Below are positions 1-61,600 of a DNA stretch of 61,600 nt, in pieces. How positions within the stretch are numbered: position 1 is the stretch's first letter; every line of letters starts with the position of its first letter. A program made the translations under genes and the position numbers. The notes beneath the pieces were generated by a model that did no database searches, was not told the origin of the DNA, and worked only from the letters and a program-made list of their open reading frames with translations. This DNA is from Acidobacteriota bacterium (GTDB lineage: Bacteria; Acidobacteriota; UBA6911): contig JAFGTD010000011.1 of the NCBI GenBank assembly GCA_016934295.1, forward strand, positions 1-61,600, written 5' to 3'.

Positions 1-3000
1 CAGTCCCGGCGATTGCCGGCAGATATTCCTGTTGTGCAATTAATATTGGAAAAAGACCGGCTGCGGATTGTCGAAGCCGCTCTGAGTGTCGGAAAGTCGC
101 ACCTGGCGATTTCCGGCGACGTGGAAAATCTGCCGGAACCTGTTTTGGAGCTTAACCTGGATGCCGGTCTGCAGGCGGGCGAATTAGCCCGATTTATCGC
201 CGGTAATGAAGACTTTTCCGGAAACGTCGAGCTGCGTTTCGGAGTTAAAGGCCCATTGCATACCCCGTTTTTAACAGGCCGGGTGAACGGAAACGACATA
301 GCGCTTGGGATCTATAAAGGTATCGGGATGGATGCCGGTATTTCATGGGATTCGAATGCCGGGGTATTGACGGCAGATCCACTGGCGATCCGTTCGACCT
401 TTGGAAATTTGGATGGGAATGCTTCGATTAATACAGGCTCGGGAAACAGCTCCATTCATTCCACATTCAAGAAGGTGGACCTGGCGAAGATTTCTCAACT
501 CCTGAATCTTGAAATGCGGATAGGCGGTACAGCCTCCGGAAGCGTGGATGCAGTCTGGCCGGGGACTGACTGGAAGGACGCCGACGGCCGCGCCGACGTC
601 CGGTTTGTCCCGCAAGGCAAAGCCTCAAAAGGATTCGTTCCGGTTCAGGGCCGTCTCGATATCTCAGCGCAATCGAGACGCTATCAGGCTTCGACCCGGG
701 AGCTTAAAGTACTTGGTACGCGCGCCGCCGGCTCCCTGTGGCTTGATTCGGCGAAAAATCTTGGAGGTTCGCTACAGATCGAAGCGGATGATTTGGCTGG
801 AGTAATTTCTCAAGCCGGCCTTTTTCTGGGACGCGATTCTTTTGAATTTCCGTTTTCGGGTCGTGCGCGGGTGGCATCAACTCTTTCGGGCACGATTGAC
901 AATCCAAAATTGGTTGCCGAAGTCCACGGGGATTTCTTAAGTTATGGCGGGATTCGGGATATCTCGTTTCTTGCGAATGCCGGTTACGAATCCCGTCGGC
1001 TCAGAATCGAACAGGCAACATTAGGATGGCAGGGTCAAAGCATACGGGCGAGCGGGGAAATAGGGCTGGGGGACAATCAGCCCGGAATCCTGCTGGAAAT
1101 GCAGGGTGAGGGAATTGAGCTTTCTCCGGTATTGAATGTTTTTATGAGAGATCCGCCTGTTGAGGGGCTGGCGGATTTTGTTGCAAGGGTAACGGGTTCC
1201 ATCGACCGGCCTACTGTGGAACTTGAGTTTGCCGGCTCCGAATTGAACGCTTACGGAGAATCCTGGGGCCGGCTTGAAGTACAGGCTGCCTATCGGGACG
1301 GATCTATTGAAGTTAAGAAACTTCATCTTGATAAGAACGGCAGTTTGGAAAAGCCGGGTACTTTGACAGGAGCGGGTTTTTACACTCCCGTTTCACGGGA
1401 ATATTCCTTTCATGCGAAGACCGATCTGGAATTAATAAGCCTGATCCTGCCGGGCGGGCAGGCGGTCAAGGGAAGGTTTCGCGGAGATCTGAAGGGTTCG
1501 GGTACGGCCTTGAACCCATTAGCCGATATAGCAGTGGAAATATCCAATTTAGCATTGGACTCACAATATCTGGGCGATTTCAATGTCCGTGCGCAGCTTG
1601 CAGATCGCCTGGTCAGGGCTGAAATCGACGCTCCGGATCTGGGCGCGAATGCGGTTATCCGTACGGCGGTTCAATCTCCATATGCCGGTACATTTAATAT
1701 AAAGACGGATATTCCGGATCTGGCTGCTTTGTCTTTGCGAGGCCCGGGGGATGCAATCGTTCACGGATCTTTCTCGGGAACTCTTCAAGGGAAAGGGGAA
1801 TTCTCGGATTGGAAATCGATCGACGCGGTTCTGCAGATACAAAATGCATTGTTTATATTCAACCAACAGGAATTTAAGAACCTGACTCCGATTACCGCAT
1901 TTCTGAAAAATGGAGTGATATCTGTCGATCCTTCCAGGGTTCTTGCAGGACGGATGCAAGTGAACCTGTCGGGATCGCTGCCTCTCGAATCGTCTGAATC
2001 TTCGGGAAATGAATTTATTGTTGATATGCAGGGCAACCTCGAAAGTCTTCTGGATTATTTCCCGGATATGAAAAGCATATCCGCGAAAGGAGAGCTCCAG
2101 GCCCGGGCTCTTGTTCGAGGCGGACTGGATCTGCCTGAACCGCAGATCGCCGTTACAATAAAGGACGGTCAGATCGCTTTGCCCGGTCTGCCCGAAGATT
2201 TCCGTGACATTCAGCTGGAGGTAGCCACCAGAAATCGGGAAATAGTACTGGATCGATTCACGGCTCATTGGGGCGGCGCTGTCCTCGAGGCAAGTGCGCA
2301 TGCTCCTTTCGGTTTTTTCAGCGAGAAGCTTCGGTCGGGCGCTTCCACCGATGCCGGATTTACAGCCACGGTGCGCGATCTGAATCCCGGTTTCATCCCG
2401 GGTGCGCCCGAGGGCCTTGAAGGCAATATCTCCCTGAAAGCGGAAGGCCGTGCCGGTCTTTGGGATCCGGCGAATGTTTTCGCACAGGTGGATTTCCAGA
2501 GGTTGCAGCTGAAAATGAAGGGCCTGAATCTGGAGCAGAAAGAGTCCGCCCGGATTTATCTTCGAGAGGGTCTTGTTGTTGTAGACCGGCTCGAAGCAGC
2601 AGGAAGCGGCATAGATCTGGCCATTGCAGGAACGGCTCGTTTGACCGGAATGCAGGATATCGATATACGGTTGACCGGAAAAGGCGACGCCGGTCTCTTT
2701 ACTTCACTCCTCGAGGGGGTTCGCGCGACGGGACCGTCGGAATTTATTATTTCCGCATCCGGTACGATTCCCGATCCTCAGTTAACCGGAGATTTGACCC
2801 TGCATGATGGAAGGATTGTCCTGCAGTCGATGCCCGTGCAGGGAGAGGATATTAACCTGGCTTTAAGGTTTACACCGGGACTGGTGGAGATTGTTGAGAG
2901 CACGGGCGCTTTGAACGGGGGGCGATTCAATGCAATGGGCAGTGTGGCATACGAGATGGGATCCATTAAAAATGTCAATCTTTCCCTGGATGTGGATAAT

Positions 3001-6000
3001 CTGGATATGAATTTTCCGAAAGGATTGCGAACGCTCTCCGATTCCCGGATACAGGTCCTTCAGCGGGACGAGCTGATCCTGGTGGAAGGGAAAGTTACGA
3101 TTACGGACGGTTCCTATCGGGAAAATCTGGATCTGGCCGGATTTCTAGGTTCCGGAGGCATGCAGTTCGTTGAAGACAGGAATCCATTTTTATCGCGGGT
3201 CCGCTTTAATATAAAAATTGAAACAGCCGGTCCGATTGTTATGGACAACCGCCAGGCAAGACTCATGGCGGATTCCGAGCTGACTCTCGTCGGTACATTT
3301 TACCGTCCATCGATAACCGGCAGGTTAACGTTGGAAGAAGGCGGAGAAGTAACTCTTGCCGAGCATCGCTATATCCTCGATACCGGTATTATCGATTTTT
3401 TCAATGAAACCAAGATTGAACCGTCACTGAATATTCTCGCGAGAACCCGGGCTTCCGGGTACGACATCAATCTCAGGATTCAGGGAAGTCCGGGCAGAAT
3501 GGAAACCAGTTTCACTTCCGATCCGTCTCTTCCCGAGCCGGATATTATTTCGCTTCTGTTGACCGGGCGCACTCTCGAGGAGGCCCGCGGATCCAGCCTG
3601 AATATTGCGCGCCAACATGCTATGTCCTACCTGACGGGACAGCTCGGAGGACGCCTTTCGCGTTCTGCTGAAGAAACACTGGGGCTCAGCCGCGTTCGCA
3701 TTGAGCCGAATCTGGTTTCCGGCGATTCCGACCCCGGGGCGCGTCTTACCGTGGGGCAGGACCTGCGACGCGATCTGCGTTTGGTTTATTCGATGAATCT
3801 GGTCGACAGTTCCGACCAGATTCTCATCGGCGAATATGATCTGGCGCGTCGGTTCACCCTTCGCGGCACCAATCAATACGACAACAGCAGGCGATTCGAT
3901 TTTCAACATGATCTGCGCTTCGGGAGGAAGCGTATCGGTTCCGGTCGCCGGGATTCTTCAATCGTTATCGGAAGCATACATTTAACCGGTGAACGGGTGT
4001 TCCCGGATGCATTGATTCTGGACAAACTGATTATTAAAACAGGACAGGCTTACGATTTCCTCCGTGTGCGCAAGGGAATCGAACGGCTGATGGAATACTA
4101 CAGGGACAACAACTACCTTGAAGCGAGAATCCGCCTGCAGCAGGAGAAGGGGACCGATACTGTAGGAATTTCTTATAATATCAATGCCGGGCCGATTGTT
4201 GAATTCTCTTTTGAAGGTTTCAACCTGCCCGATAGTCTTCGAAAGCAGGTGCGGCAGACCTGGGAGTCCGGAGTTTTCGATGCACAGCGGACCGGCGATG
4301 CTGCCGCCGCAATCCGGCGCTGGTTTATTAAAAATCGTTACCTCGAAGCGAACGTGCTTTGTACGATCCGTCCATCCGCAAACGGTCCCAGGGAAGTATT
4401 CATTAGAATGGATCCGGGAGAACGTTACGAGACATTGCATTTTCGTTTCGATGGTGCCGGGGAGGTAATGCCGGGTCTTTTGGAGCAGACCGTTCGAAAA
4501 GAACCGGAAGGAATCGTCGACAGTATCCTCAATCCCCGGAAGATGGCCGACCTGCTGACACAATACTACCGTCAGCAGGGTTATTCCGCCGCACGGGTGG
4601 ATCCTCCACGACTGCAGCTGGACCCCGAAACATCTTCCGGCACAATAGAGTTCAAAACGCACGAGGGCCCGTTGTTTCATATTGAACGGATAGAATTCAT
4701 CGGACACCGGTCTCTGCCTGAAGCGGAACTGCGGGGCGTTATGGCAATGCAACCGGGAGCGATCTTCCAGCCTAAGGATATGAGAAATACCGTCGAGAAG
4801 CTGGAAGAGCTTTACTGGAGTCGCGGCTATAATGATGTAAGAATTGAATACCGGGCCGACAGGAACGAGGACGGGGGAAAGGTAAATGTCCAGTTTCTAA
4901 TCGACGAGCAGAGACAGAGCATAGTGGGTCGGGTTGAGGTCGCGGGCAATGAAAACGTTGATGGAAATTTTATTCGCAATCACTTGCGGTTAAACGAGGG
5001 GGATACACTCGAACATAAGAAGACCGAACTCTCGCGGCGCGCACTCTATAAGACCGGCGCTTTCGAACTGGTCGAAATGGAAACCGATCCGCTTATTTCG
5101 ACAGCGTCGGATGCCGCAGAATCAAAGATACCTTTATTGCTGCGCGCCCGCGTCCGCGAGGTTGTGCCTTACAAGCTTAGATACGGCGGTTTTTACGATA
5201 CGGATCGCGGGCCGGGCGCAATTTTTGATTTCGAAAACCGCAACAGTCTTCTCGGCGGCGCCAGGGTTCTTGGAGGGCGATTCCGGTACGACTCGGATCT
5301 TCAGGAATCCCGCGGATATTTTGGGCAGCCGCTCTACTTTAAATTTCCTTCAGTCGCGAGCGCGTCGGTCTTCGTTCAGAGGGAACTGCACGATGCCTTC
5401 ATAACCAAACGGGTGGGATTTTCTCTGCAGCATGAAATGGAACTGCGGGAAAATATGATTTTTTCCTACGGTTACCGATTCGAGAATGCGCACACATTTA
5501 CCGGAGACCCTGGTTTATCTCCGTTTGTCGATACAACCCGGCGTATTGCGCCTCTGACCACTTCTTTTTCCTGGAGCACGCGGGACGATTTGATGGATGC
5601 CACCCGCGGATTTTTTGTATCGAATGCTTTGGAATACGCCCCGTCATTTCTGGGTTCCGATTTGCCTTTCATGAAGTATTTCGGCCAGATTTTCAAATAT
5701 GTTCCGCTTTCAACTCCCACACAGGTGCCTTTCAGCCGGGGCGTCAAACGGTCCCGTCTTCTTTACGCGGGCGGCGTTCGGATCGGTCTTGCCGGAGGAT
5801 TCGGCGGCAATGCGCTTCCTGAAAGCGAGCGTTTCTTCGCCGGCGGGGGAACCACGATCCGCGGTTTCCAGCAGGATGCCGTCGGACCGGAAAACGAATT
5901 CGGGGATCCTGTCGGCGGAGAAGCGGTTTTTGTCTTCAATAATGAGTTGAGATTTCCTATTAAGAGTATATTTGAGGGGATTGGTTTTCTGGATATCGGC

Positions 6001-6177
6001 AATGTATATCCCCGGGTTTCCGATTTCAATCCGACGGATGTGCGAAGTTCAGCCGGTCCCGGTATCCGGGTGCGCACTCCCTACTTTCTGCTTAGATTTG
6101 ATTACGGATTCAAATTGAATCCTAAATCCGGCGAAAGTCCCGGGGCTTTCTATTTCAGTGTCGGACAGGCTTTCTGA
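1..6177 (+). CDS. TamB/AsmA-like beta-taco repeats + DUF490 domain fused to POTRA domains and an Omp85 (TamA/BamA) barrel; 5'-truncated by the window edge
   Basis: The frame is open from base 1. Gly-rich AsmA-like repeats, then a TamB C-terminus (FTSDPSLPEPDIISLLLTG, RLTVGQDL), POTRA motifs (YYRDNNYLEARI, YRQQGYSAARV, YWSRGYNDVRI), the Omp85 loop ERFFAGGGTTIRGF and terminal FYFSVGQAF. Confidence 0.9.
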   Translation, partial: QSRRLPADIPVVQLILEKDRLRIVEAALSVGKSHLAISGDVENLPEPVLELNLDAGLQAGELARFIAGNEDFSGNVELRFGVKGPLHTPFLTGRVNGNDIALGIYKGIGMDAGISWDSNAGVLTADPLAIRSTFGNLDGNASINTGSGNSSIHSTFKKVDLAKISQLLNLEMRIGGTASGSVDAVWPGTDWKDADGRADVRFVPQGKASKGFVPVQGRLDISAQSRRYQASTRELKVLGTRAAGSLWLDSAKNLGGSLQIEADDLAGVISQAGLFLGRDSFEFPFSGRARVASTLSGTIDNPKLVAEVHGDFLSYGGIRDISFLANAGYESRRLRIEQATLGWQGQSIRASGEIGLGDNQPGILLEMQGEGIELSPVLNVFMRDPPVEGLADFVARVTGSIDRPTVELEFAGSELNAYGESWGRLEVQAAYRDGSIEVKKLHLDKNGSLEKPGTLTGAGFYTPVSREYSFHAKTDLELISLILPGGQAVKGRFRGDLKGSGTALNPLADIAVEISNLALDSQYLGDFNVRAQLADRLVRAEIDAPDLGANAVIRTAVQSPYAGTFNIKTDIPDLAALSLRGPGDAIVHGSFSGTLQGKGEFSDWKSIDAVLQIQNALFIFNQQEFKNLTPITAFLKNGVISVDPSRVLAGRMQVNLSGSLPLESSESSGNEFIVDMQGNLESLLDYFPDMKSISAKGELQARALVRGGLDLPEPQIAVTIKDGQIALPGLPEDFRDIQLEVATRNREIVLDRFTAHWGGAVLEASAHAPFGFFSEKLRSGASTDAGFTATVRDLNPGFIPGAPEGLEGNISLKAEGRAGLWDPANVFAQVDFQRLQLKMKGLNLEQKESARIYLREGLVVVDRLEAAGSGIDLAIAGTARLTGMQDIDIRLTGKGDAGLFTSLLEGVRATGPSEFIISASGTIPDPQLTGDLTLHDGRIVLQSMPVQGEDINLALRFTPGLVEIVESTGALNGGRFNAMGSVAYEMGSIKNVNLSLDVDNLDMNFPKGLRTLSDSRIQVLQRDELILVEGKVTITDGSYRENLDLAGFLGSGGMQFVEDRNPFLSRVRFNIKIETAGPIVMDNRQARLMADSELTLVGTFYRPSITGRLTLEEGGEVTLAEHRYILDTGIIDFFNETKIEPSLNILARTRASGYDINLRIQGSPGRMETSFTSDPSLPEPDIISLLLTGRTLEEARGSSLNIARQHAMSYLTGQLGGRLSRSAEETLGLSRVRIEPNLVSGDSDPGARLTVGQDLRRDLRLVYSMNLVDSSDQILIGEYDLARRFTLRGTNQYDNSRRFDFQHDLRFGRKRIGSGRRDSSIVIGSIHLTGERVFPDALILDKLIIKTGQAYDFLRVRKGIERLMEYYRDNNYLEARIRLQQEKGTDTVGISYNINAGPIVEFSFEGFNLPDSLRKQVRQTWESGVFDAQRTGDAAAAIRRWFIKNRYLEANVLCTIRPSANGPREVFIRMDPGERYETLHFRFDGAGEVMPGLLEQTVRKEPEGIVDSILNPRKMADLLTQYYRQQGYSAARVDPPRLQLDPETSSGTIEFKTHEGPLFHIERIEFIGHRSLPEAELRGVMAMQPGAIFQPKDMRNTVEKLEELYWSRGYNDVRIEYRADRNEDGGKVNVQFLIDEQRQSIVGRVEVAGNENVDGNFIRNHLRLNEGDTLEHKKTELSRRALYKTGAFELVEMETDPLISTASDAAESKIPLLLRARVREVVPYKLRYGGFYDTDRGPGAIFDFENRNSLLGGARVLGGRFRYDSDLQESRGYFGQPLYFKFPSVASASVFVQRELHDAFITKRVGFSLQHEMELRENMIFSYGYRFENAHTFTGDPGLSPFVDTTRRIAPLTTSFSWSTRDDLMDATRGFFVSNALEYAPSFLGSDLPFMKYFGQIFKYVPLSTPTQVPFSRGVKRSRLLYAGGVRIGLAGGFGGNALPESERFFAGGGTTIRGFQQDAVGPENEFGDPVGGEAVFVFNNELRFPIKSIFEGIGFLDIGNVYPRVSDFNPTDVRSSAGPGIRVRTPYFLLRFDYGFKLNPKSGESPGAFYFSVGQAF

Positions 6178-6275
6178 TTCTTTATGAAGCTTTACCTGTT
6201 CGGAAGGAATCCCCGTCTTGATGAAAATAAGAAATATCATTAAACCTTCGCTGTAATGGAATAAGGTGTTTGTTG

Positions 6276-7979
6276 ATGAATTCGGTAAGATTAGGAATAA
6301 ACAGGATTGCCGGGATTGCAGTTATTTCATTAATTATCTCAGGCTTCTACCCATACGCCTTCAGTCTGGAAGGGCGGTTAATAGAAGGGGTGAAGGAAAA
6401 ATTGCGTGTCAGGATAGAGGCCTCCGCTTCCGGGCTCCCTTCCATGTTGATCGGGCATGAGTTTGTAAAAACAACCCAGGCTCTTCCCTCCTTTTATTTG
6501 AAGCGTTTATTTGATCCGATCTGGATCGGGGAAAATGGAGTTCTGCCGGAAGCGCAACGAATGGTTCGTTCCATTCGTGAAGCCGACAGGGAAGGTCTCA
6601 ATCCCGATGATTATCATCTTGAAAAAATCGCATCGATCATCGAAACCATTTCCAAAAATAACTCCTTCGGGAGGATATTAGATCCAGACAGGCTGGTCGA
6701 CCTGGAACTGCTGCTGACCGATTCCTATTTATTGTTCGGATCTCATCTGTTAAACGGCCGCGTTAATCCCGAAACTTATGACCCGGACTGGAAAATAGAA
6801 TATGGAGAAACAAACGTTCTTGAAATCCTTGATATAGCCTCCGCCCGGGGGCGCATTATAGAGTCTCTCGAAGACCTGAAGCCCAGACATTCAAGATACG
6901 CGACATTACGTGAAGCGCGACTCAAATATAAAACAATTGTAAGCAATGGAGGTTGGCCCGAGATACTCACAGGTCAATCCCTGAAAAAAGGAGACGTGGA
7001 TCCAAGAGTAGCGCGGATCAGGGAAAGGCTGATAATTGAAGGATACCTGCCGGCATCCACTCCGGGTGACTCTACAATCTACGATCAGACACTGCAAGAA
7101 TCCGTAATGGAATTTCAAGTGCATTACGGCCTGGAGCAGGATGGTGTCATAGGACCGGCTACTATTCATGCGATGAACATATCGGCACGACAAAGGGTCC
7201 GACAGATTTCCCTGTCTATGGAAAGATGGCGATGGCTGCCCCGCGACCTCGGTCCCCGATATATAAGAGTGAATATAGCGAACTTCAAGCTTGCCGTGAT
7301 TGAAGAGGAAGAATCCGTCCTGGAAATGAAGGTGATTGTCGGGCTATCGTACCGTCAGACGCCGGTATTCAGTGGGAAAATGATTTACCTGGTATTAAGC
7401 CCATACTGGAATGTGCCTCACAATATAGCCGTTAAAGATAAATTACCATCCATTAAAAAGGATCCGGAATATTTGATAAAAAATAACATGAAAGTCTTCA
7501 TGGGCTGGGGCGCGGACACCAAACAGATAGATCCCATGAGTGTGGATTGGTCGAAGGTAACCGCAAGCAACTTCGGTTATTGGTTGAGGCAGGATCCGGG
7601 TCCGGGCAATGCTCTGGGTAAGGTTAAATTTATGTTTCCGAACAAATATAACGTTTATCTGCATGACACTCCGTCCAGGGAACTTTTTGACAGGGCGGTG
7701 GGAACCTTCAGTTCCGGATGCATCCGGATCGCCAAACCGATCGAACTTGCCGAATACCTTTTACGGGATTCCGGAGAATGGAACCGAAAGGCAATATTAG
7801 AGGCTGTAGAAAAGGGGGAGGAAAAAACGGTTCGACTTAAAGAACCCGTCCCTGTTTACCTTATTTACTCGACTGCTCTCGTAAACGAGGACGGCAGCAT
7901 AGATTTTCGTGATGATATTTACAAGCGGGATATCAAGCTTGATGAAGCAATGAAACAGGTCTTGCCGGATTTGATGTAG
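6276..7979 (+). CDS. Murein L,D-transpeptidase (YcbB/LdtD family)
   Basis: Scaffold domain (ADREGLNPDDY), PG-binding domain (FQVHYGLEQDGVIGPAT), YkuD catalytic motif YLHDTP...SSGCIRI. Confidence 0.92.
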   Translation: MNSVRLGINRIAGIAVISLIISGFYPYAFSLEGRLIEGVKEKLRVRIEASASGLPSMLIGHEFVKTTQALPSFYLKRLFDPIWIGENGVLPEAQRMVRSIREADREGLNPDDYHLEKIASIIETISKNNSFGRILDPDRLVDLELLLTDSYLLFGSHLLNGRVNPETYDPDWKIEYGETNVLEILDIASARGRIIESLEDLKPRHSRYATLREARLKYKTIVSNGGWPEILTGQSLKKGDVDPRVARIRERLIIEGYLPASTPGDSTIYDQTLQESVMEFQVHYGLEQDGVIGPATIHAMNISARQRVRQISLSMERWRWLPRDLGPRYIRVNIANFKLAVIEEEESVLEMKVIVGLSYRQTPVFSGKMIYLVLSPYWNVPHNIAVKDKLPSIKKDPEYLIKNNMKVFMGWGADTKQIDPMSVDWSKVTASNFGYWLRQDPGPGNALGKVKFMFPNKYNVYLHDTPSRELFDRAVGTFSSGCIRIAKPIELAEYLLRDSGEWNRKAILEAVEKGEEKTVRLKEPVPVYLIYSTALVNEDGSIDFRDDIYKRDIKLDEAMKQVLPDLM

Positions 7980-7993
7980 CGCTTCAAATTAAA

Positions 7994-8956
7994 ATGGGTG
8001 CTTTTATGAATACGTCTCTCTATAGAAACATATTTCTGCTCTTTTGCATTCCGACACTTCTGTCTGTTCCGGGATACTGCTATTCACCCGAAAAAGCCGA
8101 TTTCTCAATCTCGATAAAGAATTTACAGATTCCCTACAGGGAATTTGCCGTTTTCGCCGTTCCTGGAGAGAATCTGGTTCTGGATGTCATGGATAATGAG
8201 AGCGCCCATGAATACAGTATCGAAACGGCACTGCTCGCCTTTCTAAAGAAAAAAAGGTCCTGGGAAGTGACTGTGCCGTTAAAAAAAGGAAGATACTCGA
8301 TTGCCGTCCATCGTATCGGAACGGACCAACGTATTCTTTTGAATATATTTTCAACCGTCCCAAGCTCCGGAATCAGGGACGGGCATTTAAACGGCTATAG
8401 GATCGGCAAGTATCCCGCTGTTCTGACCGGGAAACCTTTTGTGACGAAACCTCCCGCGCATTATATTGAAGTGACAAGAGAGAATAAGGATGTTGCAATA
8501 TCCCCGCATTTTAAGCTTAAGCAGTTCCTATGCAAGCAGCAGGGATCCTTCCCGAAATATCTGGTTCTGGATGAAGTTTTGATTCTGAAACTTGAGATGA
8601 TCCTGGAAGAGGTTAACAGCTGCGGATACCCAGCCGACACGTTTCACATAATGAGCGGATACCGTACTCCCTACTACAATAAGGCGATCGGAAATGTTGC
8701 GTACAGCAGGCATTTATGGGGAAAGGCGGCGGATATATTCATCGATCGGGATCCCCTCGACGACAGGATGGATGACCTGAACAAAGACGGCACAGTGAAC
8801 AAAAAAGACGCGAAAATTTTATTCGATATTGTTGAAAGCCTTACAGAGAAAAAATGGTATCAGAAATTTCTCGGCGGGCTCGGTCAATATGGATCGAATC
8901 CGTCCCATGGGCCCTTTGTTCATATAGATTCCAGAGGCTACAGAGCGAGGTGGTAA
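7994..8956 (+). CDS. Peptidase M15A family zinc peptidase (YcbK/MepK-like) with signal peptide
   Basis: SGYRTPYYN, SRHLWGKAAD and FVHIDSRG motifs; lies directly downstream of the L,D-transpeptidase. Confidence 0.85.
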   Translation: MGAFMNTSLYRNIFLLFCIPTLLSVPGYCYSPEKADFSISIKNLQIPYREFAVFAVPGENLVLDVMDNESAHEYSIETALLAFLKKKRSWEVTVPLKKGRYSIAVHRIGTDQRILLNIFSTVPSSGIRDGHLNGYRIGKYPAVLTGKPFVTKPPAHYIEVTRENKDVAISPHFKLKQFLCKQQGSFPKYLVLDEVLILKLEMILEEVNSCGYPADTFHIMSGYRTPYYNKAIGNVAYSRHLWGKAADIFIDRDPLDDRMDDLNKDGTVNKKDAKILFDIVESLTEKKWYQKFLGGLGQYGSNPSHGPFVHIDSRGYRARW

Positions 8957-8973
8957 GATTCAGGAACTCTGCT

Positions 8974-10198
8974 ATGGATATTCAATTGAAGGCGCTGCTG
9001 ATTGATGTGCGGTCATCTTTCTATCGTATGGAAAGATTCAAACTGGGAAATTTCTGGGGGCCCGTCGATCTGGGCCTGTTTCTTTCCGGGAAATATAAAA
9101 GCCTGAATATCGGGGTCGGACTGCTGGCGGGATCTCTTTTCCCCGGATCCAACCGGCTGATTTTCTGCGGTTTTTCCCCCTGTTGGGGAGGATTTTTCAT
9201 TTCATCCATGGGAGGAGCCGGACTCATATTCGACAATCTCGGCCTCAATATGATCTCCATTGTCGGGAAAACAGACAGCCCGTCCATTCTCTATCTGAAT
9301 CGAATTCACGGCGAAGAGATCGAATTGAAACTGGTGCCGATTGATGTGTTCCGGTATTTTCGACCAGCGAGCCGCTGAAAAGCTCAATCACCACGCCGAT
9401 GCTTATGGATTTGATGCAATCTCGATCAGCGGAGTTCTTTCCTGGTTGATGGAGTGTCTGATTGAAAAACATGTTTCTGCAAAGGATCTTGGGATCAGGA
9501 ATACCCCCGTATTTTCATTGAAGGAATTTGATGCTGTCGGCACGTCGAATCATAATGCGGACGTCGGCGTGGAACTATTGGATTCCATCATTGAAAAGCG
9601 CGCCATCCTCGACTTATCTGCCGGCGCGAGAAAATTTGCCCGTTCTTTAGCCCGGGAGAAGGGGCACAGGATTACGGATGCATTTGTTTATAACGCATTC
9701 GCCGGGAAAGGATGGATAGTTCCCAATCAATATTGGACGCCGGGTGTTCTTTCCCCGATGGCCATTATGGGGAAGTACTATATGGATTATGGGAAAGAAT
9801 TTCTGCCGCCAAGGGAATTGGGGAAGAGAAACGCAGCCAGATTTTTCAGCGAATTGATTCTCGATAATTCAGGCTACTGCCGGTTTCATCGAGGCTGGGC
9901 GGAAGAAATGCTGCCGGAAATTATCGGTTCTCTTTTCGGCATGAAAGATGCATTCTGCAACGGTATTCGTCAAACCGCCAGTCGTATTAACAGCCGGAAT
10001 GTGTCCGTATACTGGGAATCGGAAAGAAATGTCGATTTTATTTATTATTTTTTGAAAAGAAAATATACGGTAGACGGCAATCAGGACACTCAATTGGTGA
10101 AATGGATTCAACGATTCGATTCTGATAAACATGAGGCCGCATTAAGTTACTGGTATGAGATTCATAAGGGAATCCAGGAATCATTAAGAGAATTCTGA
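8974..10198 (+). pseudogene. GAPOR-like (glyceraldehyde-3-phosphate:ferredoxin oxidoreductase, AOR family) gene with internal deletion and frameshift near 9345-9350
   Basis: The N-part (8974-~9348) has GVGLLAGSLFPGSNRLIF..SPCWGGFFISSMGGAG. The C-part, in another frame, has ADAYGFDAIS and DNSGYCRFHRGW. Both resemble archaeal GAPOR as I recall it, but the central region is absent. Confidence 0.75.
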
Positions 10199-10231
10199 AG
10201 AATCATATCATAAGAAATTTCGGGAGTATGC

Positions 10232-12946
10232 GTGACGGTGGATATTTCCAAAATTATTCATCTGCTTGGCGATATGCTGGGACAGGTCATTTCCGAAATA
10301 GAATCCCCGGAAATTTTTAATGTCGAAGAAAGCACACGCTCCGACGCAAAGGCGCGGCGCGGAGGGGACCATGGCGCCGCCGCCCGGTTGCAGGGATCGA
10401 TCGCCTCCATGCCTATAGAGCATGCCCGGCCGGTAGCGTCCGCCTTTACCGTTTATTTCGATTTGGTGAACCTGGCGGAAGAACTTGTTGATACGAACCT
10501 GTTGATAGAGCGCGCAAACGAAGCGTATCCCCAGCCGTACGACGAATCGATCGGAGCTGCCGTGGCTGCCCTGAAGCAGCGCGGGGTGACTTCATCGGAT
10601 ATGGCCCGCCTGCTCGAATCCCTGTCTGTTGAATTGGTCCTGACCGCACACCCCACCGAGGCGCGGCGCCGTACCATTCACTCAAATTCCCGGCGCATAG
10701 GGCGTCTCCTCGAACAATCCCAGGATAAGAGATTGCCTCTTGCCCAAAGGGAACGCATTCTTGCTGCTTTGCATGCCCAGATCGTCCTTCTGTGGATGAC
10801 GGACCGCGCCCGTACGGCAAAGCCGGCCGTAACCGATGAAGTGCGCACCGGTCTGTACTTCATCGATACGACTCTGTGGGAGGTCGTTCCCCGTCTATAC
10901 GAGGACCTGGACAATGCACTGTCCGAGCACTTTCCGGAACTGCAGTGTGATCGCTCCTGGCTGCGCCTGGCCTCATGGATAGGCGGCGACCGCGACGGCA
11001 ATCCTTTTGTTACCGCCGAGGTGACGGCGGAGGCATTGCGGCTGCATCGCGGCCTGGCCGTTGAAAAGCACCGGGTTGCGTTGCAGGAATTGGCGCGTCA
11101 TCTCAGTATCAGCATTCATCGCATGCCTATGCCCGGTGCCCTGAAGGCATGGATCGACAGCCGGCGTCCGCTGCCGGAACATGTGTCTTATATCGAAAAG
11201 AGATACGCAACTGAACCTTATCGCCTGATATTTTCGCTTCTGGCCGCCGACCTGGCGGAAGCGTCCCGTGAAGATATGACCGGCAGGCTGCTCTCCAGCA
11301 AGCCGCATCGGGCTTTCGTGCAGCTGGACCGGTTAATGGAGCCGGTGCGAATTATTGCGTCCCATCTTCCTGCACGCCTGGCGAAAGATGAAATCCGTCT
11401 TCTTGAAAATCAACTCAGGGCATTTGGCCTGGCGGCCGCTCGCATGGATATCCGAGAAGACACCGCCGGATGGAATTCGGCTCTCGGAGAAGTTCTGCGG
11501 GCTCTCGAAATTGCACCCGAATTCGACAGCTTATCGGATGCGAACCGGTTGGAATTGTATTTAAACATGCTTGGCGACACCTTGCCGGAACTTTCCCCCC
11601 ATCCCGGCATCACTCCCGCCTCTGCCGAAACCTGGTCGCTGCTGCGCTTGATGGCGCGTGTGCGGTCGGTATATGGCGAGGAGCCGATCGGCGCCGTCAT
11701 TCTTTCAATGACGCATTCCGCGGCGGATGTTCTGGCTGTTCTGCTGATGCTGCGATGGGTCGGCTGCGACAGTCGCCAGCCTATCGTGCCGTTATTTGAG
11801 ACTATTGAGGATCTTGAATCCGCACCGGACATTCTGGACAAGCTGTTTTCCTCGGACATGTATCGTGCCCATCTGGAAACATGCAACAACGAACAGATTG
11901 TAATGATCGGCTATTCCGACAGCAATAAAGACGGCGGCTACCTGATGGCGAACTGGGCTCTCTACCGGGCACAGGAAGCCATCGCCCGCGTAGCAGAAAA
12001 ATATCGTATCCCATTGACCATCTTCCATGGCCGAGGCGGAACGATAGCGCGCGGCGGGGGACCTGCCAATCACGCGATACGGGCCCAGCCTCCCGGAAGC
12101 ATCCGGGGCAAATTTCGTTTGACCGAACAGGGTGAAATCATTGCCTCGCGCTACAGTAATAAAGATCTGGCACATCGTCATCTTGAACAGATAGTGCACG
12201 CGGTATTGCTGGCCTCCGCACCGGAAAGCGGTGACGCGAAGGAGGTGCCGGGCGTTTGGCGGGATGCGCTGCAGCGGGCATCCGTTGCCGCCCGCCGGGT
12301 TTATCGTGCCCTTGTATATGAAACCCCGGGCTTTATCGAATTCTGGCAGGCGGTAACCCCTCTGGATGAAATCAAACGTATGACGATCGGGTCGCGCCCC
12401 GCAACACGCAGCCATGTCGGGGAAGTCAATCAAATCCGCGCCATCCCCTGGGTCTTTTCCTGGATGCAGAGCCGCTTTAATCTGGCCGGTTGGTACAGTT
12501 TGGGAAGCGGACTTGCCGCCGTTGCAGATAAGAAATTGTTGCGCGAGATGTATGCCGCCTGGCCGTTTTTCAATACCTTGCTGGAGAATGCCGAAATGTC
12601 ATTGCTCAAGGCGGATATGGACATCGCGGCCTTGTATGTTCCTTTAGTGCCCGACCGGGCATCCGCAAGAAAGATTTTTTCACGGATTCGCGATGAGTTC
12701 CGACTCTCCTGCGAAACAGTGCTTACAATAAGCGGGCACAGCCGATTGCTGGAAGCCGACCCGGTTGCGCAGAATGCCGTACACTTGCGAAATCCCTACC
12801 TGGATCCGCTTAATTATCTGCAGGTCGAAATGCTCAGGCGGCTACGCTCGCTATCCGATTCTGAAGGCGCCGAGGCTGAAGCGCTGCGCGAGGTGGTCGT
12901 TTTGACGATTAACGGCATTGCCGCCGGCTTGCGCAGCACGGGATAA
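10232..12946 (+). CDS. ppc: Phosphoenolpyruvate carboxylase
   Basis: VLTAHPTE, SWIGGDRDGNP, MIGYSDSNKDGG, FHGRGGTIARGGGP and RAIPWVFSW motifs; 904 aa. Confidence 0.97.
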   Translation: MTVDISKIIHLLGDMLGQVISEIESPEIFNVEESTRSDAKARRGGDHGAAARLQGSIASMPIEHARPVASAFTVYFDLVNLAEELVDTNLLIERANEAYPQPYDESIGAAVAALKQRGVTSSDMARLLESLSVELVLTAHPTEARRRTIHSNSRRIGRLLEQSQDKRLPLAQRERILAALHAQIVLLWMTDRARTAKPAVTDEVRTGLYFIDTTLWEVVPRLYEDLDNALSEHFPELQCDRSWLRLASWIGGDRDGNPFVTAEVTAEALRLHRGLAVEKHRVALQELARHLSISIHRMPMPGALKAWIDSRRPLPEHVSYIEKRYATEPYRLIFSLLAADLAEASREDMTGRLLSSKPHRAFVQLDRLMEPVRIIASHLPARLAKDEIRLLENQLRAFGLAAARMDIREDTAGWNSALGEVLRALEIAPEFDSLSDANRLELYLNMLGDTLPELSPHPGITPASAETWSLLRLMARVRSVYGEEPIGAVILSMTHSAADVLAVLLMLRWVGCDSRQPIVPLFETIEDLESAPDILDKLFSSDMYRAHLETCNNEQIVMIGYSDSNKDGGYLMANWALYRAQEAIARVAEKYRIPLTIFHGRGGTIARGGGPANHAIRAQPPGSIRGKFRLTEQGEIIASRYSNKDLAHRHLEQIVHAVLLASAPESGDAKEVPGVWRDALQRASVAARRVYRALVYETPGFIEFWQAVTPLDEIKRMTIGSRPATRSHVGEVNQIRAIPWVFSWMQSRFNLAGWYSLGSGLAAVADKKLLREMYAAWPFFNTLLENAEMSLLKADMDIAALYVPLVPDRASARKIFSRIRDEFRLSCETVLTISGHSRLLEADPVAQNAVHLRNPYLDPLNYLQVEMLRRLRSLSDSEGAEAEALREVVVLTINGIAAGLRSTG

Positions 12947-12954
12947 AAATAAAT

Positions 12955-12978
12955 CAGACCATGGCTGCCCATGGTCTG
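12955..12978. terminator. Perfect 10-bp stem-loop downstream of ppc (possible terminator or mRNA stabiliser)
   Basis: CAGACCATGG-ctgc-CCATGGTCTG; no U-tract on the + strand. Confidence 0.4.
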
Positions 12979-13192
12979 GCATTGCCCCGAACAACAGGAT
13001 AGAATTGTGTAGGGGGATCTCCGGATGCACCCGACCCCGTTTGCCATAAGAAGGCGCGCGGCTTTTGGTGAGAGTCTGCCGAACAGAATAAACGCATCCG
13101 CGGTGGGAGATGCTGTGTACAGAATCCAACGGTTCTAACGAAAACATCCTGCCGTTTCCATGCAGGTGCCTAAATTATAGACGAGGGAAAAT

Positions 13193-14881
13193 ATGCCGGT
13201 GAATAAATCTGTTGCCTACTTTTCAATGGAGATTGCCCTGGACCCGGCAATGCCGACCTATAGCGGTGGTTTGGGCGTGCTGGCCGGAGATACGCTGCGC
13301 GCCGCCGCGGACCGCAACCTGCCGATGGTTGCCGTTACCCTGCTGCATCGCAAAGGCTATTTCTCGCAATCGCTCAATGAGAACGGCTGGCAGACTGAAG
13401 CGCCGTGCGTATGGGAAATTTCCGACCGTGCCGAAGAATTGCCGCAGCGTGTTTCGGTGGCGATCGAGGGCCGCAAGGTGCAGTTGCGCGCTTGGCGATT
13501 CGATATATGCGGCGTCTCGGGAGGCCGGGTCCCCGTCTATCTGCTCGACACCGACCTGCCTGAAAACTCGGAATGGGATCGCCGGTTGACCGATCACCTT
13601 TACGGCGGAGACAAATGGTATCGGCTCTGCCAGGAAATTGTTCTGGGTATCGGCGGCGTGCGGATGCTTCGGGCGCTTGGCTACAATCAATTAAAGCGAT
13701 TCCACATGAACGAGGGGCACGCCGCGTTGCTGGCGTTGGAATTGCTGGACGAACAGGCGCAACAGGCCGGCCGCGGGGAATTCAACGACGAGGACCTGAT
13801 TGCCGTTCACGACCTGTGCGTGTTTACCACCCACACCCCGGTGCCGGCCGGACATGACAAGTTCCCGATGGAGTATGTATCCCGCGCGCTTGGACGCCCG
13901 GATATCGTGCGGCACCAGGGTGTATTCTGCTGCGAGGGCGAGCTGAATATGACATATCTCGCGCTGAACCTCAGCCACTACGTAAACGGAGTTGCCAAGA
14001 AACACGGCGAGGTTTCCCAGCACATGTTCGCACAATACAAAATTGACGCTATTACCAACGGTGTGCACGCGGCAACCTGGACCAGCGAGCCGTTTCAGGC
14101 ATTGTTCGACAGTCGTATCCCCGGGTGGCGTGATGACAGCTTCATGCTGCGCTATGCGCTGAATTTCCCGCAGAAGGAGATCTGGACCGCCCATCAGCAG
14201 GCGAAGGCAAAATTGCTGGAACGTATTCAAAGTGAGACAGGCGCCAAAATGGATCCGTATATCCTTACGCTGGGCTTCGCCCGCCGCGCCGCCACCTACA
14301 AACGCGCCGACCTGATCTTCCGCGACCTTGCGCGCCTCAAATCCATCGCAGAGAACACCCGCAAGTTTCAGATTGTTTTTGCCGGGAAGGCCCATCCGCA
14401 GGACCAGGAAGGCAAGAAGCTGATCCAGAGAGTCTGGCAGGCGAGCGAAACGCTGGGCGTCAGTGTTAACGTGGCCTATCTGTCCGACTACGGCTGGGAG
14501 CTCGGCCTGCTTATGACATCCGGAGTGGACGTTTGGCTGAACACACCCAAGCCGCCGATGGAAGCCTCGGGAACGAGCGGCATGAAAGCGGCCCTGAACG
14601 GCGTGCCGAGCCTGAGCATTCTGGATGGCTGGTGGATTGAAGGCTGTATCGAAGGAACGACCGGCTGGGCGATTGATTCCATTGCACCCGATGCCGAGGA
14701 CCGTACACCGCACGACGCCGAATCGCTTTACGATAAGCTCGAAAACGTCGTCATCCCGTTATACTATCAGGATCAAGACGGCTGGCTGGATATTATGCGC
14801 CACGCCATTGCATTGAACGGATCTTTTTTCAACACACAACGCATGTTATTGCAGTATGTCCTGAAAGCATACTTTGTATAA
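13193..14881 (+). CDS. glgP: Alpha-glucan (glycogen) phosphorylase, short form
   Basis: [36 protein letters not shown] and the PLP motif [10 protein letters not shown]. Confidence 0.95.
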
Positions 14882-15059
14882 GAATTCCCGTTGATGCATT
14901 TCTTCAAAAAGATGTCCTGCGTCATTAAACATATTTTACCTCCGCAAAATAGGATAATATGCATCCTATAGGTCGATAACACCTTCCGGAGAGGGATTTT
15001 ACGGGGCTCCGATTTCCGATGTTTCCGGTATTCATTCCCGACTGTGAATGGAAGGATCT

Positions 15060-16292
15060 ATGAAAGGTATTAAATCGTTAAGGGAAACTCTAACCTTCGT
15101 CCTGGCGGGGGGGCAGGGGGAGAGACTGAATCCTTTGACCCGTGGGCGCAGCAAGCCGGCTGTTCCCTTTGGGGGACACTATCGAATTATCGACTTTACC
15201 CTTTCAAATTGCGTCAATTCGGGCCTCATGCGTATATTTGTCCTGACGCAGTACCGGAGCCTGTCCCTCGATCGACACCTGAAATGGGGTTGGAATATCT
15301 TCTCCAGAGCCGCCGGTGAGTTCCTTTTTACGGTTCCACCGCAGTTTCGAACGGCAACCAGCTGGTACAAGGGAACCGCGGATGCCGTTTTCCAGAATAT
15401 TGATATATTGGAGCAATGGAAACCCTCGCGCGTTCTGATTCTTGGCGGCGACCATATATACAAGATGGATTACAGCCGGATGATCGAGGCCCATATGCAG
15501 ACCGGGGCTACCGTTACTGTGGCAACGGTGGACTTCGACAGGGCTGCTGCCGGTCGAATGGGAGTTCTGGGGACCGACGATCAAAACCGGATTCTGAGTT
15601 TTGAAGAGAAACCCGAAAATCCGAAACCCATTCCCGGCCGGACGGATTTATCCAGAGTCAATATGGGAGTGTACGTTTTTGAGACCGAGACGCTGTGTAA
15701 AGCCATATCGGAGGACTCTCAACTTGACAGTTCCCACGATTTCGGGCGAGATATCATTCCCGGCCTTATAAAGGACAAAAAAATTTATGCCTATCCGTTT
15801 GTCGATGAAAACCGCAAGGAGATAAACTACTGGCGCGATATCGGGACGCTGGATTCCTACTACGAAGCCAGCATGGATCTGATAAAGACAAATCCCCTGT
15901 TCAACTTATACGATACGTCCTTCCCGGTACTAAGCTTTTCCGATCTTCGCCCCCCGGTGAAAACGGTTTTTGCCGGCGAGGAAGAAAACCGCATCGGCAT
16001 TGCGCTGGATTCGCTTGTCTGCAACGGCTGCATCATCAGCGGAGGTCGTGTGGAGAGATCCATCCTTTCTCCGGATGTTCGGATCAATTCTTTTTCGCTG
16101 GTGCAGGATTCAATCCTGTTCGATAGGGTAAATGTCGGACGCAATGCCCGCGTCCGCCGGGCTATTATCGATAAGGATGTTAAAATCCCTCCCGGCTTTT
16201 CAATCGGCTACGACCGCAAAAAGGATGCGGAGCGGTTCACGGTTACTGACAGTGGTATTGTTGTCATTCCCAAGGGTGAGAAGATTGATTGA
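15060..16292 (+). CDS. glgC: Glucose-1-phosphate adenylyltransferase
   Basis: VLAGGQGERLNPLT..RSKPAVPFGG, GTADAV, GDHIYKMDY and YWRDIGT motifs; GAAGGA RBS before ATG 15060. Confidence 0.97.
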   Translation: MKGIKSLRETLTFVLAGGQGERLNPLTRGRSKPAVPFGGHYRIIDFTLSNCVNSGLMRIFVLTQYRSLSLDRHLKWGWNIFSRAAGEFLFTVPPQFRTATSWYKGTADAVFQNIDILEQWKPSRVLILGGDHIYKMDYSRMIEAHMQTGATVTVATVDFDRAAAGRMGVLGTDDQNRILSFEEKPENPKPIPGRTDLSRVNMGVYVFETETLCKAISEDSQLDSSHDFGRDIIPGLIKDKKIYAYPFVDENRKEINYWRDIGTLDSYYEASMDLIKTNPLFNLYDTSFPVLSFSDLRPPVKTVFAGEEENRIGIALDSLVCNGCIISGGRVERSILSPDVRINSFSLVQDSILFDRVNVGRNARVRRAIIDKDVKIPPGFSIGYDRKKDAERFTVTDSGIVVIPKGEKID

Positions 16293-16452
16293 TAATAAAT
16301 AGATTCTCCTCATTGCTTCGGACAGGTGCATATATTCATTCAACAAACGTGAGAGCAATCATTATAAGCAACTGTGTGATGTCTACCGCCATCGTAATAT
16401 TATCAATAACAAATTCAACCTTTCCGCTGATGAGTAACAGGGAGTTACGAAT

Positions 16453-18615
16453 ATGGATATAAAATCCATCTCGCGAAAGGTAACCGGCAGATTTCGCGCC
16501 AACGGCACACAGCCGGCTCGTTTTGGCACATTCTCAGGAGTTTTCACGCCGGACCTTCTATGCATTCTTGGCGTCATAATGTATCTCAGACTTGGGTGGG
16601 TTGTCGGAAACACCGGTCTGCTGGGGGCTTTGGCTATAATTGTAATGGCTAAAGCCGTCACAATCTGCACCGGCCTGTCAATGTCATCCATCACGACAAA
16701 CATCAAGATCGGTCCGGGCGGGGCCTATTCCATCATCTCAAAATCACTCGGCTTGGAAGCCGGCGGCAGTATAGGGATTCCCTTTTATATATCACAGACC
16801 TTATCGGTCTCTTTATATATAGTCGGCTTCACAAGTGGGTGGATCCGGGCATTTCCTTCACACCCACCGATATTGGTTTCACTTCTTACATGGCTTCTAT
16901 TGCTGGGAATTTCCTACATAAGCGCTCATTTTGCGATAAAGATACAATATGTAATCATGGGGATCATCGGGCTGTCACTCTTTTCTTTCTTTTTAACCCC
17001 CAACAGACCCATCCCGGAAATACCGATGCTCGGCAGCTTTGAGGATGGAGGCTTCTGGGCTACGTTCGCAATCTTCTTCCCGGCGGTAACGGGAATCATG
17101 GCGGGATCAAACATGTCAGGAGAGCTGGTTAATCCACGCAGATCCATCCCCATGGGGACGTTAAGTTCCATTGGCGTCGCTATGATTATCTACGTTGCAT
17201 TGGCTTATATGTCTGCCCGATACATTCCTACGGGTGAGTTGCAGTCCAACTTTACTGCAATGGTTGATAATGCCCTCATGCCTTCGCTGGTATTGTGCGG
17301 GATATTGGCGGCAACATTCTCGTCGGCATTGGCAAGTCTTGTCGGCGCCCCAAGGATACTGTCGGCATTGGCCGAACAGAAGACAGTTCCCTTGTCCAAA
17401 TTCTTTTCGGTAAAAGCAGCCAATAACGAACCGCGCAACGCCACTATCTTTACCGGCGTGATTATTCTCGTATCAATCCTTATGGGCGACCTCAATGCGC
17501 TGGCATCTTTGATCACCATGTTTTTCCTTATTACTTACGGGACCTTGAACCTGGTGGTGTTTTTGCAGCAGAACATGAATATGATCAGTTTTCGACCGAC
17601 ATTTAAAGTGCCAAAAGTCGTCCCCCTGGCTGGGGCGGCAAGCTGCCTGTTAATCATGTTTCTGATCAACCCGGTTTTCAGCTTCATTGCCATCATTACT
17701 ATAGTTTTCCTTTACGGTTGGCTGACTCGCCGGGGATTACAGGCTGATTGGGGGGATATCCGTGGCGGTATGTTCCTGGTGCTGGCGGAAAGGGCGTCGC
17801 GTCTGGCGGCCAAGTTCCCGCGTCATCAGATTTCGTGGAAACCGGACCTGTTGATTCCGATTGACGATCCGAAAGTATGGAGCGGCTCTCTACTGTTTAT
17901 TCGCAGCATAACCCATCCTTCCGGAAGCATATTCGCTTTCACGGTTAAAGATACCGACGTTGAACAAACCAATACAGATCTGAAGGAACTTCTGGCACCG
18001 CTGTCCAGGGAGCAAATACTTATCAACTCCACCGTGATCGAAGACGGTCGGTTTCTGCATGGGGCAAAAATGGTCATTCAAACACTCCGTGGAGGTACCT
18101 TGCGTCCCAACAGCCTGTTTCTCACTGCAGGCAGCAACTCCCAGAAGGACGCCAATATTATCCAACTCGCTAAATACGCTGCCCAATCAAAACTTGGAAT
18201 CATCCTTCTCAATCAACATCCACGCGTAGCCTTTGGAGTTCAGAAGGACGTCAATATATGGCTCAGGGATGAGAGCCCCAACTGGCATCTGGCCATGTTG
18301 ATCGCGCTGCAGATCCACCAGAACTGGGACGGCCGATTGAACCTGATTACGGTTTCGCCTGACAAGTCGCAAAAAAAACGTCTTTATGCTTTTTTGGAAT
18401 ACCTGTCCGATCAGGCGCGTTTGCCCTCTATTACCGAGCTCTGTGTTCTTGAGGGAAAATTCCTTGAAGCAATGCCCGATGCACCCAGAGCGGACATTAA
18501 CATCTTTGGTATAGCACCAGAGATATCCTTGGATTTAGTGCGTCGTATTGGTGCGACGGCCAACTCATCCTGTCTTTTTGTCGGAGATTCCGGCCAGGAG
18601 AGTGTGCTCGTGTGA
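16453..18615 (+). CDS. Cation-chloride cotransporter (SLC12/CCC-like, APC superfamily)
   Basis: FGTFSGVFTP, GGAYSIISKSLGLEAGGSIG, FFPAVTGIMAGSNMSGEL, ~12 TM segments and a cytoplasmic C-domain starting WKPDLL. Confidence 0.9.
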   Translation: MDIKSISRKVTGRFRANGTQPARFGTFSGVFTPDLLCILGVIMYLRLGWVVGNTGLLGALAIIVMAKAVTICTGLSMSSITTNIKIGPGGAYSIISKSLGLEAGGSIGIPFYISQTLSVSLYIVGFTSGWIRAFPSHPPILVSLLTWLLLLGISYISAHFAIKIQYVIMGIIGLSLFSFFLTPNRPIPEIPMLGSFEDGGFWATFAIFFPAVTGIMAGSNMSGELVNPRRSIPMGTLSSIGVAMIIYVALAYMSARYIPTGELQSNFTAMVDNALMPSLVLCGILAATFSSALASLVGAPRILSALAEQKTVPLSKFFSVKAANNEPRNATIFTGVIILVSILMGDLNALASLITMFFLITYGTLNLVVFLQQNMNMISFRPTFKVPKVVPLAGAASCLLIMFLINPVFSFIAIITIVFLYGWLTRRGLQADWGDIRGGMFLVLAERASRLAAKFPRHQISWKPDLLIPIDDPKVWSGSLLFIRSITHPSGSIFAFTVKDTDVEQTNTDLKELLAPLSREQILINSTVIEDGRFLHGAKMVIQTLRGGTLRPNSLFLTAGSNSQKDANIIQLAKYAAQSKLGIILLNQHPRVAFGVQKDVNIWLRDESPNWHLAMLIALQIHQNWDGRLNLITVSPDKSQKKRLYAFLEYLSDQARLPSITELCVLEGKFLEAMPDAPRADINIFGIAPEISLDLVRRIGATANSSCLFVGDSGQESVLV

Positions 18616-19579
18616 AAAATGCGGGCCAGATATCCGTTTTTGACGTGGAGATATTATCCGCCCGGGCGCCTGGTTTGCCCTCCACCGTGTTGTCATAGAA
18701 ACGCTGGGTCGGGTATGCAAAGTCTATGTCATCTTCGGTTGAAAAAGCCTGGAGGATATCCTCCCAAATGTTTTGTGTCGTTCCCCGCCGCTTCCTCGGA
18801 TCGCACAGATGTCGAATGGTCAGCAAAACGCCGCAGTCTTGAACAGAGGTGTAAACGGTCGGAGTCAGCGTAGTGTAGAAGATCATGAACCTGCGCGCCG
18901 CTTTGAGAAGGCGGTCCGCCGCGGCCTGGCTCATTTCCTCCCCGTGCTTGTTGGCGATGTCCATGAGCAGCTTTTTGGCCTTGCGCCAATTGCTCTCAAA
19001 GGTGACAAGCACCGGGATCTCGTTCCATATGTGCTGGAATCCCTTGCTGTAGTTGGCCGGGTTGTCGCTGAAAATTCGCCCGTTATTCACGTGGACTATG
19101 CGGCCCGTGCTCTGGTCCGCATCCACCCAGTTTCCGATTTCGAGCAGCGTGAACTGGAAAATGCGAAGGTCGATGACATCACCGGCCATATCCCCGATCT
19201 GCACGCGATCCCCGACTTCAAACGGGTGGCGCCAGATAATGAAGATCCAGCCGACGAAATTTGCGACAAGCTCTTTGAGCGCTATGGCCAGCCCGGCCGA
19301 TAGGATGCCGAAATAGGTTACAAGCGAACCGACGCCTTCCAGCCAGATCCGCGCCACCAGGATGGTTGCTATTATAACCGTGAAGTACAGACTTGTCTTT
19401 TTCCACCGATAGCGGATTTTGATGTCGACCCAGCGGCGGAACGCCACGGCCAGGACTATCCAGCGTATCGCGGCGAATCCCACGATAATAAGAAACGAAG
19501 CCAGCAGTTTCCCCGATGTAATGGCTTCGATGCCGGTGTGCTTCTGCAACCATTCCGTCAACGGCTGTGATATCTCCAT
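18497..19579 (-). CDS. mscS: Small-conductance mechanosensitive channel (MscS family)
   Basis: Hydrophobic N-terminus, GLAIALKELVANFVG, PFEVGDRVQIGDMAGDVIDL, IDFAYPTQR. The tail runs antisense into the convergent gene. Confidence 0.9.
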   Translation of the reverse strand: MEISQPLTEWLQKHTGIEAITSGKLLASFLIIVGFAAIRWIVLAVAFRRWVDIKIRYRWKKTSLYFTVIIATILVARIWLEGVGSLVTYFGILSAGLAIALKELVANFVGWIFIIWRHPFEVGDRVQIGDMAGDVIDLRIFQFTLLEIGNWVDADQSTGRIVHVNNGRIFSDNPANYSKGFQHIWNEIPVLVTFESNWRKAKKLLMDIANKHGEEMSQAAADRLLKAARRFMIFYTTLTPTVYTSVQDCGVLLTIRHLCDPRKRRGTTQNIWEDILQAFSTEDDIDFAYPTQRFYDNTVEGKPGARADNISTSKTDIWPAFFTRAHSPGRNLRQKDRMSWPSHQYDALNPRISLVLYQRC

Positions 19580-19614
19580 TACAACCCCGGATGAATCATG
19601 TTCCAGTCAGAAGG

Positions 19615-20103
19615 TTATATTCCCTTAACATATATGTTTTTTGAATCTCCCGGTGCGTAAAAATCTTTCAGTGTTGCTTCGAGTCGATAGGCGTTGTTGA
19701 TGTAAAATGCCCGGGTGGGCGCATACTGATTCCGCGAAGAGGTCTCCACATAAATACGGCGCCCGTTCATTGCATGGATCGCTTCTTCGCTTTTCTTGAG
19801 AAGCTCTTTGCCGATCCTTTGCCCGCGGAGATCCTGATCCACGGCGATCCAGTAGAGATCAAAGCTGCATTGCGTTCCGGAAATCGGCCCGAAACACGCA
19901 TAGCCGACCGTCCGGCCGTTCATTTCGGCGAAAATGAAAAAATAGCCGCTTTTTTCTCCTTTTGAAATCCGGTCGTCGACAAGTTCCGCCGCTATGTCTA
20001 TTTCTTCGGGATTAAAAAAACCGCTCGATTCCGCTATCTTTCGTACTTTGTCCGAGTCGGCAGGCTCCACTTTGTAACGGTATTCAATTCTTGCCGCTTT
20101 CAA
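19615..20103 (-). CDS. GNAT family N-acetyltransferase
   Basis: LYWIAVDQDLRGQRIGKELL (acetyl-CoA motif A), TRAFYINNAY; probable TTG start at 20103 with GAGG upstream. Confidence 0.88.
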   Translation of the reverse strand: MKAARIEYRYKVEPADSDKVRKIAESSGFFNPEEIDIAAELVDDRISKGEKSGYFFIFAEMNGRTVGYACFGPISGTQCSFDLYWIAVDQDLRGQRIGKELLKKSEEAIHAMNGRRIYVETSSRNQYAPTRAFYINNAYRLEATLKDFYAPGDSKNIYVKGI

Positions 20104-21871
20104 TTCTGTTTTTCCTCTTTTCGGGCATATTCCGGAAATGGTATTTCGCCCACATTCCCTTGAAAAAATTGCGTGCATTAACGCCGAGCGAACGCGCTTT
20201 GTACCCCCCCTCCTGAACGACCAGTGTCGGGCGCCTCAACGATCCGATCAAGGCGCCGTTTTGCTCGAAATCTTTAGCGCTCAGGCTCCAGGTGCCCGTT
20301 GGGTCCCCTTTGGCGGTGTCCAGTCCCAAAGCTACTACCAGAAATCGGGGATTAAACTTCTGAATTCTCTTCAGGGCTTTCCCGAGGACTTCCCTGTACA
20401 GGGTTCCGTCCACCTTTTCCGGTAAAGGATAATTAACATTGAATCCTGCGCCGGCGCCTTCTCCTGTTTCGTCGGAAAAACCTGTAAAGTAGGGGTAGGC
20501 GAATCGCGGATGCCCGTGAATCGAAACCGTTAAAACATCGCTTCTTTTGTAAAAGATATTCTGTTGCCCGTTCCCGTGATGGAAATCGACGTCCAGAACA
20601 GCCACCTTCCCGTGAGCGCTGAGATAATGGGCCGCAATCGCGGCAGAGTTGAAATAGCAGAAGCCGCCGAACGCCCGTCTCTCGGCATGATGTCCCGGAG
20701 GACGAACCAGCGAATAGGCTATCGGGTACCCTTCCAGAATTTTGTCGGCAGCGGTCATGGTGCAGTCCATGGCCCGCTTTGCGGCCAGAAAGGCGTTGTG
20801 GTTCAGCGGGGTGAATGTATCGATGCAGTAATATCCGGCACGAATGGGCAGTTCGACCGGCGGGCGGGTTGCATTGCGGATCGGGAAAACATAAGGATAG
20901 ATGGATTTGTTCTCCGGCACATTCTCACAGACTCTTTTAAGATAATCGACAAAGGCGCTTTCATGCACCGCCCGGATATTTCTTTCCGAATAAGTGTGCG
21001 GTTCGAAAGGTTCGAATAAGCCGCTCGGAAGAATTTCCCTGAGGATCGATTTTATGCGGACCGGAGACTCGACATACCCCCGGTCGTTGATGTGGTGGAT
21101 ATCATGCTTGTCATTAATAACCAAGGCGATGGACATTACGCCCTTATTGTTAACCTTAATCTCCGGAAGGATTTCCTTTCGGGTGTAACGGCGGTCGCGG
21201 AATCGAACCGGGTCGTCCTTAAAGGAATCCACTACCATTTCAATATAGGATTTCGGACAGACGTTGCCGTATTTTCTTTCCAGAATCGCCCGTACAACCT
21301 CCCTGGCCTTTTCCCGTGACAATGGCTTGCCCAATCCCAGCCCGTCGAACATCAGGTACGGAGGACAATCGCCGCCTTCGCGAACAGGTGTTTCATAGGC
21401 GGTATTGCTTACGGGCCGGATCCCGTAGCGTTCGTAAAAACGCAGGCGCGAGGCATTCTGTTTGAGATCCTCCTTGTCGCGACACAATGTCGGATCGTCC
21501 GGCAGGCATTCAAAAAAGATCCCGATAGTGCCCAGGGCAAGCGCCTCTTCCCGCACCTTGTCGTACAGCGCACTGCCGATACCCCTTCCGGTTACAAGTC
21601 GCGCGGAGGAAATAAAATCCAGGTAACAGAAATTGAGGTCCGTGGCGTGCATCAACAGAGCGAATCCCTTAATTCGCCTGCTGGAATCATCGGCCACGAA
21701 CAGGATAGTCCGGAAGCGATGTTTCAGGGGATTGACAAGCTGATCGTTGATTTTTGCAATATCGTTTTCGTCCAATCCCGGAAACTGTTCGTGAAGAATT
21801 TTCTTTACCTGCTCGATAGTTTCGATGCTGGATGGAATCGAACTGTCGTAGATACGGCGTATTCGGAACAT
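20084..21871 (-). CDS. GNAT domain fused to a histone-deacetylase-fold (acetylpolyamine amidohydrolase-like) domain
   Basis: N-terminal YLDFI..TGRGIGSALY and RLRFYERYG; C-terminal RPPGHHA, GGFCYFN, LDVDFHHGNG, GLDT and QEGGY. Confidence 0.9.
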   Translation of the reverse strand: MFRIRRIYDSSIPSSIETIEQVKKILHEQFPGLDENDIAKINDQLVNPLKHRFRTILFVADDSSRRIKGFALLMHATDLNFCYLDFISSARLVTGRGIGSALYDKVREEALALGTIGIFFECLPDDPTLCRDKEDLKQNASRLRFYERYGIRPVSNTAYETPVREGGDCPPYLMFDGLGLGKPLSREKAREVVRAILERKYGNVCPKSYIEMVVDSFKDDPVRFRDRRYTRKEILPEIKVNNKGVMSIALVINDKHDIHHINDRGYVESPVRIKSILREILPSGLFEPFEPHTYSERNIRAVHESAFVDYLKRVCENVPENKSIYPYVFPIRNATRPPVELPIRAGYYCIDTFTPLNHNAFLAAKRAMDCTMTAADKILEGYPIAYSLVRPPGHHAERRAFGGFCYFNSAAIAAHYLSAHGKVAVLDVDFHHGNGQQNIFYKRSDVLTVSIHGHPRFAYPYFTGFSDETGEGAGAGFNVNYPLPEKVDGTLYREVLGKALKRIQKFNPRFLVVALGLDTAKGDPTGTWSLSAKDFEQNGALIGSLRRPTLVVQEGGYKARSLGVNARNFFKGMWAKYHFRNMPEKRKNRIESGKN

Positions 21872-21879
21872 TGGTATTC

Positions 21880-22878
21880 CTAGCGGATGTGTCCTGATGA
21901 ATAAGAAACGAGAGTGCTTTCGAGAATACGTTCAATCATGCGGCTGTACCTTAAGCCCGCGCGATGAACCGCAGCCGTAAAACCTGCGTCGGGCGAAATG
22001 CATGGATTGGCGTTGATTTCAATCACCCATGGTTGCAGATGCGAATCGATACGAAAATCGATCCGTGCATACCCCCGCAAACGAAAAATATCCCAGCAAT
22101 GCCTGGAAATATCTCCCAGCTGCTCGAGGAGAAAAGCCTCATTTTCGGGGAAATCGAAATTTCTTGGAGTATAACTATATTCGAACGACCCTTTTTCCCA
22201 CTTGGCGTCGTAGCCTACAATTTTCGGCTTGCCGTCAGGAAATTCTTTGAAGAGGATTTCAGCGGGCGGAAGGACCTGCACTCCCTGTCTGTCCTCCAGA
22301 AGCGACACATTTATTTCCCGACCGTCAATAAAGGATTCAATAAAACAGCTCCCGTACCGGTTTGATTTATCCTGAAATGCCTGCGCAAGATTTTCCCTGG
22401 CGTAGACAATAGATGCGTCGTCCAGGCCCACGGACGCGTCCTCCCAGGCGGGTTTGATGATATAGGGGGGAGCGAAATCCATGTCCGAACCGGCCGGCCC
22501 GCTCCCGGCCATCCAGGCCGGCGTGGCTATCCCCGCATATCTCAGGCGTTCCTTGGCCAGTATTTTCCCGGTAGTTACATAGAGGCTTTCAGATCCCGAT
22601 CCCGTAAACGGAATGGATAAATACTCCAGCAATGCCGGGGCAAAGTGTAGGAACCGGCCGGTACCGGCCAAAGACTCCACCAGGTTGAAAACCAGATCGG
22701 GCTTTATCCGGCCGAGATCGGCCTCTGCTTTATGCAGATCCAGAGAAACAGGCAACAGGGATGTTTTATGCCCCAGTTCAATCAGGGAGTTGCGGACCGC
22801 CTCCACCTGGGCCAGAACATCCTGCTCGTCTTTTCCCGAATCGGCGGAAACGTCGGCATATAAAATTGCAATATTCAT
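21880..22878 (-). CDS. D-Ala-D-Ala ligase-like ATP-grasp protein (copy 2)
   Basis: DLVFNLVES, IPFTGS, IIKPAWEDASVG, ESFIDGREINV, YARIDFR, EINANP; its ATG overlaps the upstream stop (TGATG). Confidence 0.88.
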   Translation of the reverse strand: MNIAILYADVSADSGKDEQDVLAQVEAVRNSLIELGHKTSLLPVSLDLHKAEADLGRIKPDLVFNLVESLAGTGRFLHFAPALLEYLSIPFTGSGSESLYVTTGKILAKERLRYAGIATPAWMAGSGPAGSDMDFAPPYIIKPAWEDASVGLDDASIVYARENLAQAFQDKSNRYGSCFIESFIDGREINVSLLEDRQGVQVLPPAEILFKEFPDGKPKIVGYDAKWEKGSFEYSYTPRNFDFPENEAFLLEQLGDISRHCWDIFRLRGYARIDFRIDSHLQPWVIEINANPCISPDAGFTAAVHRAGLRYSRMIERILESTLVSYSSGHIR

Positions 22879-23900
22879 CACTGTACCGAAGCCTGAAGCC
22901 CCGGTTTTGGCACGGCAGGGGACCCGTCACCGAGTCGTGACAGCGCGCTTTCCATAATCATTTCGAAGAGGCGGACATAGGAAATCCCCGCCAGACCGCA
23001 GATAATGGGAAGGTCGGAATGTTGCGGATGAATCCCGGCCAGCGGATTCACTTCAATCACATTCGGGATGCCTCGGGCGTCGGTCCTCAGGTCTACGCGT
23101 CCGGCATCGCGGCAATTCAATCCGACCCAGGCCCGCAGCGCCGTTTCTGCGGCGTCCCCGGCCAGAGCGTCGTCAACCAGGATATAGTCGATACAAAGCT
23201 CGCATTCTTCCTTGTTGGCATAGGAATATACGTCTGCTTCGGCGTTTCCTTTCAGGACAATTTCCATGACGCCCAGGGCTTCGGCGCGACTTCCTGTTCC
23301 GACAATTGCAACTGTAAACTCGCGCCCGGGCAGAAAAGTTTCCACCAGGACCGGCTGTTTGTATCCGGTCAGCAGATTACGGCACACCCGGTACAATTCC
23401 GCTTTGCCCGTAATCCTGGATGCAGAAGTGATCCCTTTCCCCGTCCCTTCGGCTACGGGTTTGGCGAATAACGGATAGGGAAGCCCGACTTTGCCTATAT
23501 CTTCTTCCGTGTGGATTTCGGCAAAATCCGGTGTTGGAATACCGAGATCCCGCAACACTCTCTTGGTCATCCCCTTGTGCAGCGTAAGAGACAGCACAAG
23601 GGGATCGGAGAACGTGTAGGGAATATCGTAGGCATCCAGGAGAGCGGGGACCTGCGCCTCTCTGCCTATGCCGCGAATCCCCTCGGCAATATTGAACACC
23701 AGGTCCCATCGGTCTCCATTGCAGAGCCTTTCCGTCAGATTCCGGATATTGCCGATTCTTTCGGTGGCATACCCCAAGCTACGAAGGGTCTGTTCAATGG
23801 CTTCAATTGTGTCGATCCGGTCAAACTCCGCCGTTTCCTCCTCGCTGTACCCCATATCAAGGTAACTTTGGCGGAGGTCGTATGTTAATCCGATCTTCAT
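22878..23900 (-). CDS. D-Ala-D-Ala ligase-like ATP-grasp protein (copy 1)
   Basis: Real start is MKIGLTYDL at 23900 (ATGA overlap with the kamA stop); DLVFNIAEG, KPVAEGTGKGI, ETFLPGREFTV, GRVDLR, EVNPLAG. Confidence 0.88.
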   Translation of the reverse strand: MKIGLTYDLRQSYLDMGYSEEETAEFDRIDTIEAIEQTLRSLGYATERIGNIRNLTERLCNGDRWDLVFNIAEGIRGIGREAQVPALLDAYDIPYTFSDPLVLSLTLHKGMTKRVLRDLGIPTPDFAEIHTEEDIGKVGLPYPLFAKPVAEGTGKGITSASRITGKAELYRVCRNLLTGYKQPVLVETFLPGREFTVAIVGTGSRAEALGVMEIVLKGNAEADVYSYANKEECELCIDYILVDDALAGDAAETALRAWVGLNCRDAGRVDLRTDARGIPNVIEVNPLAGIHPQHSDLPIICGLAGISYVRLFEMIMESALSRLGDGSPAVPKPGLQASVQ

Positions 23901-25318
23901 CGCAGTTCTTCCCTTTGCAGGTCGCCGGATTGAATTATTCCCCGTCCCGGAGAAGCCGGATCGGGATAGCGATACAGATCGCCCCTGTAATTTTTCAATA
24001 CAAGAGTTGCGCCGTCGTGGTTTTCTACATAATTCGGCAGCAGGGGAATCTTGCCGCCTCCTCCGGGGGCGTCGATCACGTAATGGGGAACGGCGTAGCC
24101 GGTCGTGTGCCCTCGAAGGCCGGCTATAATTTCCAAGCCCTTGTCCACCGTAGTGCGAAAATGAGAGGAGCCCTGAACCGGATCGCATTGATAGAGGTAA
24201 TAGGGCCGAACCCGGCATTTGAGCAGACCCTGATTGAGCCGGGTCATGATTTCGACGGAATCGTTGACGCCTCTGAGCAGGACCGTCTGACTGCCGAGGG
24301 GAATGCCGGCATCGGCCAACCGGTTGCAGGCCAGCGCCGTTTCCGGCGTCAATTCGTCCGGATGCGTGAAATGCAGGCTCATCCATAAAGGATGATATCT
24401 GCGCAGCATCCTTACCAGGGCAGGGGTGATGCGCTGCGGTAAAACGGCAGGCACTTTGCTGCCGATCCGGATTATCTCAACATGATCGATGGAACGCAGC
24501 CGGCGCAGGAGCCATTCGATACGGCTGTCCGGAAGCGTAAGCGGATCGCCTCCGGACAGGATTACGTCGCGAATCTCCCGGTGTTGTTCGATATATGCGA
24601 CGGCATTTTCCCATTGCTGCATGTTGTATCCGTATTCTCCTCCATGATTTCCCACCAGGCGCGAACGGGTGCAGTAGCGGCAATACACGGAGCAGAAGCC
24701 GGTTGTCAGAAATAAAACACGGTCGGGATAGCGATGTACCAGCCCGGGTACCGGAGAGTCTCCATCCTCGTTGAGGGGATCCGCCTCTTCTCCCTGTAAT
24801 ATTCGGTTTTCTTCCCCGGACTTGACGACCGTACGGCGGAGGGGCTGCAGGGGATCATTGCGATCCAAAAGACTCGCGTAATAGGGAGTAATGGCAACAG
24901 GCAGCAATCCCCGATACTCGTCAACCGCCCGGCGTTCATCCTCTGAAAGCCGGATGATCTTTTCAAGACCGGCCAGATCCTTGATTCGGTTGGCCAGTTG
25001 CCAGCGCCAGTCATTCCATTCGCGGTCCGATATGTCCGGAAAGTACTCCTTCCGAAAATACAGGCTGCGTTCACCCGCAGCAAATGCGGCGGGATTGGAT
25101 TTGCAGGCGCGTTTTAAAGTGTCGGTCTGTACGGTAAAGGAAAATTTCCCCGTATAAACCGAACGACGATCGGCCTTGTTCAACTTTTGCTGGTGTCGTT
25201 TTAGGAGGGAATCCTTGGAGGAGGGAGCCACGCTGTAAAGAACCTCGGGCGAATGGGTGTATGTCCATCCGGATCCCGGAGGTTCGTCATTTTCAGTAGA
25301 TGAGATGTCGTCGTCCAT
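23897..25318 (-). CDS. kamA: KamA-family radical SAM/PLP aminomutase (lysine 2,3-aminomutase-like)
   Basis: WNDWRWQL, LVHRYPDRVL, CSVYCRYC (CxxxCxxC), SGGDPL, PYYLYQCD and DAPGGGGK (PLP lysine). Confidence 0.92.
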   Translation of the reverse strand: MDDDISSTENDEPPGSGWTYTHSPEVLYSVAPSSKDSLLKRHQQKLNKADRRSVYTGKFSFTVQTDTLKRACKSNPAAFAAGERSLYFRKEYFPDISDREWNDWRWQLANRIKDLAGLEKIIRLSEDERRAVDEYRGLLPVAITPYYASLLDRNDPLQPLRRTVVKSGEENRILQGEEADPLNEDGDSPVPGLVHRYPDRVLFLTTGFCSVYCRYCTRSRLVGNHGGEYGYNMQQWENAVAYIEQHREIRDVILSGGDPLTLPDSRIEWLLRRLRSIDHVEIIRIGSKVPAVLPQRITPALVRMLRRYHPLWMSLHFTHPDELTPETALACNRLADAGIPLGSQTVLLRGVNDSVEIMTRLNQGLLKCRVRPYYLYQCDPVQGSSHFRTTVDKGLEIIAGLRGHTTGYAVPHYVIDAPGGGGKIPLLPNYVENHDGATLVLKNYRGDLYRYPDPASPGRGIIQSGDLQREELR

Positions 25319-25434
25319 CTAATTTTTTTACCTTTCCAAAAAGGAAAAAGTTGCTGCTTCGGTTAAAATTCACTTTGTATCCAATGTTGAACACATCCGG
25401 TGTCAACATCAAATACATATCGGAAAAATCGAAG

Positions 25435-25464
25435 AAAGTATGCGGCATTTTTTTGCATTGTCAA
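25435..25464 (-). promoter_or_regulatory. Putative sigma70 promoter of the kamA operon
   Basis: On the - strand: TTGACA (25464-25459), 18-nt spacer, TACTTT (25440-25435). Confidence 0.5.
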
Positions 25465-25584
25465 CAAAAATCGTATGGATTTATTCCATTTTTTGCTGCA
25501 GATCCCGGGAGTTATAAATAATTGTAAAACAAGAACATAAGTAAAGTCGGCTTTCTGCCGTCTCTAAAGCCCGTACAGGAGCTT

Positions 25585-26292
25585 TTATTCCTGATCCCTG
25601 TAAATGTCTCTAAGGATGCTTTCGACACGGGCAGCGTGTCTGGAATTCAGGCTCCGGATAAGCACTTCAAAATTACAGGCCTTGTCGGTTTGCTCTTTAA
25701 GCTGGACAACCGGCGCAGTTCCGGACGATGCCCATGGAATGGAAAGCACTTCGCGCGTAAGTATGGTCTGAAGCTTCTCGGGCGTATCGTTTTTGGGGAT
25801 GCACAGGTGAATGCGATAATAATCCGATGCCGTTTCTTCCGAACGTTCCGGAACCACTTCTCCGCTCAGCCGGGAATAGGGTATGCGGGCAATATCCCCG
25901 TTATCGGTTCTAATGGTTACATGTGTCATCCTCCGTTCAATGATCTTTCCGGAAAGATCGTTGAGTCGAATCCTGTGATTGACATGAAACTGTTTGCGAA
26001 TGGAAACGACAATGCCTGCAATAATATCGCGCAGGACAAACCAGATAAAAAGCATTGCCAGAAGCGCGAGAAGGGAAAAAAGGATGATTGGATAGAGGGA
26101 GGTTGATGCAAACCGGCGCTGCAGGAGCCAGAGTGCATACAAAAGCCAGACCGCAAATGCAAAGCCCGGCAGGTAAGGTTTTATTCGCTCTACCCTCGAG
26201 GATCGGTGTGCCGCGGCGCGGATCAACTTATTGCCGGTCGACATCACTATCCACACCAGAATGCCCAGAAATAGCTCCAGGAAAATCTTCAT
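25585..26292 (-). CDS. MscS-family membrane protein (divergent)
   Basis: Three hydrophobic segments, RDIIAGIVV, beta-domain RIRLNDLSGKII..TIRTDNGDIARIPYSRL; ATGA overlap with the upstream gene. Confidence 0.75.
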   Translation of the reverse strand: MKIFLELFLGILVWIVMSTGNKLIRAAAHRSSRVERIKPYLPGFAFAVWLLYALWLLQRRFASTSLYPIILFSLLALLAMLFIWFVLRDIIAGIVVSIRKQFHVNHRIRLNDLSGKIIERRMTHVTIRTDNGDIARIPYSRLSGEVVPERSEETASDYYRIHLCIPKNDTPEKLQTILTREVLSIPWASSGTAPVVQLKEQTDKACNFEVLIRSLNSRHAARVESILRDIYRDQE

Positions 26293-29200
26293 AGAATCTG
26301 TTTCTCGCTTAATACTTTGATAATAAAAGGTTCCAGAAACATATTGATGACGAGTACGCCCCTGCCTCGTTCCTTAATCAGTCCACACCGCTGCAGTGTC
26401 CGGATCATCGATTCGAGAACCGGTTCCTCGAGTCCGGTTATGCGACCCAGCTGTTCGATCGTCAGCCGCTTATGCAGCGCAAAAGCAGACAGGAGAACCA
26501 GCCTGTCATCATCCAGTTGTCGAAGGGTCGTAAGGTTGGGCGTTTCGGGAGTGCTTATTTCCACAGTATTGCCGGACAAACGCTGGATGTTATGGAGCCA
26601 GGCGTTGAGCGCCATTCCGGGGTTGCCCTCGGAGTGAGTAAAGTGGGAGTCGAACAGCGATGCTGTTCTTAATTCCGAAAGACTTTTTTCGTCTCTTCCA
26701 TTCCAGCGGAATTGCAGCCCGCTGGATCTATGTCGACGGAGAATCATATCCTTCAGTTCTTCGGTGCTGAAAGGGGAAAGGCGGACGGTGCTGATAAATT
26801 TCTGGTGTATAGGCTCCAGAGAATTGATCAAAGCAAAGGAGTGCGGATTGGTGTTGACGATAAAGAGGATCCGGTCGCTGAAATCGTCCATCATCTCTCC
26901 GATGGTTCGGATAACCTGTGTTCCGTCTCTATGCTGTTCGAACCATAATTCCAGATCGTGAATTACCAGAACGGTTTCGTGCGGCAATGCGGAAGCGATT
27001 TCCCGTAATGTCCCGTGATACCCCGCCGCCTGCTCCACGATTCTTGCAAGATCCTCGACGTGCATGGAGCCTTCATTCGGGGCAAATATATGGATCACGT
27101 TGTTTTTCGGAAACAGCTTGCCGGTTATATATTTGCAGAACGTTGTTTTCCCGGCATTCCGGTCGCCCAGAACGAGAATGCCTCCCTTGTAGCCGTTTTT
27201 GTAATGGTCTACAGCCTGTTTCATCCTTGTCTCATCTTCATCTCTTTCAATGAAAAATTCCGTCCCGATACTCGATCGGCTGCTGAACAGATTGGTATAA
27301 AAACGCGGGAGCGCCTGCATTACTTTGCTTTCCGGGGTAATGGACCGGACGAGATCGAGAACCGATGCATTTCCCGAATTTGCCTTCCCCCTGTTTTTCA
27401 GCTTCCGGGCAAACAGCAGGCCTTCGCTTTTCGAATACAAAATACGGATAACGTATCGTTCCAGGGAGCGGATTCCCGTGTTCCACAAATTTCCGAAAGT
27501 AGTGAGCACTTTCTGGCCGGCGTATTCACGCAGTATCTCGGCCATCTCGCCCGAGCTTTTTTCTATCTTCTCCGGAGCGAGCGGTTCGAATGCATCCGAA
27601 AGCAGCTGTCTCATTTCCTCTCTCAGGGAACTCTTGAAATTATCCACTGCTTCCTCTTCCATACGGAGGCTTTGTATGTTGTCGCGCAGGATCCCTTCCA
27701 CGGTCTTCCGTCCATCCGGAGCGCCTACATCCATATTCTGGAAACTGAACCGTGTAAGGTTGACAAGGTCCTTGATCCTGAATCCCAGGTTCCCGAGCAA
27801 TTCATTGCCGGAAATGAGGAATTCCTGTAAAGGGCTGATCATACGGGATTCCAGGATACGGTCGACCAGACGTATCGCGGGTATCTCGGTTTCCTCCTTA
27901 TCGTCTCCGACCAGCTGTGTTTCAGGAAGGGATCGCGCCAATTCAAGTACATAATCGCGCAATTCCTCTATGCCCTCTTCTATGTCAACCGTCGTGTCTA
28001 TCTCGCATCGAAGATTGTCTGTAGCGGCTGTTTCGCCTTTCAACATAGAGTCAAGGTTTGTGAGAAGGTTTCTGACCGCGTGTGTTATCTTTAAATCCAC
28101 CTGCTGGAGGATCCGGCGCAGAAGATCCTCAGCCTTGTCTTCAGTCCTGCATCGTATTGCCGCAATCTGAATATCGAGGCGGATTTTATTTGTAACGCGC
28201 TCCATGAACACGCACCAGCGATCGGTAAATTTACGGTTTTCGATTGCGAGAGTGGAATAAAATTTCTTACTTCTTGGTCTCGGTGGCCGGAATCGACGAT
28301 AGGGCGTTTTTTGGAGGCTGCCGGCCATGGCGATAATGTCTTCTCTGAATTCAATTTGCAGCCTGTCTCGGAAGGATTCGGCGGATTGGTTCAACTCTTT
28401 GGCGCAATCGTCTATGCGGGATGCCAGATCCTCTTGAAGGCGGAGGATGTCTCCTTCGGCAGAAGGGAATTTATTTTCGAGGCTTACGATGGAATCCAGC
28501 AGGGAAAAGAAGAGCGACTTTAGATAGTTGAGATGGGCGATTTGGTATTCCTGAAGTTCCTTCAGATAATCAACAAGGAAGAGTTGCCGTGTATCGTACA
28601 GGTAGTAGCGGGCTATCTTCCTGTAGGAAATTGTTTGGGAGACCGGATGTCCCGAAATTGTAAACGCCGTACGTTTCCATAATTTAATCAATCGCCCATA
28701 AACCGAATCCGTTTTGTCCGGAACGAATTTATTCTCAGCGTACTGCACCCGAAGGCGCCGGGGGAGTTTCAGGTAGTATTTATCGAACCAGTCGACATAC
28801 CATCCGATTCCCGATGCCAGGGATTCATTATGCTTGGATGCAAGCTTTTCCTGTATCTGTTCGAACAGACGGCTGCAACTGAATGCGTAGTCGTTCTTTA
28901 TTTTCAGCAGCGTTTTCTCGTACCGGTAGGCGTCTTTATATTCCAGGGCCTTACCCAGCGAAGTGCAAACCGACTCTATAGTTCTGCGGAAATTTTCAAT
29001 ATTCTCTATGTTGTCGGTAAAACATGGATGGATCGCCTTTTCATAGAAACGGTTCAGCACCCTGCTTCCGGAGATTTGGATTTTTTGGATATCTCCAGCC
29101 AGAACCGGATCCTGCAAGGCGGGAATTTCAGACAGTGCAACGGGCATTTCCGGCGTTGCTTCCGAATCCTTCGGCTTATGAGGGGCCCGGACCACACCGG

Positions 29201-31352
29201 CATCAACCCTCTCGAAACCGGGAGCTCCATGGAGAACGGCTGCGGTTCCTAAACTTGACAGTAAATCGCTGTAATTCGAGAAACTGTCATCCAGGGAGGG
29301 CATCTGGTCTTCATCGATGCCAATAAAGGTCAGATCCGTCTGTGAGCTCTCCTGTCGGATGATCTCGAATTCGCTGATGGATGTGTCCCGGTTATGGATT
29401 ATTTTTATATCCATATCCATGCGGTAATCTTCGAGAATCCGGGCCAGGGAGCGGTGGATCTGTTCTTTGCGTGAACGGTCGTAATTAATGACCAGCAGCC
29501 GTAAGGATGCTTTATTCCAGTAATTGGAGGTAGTTAAATGACGCAGAAGAACGAGCGAGAAGGCGAGATTTGTTCCTGTGCCGCTCCACCAAAGGTCGAT
29601 GGTATCTCCCTTCCCGAATTTTCTCTCGGCATTGTGACTCAGGAGTACAATATTGAATCCGCTCCGATCGTAGGATGCAAGCAGGCGACTGAATGCGGAT
29701 CGGTTTTCAGGCTTGCTGCTCCATCCCATTAGGATTGTGTTGGGTTCGATCCCGTAGAAACCGTAAAGCTTTGATACTTCCTCCATTCCCTTGTAGAAGT
29801 CGCTACATTGATACCGGAAGGAGAAAGCGCTCGGGGTATCGGCGTCATCGTATAAGGGATCGCTTTCAATCCTGCGGAGTCCCTGTTCGGGTGTTTTGAC
29901 CAGCTCAAAGCTGGAAAGAATTCCGAGGCGGCCTGAAATTGCCTTGCCGAATTCAACAAGATGACTTCGCTGTTGTTTGTTGCCGCTGTACATGATGATA
30001 TTCGGACGCCAGTTGGACTCCTGGATTTTTTCGAGACCCAGGCGGGTGATGCCCGCCTTTACGATCGTGGCCCACACGCCGTTCCATGCGTCGCCCGACT
30101 CCAGAGTCAGTTCTTTCCGCTTCAGGTATAAAAACAGCAGCCCGAGGATCAGTGTGGATGCCAGGAAAGCCATCAGATCCAGTTGAATCATGACTAGGAT
30201 GCATGCAGTCGCTCCAAGAAAACTGATCCATGCCGGGGTTTTGAACTCGGGACGAAAATCGGAACTGGTCCAGGTTTCGAAAGCGGCACTCAGATTGATA
30301 AATCCGTAGGTCATTATGAAGAATATCGATACGATCCTGGCGATCACATTGAGTTCACCGATCAGGATGCCTCCTTCGGCGATGACAAACGTGAGCAACA
30401 GGGCGTTTCGGGGTTCCTGAAGTTTTCCTGAGGATTTTGCAAAGAACTTCGGTACGATATTGTCCTGGGAGGTTGCCTGGAGGATGCGCGGAGCGCCGAG
30501 AATACTGCCCAGAGCTGAAGAAAGCGTAGCCCCCCAGATCCCGGCAATTACAAGTTCCGGGGAAAGTGAGATTTTCAGAAGTATTCCAGGATCCTCGGCA
30601 AGAAGTTTGGGATCCACGGTATAGGAGAAAAATACCGCCATTCCTATGTAAACGACAAAACCCACGGTGATTGCCGTAATTGCCCCTATGGGAATCGATT
30701 TTTTGGGATTGCGCAGATCGCCGGACATGGAAACTCCCGCTTCAAATCCGGTGACCGCCGGGAAAAAGATTCCGAAAAGAACCATCAGGGGAACTGTTCC
30801 GGCGGGATTTTCCAGGAAAGGGCGGGCGGGCGCGAATTCATGGCTGCCGAAAAAGACCGATATCAGGGACAGGCCGATGGCGGCCATGATGAAGTACTGT
30901 GTTTTGATTGCAAGGGAAGTGCTTATCAGGGTGACCGTTGTTACTACCAGCAAAATGATTGTTCCCGCCAATCGAATCGAATTCCTGGTTGCTTCGATCT
31001 CCCAATATCCCAGAAAACTCTCGGCGAAACCTATGAGGTAGAGGCTGACGCTGAATGACAGCCCGACAAACAGGGCGATGCCCAGGGTTCCTCCGAGCGG
31101 GAGGCCCAGGGACCGGGAGATCATGTAATAAGTCCCTCCACCCTGCACGCGTTTGTCGGTGGCGATGGAAGAGACACTGAGGCCGGTAGTAACGGAAATG
31201 ACATGGGCGACAATTATTATGCCGATTGTCGGGATGAGACCGGCCTGTCCGATGATGGACGGAAGCCTCATATACATGATCACGCCGAGGATGGTCAGGA
31301 TCGAGGGAGTGAACACGCCGCTGAATGTGCCGAACTTTCTGGTGTCTGCCAT
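26289..31352 (-). CDS. SLC12/CCC-like transporter fused to a long helical region, a P-loop (STAND-like) NTPase and a winged helix; 1687 aa
   Basis: KFGTFSGVFTPSILTILGVIMY, GGGTYYMISRSLG, FFPAVTGFEAG, NWRPNII; C-terminal Walker A GDRNAGKT, Walker B-like VLVIHDLE, SEGNPG and a wHTH-like end. Confidence 0.85.
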   Translation of the reverse strand: MADTRKFGTFSGVFTPSILTILGVIMYMRLPSIIGQAGLIPTIGIIIVAHVISVTTGLSVSSIATDKRVQGGGTYYMISRSLGLPLGGTLGIALFVGLSFSVSLYLIGFAESFLGYWEIEATRNSIRLAGTIILLVVTTVTLISTSLAIKTQYFIMAAIGLSLISVFFGSHEFAPARPFLENPAGTVPLMVLFGIFFPAVTGFEAGVSMSGDLRNPKKSIPIGAITAITVGFVVYIGMAVFFSYTVDPKLLAEDPGILLKISLSPELVIAGIWGATLSSALGSILGAPRILQATSQDNIVPKFFAKSSGKLQEPRNALLLTFVIAEGGILIGELNVIARIVSIFFIMTYGFINLSAAFETWTSSDFRPEFKTPAWISFLGATACILVMIQLDLMAFLASTLILGLLFLYLKRKELTLESGDAWNGVWATIVKAGITRLGLEKIQESNWRPNIIMYSGNKQQRSHLVEFGKAISGRLGILSSFELVKTPEQGLRRIESDPLYDDADTPSAFSFRYQCSDFYKGMEEVSKLYGFYGIEPNTILMGWSSKPENRSAFSRLLASYDRSGFNIVLLSHNAERKFGKGDTIDLWWSGTGTNLAFSLVLLRHLTTSNYWNKASLRLLVINYDRSRKEQIHRSLARILEDYRMDMDIKIIHNRDTSISEFEIIRQESSQTDLTFIGIDEDQMPSLDDSFSNYSDLLSSLGTAAVLHGAPGFERVDAGVVRAPHKPKDSEATPEMPVALSEIPALQDPVLAGDIQKIQISGSRVLNRFYEKAIHPCFTDNIENIENFRRTIESVCTSLGKALEYKDAYRYEKTLLKIKNDYAFSCSRLFEQIQEKLASKHNESLASGIGWYVDWFDKYYLKLPRRLRVQYAENKFVPDKTDSVYGRLIKLWKRTAFTISGHPVSQTISYRKIARYYLYDTRQLFLVDYLKELQEYQIAHLNYLKSLFFSLLDSIVSLENKFPSAEGDILRLQEDLASRIDDCAKELNQSAESFRDRLQIEFREDIIAMAGSLQKTPYRRFRPPRPRSKKFYSTLAIENRKFTDRWCVFMERVTNKIRLDIQIAAIRCRTEDKAEDLLRRILQQVDLKITHAVRNLLTNLDSMLKGETAATDNLRCEIDTTVDIEEGIEELRDYVLELARSLPETQLVGDDKEETEIPAIRLVDRILESRMISPLQEFLISGNELLGNLGFRIKDLVNLTRFSFQNMDVGAPDGRKTVEGILRDNIQSLRMEEEAVDNFKSSLREEMRQLLSDAFEPLAPEKIEKSSGEMAEILREYAGQKVLTTFGNLWNTGIRSLERYVIRILYSKSEGLLFARKLKNRGKANSGNASVLDLVRSITPESKVMQALPRFYTNLFSSRSSIGTEFFIERDEDETRMKQAVDHYKNGYKGGILVLGDRNAGKTTFCKYITGKLFPKNNVIHIFAPNEGSMHVEDLARIVEQAAGYHGTLREIASALPHETVLVIHDLELWFEQHRDGTQVIRTIGEMMDDFSDRILFIVNTNPHSFALINSLEPIHQKFISTVRLSPFSTEELKDMILRRHRSSGLQFRWNGRDEKSLSELRTASLFDSHFTHSEGNPGMALNAWLHNIQRLSGNTVEISTPETPNLTTLRQLDDDRLVLLSAFALHKRLTIEQLGRITGLEEPVLESMIRTLQRCGLIKERGRGVLVINMFLEPFIIKVLSEKQIL

Positions 31353-31373
31353 ATAAGAATTAAATATGGAATC

Positions 31374-31450
31374 TGGTCGGGGCGCCCGGATTTGAACCGG
31401 GGACTTCCTGCTCCCAAAGCAGGCGCGCTACCAGACTGCGCCACGCCCCG
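31374..31450 (-). tRNA. tRNA-Pro (anticodon TGG)
   Basis: CGGGGCGTGGCGCAGTCTGGTAGCGCG-CCTGC-TTTGGGA-GCAGG...GGTTCAAATCC..CGCCCCGACCA; 77 nt with encoded CCA. Confidence 0.97.
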
Positions 31451-31564
31451 ACATAATTAAGAGTTGCGTCATTGTAACGTAATTCAGTTCGGCTCGCCAG
31501 CCCGCATTTTTCAATTGCAGGAGCGAACCTTTGTGTATGCCTGTAAATTTTAACCGGGTAGCGA

Positions 31565-32167
31565 TTACGGTTGTTTCAGTTGAGCAACCAGATTACGGAT
31601 CGCCCTGGAACGATGGCTGTGTTCGTTTTTTTCCTCCCGGGTTAATTCTGCGAAAGTCTTGCCCAGCTTGGGGAACAGAAATACAGGATCGTATCCGAAT
31701 CCGTTTGTTCCTCGCGGGGCTCCGGCTATAATCCCCCGGCACTCCCCGTCGGTTTCCAGAAGCAGCGTGCCTTCCCGGGCTAATGCCAGGGCGCAGAAAA
31801 AACGCGCATTCCGGTTCCCGCCCGCGCTTTCGAGTTCCTCGAGCAGCTTTCGGTTGCGGTCTTCGTCCGATGCATCGGGGTCGGCATAGCGGGCGGAATA
31901 TATGCCGGGCCTGCCTCCCAAAGCTTTGACCTCCAGTCCGGAATCGTCGGCCAGTACAGGGAAACGGGTCAACCGGGAATAGGCCAGCGCCTTAATGCGG
32001 GCGTTTTCCGCAAAGGTGGCGCCCGATTCTTCAATGTCGCGATCGATGCCGGCATCCCGCAGGCTCATCACCCGATTTTTCAACGGCGCGAGCAGTGTCT
32101 TGAATTCATTGAGTTTGCCGCTGTTGCGGGTTGCAATTACAATCGTCTGAAAATTTTTTACAGTCAT
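31565..32167 (-). CDS. rdgB: RdgB/HAM1 non-canonical purine NTP pyrophosphatase
   Basis: ATRNSGKLNE, ADDSGL, GFGYDPVF and SHRSRA motifs. Confidence 0.96.
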   Translation of the reverse strand: MTVKNFQTIVIATRNSGKLNEFKTLLAPLKNRVMSLRDAGIDRDIEESGATFAENARIKALAYSRLTRFPVLADDSGLEVKALGGRPGIYSARYADPDASDEDRNRKLLEELESAGGNRNARFFCALALAREGTLLLETDGECRGIIAGAPRGTNGFGYDPVFLFPKLGKTFAELTREEKNEHSHRSRAIRNLVAQLKQP

Positions 32168-32210
32168 AATCAGTACCAATGGGGAAATTCCAGCCTGTCA
32201 CCATTGGTCC

Positions 32211-32966
32211 CTATTCTTTGATCAGGGGGAAGAGTGTCTGAAGGTCGGTACGGGATGCAAGAACCGATTTCTGCATCTCGATGAGCTGTTGAATGCCTGC
32301 GGCCGCCAGCTGCTGCAGTTCATTGAGTTGTTCGGAAGAGAATGGGATCTTCTCGGCCGTTCCCTGCAGCTCGACATAGCGACCCTGGCCGGTCATAACG
32401 CAATTCATGTCCACATCGGCGCCGGAATCTTCCTGGTAATCGAGATCCAGGCAGGCATGGCCGTCGATGATCCCGACGCTTGTGGCTGCGACATAATCGA
32501 TCATGGGAGAAACCGGGAGCAGTTTCCGGTCCATCAGTTTTACGATTGCCATGGCCAGGGCAAGGAATCCTCCGGTGATCGAAGCAGTGCGCGTCCCCCC
32601 GTCGGCCTGGAGAACATCGCAGTCGATGAGGAATGTTCGTGTGCCCAAAAGCGAGAGATTGACCACGGAGCGCAATGAACGCCCGATAAGACGCTGAATC
32701 TCGACGGTGCGGCCGGACTGTTTGCCTCGGGACGCTTCCCGAGCCGTTCTTGTCGAAGTAGAGCCGGGGAGCATGCCGTATTCAGCCGTGATCCATCCCT
32801 GGTTCCTGTTGTAGAGAAACGGGGGGACCCTGTCTTCGACGGAGCAGGTACACAGTACCCTTGTATCTCCGACGGTTATGTGAACCGAGCCTGCTGCATG
32901 TTTCGTGTAATCCGGCTCCAGTTGTACTTCCCGCATTGCGTTATGGTTGCGGCCGCTGGGTCTCAT
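32211..32966 (-). CDS. rph: Ribonuclease PH
   Basis: [46 protein letters not shown]; GAGGAG RBS. Confidence 0.97.
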
Positions 32967-33103
32967 CGACACTCCTCTCTGTTTCTTCAAATATAGAATC
33001 CATATTCTACCAGCGATATCGATTGAATGGAAATCCCCGGCTTCGTTTCATATAAATTCTATCCCGGTTGAATTTGCCGCCTGATTCCAATAGCATAGAT
33101 ACC

Positions 33104-33874
33104 ATGAGATACAGCATGATGTTCGGAGGCCCCGCTACCTGGGCGGTTAAAAAGATTATTATTGTCAATGTAGCTGTATTTGCCCTGCAGAAACTTTCAG
33201 TCCTCTTTAATGCCGGTATTGTCAAAATCTATTACGGACAGTATCCGGTGAAGGTCCCTATTCTCGAGTACTTCTTTGGATTAAATCCCGATCTGGTTAC
33301 CCACAAGTTCATGATATGGCAGTTGGCAAGCTATATGTTCCTGCATGGAGGCATTTTTCATATTTTGATAAATATGTTTATGCTCTATATGTTCGGAAAC
33401 GAACTGGAGCGGCTTTGGGGAACCAGGCGGTTCATACAATACTATTTTATCACCGGCATCGGTGCCGGCATCTGTTCCTGGATTGTTGGAATAAATGATC
33501 CCGCGATAACCATTGGTGCATCGGGTGCCATATACGGCATTCTTTTAGCCTATGGGGTCACTTACCCCAACAGAGTTGTTTACCTGAATTTTTTGTTTCC
33601 CATTAAAGTAAAGTGGATGGTGCTGATTTTGGGCGCGATAGCATTCTATTCCGCACTCCCGGGATCCAATTCCGGCGTTGCCCACGTCGCTCATCTTGGA
33701 GGCATGCTGGTAGGCTATATATATCTCAGAGGATCAGGCTGGCGCAACCTGTACAGGCAATACGAAACACAGAAACAGCACGAGAAGCTGAAGCGGCAGT
33801 TTGAAGTCTACTACGGGGATGTCCGGCGCAAGATCGAAGAAGATAAAAAGAAAAAAGGCCCCACAATTCACTAA
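33104..33874 (+). CDS. Rhomboid family intramembrane serine protease
   Basis: WQLASYMFLHG..HILINM, catalytic GASGA and AHLGG. Confidence 0.92.
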   Translation: MRYSMMFGGPATWAVKKIIIVNVAVFALQKLSVLFNAGIVKIYYGQYPVKVPILEYFFGLNPDLVTHKFMIWQLASYMFLHGGIFHILINMFMLYMFGNELERLWGTRRFIQYYFITGIGAGICSWIVGINDPAITIGASGAIYGILLAYGVTYPNRVVYLNFLFPIKVKWMVLILGAIAFYSALPGSNSGVAHVAHLGGMLVGYIYLRGSGWRNLYRQYETQKQHEKLKRQFEVYYGDVRRKIEEDKKKKGPTIH

Positions 33875-34121
33875 AAACTCGTTCCCGGTTCACTGCTTTC
33901 TTCAAGAGTAGGTCAGGCTAAGTCCTTAACGGGGAATGTTATACTCTTTATTCTCCTCTGCAAGACCTGCGGAGCCTTTTAAAACGACCTGGAGCCGTGG
34001 ATTTAGCCGGGATTAAATACTAAGTAACAACCCCGATAACCTGCGTAATGTATATCAAAATAGTGACTGATTAAGATTGAATTTTTGTATGGTCCACAAC
34101 AAGGGAGGGACGGTATCGATT

Positions 34122-34574
34122 ATGAAGAAAATAATTGTAGTGCTGGGAGTCATTGTTCTTTTGGGACTGTGTGCTTCCGTTTTTGCCGCCAATGTGGATG
34201 GCACGTGGGAGTCCGAACAGCCCGGGAGGGATGGGCAAACGAGGAAAACCACGTATGAATTCCAGTCAAGCGGATCGGAATTAACGGGGAAAATTATCAG
34301 TTCTAGAGGGGAAACTCCCATAAGCGAAGGCAAAATCGAGGGCGACAACATCTCTTTTGTCGTCGTACGCAGCTTCGGCGAGAATGAGATGAAGCAGATT
34401 TATAAAGGTAAAGTCGCCGGAGATGAAATTACGTTCACCATGGAAATGGATTTTGGCGGTATGGGCGGACCTCCCGGCGGTGGTATGGGCGGCCCTCCCG
34501 GCGGCGGCGCGGGCGGCCCCGGTGGCGGTGGACCTCCCGGCCCCCGGGAAGTTATCGCCAAGAGAGTGAAATAG
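34122..34574 (+). CDS. Secreted small beta-barrel-like hypothetical protein with a Gly/Pro-rich insert
   Basis: GGGAGGGA RBS, signal peptide ending VFA-A, NVDGTW start of the mature chain, GGMGGPP repeats. Confidence 0.75.
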   Translation: MKKIIVVLGVIVLLGLCASVFAANVDGTWESEQPGRDGQTRKTTYEFQSSGSELTGKIISSRGETPISEGKIEGDNISFVVVRSFGENEMKQIYKGKVAGDEITFTMEMDFGGMGGPPGGGMGGPPGGGAGGPGGGGPPGPREVIAKRVK

Positions 34575-34580
34575 CAAGCG

Positions 34581-34650
34581 CACCGTAGATATGCAGAGTT
34601 CGCAGAGAGGATAGGCGAAAGAATGCCCATGTCCCTCTGCGTTCTCGGTG
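34581..34650. repeat. Imperfect inverted repeat of the CGCAGAG / CTCTGCG type, followed by a T-rich tract
   Basis: CACCG..GCAGAGTTCGCAGAG ... CTCTGCGTTCTCGGTG-TTTTT. Confidence 0.5.
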
Positions 34651-34721
34651 TTTTTGTTTGTTCAGTCGAAAATAATATAGGCAGCTCCCCCCACTGAAGC
34701 AGTTATGATTGGAGCGATACC

Positions 34722-35429
34722 GTGAAAAAACTGGCTGCAGTTTTAACTCTTATCTCGATTGTGTGGATCGCGGGTATCTGGATCAGCTGTGCGGAAGAAC
34801 CAGCTGCGGGCGACCCTGAAGCCATCGATGCCAAGGTCCGGCAATTCATGCAGAATCATCGCGGAAGCTGGTACGATATGAATGTTCCCGAGGCGGACGG
34901 TCGTGCCCTGCACGATATCATTCTTGAAAAAGAATATAAGGATGCCTTGGAAATAGGCACTTCCACCGGTTACTCGACGATATGGATCGCCTGGGCGCTT
35001 TCGAAGACCGGCGGGAAAGTGATTACCGTGGAGATCGATAAATATCGCTACGAGCAGGCTCTGGCGCACTTCCGTGAAGCAGGTCTGGAGAAGTACATCG
35101 ACGCCAGGCTCGGCGACGCGCATGAGATTGTCCCCGCCCTGGAAGGCCCTTTCGATTTCGTTTTCTGCGATGCCGACAAGGACTGGTATAACAATTATCT
35201 TTCCGCAACCATAGATAAGCTCAAAGTCGGCGGATGCTTTGCCGCGCATAATGTATCCGACGGGTCTCAATGGGGATTCGGGGGACGTGGCGGAAGGCGC
35301 GGCGGGTTCGGCGGCAGGGGGAGCGGTTTCTTTGAATTCGCCAAAGGCTTTTCCAACCTGGATACCTCGATACTGGATGTCAGTGGGTCGGCCGGAATGT
35401 CGGTCAGCTACAAGAAAGCGGAGAAATAA
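34722..35429 (+). CDS. SAM-dependent O-methyltransferase (COMT/CCoAOMT-like) with an N-terminal export signal
   Basis: LEIGTSTGYST, ITVEID, FDFVFCDADK and AHNV; hydrophobic N-terminus. Confidence 0.88.
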   Translation: MKKLAAVLTLISIVWIAGIWISCAEEPAAGDPEAIDAKVRQFMQNHRGSWYDMNVPEADGRALHDIILEKEYKDALEIGTSTGYSTIWIAWALSKTGGKVITVEIDKYRYEQALAHFREAGLEKYIDARLGDAHEIVPALEGPFDFVFCDADKDWYNNYLSATIDKLKVGGCFAAHNVSDGSQWGFGGRGGRRGGFGGRGSGFFEFAKGFSNLDTSILDVSGSAGMSVSYKKAEK

Positions 35430-35456
35430 TCAGAAAGTGATTTGGGGGACGGAAAA

Positions 35457-35546
35457 ATGTAGGGGCGAACCTTGTGTTCGCCCTTTGGCGACAAGCAAGG
35501 TTGTCTGGAGATATGAAAAGGGCGAACACAAGGTTCGCCCCTACAT
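35457..35546. repeat. GTAG-type REP doublet (REPIN-like): perfect 30-bp inverted repeat with 30-bp spacer
   Basis: ATGTAGGGGCGAACCTTGTGTTCGCCCTTT ... AAAGGGCGAACACAAGGTTCGCCCCTACAT; each arm has an internal GGGCGAAC/GTTCGCCC palindrome. Confidence 0.85.
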
Positions 35547-35549
35547 CTA

Positions 35550-36710
35550 TTATTCGGCCAGGCGCCGCTTGAAAGCCGGTTCATCCAGGCTGTCTTTGAC
35601 TGAAGCGAGTTGGTAATCGATAGGCCGGGTGGATTCCGAAGAACCGAGCGGCACAACATTACCTACAATACGCGCTTTTTCCCTGGGACTGACCCCATCG
35701 GCGTTTTCATACCCGGTCTTATTGAATCCTGTCGCAATCACCGTCACTTTTAGACTGTCCCCCATTTTTTCGTCGTAGACGGCGCCGAAAATCGTGTTTT
35801 CGCCGCCCGCCACCTCTTCGATAATTTTTGCGGCTGAGTAGACTTCCTGCAGCCGGAGACTTTCCCGGGTCGCCGTGATATTTATCAAAACGCCCATGGC
35901 ATCGCGAATGGAGGTTTCTTCCAGCAGCGGGCTGGATATTGCCCTCTGGGCGGCTTCAACGGCGCGGTTTTCCCCCTCGGCGAGTCCCGTTCCCATCAGT
36001 GCAAGACCTTTGCCGGACATGATGGTTTTTACGTCCGCGAAGTCGACATTTACGATTCCGGGAAGAGTGATAATGTCGGAGATTCCCTGAACCGCCTGGC
36101 AGAGAACATCGTCGGCATAGCGGAAGGAGTCCTCCAGAAGGGCATCCGCTCCCATAGCGGCGAGCAGTTTTTCATTCGGGATCGTGATCAGGGTGTCCAC
36201 AACCTCTTTGAGTTCCCTGAGTCCCTCCTCGGCATGCATCGTTCTTTTTTTCCCTTCGAAAACGAAAGGCTTGGTGACGACCCCGACGGTGAGAGCTCCC
36301 AGCTCGGTCGCCAGGCTGGCCACGATCGGGGCGGCGCCGGTTCCGGTACCGCCTCCCATGCCTGCAGTGATGAAAACCATGTCCGAACCGTCGAGCAGCT
36401 CGATGATCCGTTCGGTATCCTCCAGCGCCGCCTGCCTGCCCCTTTCGGGGATGGCGCCGCAACCGAGACCGTTTGTAAGTTTCGACCCGATCTGCAGTTT
36501 GTAGGCAGCGATGGAGTTGCGAAGTGCCTGGATATCCGTATTGGCGGCAATGAACTCCACCCCGCCGATTTTAGCCTGGATCATCCGGTTGACCGCGTTG
36601 CCCCCGGCTCCGCCGATTCCGATTACTTTAATTTTCGCTCCCTGCTGCCTGTCCTCGTCGAATCCGAATGTTAACGATTCCTCTTCGAACTGAAGCTTTT
36701 CTGTCTGCAT
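35550..36710 (-). CDS. ftsZ: Cell division protein FtsZ
   Basis: [13 protein letters not shown], tubulin signature GGGTGTG, NVDFAD, C-terminal DEPAFKRR. Confidence 0.98.
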
Positions 36711-36725
36711 TGAACCCTCCTAAAC

Positions 36726-37955
36726 CTAATTCCCGACCCATGATAAGATTCTGTTAAAAAACCAATGACTATTGCCGGATTTGTTCGGGCTCTTTTTCGA
36801 AAGCCCCGTTTCTTCCGCTGCGAATTTCGCCAGCCCTATCGCGGTCGCGTAGACCGGATGGGATAGATCGTGCGTCAGTCCCTGCACCCCCAGTGGAACC
36901 CCTTGGCGGACGGGCATTTCCAGGATTTCTTCCGTCAGTTCCCACATGCCGTCCAGCATACTTCCCCCTCCCGTGAGGACGATGCCGGCTATAAGGCGTT
37001 CATTTTCCTTTGCTCTCCATACCTGTTCCTTTACCAGTTCCAGTAGTTCCATCCCCCTGGCTCGAAGGATTTCACACACCAGTTTCCTTGAAACCGGGTG
37101 ATCCGCATGCGTTCCTATCCCGGGCACCCGGGTGGATTCGTCTTCGGCGATCCTGTCCGTCAGGACGGTGCCGTATTCTTTCTTGATGTGCTCGGCATCC
37201 TCCATGGACGTTTGGAGCCCTATGGCAAGATCCCGTGTGAAGTGGGCGCCTCCAACCGGCAAAACAGAGGTGAACTGCACGGCATCCCGCATGAAAACGG
37301 CGATATCGGTGGTTCCTCCGCCGATGTCGATGACAACCGTGCCCAGCTCTCTTTCGTCTCGGGTAAGGACCGCTTCGGCACTGGCCAGTTGTTGCAGGTA
37401 GACTTTTTCCACGCGCATATGAGCCCGATTCACGGCGTTGATAAGGTTTTGATTCAGGGCGCTTTCACAGGTTACGACATGAATATTGACATCGAGCCTC
37501 GAACCGGTCAGACCGACCGGATTCAGAATGCCCCCATGGTCGTCCAGAAAAAATTCCTGAGGCAAAACGTGGATAATCTCGCGATCGGGCGCGATCGATA
37601 CGGATTTGGCCACCTGAATCACCTGCGCCATGTCTTCGGCGGTGACCTCCTGGTTGTTTCCCTCGATTGTTACGGCGCCGTGGGAATTGAAGCTGTCAAA
37701 GTGGTCCCCGGCCGCCCCGACAAAGGCACGCTCCACAGAGATATTGGCGGCCGATTCCGCTTCTTCCGCAGCTTTTTTGATGGATGCGCCGGCCTGTTCG
37801 AGATCGACGACGATCCCTTTTTTCAGACCGCTGGAGTTTGCATAACCGGTACCCAGCAGTTCCAGGCTGCCGTCTGCATGCGCGCGCGCGATCATCATAC
37901 AGATTTTTGTGGTTCCTACATCCAATCCGCATACAATCCTATTTTTCTTTCTCAC
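36726..37955 (-). CDS. ftsA: Cell division protein FtsA
   Basis: GLDVGTTKI, DIGGGTTD and VLTGGGS; position in the dcw cluster. Confidence 0.97.
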   Translation of the reverse strand: MRKKNRIVCGLDVGTTKICMMIARAHADGSLELLGTGYANSSGLKKGIVVDLEQAGASIKKAAEEAESAANISVERAFVGAAGDHFDSFNSHGAVTIEGNNQEVTAEDMAQVIQVAKSVSIAPDREIIHVLPQEFFLDDHGGILNPVGLTGSRLDVNIHVVTCESALNQNLINAVNRAHMRVEKVYLQQLASAEAVLTRDERELGTVVIDIGGGTTDIAVFMRDAVQFTSVLPVGGAHFTRDLAIGLQTSMEDAEHIKKEYGTVLTDRIAEDESTRVPGIGTHADHPVSRKLVCEILRARGMELLELVKEQVWRAKENERLIAGIVLTGGGSMLDGMWELTEEILEMPVRQGVPLGVQGLTHDLSHPVYATAIGLAKFAAEETGLSKKSPNKSGNSHWFFNRILSWVGN

Positions 37956-38043
37956 CGATGACTCCTGGCCCGCACCCGCACCATAGTTGCGTTCGTTTTT
38001 ACGGGCGGGAAGTGCGGACTAAATCGTTGCATCTGTTCGTGCC

Positions 38044-38952
38044 TCAATTACTCGGGGATCCCGAGACATTGCGGATCCCGCGAAAGATGATTTGATTGTC
38101 GAATCGCAGGTCCACGACGGGAATACTGATATTCCGGCTTTTGAACTTCTGGTACTCATCGCTGTCGATAAGCTCTCGAAAGCGATTCAGATAATCTTCT
38201 TTGCCGAGATAAATCTCGGCGGTATTGTCAACCAGCATGATTTTCAGGTTGCTCCGGTCTGAAATATCGACTTCGGATATCATTTTCGCGTAATCCGGGG
38301 ATCCCGATTCGATCTCAGACAGCATGTTCAGGGCATGATGAATGCGCGCTGTGTTTTCCTCCTGGTACTGGCCGTAGCTATCCGTATTTTTACCGACGAT
38401 GCCCTTGAAAACCGGGACGTCCAGTTTGCCGTACCTGGGGGCGTATGCATCGAGCAGGATGCCGTCATCATCCGCAATCATCAGCTGTCCGCTCATTTCA
38501 AGGATGACGCTGGGAACCCGTTCTTTTACGTAAAGGATTATGCCGGATGGCAGAACGCGCCGGATTTCCACATGTCGGATCCACTTTTCCTGTACCAGCT
38601 GTTTTTGTAATAGACCCAGGTCAATCCTCAGGATGTTGCCCGGAACATTTTCCCGCACAATCTGCTCCAGCCTGGCAGGTTCCGTTTCTTTGCAGCCGTA
38701 AATAGCCACATCGTCGAGGTGAAATTTTTCTGAATTGTATACATATATGCATACGAAGAGAATCATGGCTGCGATCAGTAGAATCCCTCCCAGTTTCCCC
38801 GTCATCCTGACCGCTGAAAGGACACGCCGGCCGGTAATACGGTTCTTGCCTATTTTCTGGGATGTTTTTTTTCGTACAGGGATTTTCCGGCCGTTAGACG
38901 GACTGCTTCTCTCTTCCTGTATCCTCCTCGATTTTTTTGTGCTGATCCTCAT
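38044..38952 (-). CDS. ftsQ: Cell division protein FtsQ/DivIB
   Basis: Basic N-tail, one TM helix, POTRA domain (WIRHVEIRRVLP..VKERVP), VDLRF. Confidence 0.9.
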   Translation of the reverse strand: MRISTKKSRRIQEERSSPSNGRKIPVRKKTSQKIGKNRITGRRVLSAVRMTGKLGGILLIAAMILFVCIYVYNSEKFHLDDVAIYGCKETEPARLEQIVRENVPGNILRIDLGLLQKQLVQEKWIRHVEIRRVLPSGIILYVKERVPSVILEMSGQLMIADDDGILLDAYAPRYGKLDVPVFKGIVGKNTDSYGQYQEENTARIHHALNMLSEIESGSPDYAKMISEVDISDRSNLKIMLVDNTAEIYLGKEDYLNRFRELIDSDEYQKFKSRNISIPVVDLRFDNQIIFRGIRNVSGSPSN

Positions 38953-39058
38953 TACGCCTCTCCATGAGGCAGAATTCCTGCTGCCGTATTGTGAATTCCA
39001 GACGCCGTTTTTGCCGGATCGGTCCGGTTGTTCGTAAAGCGGTCCGGGACTGTTCGGG

Positions 39059-40417
39059 TCATCTTAAAAATTCCTCTCCCACTTGCCATACGTCTCCCGC
39101 TCCGAGGGTGAGCAACAGATCGCCGTCCCGCACCCTTTCCTCGAGTATCCGACCGGCCGATTCGAAGTCGGGCGCATAGAGGGCATCCTGGTGCCCCCAT
39201 TCCCGTATACGTTCCACAAGCTTTTCGGCCGTGACGCCCGGAATCGGTTTTTCACCCGCGGCATATATGGGCGTGATCAGAACGAGATCCGAATCGTGAA
39301 ACGCCTGTGCAAAGTCCGCCTCCAATGCCTGGATGCGGGTGTATCGATGCGGCTGGAATACCGTGACGATCCGCCTGCTGCACGCAAGACGGGCCGCCTT
39401 CAGCGTCGCCACGATTTCCGTCGGATGATGCCCGTAATCGTCCACGACAAGGATGTCGTTTTTCCTGCCTTTGATCTGGAACCTGCGGTCGGCGTTCTGA
39501 AACGATTCAAGGGCGGCGGCGACAGTTTCGAACGGGATGTCGAGTTCCAGGCCCGTAGCAATTGCAGCCAGTGCGTTCAGAATCCCGTGCTCTCCGGGAA
39601 CCTGAAGCCGCAGAATTCCGAGGGATTTCCCTTTGTACTGAATCCTGCAGGAACTTCCGAAGTCCATGTACTCGATCCGGGATGCAGCCAGGTCCGCCGG
39701 AGCGTGGATACCGTAGGTTATGATCTGTCTTTCTATGCGTGGAATAATCGCCTGGACGTTCGGATTGTCGAGGCACAAGATGGCCGCGCCGTAAAAAGGA
39801 ACTTTGTTGACAAAAGAAACGAAGGCCGACCGGATTTCCTCCAGGTCGGCATAATGGTCCATGTGCTCCCTGTCAATGTTGGTAACGACCGCAATGGCGG
39901 GGCTCAGTTTCAGGAAGGAACCGTCGCTCTCGTCGGCTTCGGCTACGAGAAAATCGCCTTTGCCGAGTTTTGCATTGCTGCCGAACGCGTTCAGCCTGCC
40001 GCCGATCACGGCCGTGGGATCCAGCCCTCCGTGGACCAGGACCGTGGCTATCATGGATGTTGCGGTTGTTTTACCGTGAGCTCCCGCGACGGCCACCCCG
40101 TATTTCAGGCGCATCAGTTCAGCCAGCATTTCCACTCTGGGTATGACGGGAATATGCTGCTTTTTGGCTTCCACAACTTCAACGTTGTCCGGACGAACCG
40201 CGGAAGAAATAACGACCACATGCGCACCGTTTATATTGGCTGCATCGTGGCCTATTTTGATTTTTCCTCCCAAGCCGGCCAGGCGATCTGTCAGGGGACT
40301 TTGTTTCCTGTCCGATCCGGAAACCTGGTAGCCGAGGTTGAGAAGAAGCTCGGCAATGCCGCTCATCCCGATACCGCCTATCCCGACAAAATGAAGTTTC
40401 TGTATTTTCCCGAACAT
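39059..40417 (-). CDS. murC: UDP-N-acetylmuramate--L-alanine ligase
   Basis: [30 protein letters not shown] and DDYGHHPTE. Confidence 0.98.
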
Positions 40418-40423
40418 AATCGC

Positions 40424-41548
40424 CTAATTGCCCATTACCGGTTGATCGTGCGCAACCAGCTGGTTGCGGTATGAGAGATTCAACAGCATTCCCGTCGCCA
40501 GCAGGTTGAGAAGCAGGGAACTTCCGCCCTGGCTTATGAAAGGCAGCGCAATTCCTTTGGTGGGCAGCAATCCGAGCACCATGGAGATATTGATAAATCC
40601 CGGCAACACAACCATCAGGGTGAGACCGAGCGCCAGATAAAAACCGAAGCGGTCGGAGGAACGCAGTACGACTTTCATCCCCCGGAAGAAAAATATTAAA
40701 AATGCGCAGGTGACGACACAGGTTCCCAGGAGCCCGAGTTCTTCCCCGATCACGGCGAAGATAAAATCGCTGCTGGCTTCCGGCAGAAAGAACAGCTTCT
40801 GCTTTCCGGCGCCGAGTCCCAGCCCAGTAAGGCCCCCGCTTCCTACGGCGATGAGAGACTGGATTATCTGCCACCCGGATCCGTGAGGATCCCTATAGGG
40901 ATCCAGCCATATCAGAATTCGTTCTTCCCATCGCCAGGTCCAGACGACGAAAATGAAGAAAAGCGGAACAGCCAGCCCCAGAGCGCACGCATAATATTTC
41001 CAGGAAAGACCCGCAACAAACAGCATGACGGCTGCAATGAAACAGATGCACAATGCCTGCCCGAGATCGGGTTCGATGGCAATTATCCCGGCAAAGAACC
41101 CGACTACCAGCAGGAGTGGGAGAAGGCGTTTTTTGGGCTGGTTGATTTCGCTCTCATACCTGTGCAGATAGGCGGCAAGGAATACGATTACGGCAAGTTT
41201 GGCCAGTTCCGAGGGCTGGAAGGAAAAACCTCCGACTAGAATCCAGCGTTTCGCCCCGTTAATGGCCGGCCCCCGGGTGACGCAAATCAGGGCAATGGCG
41301 CATAGCGCCAGAATTGGTATATATATTTTCGGGTTCTGCCAGATGTGATAGTCGGCCTTCATCAGATAGACAAGGAATGCGAAACCGATGCAGGCAAACA
41401 GGAACTGTTTCATAAAGTAATAGGAAGATATTCCGTGCTCGGAAGACGCAACCACGGAAGAAGCGTTGTACACCATCAACAGGCCGAAGATCGTCAGAAA
41501 TCCGGCGGTGATGAAAAGAGTTTTATCGCTGCTGGGTTTATACGCCAT
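40424..41548 (-). CDS. ftsW: SEDS peptidoglycan polymerase FtsW
   Basis: NGAKRWI, FQPSELAK, EPDLG, FLPEASSDFIFA and PTKGIALPFIS. Confidence 0.96.
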   Translation of the reverse strand: MAYKPSSDKTLFITAGFLTIFGLLMVYNASSVVASSEHGISSYYFMKQFLFACIGFAFLVYLMKADYHIWQNPKIYIPILALCAIALICVTRGPAINGAKRWILVGGFSFQPSELAKLAVIVFLAAYLHRYESEINQPKKRLLPLLLVVGFFAGIIAIEPDLGQALCICFIAAVMLFVAGLSWKYYACALGLAVPLFFIFVVWTWRWEERILIWLDPYRDPHGSGWQIIQSLIAVGSGGLTGLGLGAGKQKLFFLPEASSDFIFAVIGEELGLLGTCVVTCAFLIFFFRGMKVVLRSSDRFGFYLALGLTLMVVLPGFINISMVLGLLPTKGIALPFISQGGSSLLLNLLATGMLLNLSYRNQLVAHDQPVMGN

Positions 41549-41616
41549 ATCCTTTTTGGATTATTCCTTCCGGTTAATGTTACCCGGTTCCCGTATTTAA
41601 TAATCCCGAGAGCCGG

Positions 41617-42996
41617 CTAATGTTCATGCATGCGGACGGCATCCTTGAAAGTCCGCCCGCGATGTTCGTAATCCTGAAACATGTCGAAACTCGCGCATGC
41701 CGGCGCGAGCAGGACTATGTCCCCCGGTTTTGCATTCTGTTTGCAGATGAGAACGGCTTCCTGCATTGTCCCGGCGTTGCTGGTCTCGACTTCACCGCCA
41801 AGAGAATCCCGGATTATGTCGGACGATTCGCCGATCAACACCAAATGTTTTACCCGTTGTCTTGCCGGGTTTCTCAGAAGGCTGAAGTCTCCTCCCTTAT
41901 CCTGTCCTCCGGCTATCAGGAATATATTTCCGGGAAAGGATTCGATCGATTTGATCGCCGCATCGACATTGGTCGCCTTGGAGTCATTGAAGTATTGAAC
42001 CCCGTCGATTTCCGAGACGAACTCGATGCGATGTTCCACTCCTTTGAATTTTTGAATGCTGTTATCGAGACTTTCAGGGGGGGCGCCTGCAAGAATTGCC
42101 ATGGTGCTGGCCGCAAGAACGTTCTCCAGGTTGTGGAATCCTTTCAGCTTGATTGATTCAAGCGGAAAAAGTGTTCTCTCCCCTCCAGGATCCCGGAATA
42201 TAACCCTTTCATTTCGTACGAAAGCTCCGTATGAAATTTCTTTCAGGCGACTGAACATCACCGGCGTAGCCTTCAGTCCGGCGGCGAGAGATGCCGTCCC
42301 GGAATTGTCGGCGTTCAAAACCGCGAAATCCGTGGTTCCCTGGTTCATGAAGATGCGTTGTTTGGCCGCTACATAGTCTTCGTAACTGTCGTAACGATTC
42401 ATATGATCGGGAGTGAGATTCAGAATGGATCCGATCCATGGCTGAAAATCCCGGATCCCTTCCAGTTGGAAACTGGAGAGTTCGACGGCATAAATATCTT
42501 CGGGCGTGGAATCGGCGACAAGATCGGTCAAGGGTATCCCAATGTTTCCGGCGGCATAGCTCCGCAGGCCGGCTCCTTTCAGGAGTTCCGAAACCAGGGT
42601 AGTTGTCGTGGTTTTGCCGTTCGAACCCGTAATCCCGATAATCCGGCCCTGAAGATGGCGGAAAGCAAGTTCGATTTCGGCCATAATCGGGATGCCGGCT
42701 TTCCGGCACAGCGCGAATTGCGGAAGTGCCAGGGGAACTCCGGGACTGACAACGGCAAAATCGCATCGTTCAAAGCTCTCGGGACGATGCTGCCCGAGTT
42801 CCAGTTCCAGCGCACCGGTATTTCCGGTCGATTCGACCAGCCCTGAGATGGACGCATTCAGAGCCTTCCGATCCCTGGAATCGGTCAGGATCACACGGGC
42901 GCCACTGCCGATCAGGAACCGGGCCGCGGCCAGTCCGCTCCTGCCGGCTCCCGCCACCAGTACTGTTTTGCCGTCGTAGTTCGTTTTTATATCCAT
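41617..42996 (-). CDS. murD: UDP-N-acetylmuramoylalanine--D-glutamate ligase
   Basis: GAGRSG, ITGSNGKTTT, ELSSFQL, NDSKATN, LLAPACASFDMF; real start MDIKTN at 42996. Confidence 0.97.
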   Translation of the reverse strand: MDIKTNYDGKTVLVAGAGRSGLAAARFLIGSGARVILTDSRDRKALNASISGLVESTGNTGALELELGQHRPESFERCDFAVVSPGVPLALPQFALCRKAGIPIMAEIELAFRHLQGRIIGITGSNGKTTTTTLVSELLKGAGLRSYAAGNIGIPLTDLVADSTPEDIYAVELSSFQLEGIRDFQPWIGSILNLTPDHMNRYDSYEDYVAAKQRIFMNQGTTDFAVLNADNSGTASLAAGLKATPVMFSRLKEISYGAFVRNERVIFRDPGGERTLFPLESIKLKGFHNLENVLAASTMAILAGAPPESLDNSIQKFKGVEHRIEFVSEIDGVQYFNDSKATNVDAAIKSIESFPGNIFLIAGGQDKGGDFSLLRNPARQRVKHLVLIGESSDIIRDSLGGEVETSNAGTMQEAVLICKQNAKPGDIVLLAPACASFDMFQDYEHRGRTFKDAVRMHEH

Positions 42997-43000
42997 GACG

Positions 43001-44425
43001 CTACTGTGTTTCAGGGCACTCAAAGTTCGAGCGGAAGCTTTTAACGATTGTTTCCATGCGCACTCCGCGAGAGCCCTTGACAAGAACCAGATCTCCTTTT
43101 CGTATATCTTTTTGTAAAAAAGCGGATGCTTCCTCGGCATTCTGAAAAAATCGGGCCTGTTTGTCCGTCATCCCTTCATTTTGCGCGGCTCGAACAATTT
43201 CCTGCGACGCTCCCTGTACGCCGACGATGCCGGTGACGCCCGATTTTGAGGCGAAACGGCCGCATTCACGGTGCAATTCTGCCGAATCGGGTCCCAGCTC
43301 CAGCATTTCACCCGCTACCAGGATCCGGCGTTCGTACAAGGGGAGTTGGCACAGAACTTCGATCATGCTCTTCAGCGCCTCGGGATTGGAATTGTAGGAA
43401 TCATCGATAACACTGAAGCCTTCTCTGAAATGAAGAATCCGACCCCGCATGGAGACCTGACGCATATGTCGAAGGTTTTCCGTAATTTGTTCCGTAGCCA
43501 GGCCGTAGTGACTGGCCAGTGCAACGGCGGGTAAAGCATTCTCGACAAAATGTGCTCCCGGCAGCGGAATTGTCGCAACCGTGCTTTTGCCGCTGTAGGA
43601 TAGGCGGAAACGGGTTTCTTCAGGACTGACGATTTCGATTCGATCTGCGTGAAAATCCGACCCGTTTGTGAATCCGAAAGAAATTTTATGGCCCCCGAAT
43701 TGTGCGGCAATGTCGCGAACCAATGGAATATCGCCGTTGTAAATCAGCGTTCCTGCTGCTGGGAGCGCCTCGGCAAGTTCTCCCTTGGCACGGGCGATCT
43801 CTTCAAGTGAATTGAAGAATTCCAGGTGGACCGGGGCGACGTTTGTAATGATTCCGATAGTCGGTTTGGCGATACGGCACATTTCGGCGATTTCCCCGGG
43901 AGCGCTCATGCCCATTTCGAAAATCCCGATGGAGTCATTCGGTGTAAGCCCGAAAATTGCAAGCGGCAGTCCGTACAGGTTGTTGTAATTGCCGGGAGTG
44001 CGATAAACGCTCCTGTCGCCCTGCAACATTTGAGCCGCGAACTCTTTCACGGTAGTCTTGCCCATGCTCCCCGTGATCCCGACCGCCGTGCCCTGCCACC
44101 GGCGTCGCACAGCCGATGCAAGGTCCTTCAAAGCCTGATGGGTGTCGCCAACTTTTATCAGGACGCATTGGGAAGGGAATCCCTCCGTTTGCAGATGACC
44201 GGATTCGGCGACGATTCCGCGGGCGCCGCTCGAAACAGCGTTCGGGATAAATTTGTGACCGTCCTGATTCGGACCGCGGATCGCGAAAAAGAGGTCTCCG
44301 TTTCGCAGTGTCCGGCTGTCGATGGAAACGCCCGAAAAAGACACGTCTCCGTTTCCGACGGCCAGGACGCCCCCGGCATAGCCTGCAATTTCATCCGCAC
44401 TGAATTGGGACAAGGTGGATTCCAT
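43001..44425 (-). CDS. murF: UDP-MurNAc-tripeptide--D-Ala-D-Ala ligase
   Basis: ITGSMGKTTVKE, EMGMS, DDSYNSNP, GEMLELG and VKGSRG. Confidence 0.97.
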   Translation of the reverse strand: MESTLSQFSADEIAGYAGGVLAVGNGDVSFSGVSIDSRTLRNGDLFFAIRGPNQDGHKFIPNAVSSGARGIVAESGHLQTEGFPSQCVLIKVGDTHQALKDLASAVRRRWQGTAVGITGSMGKTTVKEFAAQMLQGDRSVYRTPGNYNNLYGLPLAIFGLTPNDSIGIFEMGMSAPGEIAEMCRIAKPTIGIITNVAPVHLEFFNSLEEIARAKGELAEALPAAGTLIYNGDIPLVRDIAAQFGGHKISFGFTNGSDFHADRIEIVSPEETRFRLSYSGKSTVATIPLPGAHFVENALPAVALASHYGLATEQITENLRHMRQVSMRGRILHFREGFSVIDDSYNSNPEALKSMIEVLCQLPLYERRILVAGEMLELGPDSAELHRECGRFASKSGVTGIVGVQGASQEIVRAAQNEGMTDKQARFFQNAEEASAFLQKDIRKGDLVLVKGSRGVRMETIVKSFRSNFECPETQ

Positions 44426-44435
44426 AAAAATACAA

Positions 44436-44635
44436 CCGTTCGCCGTTTCCCGTTCACCGTTCTCCGTTGAAAACCGTCAACTGGGAATGGGATTAACATT
44501 AAATTTCGTATGCCTCACGATAGGGCAGTCCAAATCAGACACCTTAATAACGTTGACCGTTCTCCGTTCTGGGTTCTCCGTTGAGAAACCCTGTGAGGAA
44601 TGCGGGTTAAGAGGGCAATCCAAATCAACCATCCT
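44436..44635. repeat. Two heptamer (CCGTTNN) tandem arrays, each followed by a similar AGGGCARTCCAAATCA motif, in the murE-murF spacer
   Basis: 44436-44470 ccgttcg ccgtttc ccgttca ccgttct ccgttga; 44550-44584 acgttga ccgttct ccgttct gggttct ccgttga; motif copies at ~44522 and ~44612. Confidence 0.75.
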
Positions 44636-46100
44636 CTTTTAATAGTTTCGATAAGCTTTCCCGGGCGACCTGCCGGTCATCGAACGGGTTCCTCGAACCG
44701 CCGACGATCTGGTAATCTTCATGGCCTTTGCCCGCGATTACGACAATATCTCCTTTGCCGGCCGTCCCAACCGCCAGTTCAATGGCTTCGCGGCGATCCG
44801 GCACTATCCTGTAGATTCCCGTTCCTTCATGCATGCCTGTTTCAATATCCTTGATTATGTCGAGGGGATTTTCCGACCTCGGATTGTCTGATGTGACAAT
44901 CGACAGGTCGCTCTTGTCGACCGCGATCGATCCCATAATGGGGCGTTTGCTTTTATCGCGGTCTCCGCCGCATCCGAAGACCGTTAAGATTTTTTCATGG
45001 GGAAGCTGGGCCGCGAGAGTCAGCAGATTCTCCAGCGCGTCCGGTGTATGTGCATAATCCACGATGACGGTAAAATCCTGTCCTGCATCCACGCGTTCGA
45101 ATCGTCCGGGAACTCCCTGCATGGATTCTATCCCATCCCGTATTTCTTCAAGGTCGATCTGCAGGCAGAGCGCGGCGCCGGTTGCCGCCATAACGTTGTA
45201 CACATTATGCCGCCCTATCAGACCTGTCTCGAATACAGCTTCTCCCATAGGCGTCGCCAGGATCAGGTCGGTGCCGTCGGCGCGGGTTTTATAATCCAGA
45301 ACGTGAATGTCCGCTTCCGGGTTGAAACCGAAACTAAGAACGGAACCATCGAAATAATCCTTAAGCTTTTTCCCGTAGGGATCGTCGGTATTGATCACGG
45401 CCGATTCGAGGTTATTCCTGTTTTCGGGCGAGAACAGCAGCCGTTTGGCGCTGTAATAGTTTTCTATATCCCGATGGAAGTCGAGGTGATCCCGGGTGAG
45501 ATTCATAAATACGCCCACTCTGAATTTCATGCCGAAAACACGTTTGAAAACCAGGGCATGGGAGGAGACTTCCAGGGAACCGTGGGTACATCCTTCTGTT
45601 GCGGCCAGGTGCAGGAACTGCATCAGATCAGGCGACTCCGGTGTCGTATGCCGGCTCTGGATACTTCCTGCGGCCGTCTTCATCGCTATCGTTCCCCCGA
45701 GACATGAGCGCAATCCCGTTCTTCTGAAAATCGAGTCGATAAGATAGGTGGTTGTGGTCTTGCCGTTCGTGCCGGTTACGGCGACAAGCTTCAGCTTTGA
45801 TGCCGGATCCTGATGAAAGATACGGGATATGTCGGCCAGGAATTTTCGTGCGTCGGGTACCGTAAAAGCCACGAAGTTTTCCGCGGGAGCAACCGGGTGT
45901 TCGGCTGCAACGGCTGCGGCTCCCCGGATCGCGGCCTGTTTGACGAAGCAGGCCCCATCGGCCTTTTCTCCCTTCATTGCGACAAAAAGATGCCCTTCCC
46001 GGCAGGCCCGGGAATCGTACGAGACACCTTGAATATGCACATCGGGAATTCCCGTTGTGTCTATGCCGGGAATCTGTTCGAGTGCCGTTCGCAATAACAT
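44625..46100 (-). CDS. murE: UDP-MurNAc-dipeptide--diaminopimelate ligase
   Basis: VTGTNGKTTT, EVSSHAL, VDYAHTPDAL and DNPR (mDAP-type specificity motif). Confidence 0.97.
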   Translation of the reverse strand: MLLRTALEQIPGIDTTGIPDVHIQGVSYDSRACREGHLFVAMKGEKADGACFVKQAAIRGAAAVAAEHPVAPAENFVAFTVPDARKFLADISRIFHQDPASKLKLVAVTGTNGKTTTTYLIDSIFRRTGLRSCLGGTIAMKTAAGSIQSRHTTPESPDLMQFLHLAATEGCTHGSLEVSSHALVFKRVFGMKFRVGVFMNLTRDHLDFHRDIENYYSAKRLLFSPENRNNLESAVINTDDPYGKKLKDYFDGSVLSFGFNPEADIHVLDYKTRADGTDLILATPMGEAVFETGLIGRHNVYNVMAATGAALCLQIDLEEIRDGIESMQGVPGRFERVDAGQDFTVIVDYAHTPDALENLLTLAAQLPHEKILTVFGCGGDRDKSKRPIMGSIAVDKSDLSIVTSDNPRSENPLDIIKDIETGMHEGTGIYRIVPDRREAIELAVGTAGKGDIVVIAGKGHEDYQIVGGSRNPFDDRQVARESLSKLLKEDG

Positions 46101-46112
46101 TAGAATCCTCTT

Positions 46113-48227
46113 TCAGGGTGCGTTGCCTGAGGATAGCTGCAGATTCGCTCTTTGAACCGCACTGCGCGGTTCCAAGGTCGCTACATGGTCCCCCACGCTC
46201 TTTTTCGTAAATGTCACGCTGCATGTCGAACCCACCGGAATCTCGGTTCCCGGTAAGGGAGACTGATAAATTGCCACGCCGGAGCCTTTTGACTGCAAAT
46301 GAATTCCCAGATCGATACACCGGTTTAGAACCTTCCTCTTAGACATGCCTCGAAAATCGGGCAGGACAATCCGTGCGCTCTTAATCTGTACGGCGATAAC
46401 ATCCGGTTGATCGGCACTCAACGGATCCGTGTTGGATGCTGTGACCGGTTGTGCCGGAATAGCGTCCGGCAGGAAATCTTCCGTTCCGGTGTCGGCGATT
46501 GCAGGCGTATATTCCGGCAGAGAGAGATTCGTATCGGGCGGAACCCGAAGCTGCAACAACACTTCCTGCGCGATGTTCTTAAAGTAGGGAGCGCATACAT
46601 CCCCGCCGTAGTATTTGTTTTTGGGTTCGTCGAGCTGGACCAGGATTGTGATCCGCGGATTGGGGAGAGGCGCGAATCCGATGAAGGAGGATACATAGAC
46701 ACCCTTTTCATAACGTCCGTTCACGATCTTCTGGGCTGTGCCGGTTTTTCCCGCAGCACGATATCCTTCAAGCGCCGCGTGTTTTCCTGTGCCGCGCACA
46801 ACGGCTCCTTCGAAAGCTTCTGTTACTGCTTCGGCCGTTCGGTGACTCATTATCTGAGTCCGTATCGGCCGGTTTTCCCTGATTGTATTGTGATTTTCAT
46901 CTATGATGCGATCGACAACCGATGGACGGACCAGATAGCCTCCGTTCGCTATGGCATTAATCGCCGTCAAGATCTGTATGGACGTGACGCCCACTTCCTG
47001 GCCGAAAGAGATGGACGCTATCGACAACCCTGACCAGTCTTTCGTGTCGCGAACAGAGCCGGCGATTTCGCCCGGCAGATCAATGCCGGTTCGCGAACCG
47101 AATCCAAAATGTCTGATTGCTTCGTAAAGTCTCTGTTGTGCCAACCGCAGGCCCAGTTTTACCGCGCCGACGTTGGACGAGTGCTCCAGGATTTCGTTGA
47201 AGGTCAGTTTCCCGTATTGCTTATGATCGCGAAAAACATGGCCGGCGAGAGTAATGGATCCATTCTCGCAGTCGATCACATCGTCGGGCCGGATCAGTCC
47301 CGCTTCCAAAGCGGCGGTAGCGACGACAACCTTAAAGGTGGATCCCGGTTCGAACATATCCGTCACCGCCCTGTTCCGTCGTTGCCCTGCAGTATATGTA
47401 TTGTAAGTGTTGCAGTTAAACGTTGGATAATTCGACAGGGCGAGTATCCGTCCCGTATCGGATTCCATTATGATTGCGGTGCCTGCCTTAGCCTGGGCAT
47501 TTTTTACTGCGGCGGCCAGCTCCCGGTCGGCGATGAACTGGATCGACTTGTCAATACTGAGAGCCAGTGAGCAACCCTGGACAGGTGGTTTCTCTACATT
47601 GACCCGGAACGATTGGCGGCGGGCATCGACATCGAAGGAGAAAAGACCGTCTTCTCCTTTCAGTTCCCGGTCGTATTGCAGCTCGAGGCCGGCGCCTCCA
47701 TTCCCTTCCATGTTCACAAATCCAAGCGCATGCGATGCGAGTTCGCGATTAGGGTATACCCGCATGCTTTCATCCACGAAATACACTCCCTCGATTCCCA
47801 GTGCTTTTATACTTGTTTCCGCCGCAGGATCGATCCGGCGTTTAATGCGGAGGTATTCTTTTCGTGCGGGATCCGACATCTTCTTCAGTAGTTTTTCAGG
47901 ATCGATATCAAGGATGGCCGCCAGCTTGCGTGATGCTTCGGGTTTGTTGTCGATTATTTTCGGTGTGGCCAGAACGGTAGGTACTGTTACGCTGGTGGCC
48001 AATTCATCCATATGGCTGTCATAAATAATCCCCCGCGGCGCGGAAACCGATCGTGTGACCTGTTGTTTTTTTCGAGCGCTCTGTGCGTACGCTTCATGCT
48101 GCACTATTTGCAGTTGTACAAGTCGTACCAGGATGGACAGGCTCCATAGGGTGATCCCCAGCATAATGAGGACGATTTTTGCGGATTGGATCCTTCCTCC
48201 ACTCTTGGACATAAAAACCTGGCTCAT
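46113..48227 (-). CDS. ftsI: Class B penicillin-binding protein FtsI with C-terminal PASTA domain
   Basis: PRGIIYD, EPGSTFK (SxxK), SSNVG (SxN), GKTGTAQ; PASTA LPDFRGMS. Confidence 0.95.
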   Translation of the reverse strand: MSQVFMSKSGGRIQSAKIVLIMLGITLWSLSILVRLVQLQIVQHEAYAQSARKKQQVTRSVSAPRGIIYDSHMDELATSVTVPTVLATPKIIDNKPEASRKLAAILDIDPEKLLKKMSDPARKEYLRIKRRIDPAAETSIKALGIEGVYFVDESMRVYPNRELASHALGFVNMEGNGGAGLELQYDRELKGEDGLFSFDVDARRQSFRVNVEKPPVQGCSLALSIDKSIQFIADRELAAAVKNAQAKAGTAIIMESDTGRILALSNYPTFNCNTYNTYTAGQRRNRAVTDMFEPGSTFKVVVATAALEAGLIRPDDVIDCENGSITLAGHVFRDHKQYGKLTFNEILEHSSNVGAVKLGLRLAQQRLYEAIRHFGFGSRTGIDLPGEIAGSVRDTKDWSGLSIASISFGQEVGVTSIQILTAINAIANGGYLVRPSVVDRIIDENHNTIRENRPIRTQIMSHRTAEAVTEAFEGAVVRGTGKHAALEGYRAAGKTGTAQKIVNGRYEKGVYVSSFIGFAPLPNPRITILVQLDEPKNKYYGGDVCAPYFKNIAQEVLLQLRVPPDTNLSLPEYTPAIADTGTEDFLPDAIPAQPVTASNTDPLSADQPDVIAVQIKSARIVLPDFRGMSKRKVLNRCIDLGIHLQSKGSGVAIYQSPLPGTEIPVGSTCSVTFTKKSVGDHVATLEPRSAVQRANLQLSSGNAP

Positions 48228-48258
48228 TCACAGATTTCAGGAGAGAAATTTGAATTAA

Positions 48259-48696
48259 TTAATTAATAGTGTTCCGAAGCGTTCGTTTTTTCGAGTTCTT
48301 TAAATTGTCCGCTTCGGATCCGACCATTGCCAGCGAATCTGCAATACCGCGATCCCGGGTTTGAATCGGTGGCAGGATCATCTGATTCGGGCGCAGTTTG
48401 GTCATCCCAAGATCGCGGGTTGCGAGCGTATAGATGCGCTCTGGGCTTGTCAGAGTCTCTTCTTCAGCAATCAGGTTATCCTGCATATCCAGCAGCTTTT
48501 CTTCATCTTCGAAAAGATTCTGAGTTTCGTAACCGATGTATACGATCTGGCTGCGAACCCATGAGTAGAAAAGGAGAGCACCGGCGATCAATCCCAACGC
48601 TATGATGGTTCGCAGTAGCTCCGATAATATGCGCGCATCAATAACGCATTTGATGCCGTTGTTGCGAATTTCTATGCCGTCGGCCCAATCCGTCAT
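48259..48696 (-). CDS. ftsL: Cell division protein FtsL
   Basis: Single TM helix + coiled coil + SPERIYTLATRDLGM; lies between rsmH and ftsI. Confidence 0.85.
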   Translation of the reverse strand: MTDWADGIEIRNNGIKCVIDARILSELLRTIIALGLIAGALLFYSWVRSQIVYIGYETQNLFEDEEKLLDMQDNLIAEEETLTSPERIYTLATRDLGMTKLRPNQMILPPIQTRDRGIADSLAMVGSEADNLKNSKKRTLRNTIN

Positions 48697-48795
48697 TTCA
48701 ATCTCCTGTACTATGAGGTTCGGGTGATTCGTTATGCCCTGAAACGTAAATGAACATCGATATGCCTTGCATCCTTTGCGACAACAATCCCTGAG

Positions 48796-49749
48796 TTATA
48801 ATTTTTCCAATGCCCGCAGCCTGGCGCTTCGAGCGCGCGGATTAACGGCAAGTTCCTCGCGCTTCGGCGTTATGGGACGTGTATGCGTAAGACGACCCAC
48901 CGCCTGCCTGGGGCACCTGCACAGTTCCGGCGGCGCTTCACACACACACTGCCCGGCCAGTTTGCGAAGGGTTTTCTTTATTATCCTGTCTTCCAGAGAA
49001 TGAAACGCGATTGTTACAATTCGTCCGCCCGGTTTTAGAAATCCGGTTGCTTCAATAAGGAATTTTTCCAACCCCTCGAGTTCTTCATTAACCGCGATCC
49101 GCAATGCCTGAAACGTCCGGGTCGCAGGATGTATTGTCTGGCGCCCCCGGCCCTTAATGGTGCGGCTGATGATTTCCGAAAGCTGCGAACAGCGCGCAAT
49201 GGGCCCTTTGCTTCTTTCGCGGACGATAGCCGCGGCAATGCGGCGCGAAAGCTTTTCTTCTCCATACCGGTAGATCAGGTTCGCCAGTTCACTTTCGGGG
49301 GTGTTGTTGACAATATCGGCCGCGGTCCATCTTTGACTCCTGTCCATACGCATATCCAGATTGACATCCGAGTGAATGCTGAAGCCCCGTTCTGAAGAAA
49401 GCAGCTGATAGGATGAAACCCCCAGGTCCACCAGGATCCCGTCGACAGGCCCCACGTCCAGATTGTTCAGAATCAGCGGCAAATTTTTATAGTTGTCGTG
49501 TACCAGTCGTATGCTGTGGGCGAAAGGTTTCAGTCGCTCGTTGGCTTTATCGAGCGATTCTTTGTCCCGATCGATCCCGATCAACAGACCTTCGGGCAGG
49601 ATCTTCTGCAGAATGGTGTGTGCATGTCCCCCCAATCCAACCGTTCCGTCGACATAAATCCCCCCGGGTTTGCACTGGAGGGATTCAATCGCCTCTTCCA
49701 ACATGACCGGAAGGTGCTCAAAATCTGGATTTCTAGAGAAATCTGTCAT
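48796..49749 (-). CDS. rsmH: 16S rRNA m4C1402 methyltransferase
   Basis: HLPVMLEE, DGTVGLGGH, DLGVSSYQL, FHSLEDRIIK, NPRARSARLR; alternative start at 49773. Confidence 0.97.
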   Translation of the reverse strand: MTDFSRNPDFEHLPVMLEEAIESLQCKPGGIYVDGTVGLGGHAHTILQKILPEGLLIGIDRDKESLDKANERLKPFAHSIRLVHDNYKNLPLILNNLDVGPVDGILVDLGVSSYQLLSSERGFSIHSDVNLDMRMDRSQRWTAADIVNNTPESELANLIYRYGEEKLSRRIAAAIVRERSKGPIARCSQLSEIISRTIKGRGRQTIHPATRTFQALRIAVNEELEGLEKFLIEATGFLKPGGRIVTIAFHSLEDRIIKKTLRKLAGQCVCEAPPELCRCPRQAVGRLTHTRPITPKREELAVNPRARSARLRALEKL

Positions 49750-49879
49750 ATTTTTTCGGGCTGTTGCTCTCACGGGTCCCCGGTTTCTCGATCTATGTTG
49801 TGTATGTAATATTCAGCCGAAGTGTTCGTTCCGGCGTCTGTCCTGTAATCCGAACGCCTCATGTTCCGGCTTCCTTTTT

Positions 49880-50320
49880 TTAAAATCCCTGATCCGCCAG
49901 TTTTTCACGTTCCTCAGTGGTAAGAGGATTTTCCATAAGGCTTTTCCTAAATACTTCGTTATTCCAGACCTCAAGGTGGTCTGTTTTTCCAATGACAATC
50001 ACATCCCCGGAAATCCGGGCATCATCGCGGAGCGATTGCGGCATCAGGATCCTTCCCTGGGGATCCATCTGAGTCAGAAGCCCGTAGTAGCTCGTGAATC
50101 GCTGCAGTTTTAGTTTGGCAGGATCCATTCGCGGAGGTTCTTGAAGCTTCCGGGCGATTCGCTCCCATATGGAAAGCGGATATATCTGCGCGCATTGCCC
50201 GTCGTCACTTGTTACGTAGTAAGTGTTGTCATCCGTGTCGGGCATGTCGCGACGGAATTTGGCGGGCAGTCTTAGCCTAGATTTTTCGTCGATCTTGGCT
50301 GAGTAACTTCCCAATAGCAT
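49880..50320 (-). CDS. mraZ: Transcriptional regulator MraZ
   Basis: IDEKSRLRLP, MDPQGRILMP and DHLEVW; first gene of the dcw cluster. Confidence 0.95.
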   Translation of the reverse strand: MLLGSYSAKIDEKSRLRLPAKFRRDMPDTDDNTYYVTSDDGQCAQIYPLSIWERIARKLQEPPRMDPAKLKLQRFTSYYGLLTQMDPQGRILMPQSLRDDARISGDVIVIGKTDHLEVWNNEVFRKSLMENPLTTEEREKLADQGF

Positions 50321-50400
50321 ATCAATCCTGATTTTTTTCAGATATCCTGCTTATGATTTATCATTATATTAGAGGGAAGTGGGTTCTTTGGTTCTGGTGA

Positions 50401-50457
50401 ACCACATTAGACCACTTCTGACCACTCGAAAATAAGTCTTTTATTTCTTTATGTCAA
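50401..50457 (-). promoter_or_regulatory. dcw promoter with three MraZ-binding repeats
   Basis: On the - strand: TTGACA (50457-50452), 17-nt spacer, TATTTT (50434-50429), then GTGGT x3 at exact 10-nt spacing (ACCAC on + at 50401, 50411, 50421). Confidence 0.8.
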
Positions 50458-50769
50458 GAAAATTAGTGCAAGTATTTAAATTCAAAAAAATCCGATAAAA
50501 ATCCGATAAAAATGTGAAAAATGTGAGTCAGGCCTTCGTCGGTGGTTTTGCCTGTTTCATGGCAGAGTAAGTTCCATAAATTCCCGGACGCGGAGACGCT
50601 GTTGGAGAGAAAGAGAAAGAGACTAATAATGTTGCGGATGTCAATCCCGGCATTTAAATAATTGCATTTTTATTGCAACATTATTTGTGCTTCCGTGTGG
50701 AATATTTAGAGAAATACGGGTTATGTCAACGTGTGGTAACATACGAAACTTTGTTTTTGAGGACTGCAT

Positions 50770-51879
50770 ATGAAGATCGGAATCGTCGGGTTGCCGCAAG
50801 TAGGTAAAACCATAATATTTAAGCTGCTGACACAGGGGCGGGTGGATACGTCTTCGTGGGGGAATGTGAGAGAAGCTCATATCGGTGTCGCCCAGGTGCC
50901 CGATGCGCGTCTGGATCGGCTGGCGGAAATCGTGAATCCGAAAAAGACCACATATGCAAGTATCGAATATGTCGATCTGCCCGGTATATCCCGTGGAGAA
51001 GGAAAAGCCGCACTGGAAGGCCGGAGCCGGGATATGGGCACTTATCTGAACAGTTTAAAGAATGTCGATACGCTTCTGCATATTGTACGCGGTTTCGACG
51101 ATCCCGATATTCCCCATGTAGAAGGATCCGTTGATCCTGTCCGCGATATAGAACTTTTTGAGATCGAGATGATTTTCTCCGATCTTGCTATTGTCGAAAA
51201 AAGGCTGGAACGGCTGTCCAAGGACCTGAAAAAAATCAAGTCCCGGGAACTGGAGATGGAAAATGAAGTGCTTCTGCGCTTCAAAAAAGCCCTGGAATCG
51301 GAGCAGCCGTTGCGGGAGCTGCAATGGACTCCCGATGAAGAAAAACGTATTAAGGGTTTCACTTTTCTTTCGGCAAAGCCGGTGCTTCAGGTCATAAATG
51401 TCGCGGATCAGGATGCCGTTAAAATAGATCATGTCGTGGAAGAGTATGGTTTGCAAAAACAGGCGGCGATGTGCAATGTCGGGATTACGGCTGTTTGCGG
51501 CAAGATTGAATCGGAAATAGCCGCCCTTCAGCCCGATGATGCGGCAATGTTCATGGAGGATCTCGGGCTCGAAGGGAGCGCGCTCGACCGTATTATTCAG
51601 AGTTCCTACGATCTCCTGGGAGTTTTTTCTTTTTATACGGCCGGGGAGCCTGAAGTGCGGGCCTGGACGATTCCCCGAGGGACGACTGCCGCAAAAGCGG
51701 CAGGGGTCATTCACACGGATTTCGAGAAAGGTTTTATCAAAGCGGAGGTTGTTGCATTTCAGGATATGATGGAACTGGGTTCGTTCCAGGCGGCAAGGTC
51801 CAGGGGAGTGTTGCGTCTTGAAGGCAGGGAATATGTGGTACAGGAAGGGGACGTAATCCTTTTTCGATTCAATCTTTGA
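50770..51879 (+). CDS. ychF: Ribosome-binding ATPase YchF
   Basis: GIVGLPQVGKT, VPDARLDRL, AAGVIHTDFEKGFIKAEV and YVVQEGDVILFRFN. Confidence 0.95.
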   Translation: MKIGIVGLPQVGKTIIFKLLTQGRVDTSSWGNVREAHIGVAQVPDARLDRLAEIVNPKKTTYASIEYVDLPGISRGEGKAALEGRSRDMGTYLNSLKNVDTLLHIVRGFDDPDIPHVEGSVDPVRDIELFEIEMIFSDLAIVEKRLERLSKDLKKIKSRELEMENEVLLRFKKALESEQPLRELQWTPDEEKRIKGFTFLSAKPVLQVINVADQDAVKIDHVVEEYGLQKQAAMCNVGITAVCGKIESEIAALQPDDAAMFMEDLGLEGSALDRIIQSSYDLLGVFSFYTAGEPEVRAWTIPRGTTAAKAAGVIHTDFEKGFIKAEVVAFQDMMELGSFQAARSRGVLRLEGREYVVQEGDVILFRFNL

Positions 51880-51897
51880 TTTAAGTCACGGGGAAGC

Positions 51898-54729
51898 ATG
51901 GACGGGACCGGTGGATTTTTCAGATGGGTGTTTAAGACGGTGTGCCCCCAATGTGTCCGTCGGTGCCGATCCCTGTTGGCGTTCTTCGGAATTATCGGTG
52001 TGCTGTCCCTTTCGCCGGCGGTCGGAGAATCACTGCAGCAAGACAATTCGGATGAATCCCTTTTCAGTAGTACTGTCCGCAGTATCGAATATTCTGCCGA
52101 TTTCCATTTTGACCGTTCCCATTATGATCCGTACATCGGGATTCAACCGGGGGACCGGCTGACGCGCACCGCGCTGAAAAGATCGATTCAATCCCTTTAT
52201 GACAGCGGCCGCTTTTCTTCGATCGTCGTCCAGGCCCTTCCAGGGGAGGACGGCACATGCCTCCGCTTTGAACTAAAACAGAATTATTATTTCAATGAAT
52301 TTTCGCTTGAAGGGGACGCGGACCTGAAGGGCCGATCTTTATGGGAATGGGTGCCCCTGCCTGTCGGGAAGCGCTATACGGAAGAAAGCCTGGAGGAAGC
52401 CCGACAGGCCGTTCAGAATTTTATACAGGAGAGGGGGTATTATCTCGCAGAAATTCGTGCCGTAACCTTGTGGAATGAAACGAACCGTCAGGTGAATGTT
52501 GTTTTCGAAGTGCAACCCGGAGAGCTTGCCGTTATAGGCTCGATCGATATCCTGGGCGTGCCGGACAGGGATTATTCGAAGTTGTCGGACAAGTTCGGAT
52601 ATAAAAAGGGAAAGGAATACGATCGGAGTCGACTGGCCGATCGCAGGGAAAATCTCCGGAAGCATTTCACGAAAGAGGGCTACCTGGCAGCGGAGGCGGA
52701 AGTTACCGAGTCATTCAATCCCGAAACAGGCAGTGTAGCCCTGACGCTGAAGGTATCCAACTACGGGAAAGTACGGGTTGTCGTAGACGGTTATAAAATC
52801 GACAAGAATCAGCTGCGCCGCCTGCTTCCTGTCCTGACCGGGGAAGGAGTACGCGAAGAGATCCTGGATGAAGGGGCGGACAATCTGAAGGAATTCCTTG
52901 AAAACAGGGGGCACTCGGAAGCGGAAGTTGCCATTTCCGAAGAGGAGGAAGAAGGGGTTCGTGTCTTGCGCTACAGGATCGTTCCGGGACGTAAATTTAA
53001 GGTGGAATACGTCCGGTTTCAGGGTAACAAAGTAATTTCCGACAAGGAATTGTTCGAATCGGTCGAAGTACGGCCTTCCTCATTACTGAATAATTCGACA
53101 TACAGCGTAACGCGTCTGGATGACGACGTGGCTGCATTGAAGGCGCTGTATGAATCCAGGGGCTATCTCGAAGCCGACATTATTCCTCTTATCGAACCGC
53201 TTGAAGATGAAAGTGACCTGGGCATTAAATACCAGTGCACTGAAGGCCCGCTTTCGACAACGGGTTCCGTCAGTTTCGAAGGGAATACCGCGTTTGCAAC
53301 TGAAGAACTGCTTTCCAGAATCATCCTGTCTCCCGGCAAGGCCTATTCGCCGATCCTGGCCGAAAGAGACCGGCAAGCCCTTCTGGCTGCCTATAATGAT
53401 GTCGGGTATCTCCAGGTACGGGGCACCGTCCGTGCGGAGAAGGTCGGTGAAGAAAATTCCTATCATGTAGGATTTCAGATCGAGGAAGGAACGCAGTTTT
53501 TCGTGGATCGTATCATCATCCTCGGCAACGACCACACCCGCGGGTCTGTCATAGAAAAACATATTAAGTTGAAGCCCGGAGATCCACTCAGCCTCGGAAA
53601 ACTGCTCCAGACACAGCAGGCTCTTTACAGGATCGGGATTTTCGACCAGGTTCGGGTAGTCCAGCAGAATCCGGAAAGCACGAATCCATACCATAATGTT
53701 GTTGTTCGTTTACGGGAATCCAAGCGGTTTACGATTCGATACGGAATCGGGTATCAGGAGCGGGAAAAACTTCGGGGGACGCTGGAGTTCTCCGATATCA
53801 ATATTCTGGGAATGGCTCGACGGGCGGATATCCGCCTCAGGGGCAGCAGCATCGAACAGTATGTGACCTTCAACCTGCAGCAGACCCAATATCGCCCGTT
53901 GCCGGTCGATACCTACGTCTCTCTCTCAGCCAGCTACCGCCAGGAGGTAAGTTTTGATATCAGGCGCCTTGGAGCGACCTATCAGTTCAGCCACCCGCTC
54001 AGCAACCACAGCTGGGGTTTGTTGCGGTACAACTTTCAGAACGTGCGTTCGTTCAATTTGCAGATTTCCGATCCAGAATTTGAGAGGGAGGACACTCCGC
54101 GCAATCTCTCCACCTTTTCCGTTCTTTATGTCAACGATTCCCGCGATAACTATCTGGATCCGTCGGAAGGTTTTTTTACTTCGACCGACTTCAGTATCAC
54201 TCCCAAGCCGCTGGGAGATAACTCCTATATTTCTTTCTTCACACAGAACAATTACTACGGGAAGTTACCAAAATCTCTAATGACGGCGGCCTCTCTGCGC
54301 ATCGGATTAATACAACCTTACAACAACTCAAGCGTTCCCATCAGCGAACGTTTCTTTGCCGGCGGCTCGTCGAGTCTGAGGGGATTTGAAACCGATTATG
54401 CCGGCCCTCTGGATCCTGTCACCTTCAAGCCTACAGGCGGAAACGCACTGGTTATCGGTTCGGTGGAACTGCGCAGGCCGATCCTCTCGTTTATCCATAT
54501 TGCCGGATTTTATGATACGGGAAACGTTTTCTCGACAATAAGGGATATCAGTTTTTCAGGATTCAGTCATAGTATAGGTGCGGGACTTCGGTTTAAAACA
54601 CCTTTGGGCCCGCTGCGTATTGACTATGGTTATAATTTGAACCTGCCTCCGGAATTGCGAAATCCCGAGCCGCCGCGTGAGGGTCTGGACCGGGGGTACC
54701 TGTTTATAACGGTTGGACCTCCTTTCTAA
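51898..54729 (+). CDS. Omp85 family (TamA/BamA-like) outer-membrane protein with multiple POTRA domains
   Basis: Repeated POTRA motifs (ERGYYLAEI, KEGYLAAEA, YESRGYLEADI, YNDVGYLQV), ERFFAGGSSSLRGF, TPLGPLRIDYG and terminal F. Confidence 0.9.
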   Translation: MDGTGGFFRWVFKTVCPQCVRRCRSLLAFFGIIGVLSLSPAVGESLQQDNSDESLFSSTVRSIEYSADFHFDRSHYDPYIGIQPGDRLTRTALKRSIQSLYDSGRFSSIVVQALPGEDGTCLRFELKQNYYFNEFSLEGDADLKGRSLWEWVPLPVGKRYTEESLEEARQAVQNFIQERGYYLAEIRAVTLWNETNRQVNVVFEVQPGELAVIGSIDILGVPDRDYSKLSDKFGYKKGKEYDRSRLADRRENLRKHFTKEGYLAAEAEVTESFNPETGSVALTLKVSNYGKVRVVVDGYKIDKNQLRRLLPVLTGEGVREEILDEGADNLKEFLENRGHSEAEVAISEEEEEGVRVLRYRIVPGRKFKVEYVRFQGNKVISDKELFESVEVRPSSLLNNSTYSVTRLDDDVAALKALYESRGYLEADIIPLIEPLEDESDLGIKYQCTEGPLSTTGSVSFEGNTAFATEELLSRIILSPGKAYSPILAERDRQALLAAYNDVGYLQVRGTVRAEKVGEENSYHVGFQIEEGTQFFVDRIIILGNDHTRGSVIEKHIKLKPGDPLSLGKLLQTQQALYRIGIFDQVRVVQQNPESTNPYHNVVVRLRESKRFTIRYGIGYQEREKLRGTLEFSDINILGMARRADIRLRGSSIEQYVTFNLQQTQYRPLPVDTYVSLSASYRQEVSFDIRRLGATYQFSHPLSNHSWGLLRYNFQNVRSFNLQISDPEFEREDTPRNLSTFSVLYVNDSRDNYLDPSEGFFTSTDFSITPKPLGDNSYISFFTQNNYYGKLPKSLMTAASLRIGLIQPYNNSSVPISERFFAGGSSSLRGFETDYAGPLDPVTFKPTGGNALVIGSVELRRPILSFIHIAGFYDTGNVFSTIRDISFSGFSHSIGAGLRFKTPLGPLRIDYGYNLNLPPELRNPEPPREGLDRGYLFITVGPPF

Positions 54730-54732
54730 GCT

Positions 54733-55497
54733 ATGAACATATTTGGGCGAAAACGTGTAAAAACTTCAGCGATGGATCGGAACTGTATTTTCCCGGGATG
54801 GCGGGCTGTATGGATTGGGTTGATTGGCCTGATTCTCTGTGCTTCAAACCTGTCGGGTAGTGAAGTCGATCGTCTGCTGGTCGTTGTGAACGGCACGGTA
54901 ATCACAGAGGGGGATCTTTACATTGCACGCAGTCTCAATCCCCTGGTTCTTAACGGAGAAAATGTCGATCCTGTTTCACGCAATGCGGAAATAGACAGTC
55001 TTATTGACCTTGAGCTGATACGGCAGGAACTGGAGAATTTCAGCCTGGCTTCCGGTGATGAAAGCGTTTTGGATGCCAGAGTGGTGCGGTTGCGGAATCG
55101 TTTGGAAGAAAAGGGCGGTCTTGACCGGCTGCTGGAACGCCTCGGCCTCCGGGATTCTGAACTGAATTCCTATCTAAAGTTTCAAATTTCAATTCTGGAT
55201 TTTATCGATTACCGATTCAGTCCATTTGCCGGTGTTTCGGAAGCTGAAATTGAAGCTTATTATAAAGATACCTACGGTCCGCAGCTCCGGGAGTCGGGGC
55301 TAGAATTGCCTCCACTGGTCCAGGTTTCAGGTAAGATTGAAGAGATATTGAAAGCGGAAAAGATAAATGAAGCTCTCGATCAATGGCTTCTGGATGCCCG
55401 GCGTAATGCGCAAATTGAATACTTCGATGAGGACGTACCGGCAAACGGGGAATTTGAACATTCCCGGGAGCGTTTCAAATCCGGAGCAACGGAGTAA
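54733..55497 (+). CDS. SurA N-terminal-domain-like periplasmic chaperone (no evident PPIase domain)
   Basis: Signal-like segment, VDRLLVVVNGTVITEGDL, LIDLELIRQE and WLLDARRNAQI. Confidence 0.7.
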   Translation: MNIFGRKRVKTSAMDRNCIFPGWRAVWIGLIGLILCASNLSGSEVDRLLVVVNGTVITEGDLYIARSLNPLVLNGENVDPVSRNAEIDSLIDLELIRQELENFSLASGDESVLDARVVRLRNRLEEKGGLDRLLERLGLRDSELNSYLKFQISILDFIDYRFSPFAGVSEAEIEAYYKDTYGPQLRESGLELPPLVQVSGKIEEILKAEKINEALDQWLLDARRNAQIEYFDEDVPANGEFEHSRERFKSGATE

Positions 55498-55503
55498 ATT
55501 TTC

Positions 55504-58500
55504 GTGAAAGCACGAACGAAATTCCTGATTGCCGCTTTTTTGCTGTTCCTGCTGCTGACGGCATCCGGTCTGTGGTATCTACAGACCGACAGCCTCCAGG
55601 AATTGATCCGAACGAATCTCGTTTCGCAGATTGAAAGGAACAGCGGTCTGGATTGCCGGATCGACGGCCTCGAACTCGATATTTACAGGGGAAATATTCG
55701 GATAAACGGCATAGCCCTCGAAGCAAGAAATAAACAGTCCGGCCTGGATGCGCTTAAAATCGATGAAATCCGGGCGAAGTTCAGCCTCTCTTCTTTCTGG
55801 CATTTCCGCCTCCGTCTTGGGGAACTGCACATCGTACGTCCGACAGTGGAGCTTAGAACCGGCGGCAAGGGAGGGGGCTGGAACCCCAATGATTTATTGA
55901 AGACGCTGAGCGTTTCATTGAGTCTGGAGACGGAAAAATTAACCGTCCAGGAAGGTCTTTTTAAGATTAATGAAAGCAGCGCTCCTTTCAACGTATCTTT
56001 GAATGACCTGGAATGTCGGATCGGTTACAGCAGGGCTCGGCCCAGTTACCGGATTGAGCTTGCCTATAAGCAGAGCCGTTTCTTCTACAAGGAGCGGGAT
56101 ATCATCCATGACCTCAAACTGACCGCGGATCTTTCGATAGAGGGTGTCGATATCGAAAATATTGAATTCCGTCACGGCGATAGCCTGCTCTTCGGAACGG
56201 GTTCCGTTAAAAACTGGGATTCTCCGGAGCTTCTTTTGCATATGACGGGAACCGTCAGATCCAGAGATATGATACTGGCGGATTCGTCCCTGACTGAGGG
56301 ATGGGGCGGTATCGATGTCGAAACAGACTTCCGTTACAGCAGCGAGGGTATACGTCTGAAGGGGACATTTTTTCTCGACAGAGGCACCTATCGGAAAATG
56401 ACCTATGCCGGCGTCACCGGCGCCTATGAAATTTCAGGGGATGTTCTCTATCTGCAGAAGGTGTCCGGGACTATTGCACGAGGGGATTTTTTCCTGAACG
56501 GGGAAATCCCCTTACGGGATGCGATCGAACGCCCCAACCGTGTGACGATAGAGTCCACCAAAGTACCTTTGTATGAGATAGGGGGACTGCTTAATTTCCC
56601 GTCCATTAATTTCAGAAATAGGGTAGATGCAAAAACGGTTCTGACCTGGGGACACGGCCGGGGAACGACGGTCGATTGCGACGCGGTACTTTTCGGGGCA
56701 AATGAGACCGTTGCTGAAGGACTCATAGGAACCCGGCTCGGCGGGAAAGTGCAGTTTACATATCGGGAAGACGGCGGGATCCTCCTTTCTTCCCTGGATC
56801 TCAAATCCTCAAATACGCATGTCCGTGCTGATGGGGGAAAAAATGCACTGTTCCATGTCCGGCTGTCCACGAGCCGGTTTTCCGAACCGCTTGATTTGAT
56901 CGCCCATTTTTCCGACCCGGTGTCTGGTCTGATCGAGAAGTACTCCGATCTTAGGGCAATCGGAGGCGTCTACGATTTCGAGGGCGATGTGTGGATTCAT
57001 TCCGCTTCCGATATCGGTTATGAAGGAAGCGTGTCCGTAAAAGAGGGGCGTTGGCGCACCCTGGGAGTCGATTCCATGGAGGCCGCCGTTCACCTTGCGG
57101 GATCGCGTTTGGATTTCACAAACCTCTCCCTCCGCAGCGGATTACAGTCGGTTCAGGGAAAACTGTTGCTCGATTTCGCCGATGAAGAAAATATTTCCGT
57201 ATTCGGATTCGAGGGTAATTTCCAGAAAATCAATCTGTCGCCTCTTAAAAATCTGGGTTTTACCGCGCTGGATATGGAGGGTGTGCTCAACGGCAGCGGT
57301 CGGATTCGATACGAACAATCCGCGTGGAGCGGTGACGGTCGTTTGGCGATCGAAAATGGAAATTTCAATGGCGAATCCTTTGACCGGATTATCACCGGTG
57401 TAGAGGTTGAAAACCGGCGGGTGTATTTGACAAATGCGGAAGTCTGGCGGGGAGAAGTCGAGGCGCGCGCCGAAGGGGAAGTCGACCTGGAGACACGGTC
57501 GCTGGATCTCAAGGGTAGCTTGCACCGCCTGCCTCTGAATGATATCCCGCTGCTCCGGGAGAAAAATATACCGATCCGGGGATACGCCGATGCATCGGGA
57601 ACGATAAGCGGAACGTTGGAGAATCCGTCTTTCTACGGGACGTTCGCGCTACGGAGCCTGCATTACGACCGTTGGGATCTCGGCCGTGGCGAAGGGGAAC
57701 TGGAACTGGGACAGGATTCTGTCCGTGGTGCCGTGAGAATTCATTCCGATTTCGGAGATTTTTCCATCCAGTCGCGGGTGTCTTTTGCTGCAGGATTTCC
57801 GGGTACGATTGCGATGGATTTTGATAATTTGAATATTCGCAAGATCGTCTCCGATAAGGCGCCCCCTTATTTGAAGCTCGCCAATACCGAGCTCGAGGGG
57901 AATATTGCCGGAGAAGGAAACTTCGACGACTGGGCCGGAATGAAATTGCACGGCGAGGTGGACGGCGCAAGATTCAAGATTCAGGATTACGAACTGCATA
58001 ATTCCGAAGAGATCCTGTTTTCTATAGCAAATAAGATATTACATATAGAAAATGCCAGGGTCCGGGGCGTCGGAACGGATCTGTTTTTAAGCGGTTCGCT
58101 TCCTCTGGACGACGGCCCGGGCTTGAATATGGACCTCAATGGCAGCATCAACCTGGACATACTGGCGGGGATAGGGGAAGAACTGGATACGTCCGGGAAT
58201 GCGATCGTTAATATCAAGGCGGGCGGATCCAGGCAGGATCCCCAGGTTATCGGTAGCGTTCGTCTGTTGGACGCCTGGCTGGATTACAGGGATATCCCGT
58301 TCCCCGTATCCGATATACAGGGGGAGATAGTTTTATCCACCAATATCGTAAGATTCGAGAATATACGAGGGAACGCGGCATCGGGATCGCTTCAATTGTC
58401 CGGCACTTACGAGCACCGGGATATGAGGATGCGTTCCTTGAATCTGGGCATAGGAATACGGAACGCCCGCTTGCCCTACCCGAAAGGTTTCCGTACGGTT

Positions 58501-59400
58501 GTCGATGCGGACCTGCGATTAAGCGGCGACAACGATCTTCAGATCCTCTCCGGAGAAATCGATGTCATACGCGCGGAATATGTCCGCGACTTCAATCTGC
58601 TTGGAGGCCTCACCGGCGGTCTCGGAGCGCAAGCGGGCATTTTGGAGGGGATGCCGTATCTGCAGAACCTGCGGTTGAACGTCGATATCCGGTCGAATGA
58701 CGGGCTGGTTATCGATAACGAACTGACAAGAGTGCGCGGAAGCCTTCGGCTGACGCTGCGTGGAACGCCTGCCTATCCCTCCCTGACCGGACGGGTAGAA
58801 TCCGGGGAAGGAACCATTTTCTTTCGCGGCAACCGGTTTGAAATTTCCCATGCCTATGCCGATTTTGTAGACCGGAACCGGATCAATCCCGTGCTGGAGA
58901 TCCGGGCGGAGGCGGATGTAAAAACCTATCGATTGATTCTGGACGCTACAGGAACCCTGGATAATCTGGCCCTGAATATAACTTCGGATCCGCCGATGTC
59001 TACCGTCGATATTCTTTCGCTGCTCACTACAGGAATGGCTGAAACGGGGAGTGTGACGACTGAACGCGAGACGCAGATGGCCGGCATGAGCGCGGCAAGC
59101 GTTCTGTCGGAGAACCTGACCGGCGCGATCGGCAAGAGGGTCCAGCGTATTTTCGGGTTGGAGAGCTTCCGGGTGGATCCTTTCCTGGCCGGGGCGAAGA
59201 ACGATCCGACCGCCCGCATTACGGTCAGCGAGCGCATTTCCAGGGACCTTATCGTTACATATTCCCGAAACCTTTCAACGGACGAGGAGCAGATTATCGT
59301 CCTGGAATACGAAGTTGGAAAAGGTCTGACCGTTATCGCAACCCGCGACGAGGACGGCGAATTGGGCCTGGATTTCCGGTTTAGAAAAAGGTTTCGGTAA
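55504..59400 (+). CDS. Translocation/assembly module TamB-like protein
   Basis: N-terminal TM anchor, AsmA-like Gly-rich repeats, DUF490 end (TSDPPMSTVDILSLLTTG, GLDFRFRKRF). Confidence 0.9.
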   Translation: MKARTKFLIAAFLLFLLLTASGLWYLQTDSLQELIRTNLVSQIERNSGLDCRIDGLELDIYRGNIRINGIALEARNKQSGLDALKIDEIRAKFSLSSFWHFRLRLGELHIVRPTVELRTGGKGGGWNPNDLLKTLSVSLSLETEKLTVQEGLFKINESSAPFNVSLNDLECRIGYSRARPSYRIELAYKQSRFFYKERDIIHDLKLTADLSIEGVDIENIEFRHGDSLLFGTGSVKNWDSPELLLHMTGTVRSRDMILADSSLTEGWGGIDVETDFRYSSEGIRLKGTFFLDRGTYRKMTYAGVTGAYEISGDVLYLQKVSGTIARGDFFLNGEIPLRDAIERPNRVTIESTKVPLYEIGGLLNFPSINFRNRVDAKTVLTWGHGRGTTVDCDAVLFGANETVAEGLIGTRLGGKVQFTYREDGGILLSSLDLKSSNTHVRADGGKNALFHVRLSTSRFSEPLDLIAHFSDPVSGLIEKYSDLRAIGGVYDFEGDVWIHSASDIGYEGSVSVKEGRWRTLGVDSMEAAVHLAGSRLDFTNLSLRSGLQSVQGKLLLDFADEENISVFGFEGNFQKINLSPLKNLGFTALDMEGVLNGSGRIRYEQSAWSGDGRLAIENGNFNGESFDRIITGVEVENRRVYLTNAEVWRGEVEARAEGEVDLETRSLDLKGSLHRLPLNDIPLLREKNIPIRGYADASGTISGTLENPSFYGTFALRSLHYDRWDLGRGEGELELGQDSVRGAVRIHSDFGDFSIQSRVSFAAGFPGTIAMDFDNLNIRKIVSDKAPPYLKLANTELEGNIAGEGNFDDWAGMKLHGEVDGARFKIQDYELHNSEEILFSIANKILHIENARVRGVGTDLFLSGSLPLDDGPGLNMDLNGSINLDILAGIGEELDTSGNAIVNIKAGGSRQDPQVIGSVRLLDAWLDYRDIPFPVSDIQGEIVLSTNIVRFENIRGNAASGSLQLSGTYEHRDMRMRSLNLGIGIRNARLPYPKGFRTVVDADLRLSGDNDLQILSGEIDVIRAEYVRDFNLLGGLTGGLGAQAGILEGMPYLQNLRLNVDIRSNDGLVIDNELTRVRGSLRLTLRGTPAYPSLTGRVESGEGTIFFRGNRFEISHAYADFVDRNRINPVLEIRAEADVKTYRLILDATGTLDNLALNITSDPPMSTVDILSLLTTGMAETGSVTTERETQMAGMSAASVLSENLTGAIGKRVQRIFGLESFRVDPFLAGAKNDPTARITVSERISRDLIVTYSRNLSTDEEQIIVLEYEVGKGLTVIATRDEDGELGLDFRFRKRFR

Positions 59401-59414
59401 ATTCGTTCAGATCT

Positions 59415-59490
59415 TTAATGCTAAGACGCGAAGACGCAAAGAAAATATAATAAATCTCTGCGTCCTGGCTTCTCTGTGACTTTGCGTTAA
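59415..59490. repeat. Degenerate ACGCAAAG / CTTTGCGT inverted repeat
   Basis: TTAATGCTAAGACGCGAAGACGCAAAGA ... TCTCTGCGTC..CTTTGCGTTAA. Confidence 0.5.
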
Positions 59491-59583
59491 TTTTAAAACT
59501 CGATTGAAGGGATCACCGGTCAGAAGTCAGCCCGGCCTCCGGTTGGTACCGGATTAAACAATCTGTGACTCCGGGTAAGTTTT

Positions 59584-59642
59584 CGGGGGTCGGTATCGGA
59601 ATCGGTTTTAAAAGCTCGATCCCGATACCGATTCCGACCCCG
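59584..59642. repeat. Inverted repeat built from GGNATC hexamers
   Basis: GGGGTCGGTATCGGAATCGG ... CGATCCCGATACCGATTCCGACCCC. Confidence 0.65.
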
Positions 59643-59889
59643 CCGCCGATAAATTCCGGCCCAGCTTTTCGCTTCGGAAAGAGTCACACTCGGGGGAATC
59701 AGGAACCTGGGACTTGTAACCTGCAAACGGAACCTGAGAACTTACCGGCCTAAAAACTTGCATACAGTCTGCGTTAAGTTCGGTAATGTTTAGCTCGAAA
59801 ATATCCCGCCGGATACACAGAAATAATTCCTCTATATATCTAATATAAAAGTATTTGCGGGAAATTACACATATTGATTTCCGGCCTGT

Positions 59890-59918
59890 TTGACAAATTA
59901 AAAAATCGATTTTATCAA
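59890..59918 (+). promoter_or_regulatory. Possible sigma70 promoter for the hsp20 genes
   Basis: TTGACA at 59890, 17-nt spacer, weak -10 TATCAA. Confidence 0.4.
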
Positions 59919-59971
59919 TTGGATGCAGACAGTCAGAAATGAGTGGACATAAAGAAAAGGAGGAAAAACCG

Positions 59972-60442
59972 ATGTCAGTCTGGTCGTTTGATTTCATCTC
60001 GGATATGGACAGAATGCGAAGGGAGATGGATCGATTTCTGGATGAATTCCGATCTCCCGGCTGGTCCCTTCCATTCTCGAGAACTTCATTTCTTCCCGGT
60101 CGAGCGGCGCGAGGCTACCCGCTGCTGAATATCGGCGAAGACGGCGAAAATATTTATGTCGATGCGCTGGCGCCGGGAGTGGATCCTAAAACTTTCGATG
60201 TTTCTATTAAGCAAAACCAATTGACGATTTCGGGAGAGAAGAAAGCGCTGCTGTCCACTGTTGAATCCAAGGCAGTGCATCGGAGCGAAAGGACGGATGG
60301 CCAGTTCATACGCTCAATAACTCTTCCCATGGAAGTTTCTGTCGACAAGGTTAAGGCGTCCTATGAAAACGGTCTGCTGAAATTGACTTTACCGAAGGCG
60401 GAAACGGCCAAGCCCAGGCAAATCTCGGTGAGCGTTGCCTGA
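59972..60442 (+). CDS. Small heat shock protein (Hsp20/alpha-crystallin)
   Basis: AGGAGG RBS; YPLLNI, ALAPGV, FIRSITLP and ASYENGLLKLTLPK. Confidence 0.95.
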   Translation: MSVWSFDFISDMDRMRREMDRFLDEFRSPGWSLPFSRTSFLPGRAARGYPLLNIGEDGENIYVDALAPGVDPKTFDVSIKQNQLTISGEKKALLSTVESKAVHRSERTDGQFIRSITLPMEVSVDKVKASYENGLLKLTLPKAETAKPRQISVSVA

Positions 60443-60476
60443 TACGGGAAATTTTCGATAAAGGAGGGTAGAATCC

Positions 60477-60890
60477 ATGGCTGAAAAAACCGAAGCTACA
60501 ACTCCCGGCATGGAGGTGACTTCAACGCCCAAAGGAGGTCAGACAATTGCGACACGGGAAGAAGCGCGTTATATGGTGCCTCCCGTCGATATTTTCGAAA
60601 CGGAAGGATCCCTGACCGTCATTGTGGATCTTCCAGGCGTGCAAAAGAAGGATGTGGATATCAAGGTCGATCAGGACATTTTGACCATCAAGGGAAAAGT
60701 GCGGTACACGCAGCCGAAGGATACCGTCCGGGAAGAATTCCGGCTGCTGGATTTCTTCCGACAGTTCCAATTAAGTGAAGAAGTGGACAGGGGAAAAATA
60801 TCGGCTGCATCCAGTGACGGCGTCCTCACGATTACATTACCCAAAGCCGAGAAGGCCAAACCGCATCAGATTCAGGTAAAGGTAGGATAA
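60477..60890 (+). CDS. Small heat shock protein (Hsp20/alpha-crystallin)
   Basis: PPVDIFE, DLPGV and DGVLTITLPK; AAGGAGG RBS. Confidence 0.95.
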   Translation: MAEKTEATTPGMEVTSTPKGGQTIATREEARYMVPPVDIFETEGSLTVIVDLPGVQKKDVDIKVDQDILTIKGKVRYTQPKDTVREEFRLLDFFRQFQLSEEVDRGKISAASSDGVLTITLPKAEKAKPHQIQVKVG

Positions 60891-60921
60891 ACCCTGTTTC
60901 TTTTTTAACCATACGGCTGAC

Positions 60922-60959
60922 GGGGTGCTTCCGCCAAGGATGCATTGGCGCAGCACCCT
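60922..60959. other. GC-rich stem-loop between hsp20 and dnaJ
   Basis: GGGTGCT-tc-CGCCAA-ggatgca-TTGGCG-c-AGCACCC. Confidence 0.45.
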
Positions 60960-60980
60960 TGCCGATTTTAAAAAGAAATC

Positions 60981-61600
60981 ATGGCAAAGAACTACTACAG
61001 GATTCTGGGCATTTTACCCACGGCTACATCCCGGGATATTCGCGACGCATACAGAGAACGCGCAAAGGAACTGCATCCCGATCGTTATGGGGAAAACACA
61101 GGTCCGTTTCTTGAAGTGCAGGAGGCATACGGTGTTTTGAGCGATCCGGGCCATCGTCACAGGTACGACCAAAGCATGCAGCCCTCCAGGATTCGCGCCG
61201 CGACCGATACAATTTCAAATATCGACCCACTGCGGGCGAACAGGCCGCGGGCGGAGCCTCTACGCCCGACAAGAGAGCCTTCTGCCTTTAACACTATTGA
61301 TTTACGGAATTCCTTTCTTTCCTGTCGACCGTCCCTAGAGGAAATTTTCGACGGCATCCGGGAGAGGTCCGGCCTCTTGGCGTCCTACAAAGGCGAACGC
61401 CTCCGGAATTTCAGCCTTGAGATCGTTCTTACACCTGAAGAGGCACGGCTGGGAGGACAATTCCGGATTCTGGTCCCGACCGTATCACTGTGCCCGACCT
61501 GCAGCGGGCGAGGTGTTGTGCAGCCCTTTAAATGTTATCGATGCATGGGCGGCGGCAGTGTTTCCCGGGATCTGCCTGTGGATATGGAATTGCTCCGGGC
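60981..61600 (+). CDS. DnaJ-domain protein, 3'-truncated by the window edge (absent from the ORF track)
   Basis: Manual translation: MAKNYYRILG...AKELHPDRYG..VQEAYGVLSDP..RYD, later CPTCSGRG and CYRCMGGG; no stop before the window end. Confidence 0.9.
   Translation, partial: MAKNYYRILGILPTATSRDIRDAYRERAKELHPDRYGENTGPFLEVQEAYGVLSDPGHRHRYDQSMQPSRIRAATDTISNIDPLRANRPRAEPLRPTREPSAFNTIDLRNSFLSCRPSLEEIFDGIRERSGLLASYKGERLRNFSLEIVLTPEEARLGGQFRILVPTVSLCPTCSGRGVVQPFKCYRCMGGGSVSRDLPVDMELLR

Follow-up and report, generated by a model that had tools for sequence, protein, structure and literature searches.

An operon of six genes in an Acidobacteriota genome holds a conserved, uncharacterised module whose enzymes probably convert lysine to a beta-lysine amide or peptide carrying an acetyl group, and this assignment is well supported. 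The core of the module is four genes, encoding a lysine 2,3-aminomutase (KamA), two ATP-grasp ligases (AG1 and AG2) and a small GNAT; a GNAT-deacetylase fusion is accessory to it. Taken as a whole, the best explanation, to which we assign a probability of about 0.5, is that the product is an N-acetylated beta-lysine amide or (iso)peptide, switchable by acetylation, that serves turgor or ion balance. The operon lies within the 61,600-nucleotide stretch of contig JAFGTD010000011.1 that was analysed (the window), where the relevant features are as follows.

16453..18615, plus strand: prokaryotic cation-chloride cotransporter (CCC), 720 aa, convergent on the operon (PF21554)
18497..19579, minus strand: MscS-family channel, 360 aa, last gene of the operon (MS_channel_2nd, PF00924)
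19615..20103, minus strand: small GNAT of the Dde_3044/2R7H family, 162 aa from a TTG start, alternative ATG at 20178 (Acetyltransf_1)
20084..21871, minus strand: fusion of a GNAT and a zinc deacetylase, 595 aa (Hist_deacetyl; GNAT fold of the model)
21880..22878, minus strand: AG2, paralogous Ddl-family ATP-grasp ligase, 332 aa (Dala_Dala_lig_C, 80.3 bits)
22878..23900, minus strand: AG1, Ddl-family ATP-grasp ligase, 340 aa (Dala_Dala_lig_C, 82.3 bits)
23897..25318, minus strand: KamA/AblA-like lysine 2,3-aminomutase, 473 aa (TIGR00238, Radical_SAM, LAM_C; 2A5H, 452 bits)
25437..25464, minus strand: candidate sigma-70-like promoter TTGACA-16-CATACT, 10/12 consensus matches, in the 266-nt gap upstream of kamA
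25585..26292, minus strand: second MscS-family gene, 235 aa, upstream and co-oriented (context)
26289..31352, minus strand: 1687-aa protein whose N-terminus is a CCC/APC-type permease and whose long C-terminal region has a P-loop-like motif (context)

The six co-oriented genes occupy positions 18497-25318 of the minus strand in the order KamA, AG1, AG2, GNAT-deacetylase fusion, small GNAT and MscS. Their positions and junctions agree with the preliminary description of this DNA, which had read them as one operon. The KamA stop and AG1 start share ATGA, the AG1 stop and AG2 start share TGATG, and the TAG of AG2 is followed after 8 nt by the ATG of the fusion gene. The short overlap previously described between the fusion and small GNAT genes is present, with an ambiguous exact start: it spans 20 nt if translation begins at the TTG at 20103, which has AAGAGGA ahead of it, and 95 nt if it begins at the ATG at 20178. 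A 35-nt gap separates the small GNAT stop from the MscS ATG, and the final 119 nt of the MscS reading frame are shared with the 3′ end of the CCC gene, which converges on it. The promoter-like sequence upstream of kamA is a candidate only, because the region is not richer in such sites than shuffled sequence (5 observed, against a mean of 6.9 in shuffles). No sigma-54 consensus was found within the window.

Conservation of the gene set across phyla was confirmed by comparing neighbourhoods. At 48 of 80 fetched deacetylase loci the five enzyme genes all fall inside 10 kb (median span 5.6 kb), and at 43 of those 48 they share one strand. The loci derive from Acidobacteriota, Dehalococcoidia, Calditrichaceae, deltaproteobacterial lineages, Ignavibacteria, Planctomycetota, Omnitrophota and Woeseiaceae, and the adjoining of the same five genes in so many phyla places the arrangement far beyond chance. 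Homologues of AG1 were present in 70/301 and 86/251 sampled genomes of two phyla, and the full-length fusion in 10/301 and 14/251. Carriers of the fusion also had an AG1 homologue in 9 of 10 and 12 of 14 cases, against 70/301 and 86/251 overall, and about 1 in 7 genomes having an AG1 homologue encode the GNAT-deacetylase. The KamA-AG1-AG2-GNAT block recurs without the fusion at 14 loci around AG1 homologues, taken from genomes of the window's phylum sample in which the fusion protein had no match. All five genomes tested that have a solitary fusion gene also encode the block, at another position. No paper describing a KamA/two-ligase/GNAT gene set was found in the full-text literature searched, in agreement with the earlier statement that no characterised pathway has this set.

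KamA scored 357.7 bits against the TIGR00238 subfamily, above the NCBIfam cut-off of 199.2, and comprises Radical_SAM and LAM_C domains (Pfam) with an N-terminal extension of ~90 aa. The nearest equivalog is AblA (TIGR03820), at 484.3 bits, yet below the cut-off of 525.4. Alignment to 2A5H revealed equivalents of the CxxxCxxC motif (C125/C129/C132), R134, D293, D330 and K337, all of which are kept in 54/54 module-linked KamA homologues. We take the three cysteines to be the cluster motif and K337 to be the PLP-binding lysine; according to Ruzicka and Frey, Asp293 and Asp330 reportedly hold the epsilon-ammonium group of lysine and are replaced in glutamate 2,3-aminomutase. Every residue marking an enzyme for lysine, with its basic side chain, is kept, as expected for the lysine-type aminomutase originally proposed. 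By homology and active-site residues, KamA would convert L-lysine to beta-lysine.

The KamA family also includes EpmB, which supplies beta-lysine for EF-P. The ligases might attach beta-lysine to a macromolecule, such as an EF-P-like protein, a peptidoglycan stem peptide or a lipid, under the control of the GNAT and deacetylase. Ddl-family enzymes serve cell-wall synthesis, and the operon lies ~10 kb from the dcw cluster. We consider this very unlikely, as KamA matches EpmB (TIGR03821) with only 261 bits against a cut-off of 369, far below its score to AblA-type lysine aminomutase, and keeps LAM_C. Moreover, EpmA-like, Mur-ligase and Fem-type genes are not conserved beside the module at the loci scanned, the deacetylase is of a small-molecule type, and the proximity to dcw is not conserved, a MraW gene appearing among the scanned neighbours only at locus L016.

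The two ligases share the three-domain ATP-grasp fold of Ddl and VanA, and Ddl is their best match in sequence and structure. The AG1 model (pLDDT 92.1) has Ddl and VanA as its top structural matches (Z 27-31; DdlA, Z 30.7). Equivalents of the ATP/Mg-binding residues K144, K215, R255, D257, E270 and N272 of DdlB are kept in the ligases. In AG1, the better conserved of the pair, K147, K230, R268, D270 and N285 are invariant and E283 nearly so (at least 95% of 48 aligned sequences), and AG2 residues K142, K226, R272, D274 and N289 are kept in at least 95% of 48 aligned sequences. In contrast, equivalents of E15, S150 and Y216 are absent from both proteins: relative to E. coli DdlB, AG1 has T for S150 and E for Y216, and AG2 has A for S150, W for Y216 and A for S281. 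We assume that the Glu15/Ser150/Tyr216 triad and Ser281 (E. coli DdlB numbering) form the D-Ala sites. The GGxSxE and LHG..GEDG motifs are likewise replaced, GGxSxE being retained by the genome's own Ddl. A whole-genome search with TIGR01205 (Ddl; cut-off 245.65 bits) scored AG1 at 105.2 and AG2 at 102.3 bits, against 342.6 bits for the true Ddl on another contig (C126); a separate NCBIfam search gave 105.4 and 102.8 bits for AG1 and AG2. By these scores, the replaced residues and the separate Ddl, AG1 and AG2 are not D-Ala-D-Ala ligases, and the view that they are not housekeeping enzymes holds.

Several known pathways pair related chemistries. PylB/PylC act in pyrrolysine synthesis and BlsG/BlsI in blasticidin S synthesis; as would be the case here, rearrangement of a basic amino acid by a radical-SAM enzyme is followed by ATP-grasp ligation of the new carboxylate to an amine. 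The families differ, however, with the AG1 model matching PylC at Z 18.6, below Ddl/VanA, and the operon has two ligases, no PylD and no nucleoside genes. Sagot et al. 2010 are said to have shown that the Ngg/AsnO pathway makes the dipeptide osmolyte N-acetylglutaminylglutamine amide, a compatible solute which, like the putative product here, is an N-acetylated small peptide built by an acetyltransferase and an ATP-grasp ligase. In that pathway one protein, Ngg, fuses GNAT and ATP-grasp domains, acts on glutamine and has an amidotransferase partner, whereas the operon encodes its Ddl-type ligases apart from the GNAT and would build on beta-lysine. Neither an Ngg-type fusion nor an amidotransferase domain was found among the Pfam domains of the six operon proteins.

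The small GNAT matched PF00583 (Acetyltransf_1) with 46.6 bits (cut-off 20.7) and resembles RimI-type enzymes. It aligns over its full length with 2R7H (134.7 bits, E 2.8e-38), a structural-genomics entry for Dde_3044 of Desulfovibrio desulfuricans annotated as 'putative D-alanine N-acetyltransferase'. An acetyl-CoA-binding motif and GNAT fold are present in both operon GNATs. Neither matches AblB (TIGR03827) at E 0.001 or better, and a search of the whole genome (93.8% complete) at E 0.01 found no homologue. The parallel drawn earlier with N-epsilon-acetyl-beta-lysine synthesis by AblA/AblB, in which lysine 2,3-aminomutase is followed by a GNAT, therefore stands for the AblA-like KamA and fails for the GNAT; the link is one of analogy, not homology. 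N-epsilon acetylation of beta-lysine is unsupported, given the resemblance to RimI-type enzymes.

Salt induces the N-epsilon-acetyl-beta-lysine pathway in methanogens, and some ablA genes lie under Na+ riboswitches (PMC9337991). Upstream of the genes, neither the window nor 17 other loci yielded a Na+, c-di-AMP or lysine riboswitch. The operon further differs from AblA/AblB in adding two ATP-grasp ligases and a GNAT-deacetylase fusion. An ordinary AblA/AblB-type pathway lying beside two cell-wall D-Ala-D-Ala ligase paralogues would account for the affinity of KamA and the presence of a GNAT. This reading is hardly tenable and already contradicted by the sub-threshold KamA score, the missing AblB homologue, the ligase scores and residues, the true Ddl elsewhere, and the persistence of both ligases beside KamA and the GNAT from one phylum to another.

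The fusion protein comprises a GNAT (residues ~1-220) and an acetylpolyamine-amidohydrolase (APAH)-type zinc deacetylase (residues ~250-575). The GNAT falls below the Pfam threshold in this protein (20.9 against a cut-off of 27), but many homologues carry a PF00583 or PF13508 annotation. Its AlphaFold model (pLDDT 89.5) matched GNAT structures including Gcn5 and AAC(6′) at a Foldseek probability of 1.00, and G97 and G99 of the R/Q-x-x-G-x-G/A acetyl-CoA motif are invariant. The C-terminal domain matched Hist_deacetyl (PF00850) with 255.5 bits. Its best solved relatives are APAHs (9gkz, 6phr and 3q9b; 245.6, 237.4 and 225 bits), compared with ~197 bits over two matched stretches for HDAC6 two-domain chains and at most 118 bits for single-domain HDAC-type deacetylases. 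Residues H394, H395, D429, H431, D518 and Y557 are invariant in 12/12 aligned sequences; we take them to be the catalytic residues, namely a tandem His pair, a zinc-binding Asp/His/Asp set and the Tyr. The deacetylase of the preliminary description is thereby upheld and predicted to be of the small-molecule, acetylpolyamine type. Unlike known APAHs, it is fused to an N-terminal GNAT and co-occurs with the beta-lysine module rather than with polyamine genes. The available part of a 2024 survey of bacterial deacylases does not mention a GNAT-deacetylase architecture (PMC11532494).

The relationship to APAH raises the prospect of a cationic beta-lysine oligomer or pseudo-polyamine, acting as a polyamine surrogate (nucleic acid or ribosome binding, stress protection) or nitrogen reserve, with acetylation setting charge and turnover and no primary osmotic role. 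SSAT/SpeG and APAH control polyamine charge and turnover in this way. The two ligases could alternate like the two active sites of cyanophycin synthetase, and the module is common in two phyla, where most carriers have no link to MscS or CCC. We nevertheless regard this as unlikely: no depolymerase or peptidase is conserved nearby at the 80 loci, and MscS and CCC genes are among the neighbours of some lone deacetylase genes.

It is quite improbable that the product is a beta-lysine peptide secreted as an antibiotic or signal, which N-acetylation would mask for self-protection or as a pro-drug and deacetylation would activate. BlsG/BlsI provide a precedent for an aminomutase and ATP-grasp pair in a peptidyl-nucleoside antibiotic pathway, and streptothricin-type beta-lysine antibiotics are inactivated by GNATs; the OrfE-CoA-glycylthricin complex ranks 47 among the Foldseek matches of the fusion's N-terminal domain. 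However, no exporter is conserved (MFS at 4/80 loci, MarC at 5/80, EamA or LysE at single loci), which favours a cytoplasmic product, and no resistance or tailoring gene is conserved at the loci scanned. Gene content hardly varies, the fusion protein is ~60-65% identical across phyla, and between a quarter and a third of the genomes sampled in two phyla have the module, a pattern typical of core physiology rather than specialised metabolism.

For the acetylated beta-lysine amide or peptide that we favour, AG1 and AG2 would each form one amide bond via an acyl-phosphate, with at least one of the bonds using the carboxylate of beta-lysine or one of its two amines. The likelier beta-lysine-binding ligase is AG1, whose N-terminal domain is more conserved and acid-rich. 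The small GNAT would cap one amine using acetyl-CoA, and the resulting N-acetylated beta-lysine amide or (iso)peptide would be small and cytoplasmic. Some genomes, including the present one, also encode the bifunctional GNAT/APAH-type enzyme, which may add and remove an acetyl group on a terminal aliphatic amine of that compound, switching the compound between cationic and neutral or zwitterionic forms, or allowing it to be recycled. Such a charge switch could not be general, because most module genomes have no deacetylase. The product, like the substrates of the GNATs and ligases, is predicted from sequence, and two ligases are not obviously needed for an ordinary osmolyte.

The genomic context suggests that the compound most likely acts in turgor or ion balance as a compatible solute or organic counter-ion, because MscS is the operon's last gene and the operon is flanked by genes for two CCC-type transporters and a second MscS. 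The operon MscS is a predicted channel (PF00924, 47.4 bits; cut-off 20.2), and the flanks hold the genome's only PF21554 CCC match and two of its seven MscS genes. The source is sediment, with near relatives in a marine sediment run. An osmolyte role is plausible, resting on this source and on CCC and MscS genes being modestly enriched beside the deacetylase gene. The fetched records, however, span many kinds of site, and the sigma-54 activators flanking 10/80 loci would fit many kinds of regulation besides osmotic.

A gene for MscS, CCC or an APC permease was located within 10 kb at 7/80 deacetylase loci (L004, L012, L025, L036, L046, L052 and L018, the last with a match ~8.6 kb away) and at 0/19 module-only loci. 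MscS as a member of a conserved system, as first proposed, is thus not upheld, and the expected co-occurrence is limited to the deacetylase gene. Of the preliminary description as a whole, the operon, its conservation, the lysine aminomutase, the non-Ddl ligases and the deacetylase remain, and MscS membership and the parallel with AblB do not. A bolder proposal is a widespread bacterial pathway to a new class of solute, a charge-switchable beta-lysine pseudopeptide, in which the acetyltransferase-deacetylase flips a K+-replacing organic cation to a neutral compatible solute and back, coordinated with K+/Cl− cotransport and mechanosensitive release. We judge this rather improbable; if true, it would represent a hitherto unrecognised principle by which anaerobes of sediments keep ions and turgor in balance. 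Where the deacetylase stands apart from the module, MscS and CCC are among its neighbours at L012, L046 and L004; at L012 the deacetylase gene is followed after a 4-nt gap by an MscS gene, whose product is 55% identical to the operon MscS, and then by a CCC gene.

All six genes lie on the minus strand as ORFs, and each family assignment was confirmed with Pfam and NCBIfam:

23897-25318, minus strand: KamA-like aminomutase
22878-23900, minus strand: AG1, the first ATP-grasp ligase
21880-22878, minus strand: AG2, the second ATP-grasp ligase
20084-21871, minus strand: GNAT-deacetylase fusion
19615-20103 (or to 20178), minus strand: small GNAT
18497-19579, minus strand: MscS, mechanosensitive channel

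The kamA-AG1 junction is an ATGA overlap and that of AG1 with AG2 a TGATG overlap; 8 nt then separate AG2 from the fusion, the fusion and the small GNAT overlap by 20 or 95 nt, and 35 nt lie before mscS. ORFs and junctions thus bear out the single six-gene operon of the preliminary description. There is no convincing internal terminator in the operon. The 266-nt gap upstream of kamA holds a sigma-70-like site, of a kind whose count in the scan is not above that in shuffled sequence, and the sigma-54 promoter consensus has no match within the window. No riboswitch was found across the window at gathering scores, or upstream at 17 loci from other genomes, and the kamA leader has none, an rliD match there (E 0.45) being at chance level only. 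Two metatranscriptome runs of the source study yielded short contigs only, one of which (152 nt) is identical to 21506-21655 within the fusion gene; this is too little to show expression of the gene and may stem from carried-over DNA. Over its final 119 nt (18497-18615), the MscS ORF overlaps the 3′ end of a convergent cation-chloride cotransporter (CCC) gene, and the MscS homologue at locus L012 is 36 amino acids shorter than that of the window, so that conservation of the C-terminal tail may be doubtful.

KamA aligns with lysine 2,3-aminomutase from Clostridium subterminale (2A5H) at 452 bits and retains its cluster cysteines, an arginine, a lysine and two aspartates. We take the arginine to bind the carboxylate, the lysine to bind PLP and the two aspartates to hold the lysine epsilon-ammonium group. 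All seven of these residues are unchanged in 54 of 54 homologues linked to the module, where the module comprises KamA, AG1, AG2 and the small GNAT. In NCBIfam, the top model is the AblA equivalog, matched below its cut-off (484.3 against 525.4), and the protein is distant from EpmB.

AG1 and AG2 are Ddl-family ATP-grasp proteins in which the ATP- and Mg-binding residues are retained. The predicted structure of AG1 (pLDDT 92.1) matches Ddl and VanA with Z-scores of 27-31, LysX/ArgX with about 25 and PylC with 18.6, and an ESM Atlas search yielded solely clusters named “D-alanine--D-alanine ligase family protein”. Both ligases lack the GGxSxE motif and the equivalents of S150 and Y216 of Ddl, both score only about 100 bits against the NCBIfam Ddl cut-off of 245.65, and the true Ddl of this genome, the only one above that cut-off (342.6 bits), is encoded on another contig, C126. 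AG1 and AG2 as D-Ala-D-Ala ligases are therefore ruled out. The N-terminal domain of AG1 carries four invariant acidic residues, E25, D27, E73 and E81, which by inference form a putative site for a cationic substrate. Apparent KamA-AG1 fusions in high-GC genomes (loci L135 and L136) were rejected, as the long open frames near AG1 homologues looked like frame artefacts on ORF coordinates alone.

The C-terminal domain of the fusion is closest to acetylpolyamine amidohydrolases (APAH; 245.6, 237.4 and 225 bits); two-domain HDAC6 chains, matched in two stretches, reach about 197 bits, and single-domain HDAC-type deacetylases at most 118 bits. Its catalytic residues are invariant among the aligned homologues, and its N-terminal domain is predicted by fold to be a GNAT. 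The small GNAT belongs to the family of PDB 2R7H (Dde_3044), and hhalign (probability 11%) shows no close paralogy between the two GNATs. Neither is AblB-like, and AblB has no match in the whole genome. The homology to the known AblA/AblB pathway proposed in the preliminary description therefore fails, and plain N-epsilon-acetyl-beta-lysine formation is contradicted.

A scan with the fusion, using one genome per species, returned at least 566 loci, of which the best 80 were kept. KamA, AG1, AG2 and the small GNAT lie within 10 kb of the fusion in 48 of these 80, with all five genes on one strand in 43 of the 48 and a median span of 5.6 kb; the expected joint conservation of the gene set is thus evident for the five enzyme genes. 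A further 12 of the 80 loci are partial, mostly at contig ends, and the fusion gene stands alone in 20. Six of the “alone” loci have about 10 kb on either side; the genomes of five of these were searched, and all five carry a KamA-AG1-AG2-GNAT block elsewhere. Among 14 AG1 loci from genomes of the window’s phylum that have no fusion match, seven hold all four module genes and the rest hold subsets, with no fusion nearby. Since module blocks occur without the fusion, the conserved core is these four genes, and the GNAT-deacetylase is an accessory almost always nested in module-bearing genomes.

Phylum samples, in which AG1 homologues were counted at E 1e-40 or better, gave the same nesting. In the window’s phylum, 70 of 301 genomes have an AG1 homologue (68 of 299 without the unpublished G054 and G157), and ten, including that of the window, have a full-length fusion, nine of them together with AG1; six further genomes match the deacetylase domain only. 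The corresponding figures for the phylum of genome G005 (the source of locus L071, titled Desulfobacterales) are 86 of 251 genomes with AG1 and 14 with a full-length fusion, 12 of which have AG1. At 47% identity or more, AG1 matches occur in 50 of these 251 genomes; weaker matches may comprise a paralogous ligase family, and ATP-grasp-M20 fusion proteins may inflate the low-identity counts. One such protein of 738 amino acids, encoded on contig C277 of the window’s genome (L082:1360-3576), combines an M20 peptidase/deacylase domain with an ATP-grasp domain of a Ddl-family paralogue and is another ligase and deacylase pairing. Frames of 676-851 amino acids resembling it are present in several further genomes.

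Three genomes of the same genus (G225, G295 and G305) have only a divergent KamA-GNAT-AG2-AG1 block and no GNAT-deacetylase. The module of one of them (L113) is 30-47% identical to that of the window, and AG1 is about 40% identical in all three, whereas the window AG1 is 64-69% identical to its best matches in another phylum, the 69% match being an AG1 of the G005 phylum sample. This comparison suggests horizontal acquisition of the operon, possibly with replacement of a native copy.

The operon is flanked by the only PF21554 CCC gene of the genome and by two of its seven MscS genes. We took a census of 366 neighbouring ORFs, searching the first 150 (L001-L045) against Pfam and the remainder by tblastn, for which MscS, CCC and permease sequences served as queries. 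Matches to these three families occur by tblastn at 7 of 80 fusion loci and at none of 19 module-only loci. At L012 the deacetylase gene is followed after 4 nt by an MscS gene (55% identical to that of the window) and then a CCC gene; at L004, AG2 and the deacetylase gene enclose MscS and APC permease genes; an MscS-like gene comes directly after the deacetylase gene at L025; and CCC genes occur within 2-4 kb at L036 and L046. As CCC is rare in control genomes (1 of 14), the association of the fusion with MscS and CCC looks to be beyond chance, while covering fewer than one in ten loci. MscS is outside the conserved core, and the dedicated release channel proposed earlier is not upheld by these counts. 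Other neighbours are heterogeneous: of the 80 loci, 10 have sigma-54 activators, 9 small wHTH regulators, 5 MarC and 4 MFS. The product might alternatively be a secreted bioactive peptide; the neighbour scan of the 80 loci found no conserved exporter. In Dehalococcoidia (L015, L025, L062, L065 and L055), a MarC-family gene lies between the small GNAT and deacetylase genes and a small winged-helix regulator upstream of kamA, which looks like a lineage-specific cluster variant. The source is labelled as a sediment metagenome, and a marine sediment run has contigs differing from the window at about 1.5 to 10 per 100 bases.

The genes thus encode enzymes of recognisable families with intact active sites, organised as an operon and co-occurring across genomes. 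In the pathway that we favour, lysine would be converted to beta-lysine, AG1 and AG2 would make two ATP-dependent amide bonds, the small GNAT would cap one amine and, where present, the GNAT/APAH-type enzyme would reversibly acetylate a terminal aliphatic amine. The product would be a cytoplasmic solute or organic counter-ion serving turgor and ion balance. We give this whole statement about an even chance; taken by itself, the pathway stands on considerably firmer ground. Precedents exist for its elements: an amino-acid mutase followed by an ATP-grasp ligase in PylB/PylC and BlsG/BlsI, an acetylated dipeptide osmolyte in the Ngg pathway, acetyl protection and deprotection in arginine synthesis, and, in E. 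coli, the exchange of K+ against putrescine when osmolarity shifts. Rival readings are that the product is a polyamine-like cation or a nitrogen reserve, or that the module modifies a macromolecule.

The pathway still appears undescribed, as no publication of the gene set was found in the full-text literature searched, whose scope did not extend to Iyer et al. 2009, a comparative genomics study that might mention it; nothing relevant appears in passages from PMC11532494, PMC8836040 and PMC4045070. The parts belong to known families, and their combination is new and very widespread: of the genomes sampled in two large phyla, about one in four and one in three, respectively, have an AG1 homologue. 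In current annotation, members of the module and fusion go under the names “D-alanine--D-alanine ligase” and “histone deacetylase”. Knowing the product would correct this common misannotation, show what a very conserved GNAT-deacetylase fusion does and bring a new metabolite derived from beta-lysine, probably an organic cation or solute, into the known physiology of anaerobes from sediment and the subsurface. The organism from which PDB 2R7H comes is a cultured carrier of the small GNAT and may open an experimental route.

Several other features of the window were noted. A 1687-aa protein (26289-31352, minus strand) has an N-terminal CCC/APC-type permease domain (PF00324, 164.5 bits); its C-terminal portion, some 1200 amino acids long, has no Pfam match and carries a P-loop-like GDRNAGKT motif. 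The stop of this protein's gene and the start of a small gene of the MscS family (25585-26292, minus strand) overlap by 4 nt. In the dcw cell-division cluster at 35550-48227 (minus strand), which includes ftsZ, ftsA, ftsQ, murC, ftsW and murD among its genes, ddl is missing between murC and ftsQ. Two overlapping short ORFs at 8854-10198 (plus strand), the second covering only positions 108-196 of 385 of AFOR_C (aldehyde:ferredoxin oxidoreductase C-terminal domains), may reflect a frameshift or a fragmentary gene. An ORF of more than 2054 amino acids (1-6177, plus strand), truncated by the window start, unites TamB, POTRA and Omp85 domains within a single frame; downstream, a BamA-like gene (943 aa), separate from it, and a TamB-like gene (1298 aa) lie at 51898-59400 on the plus strand.
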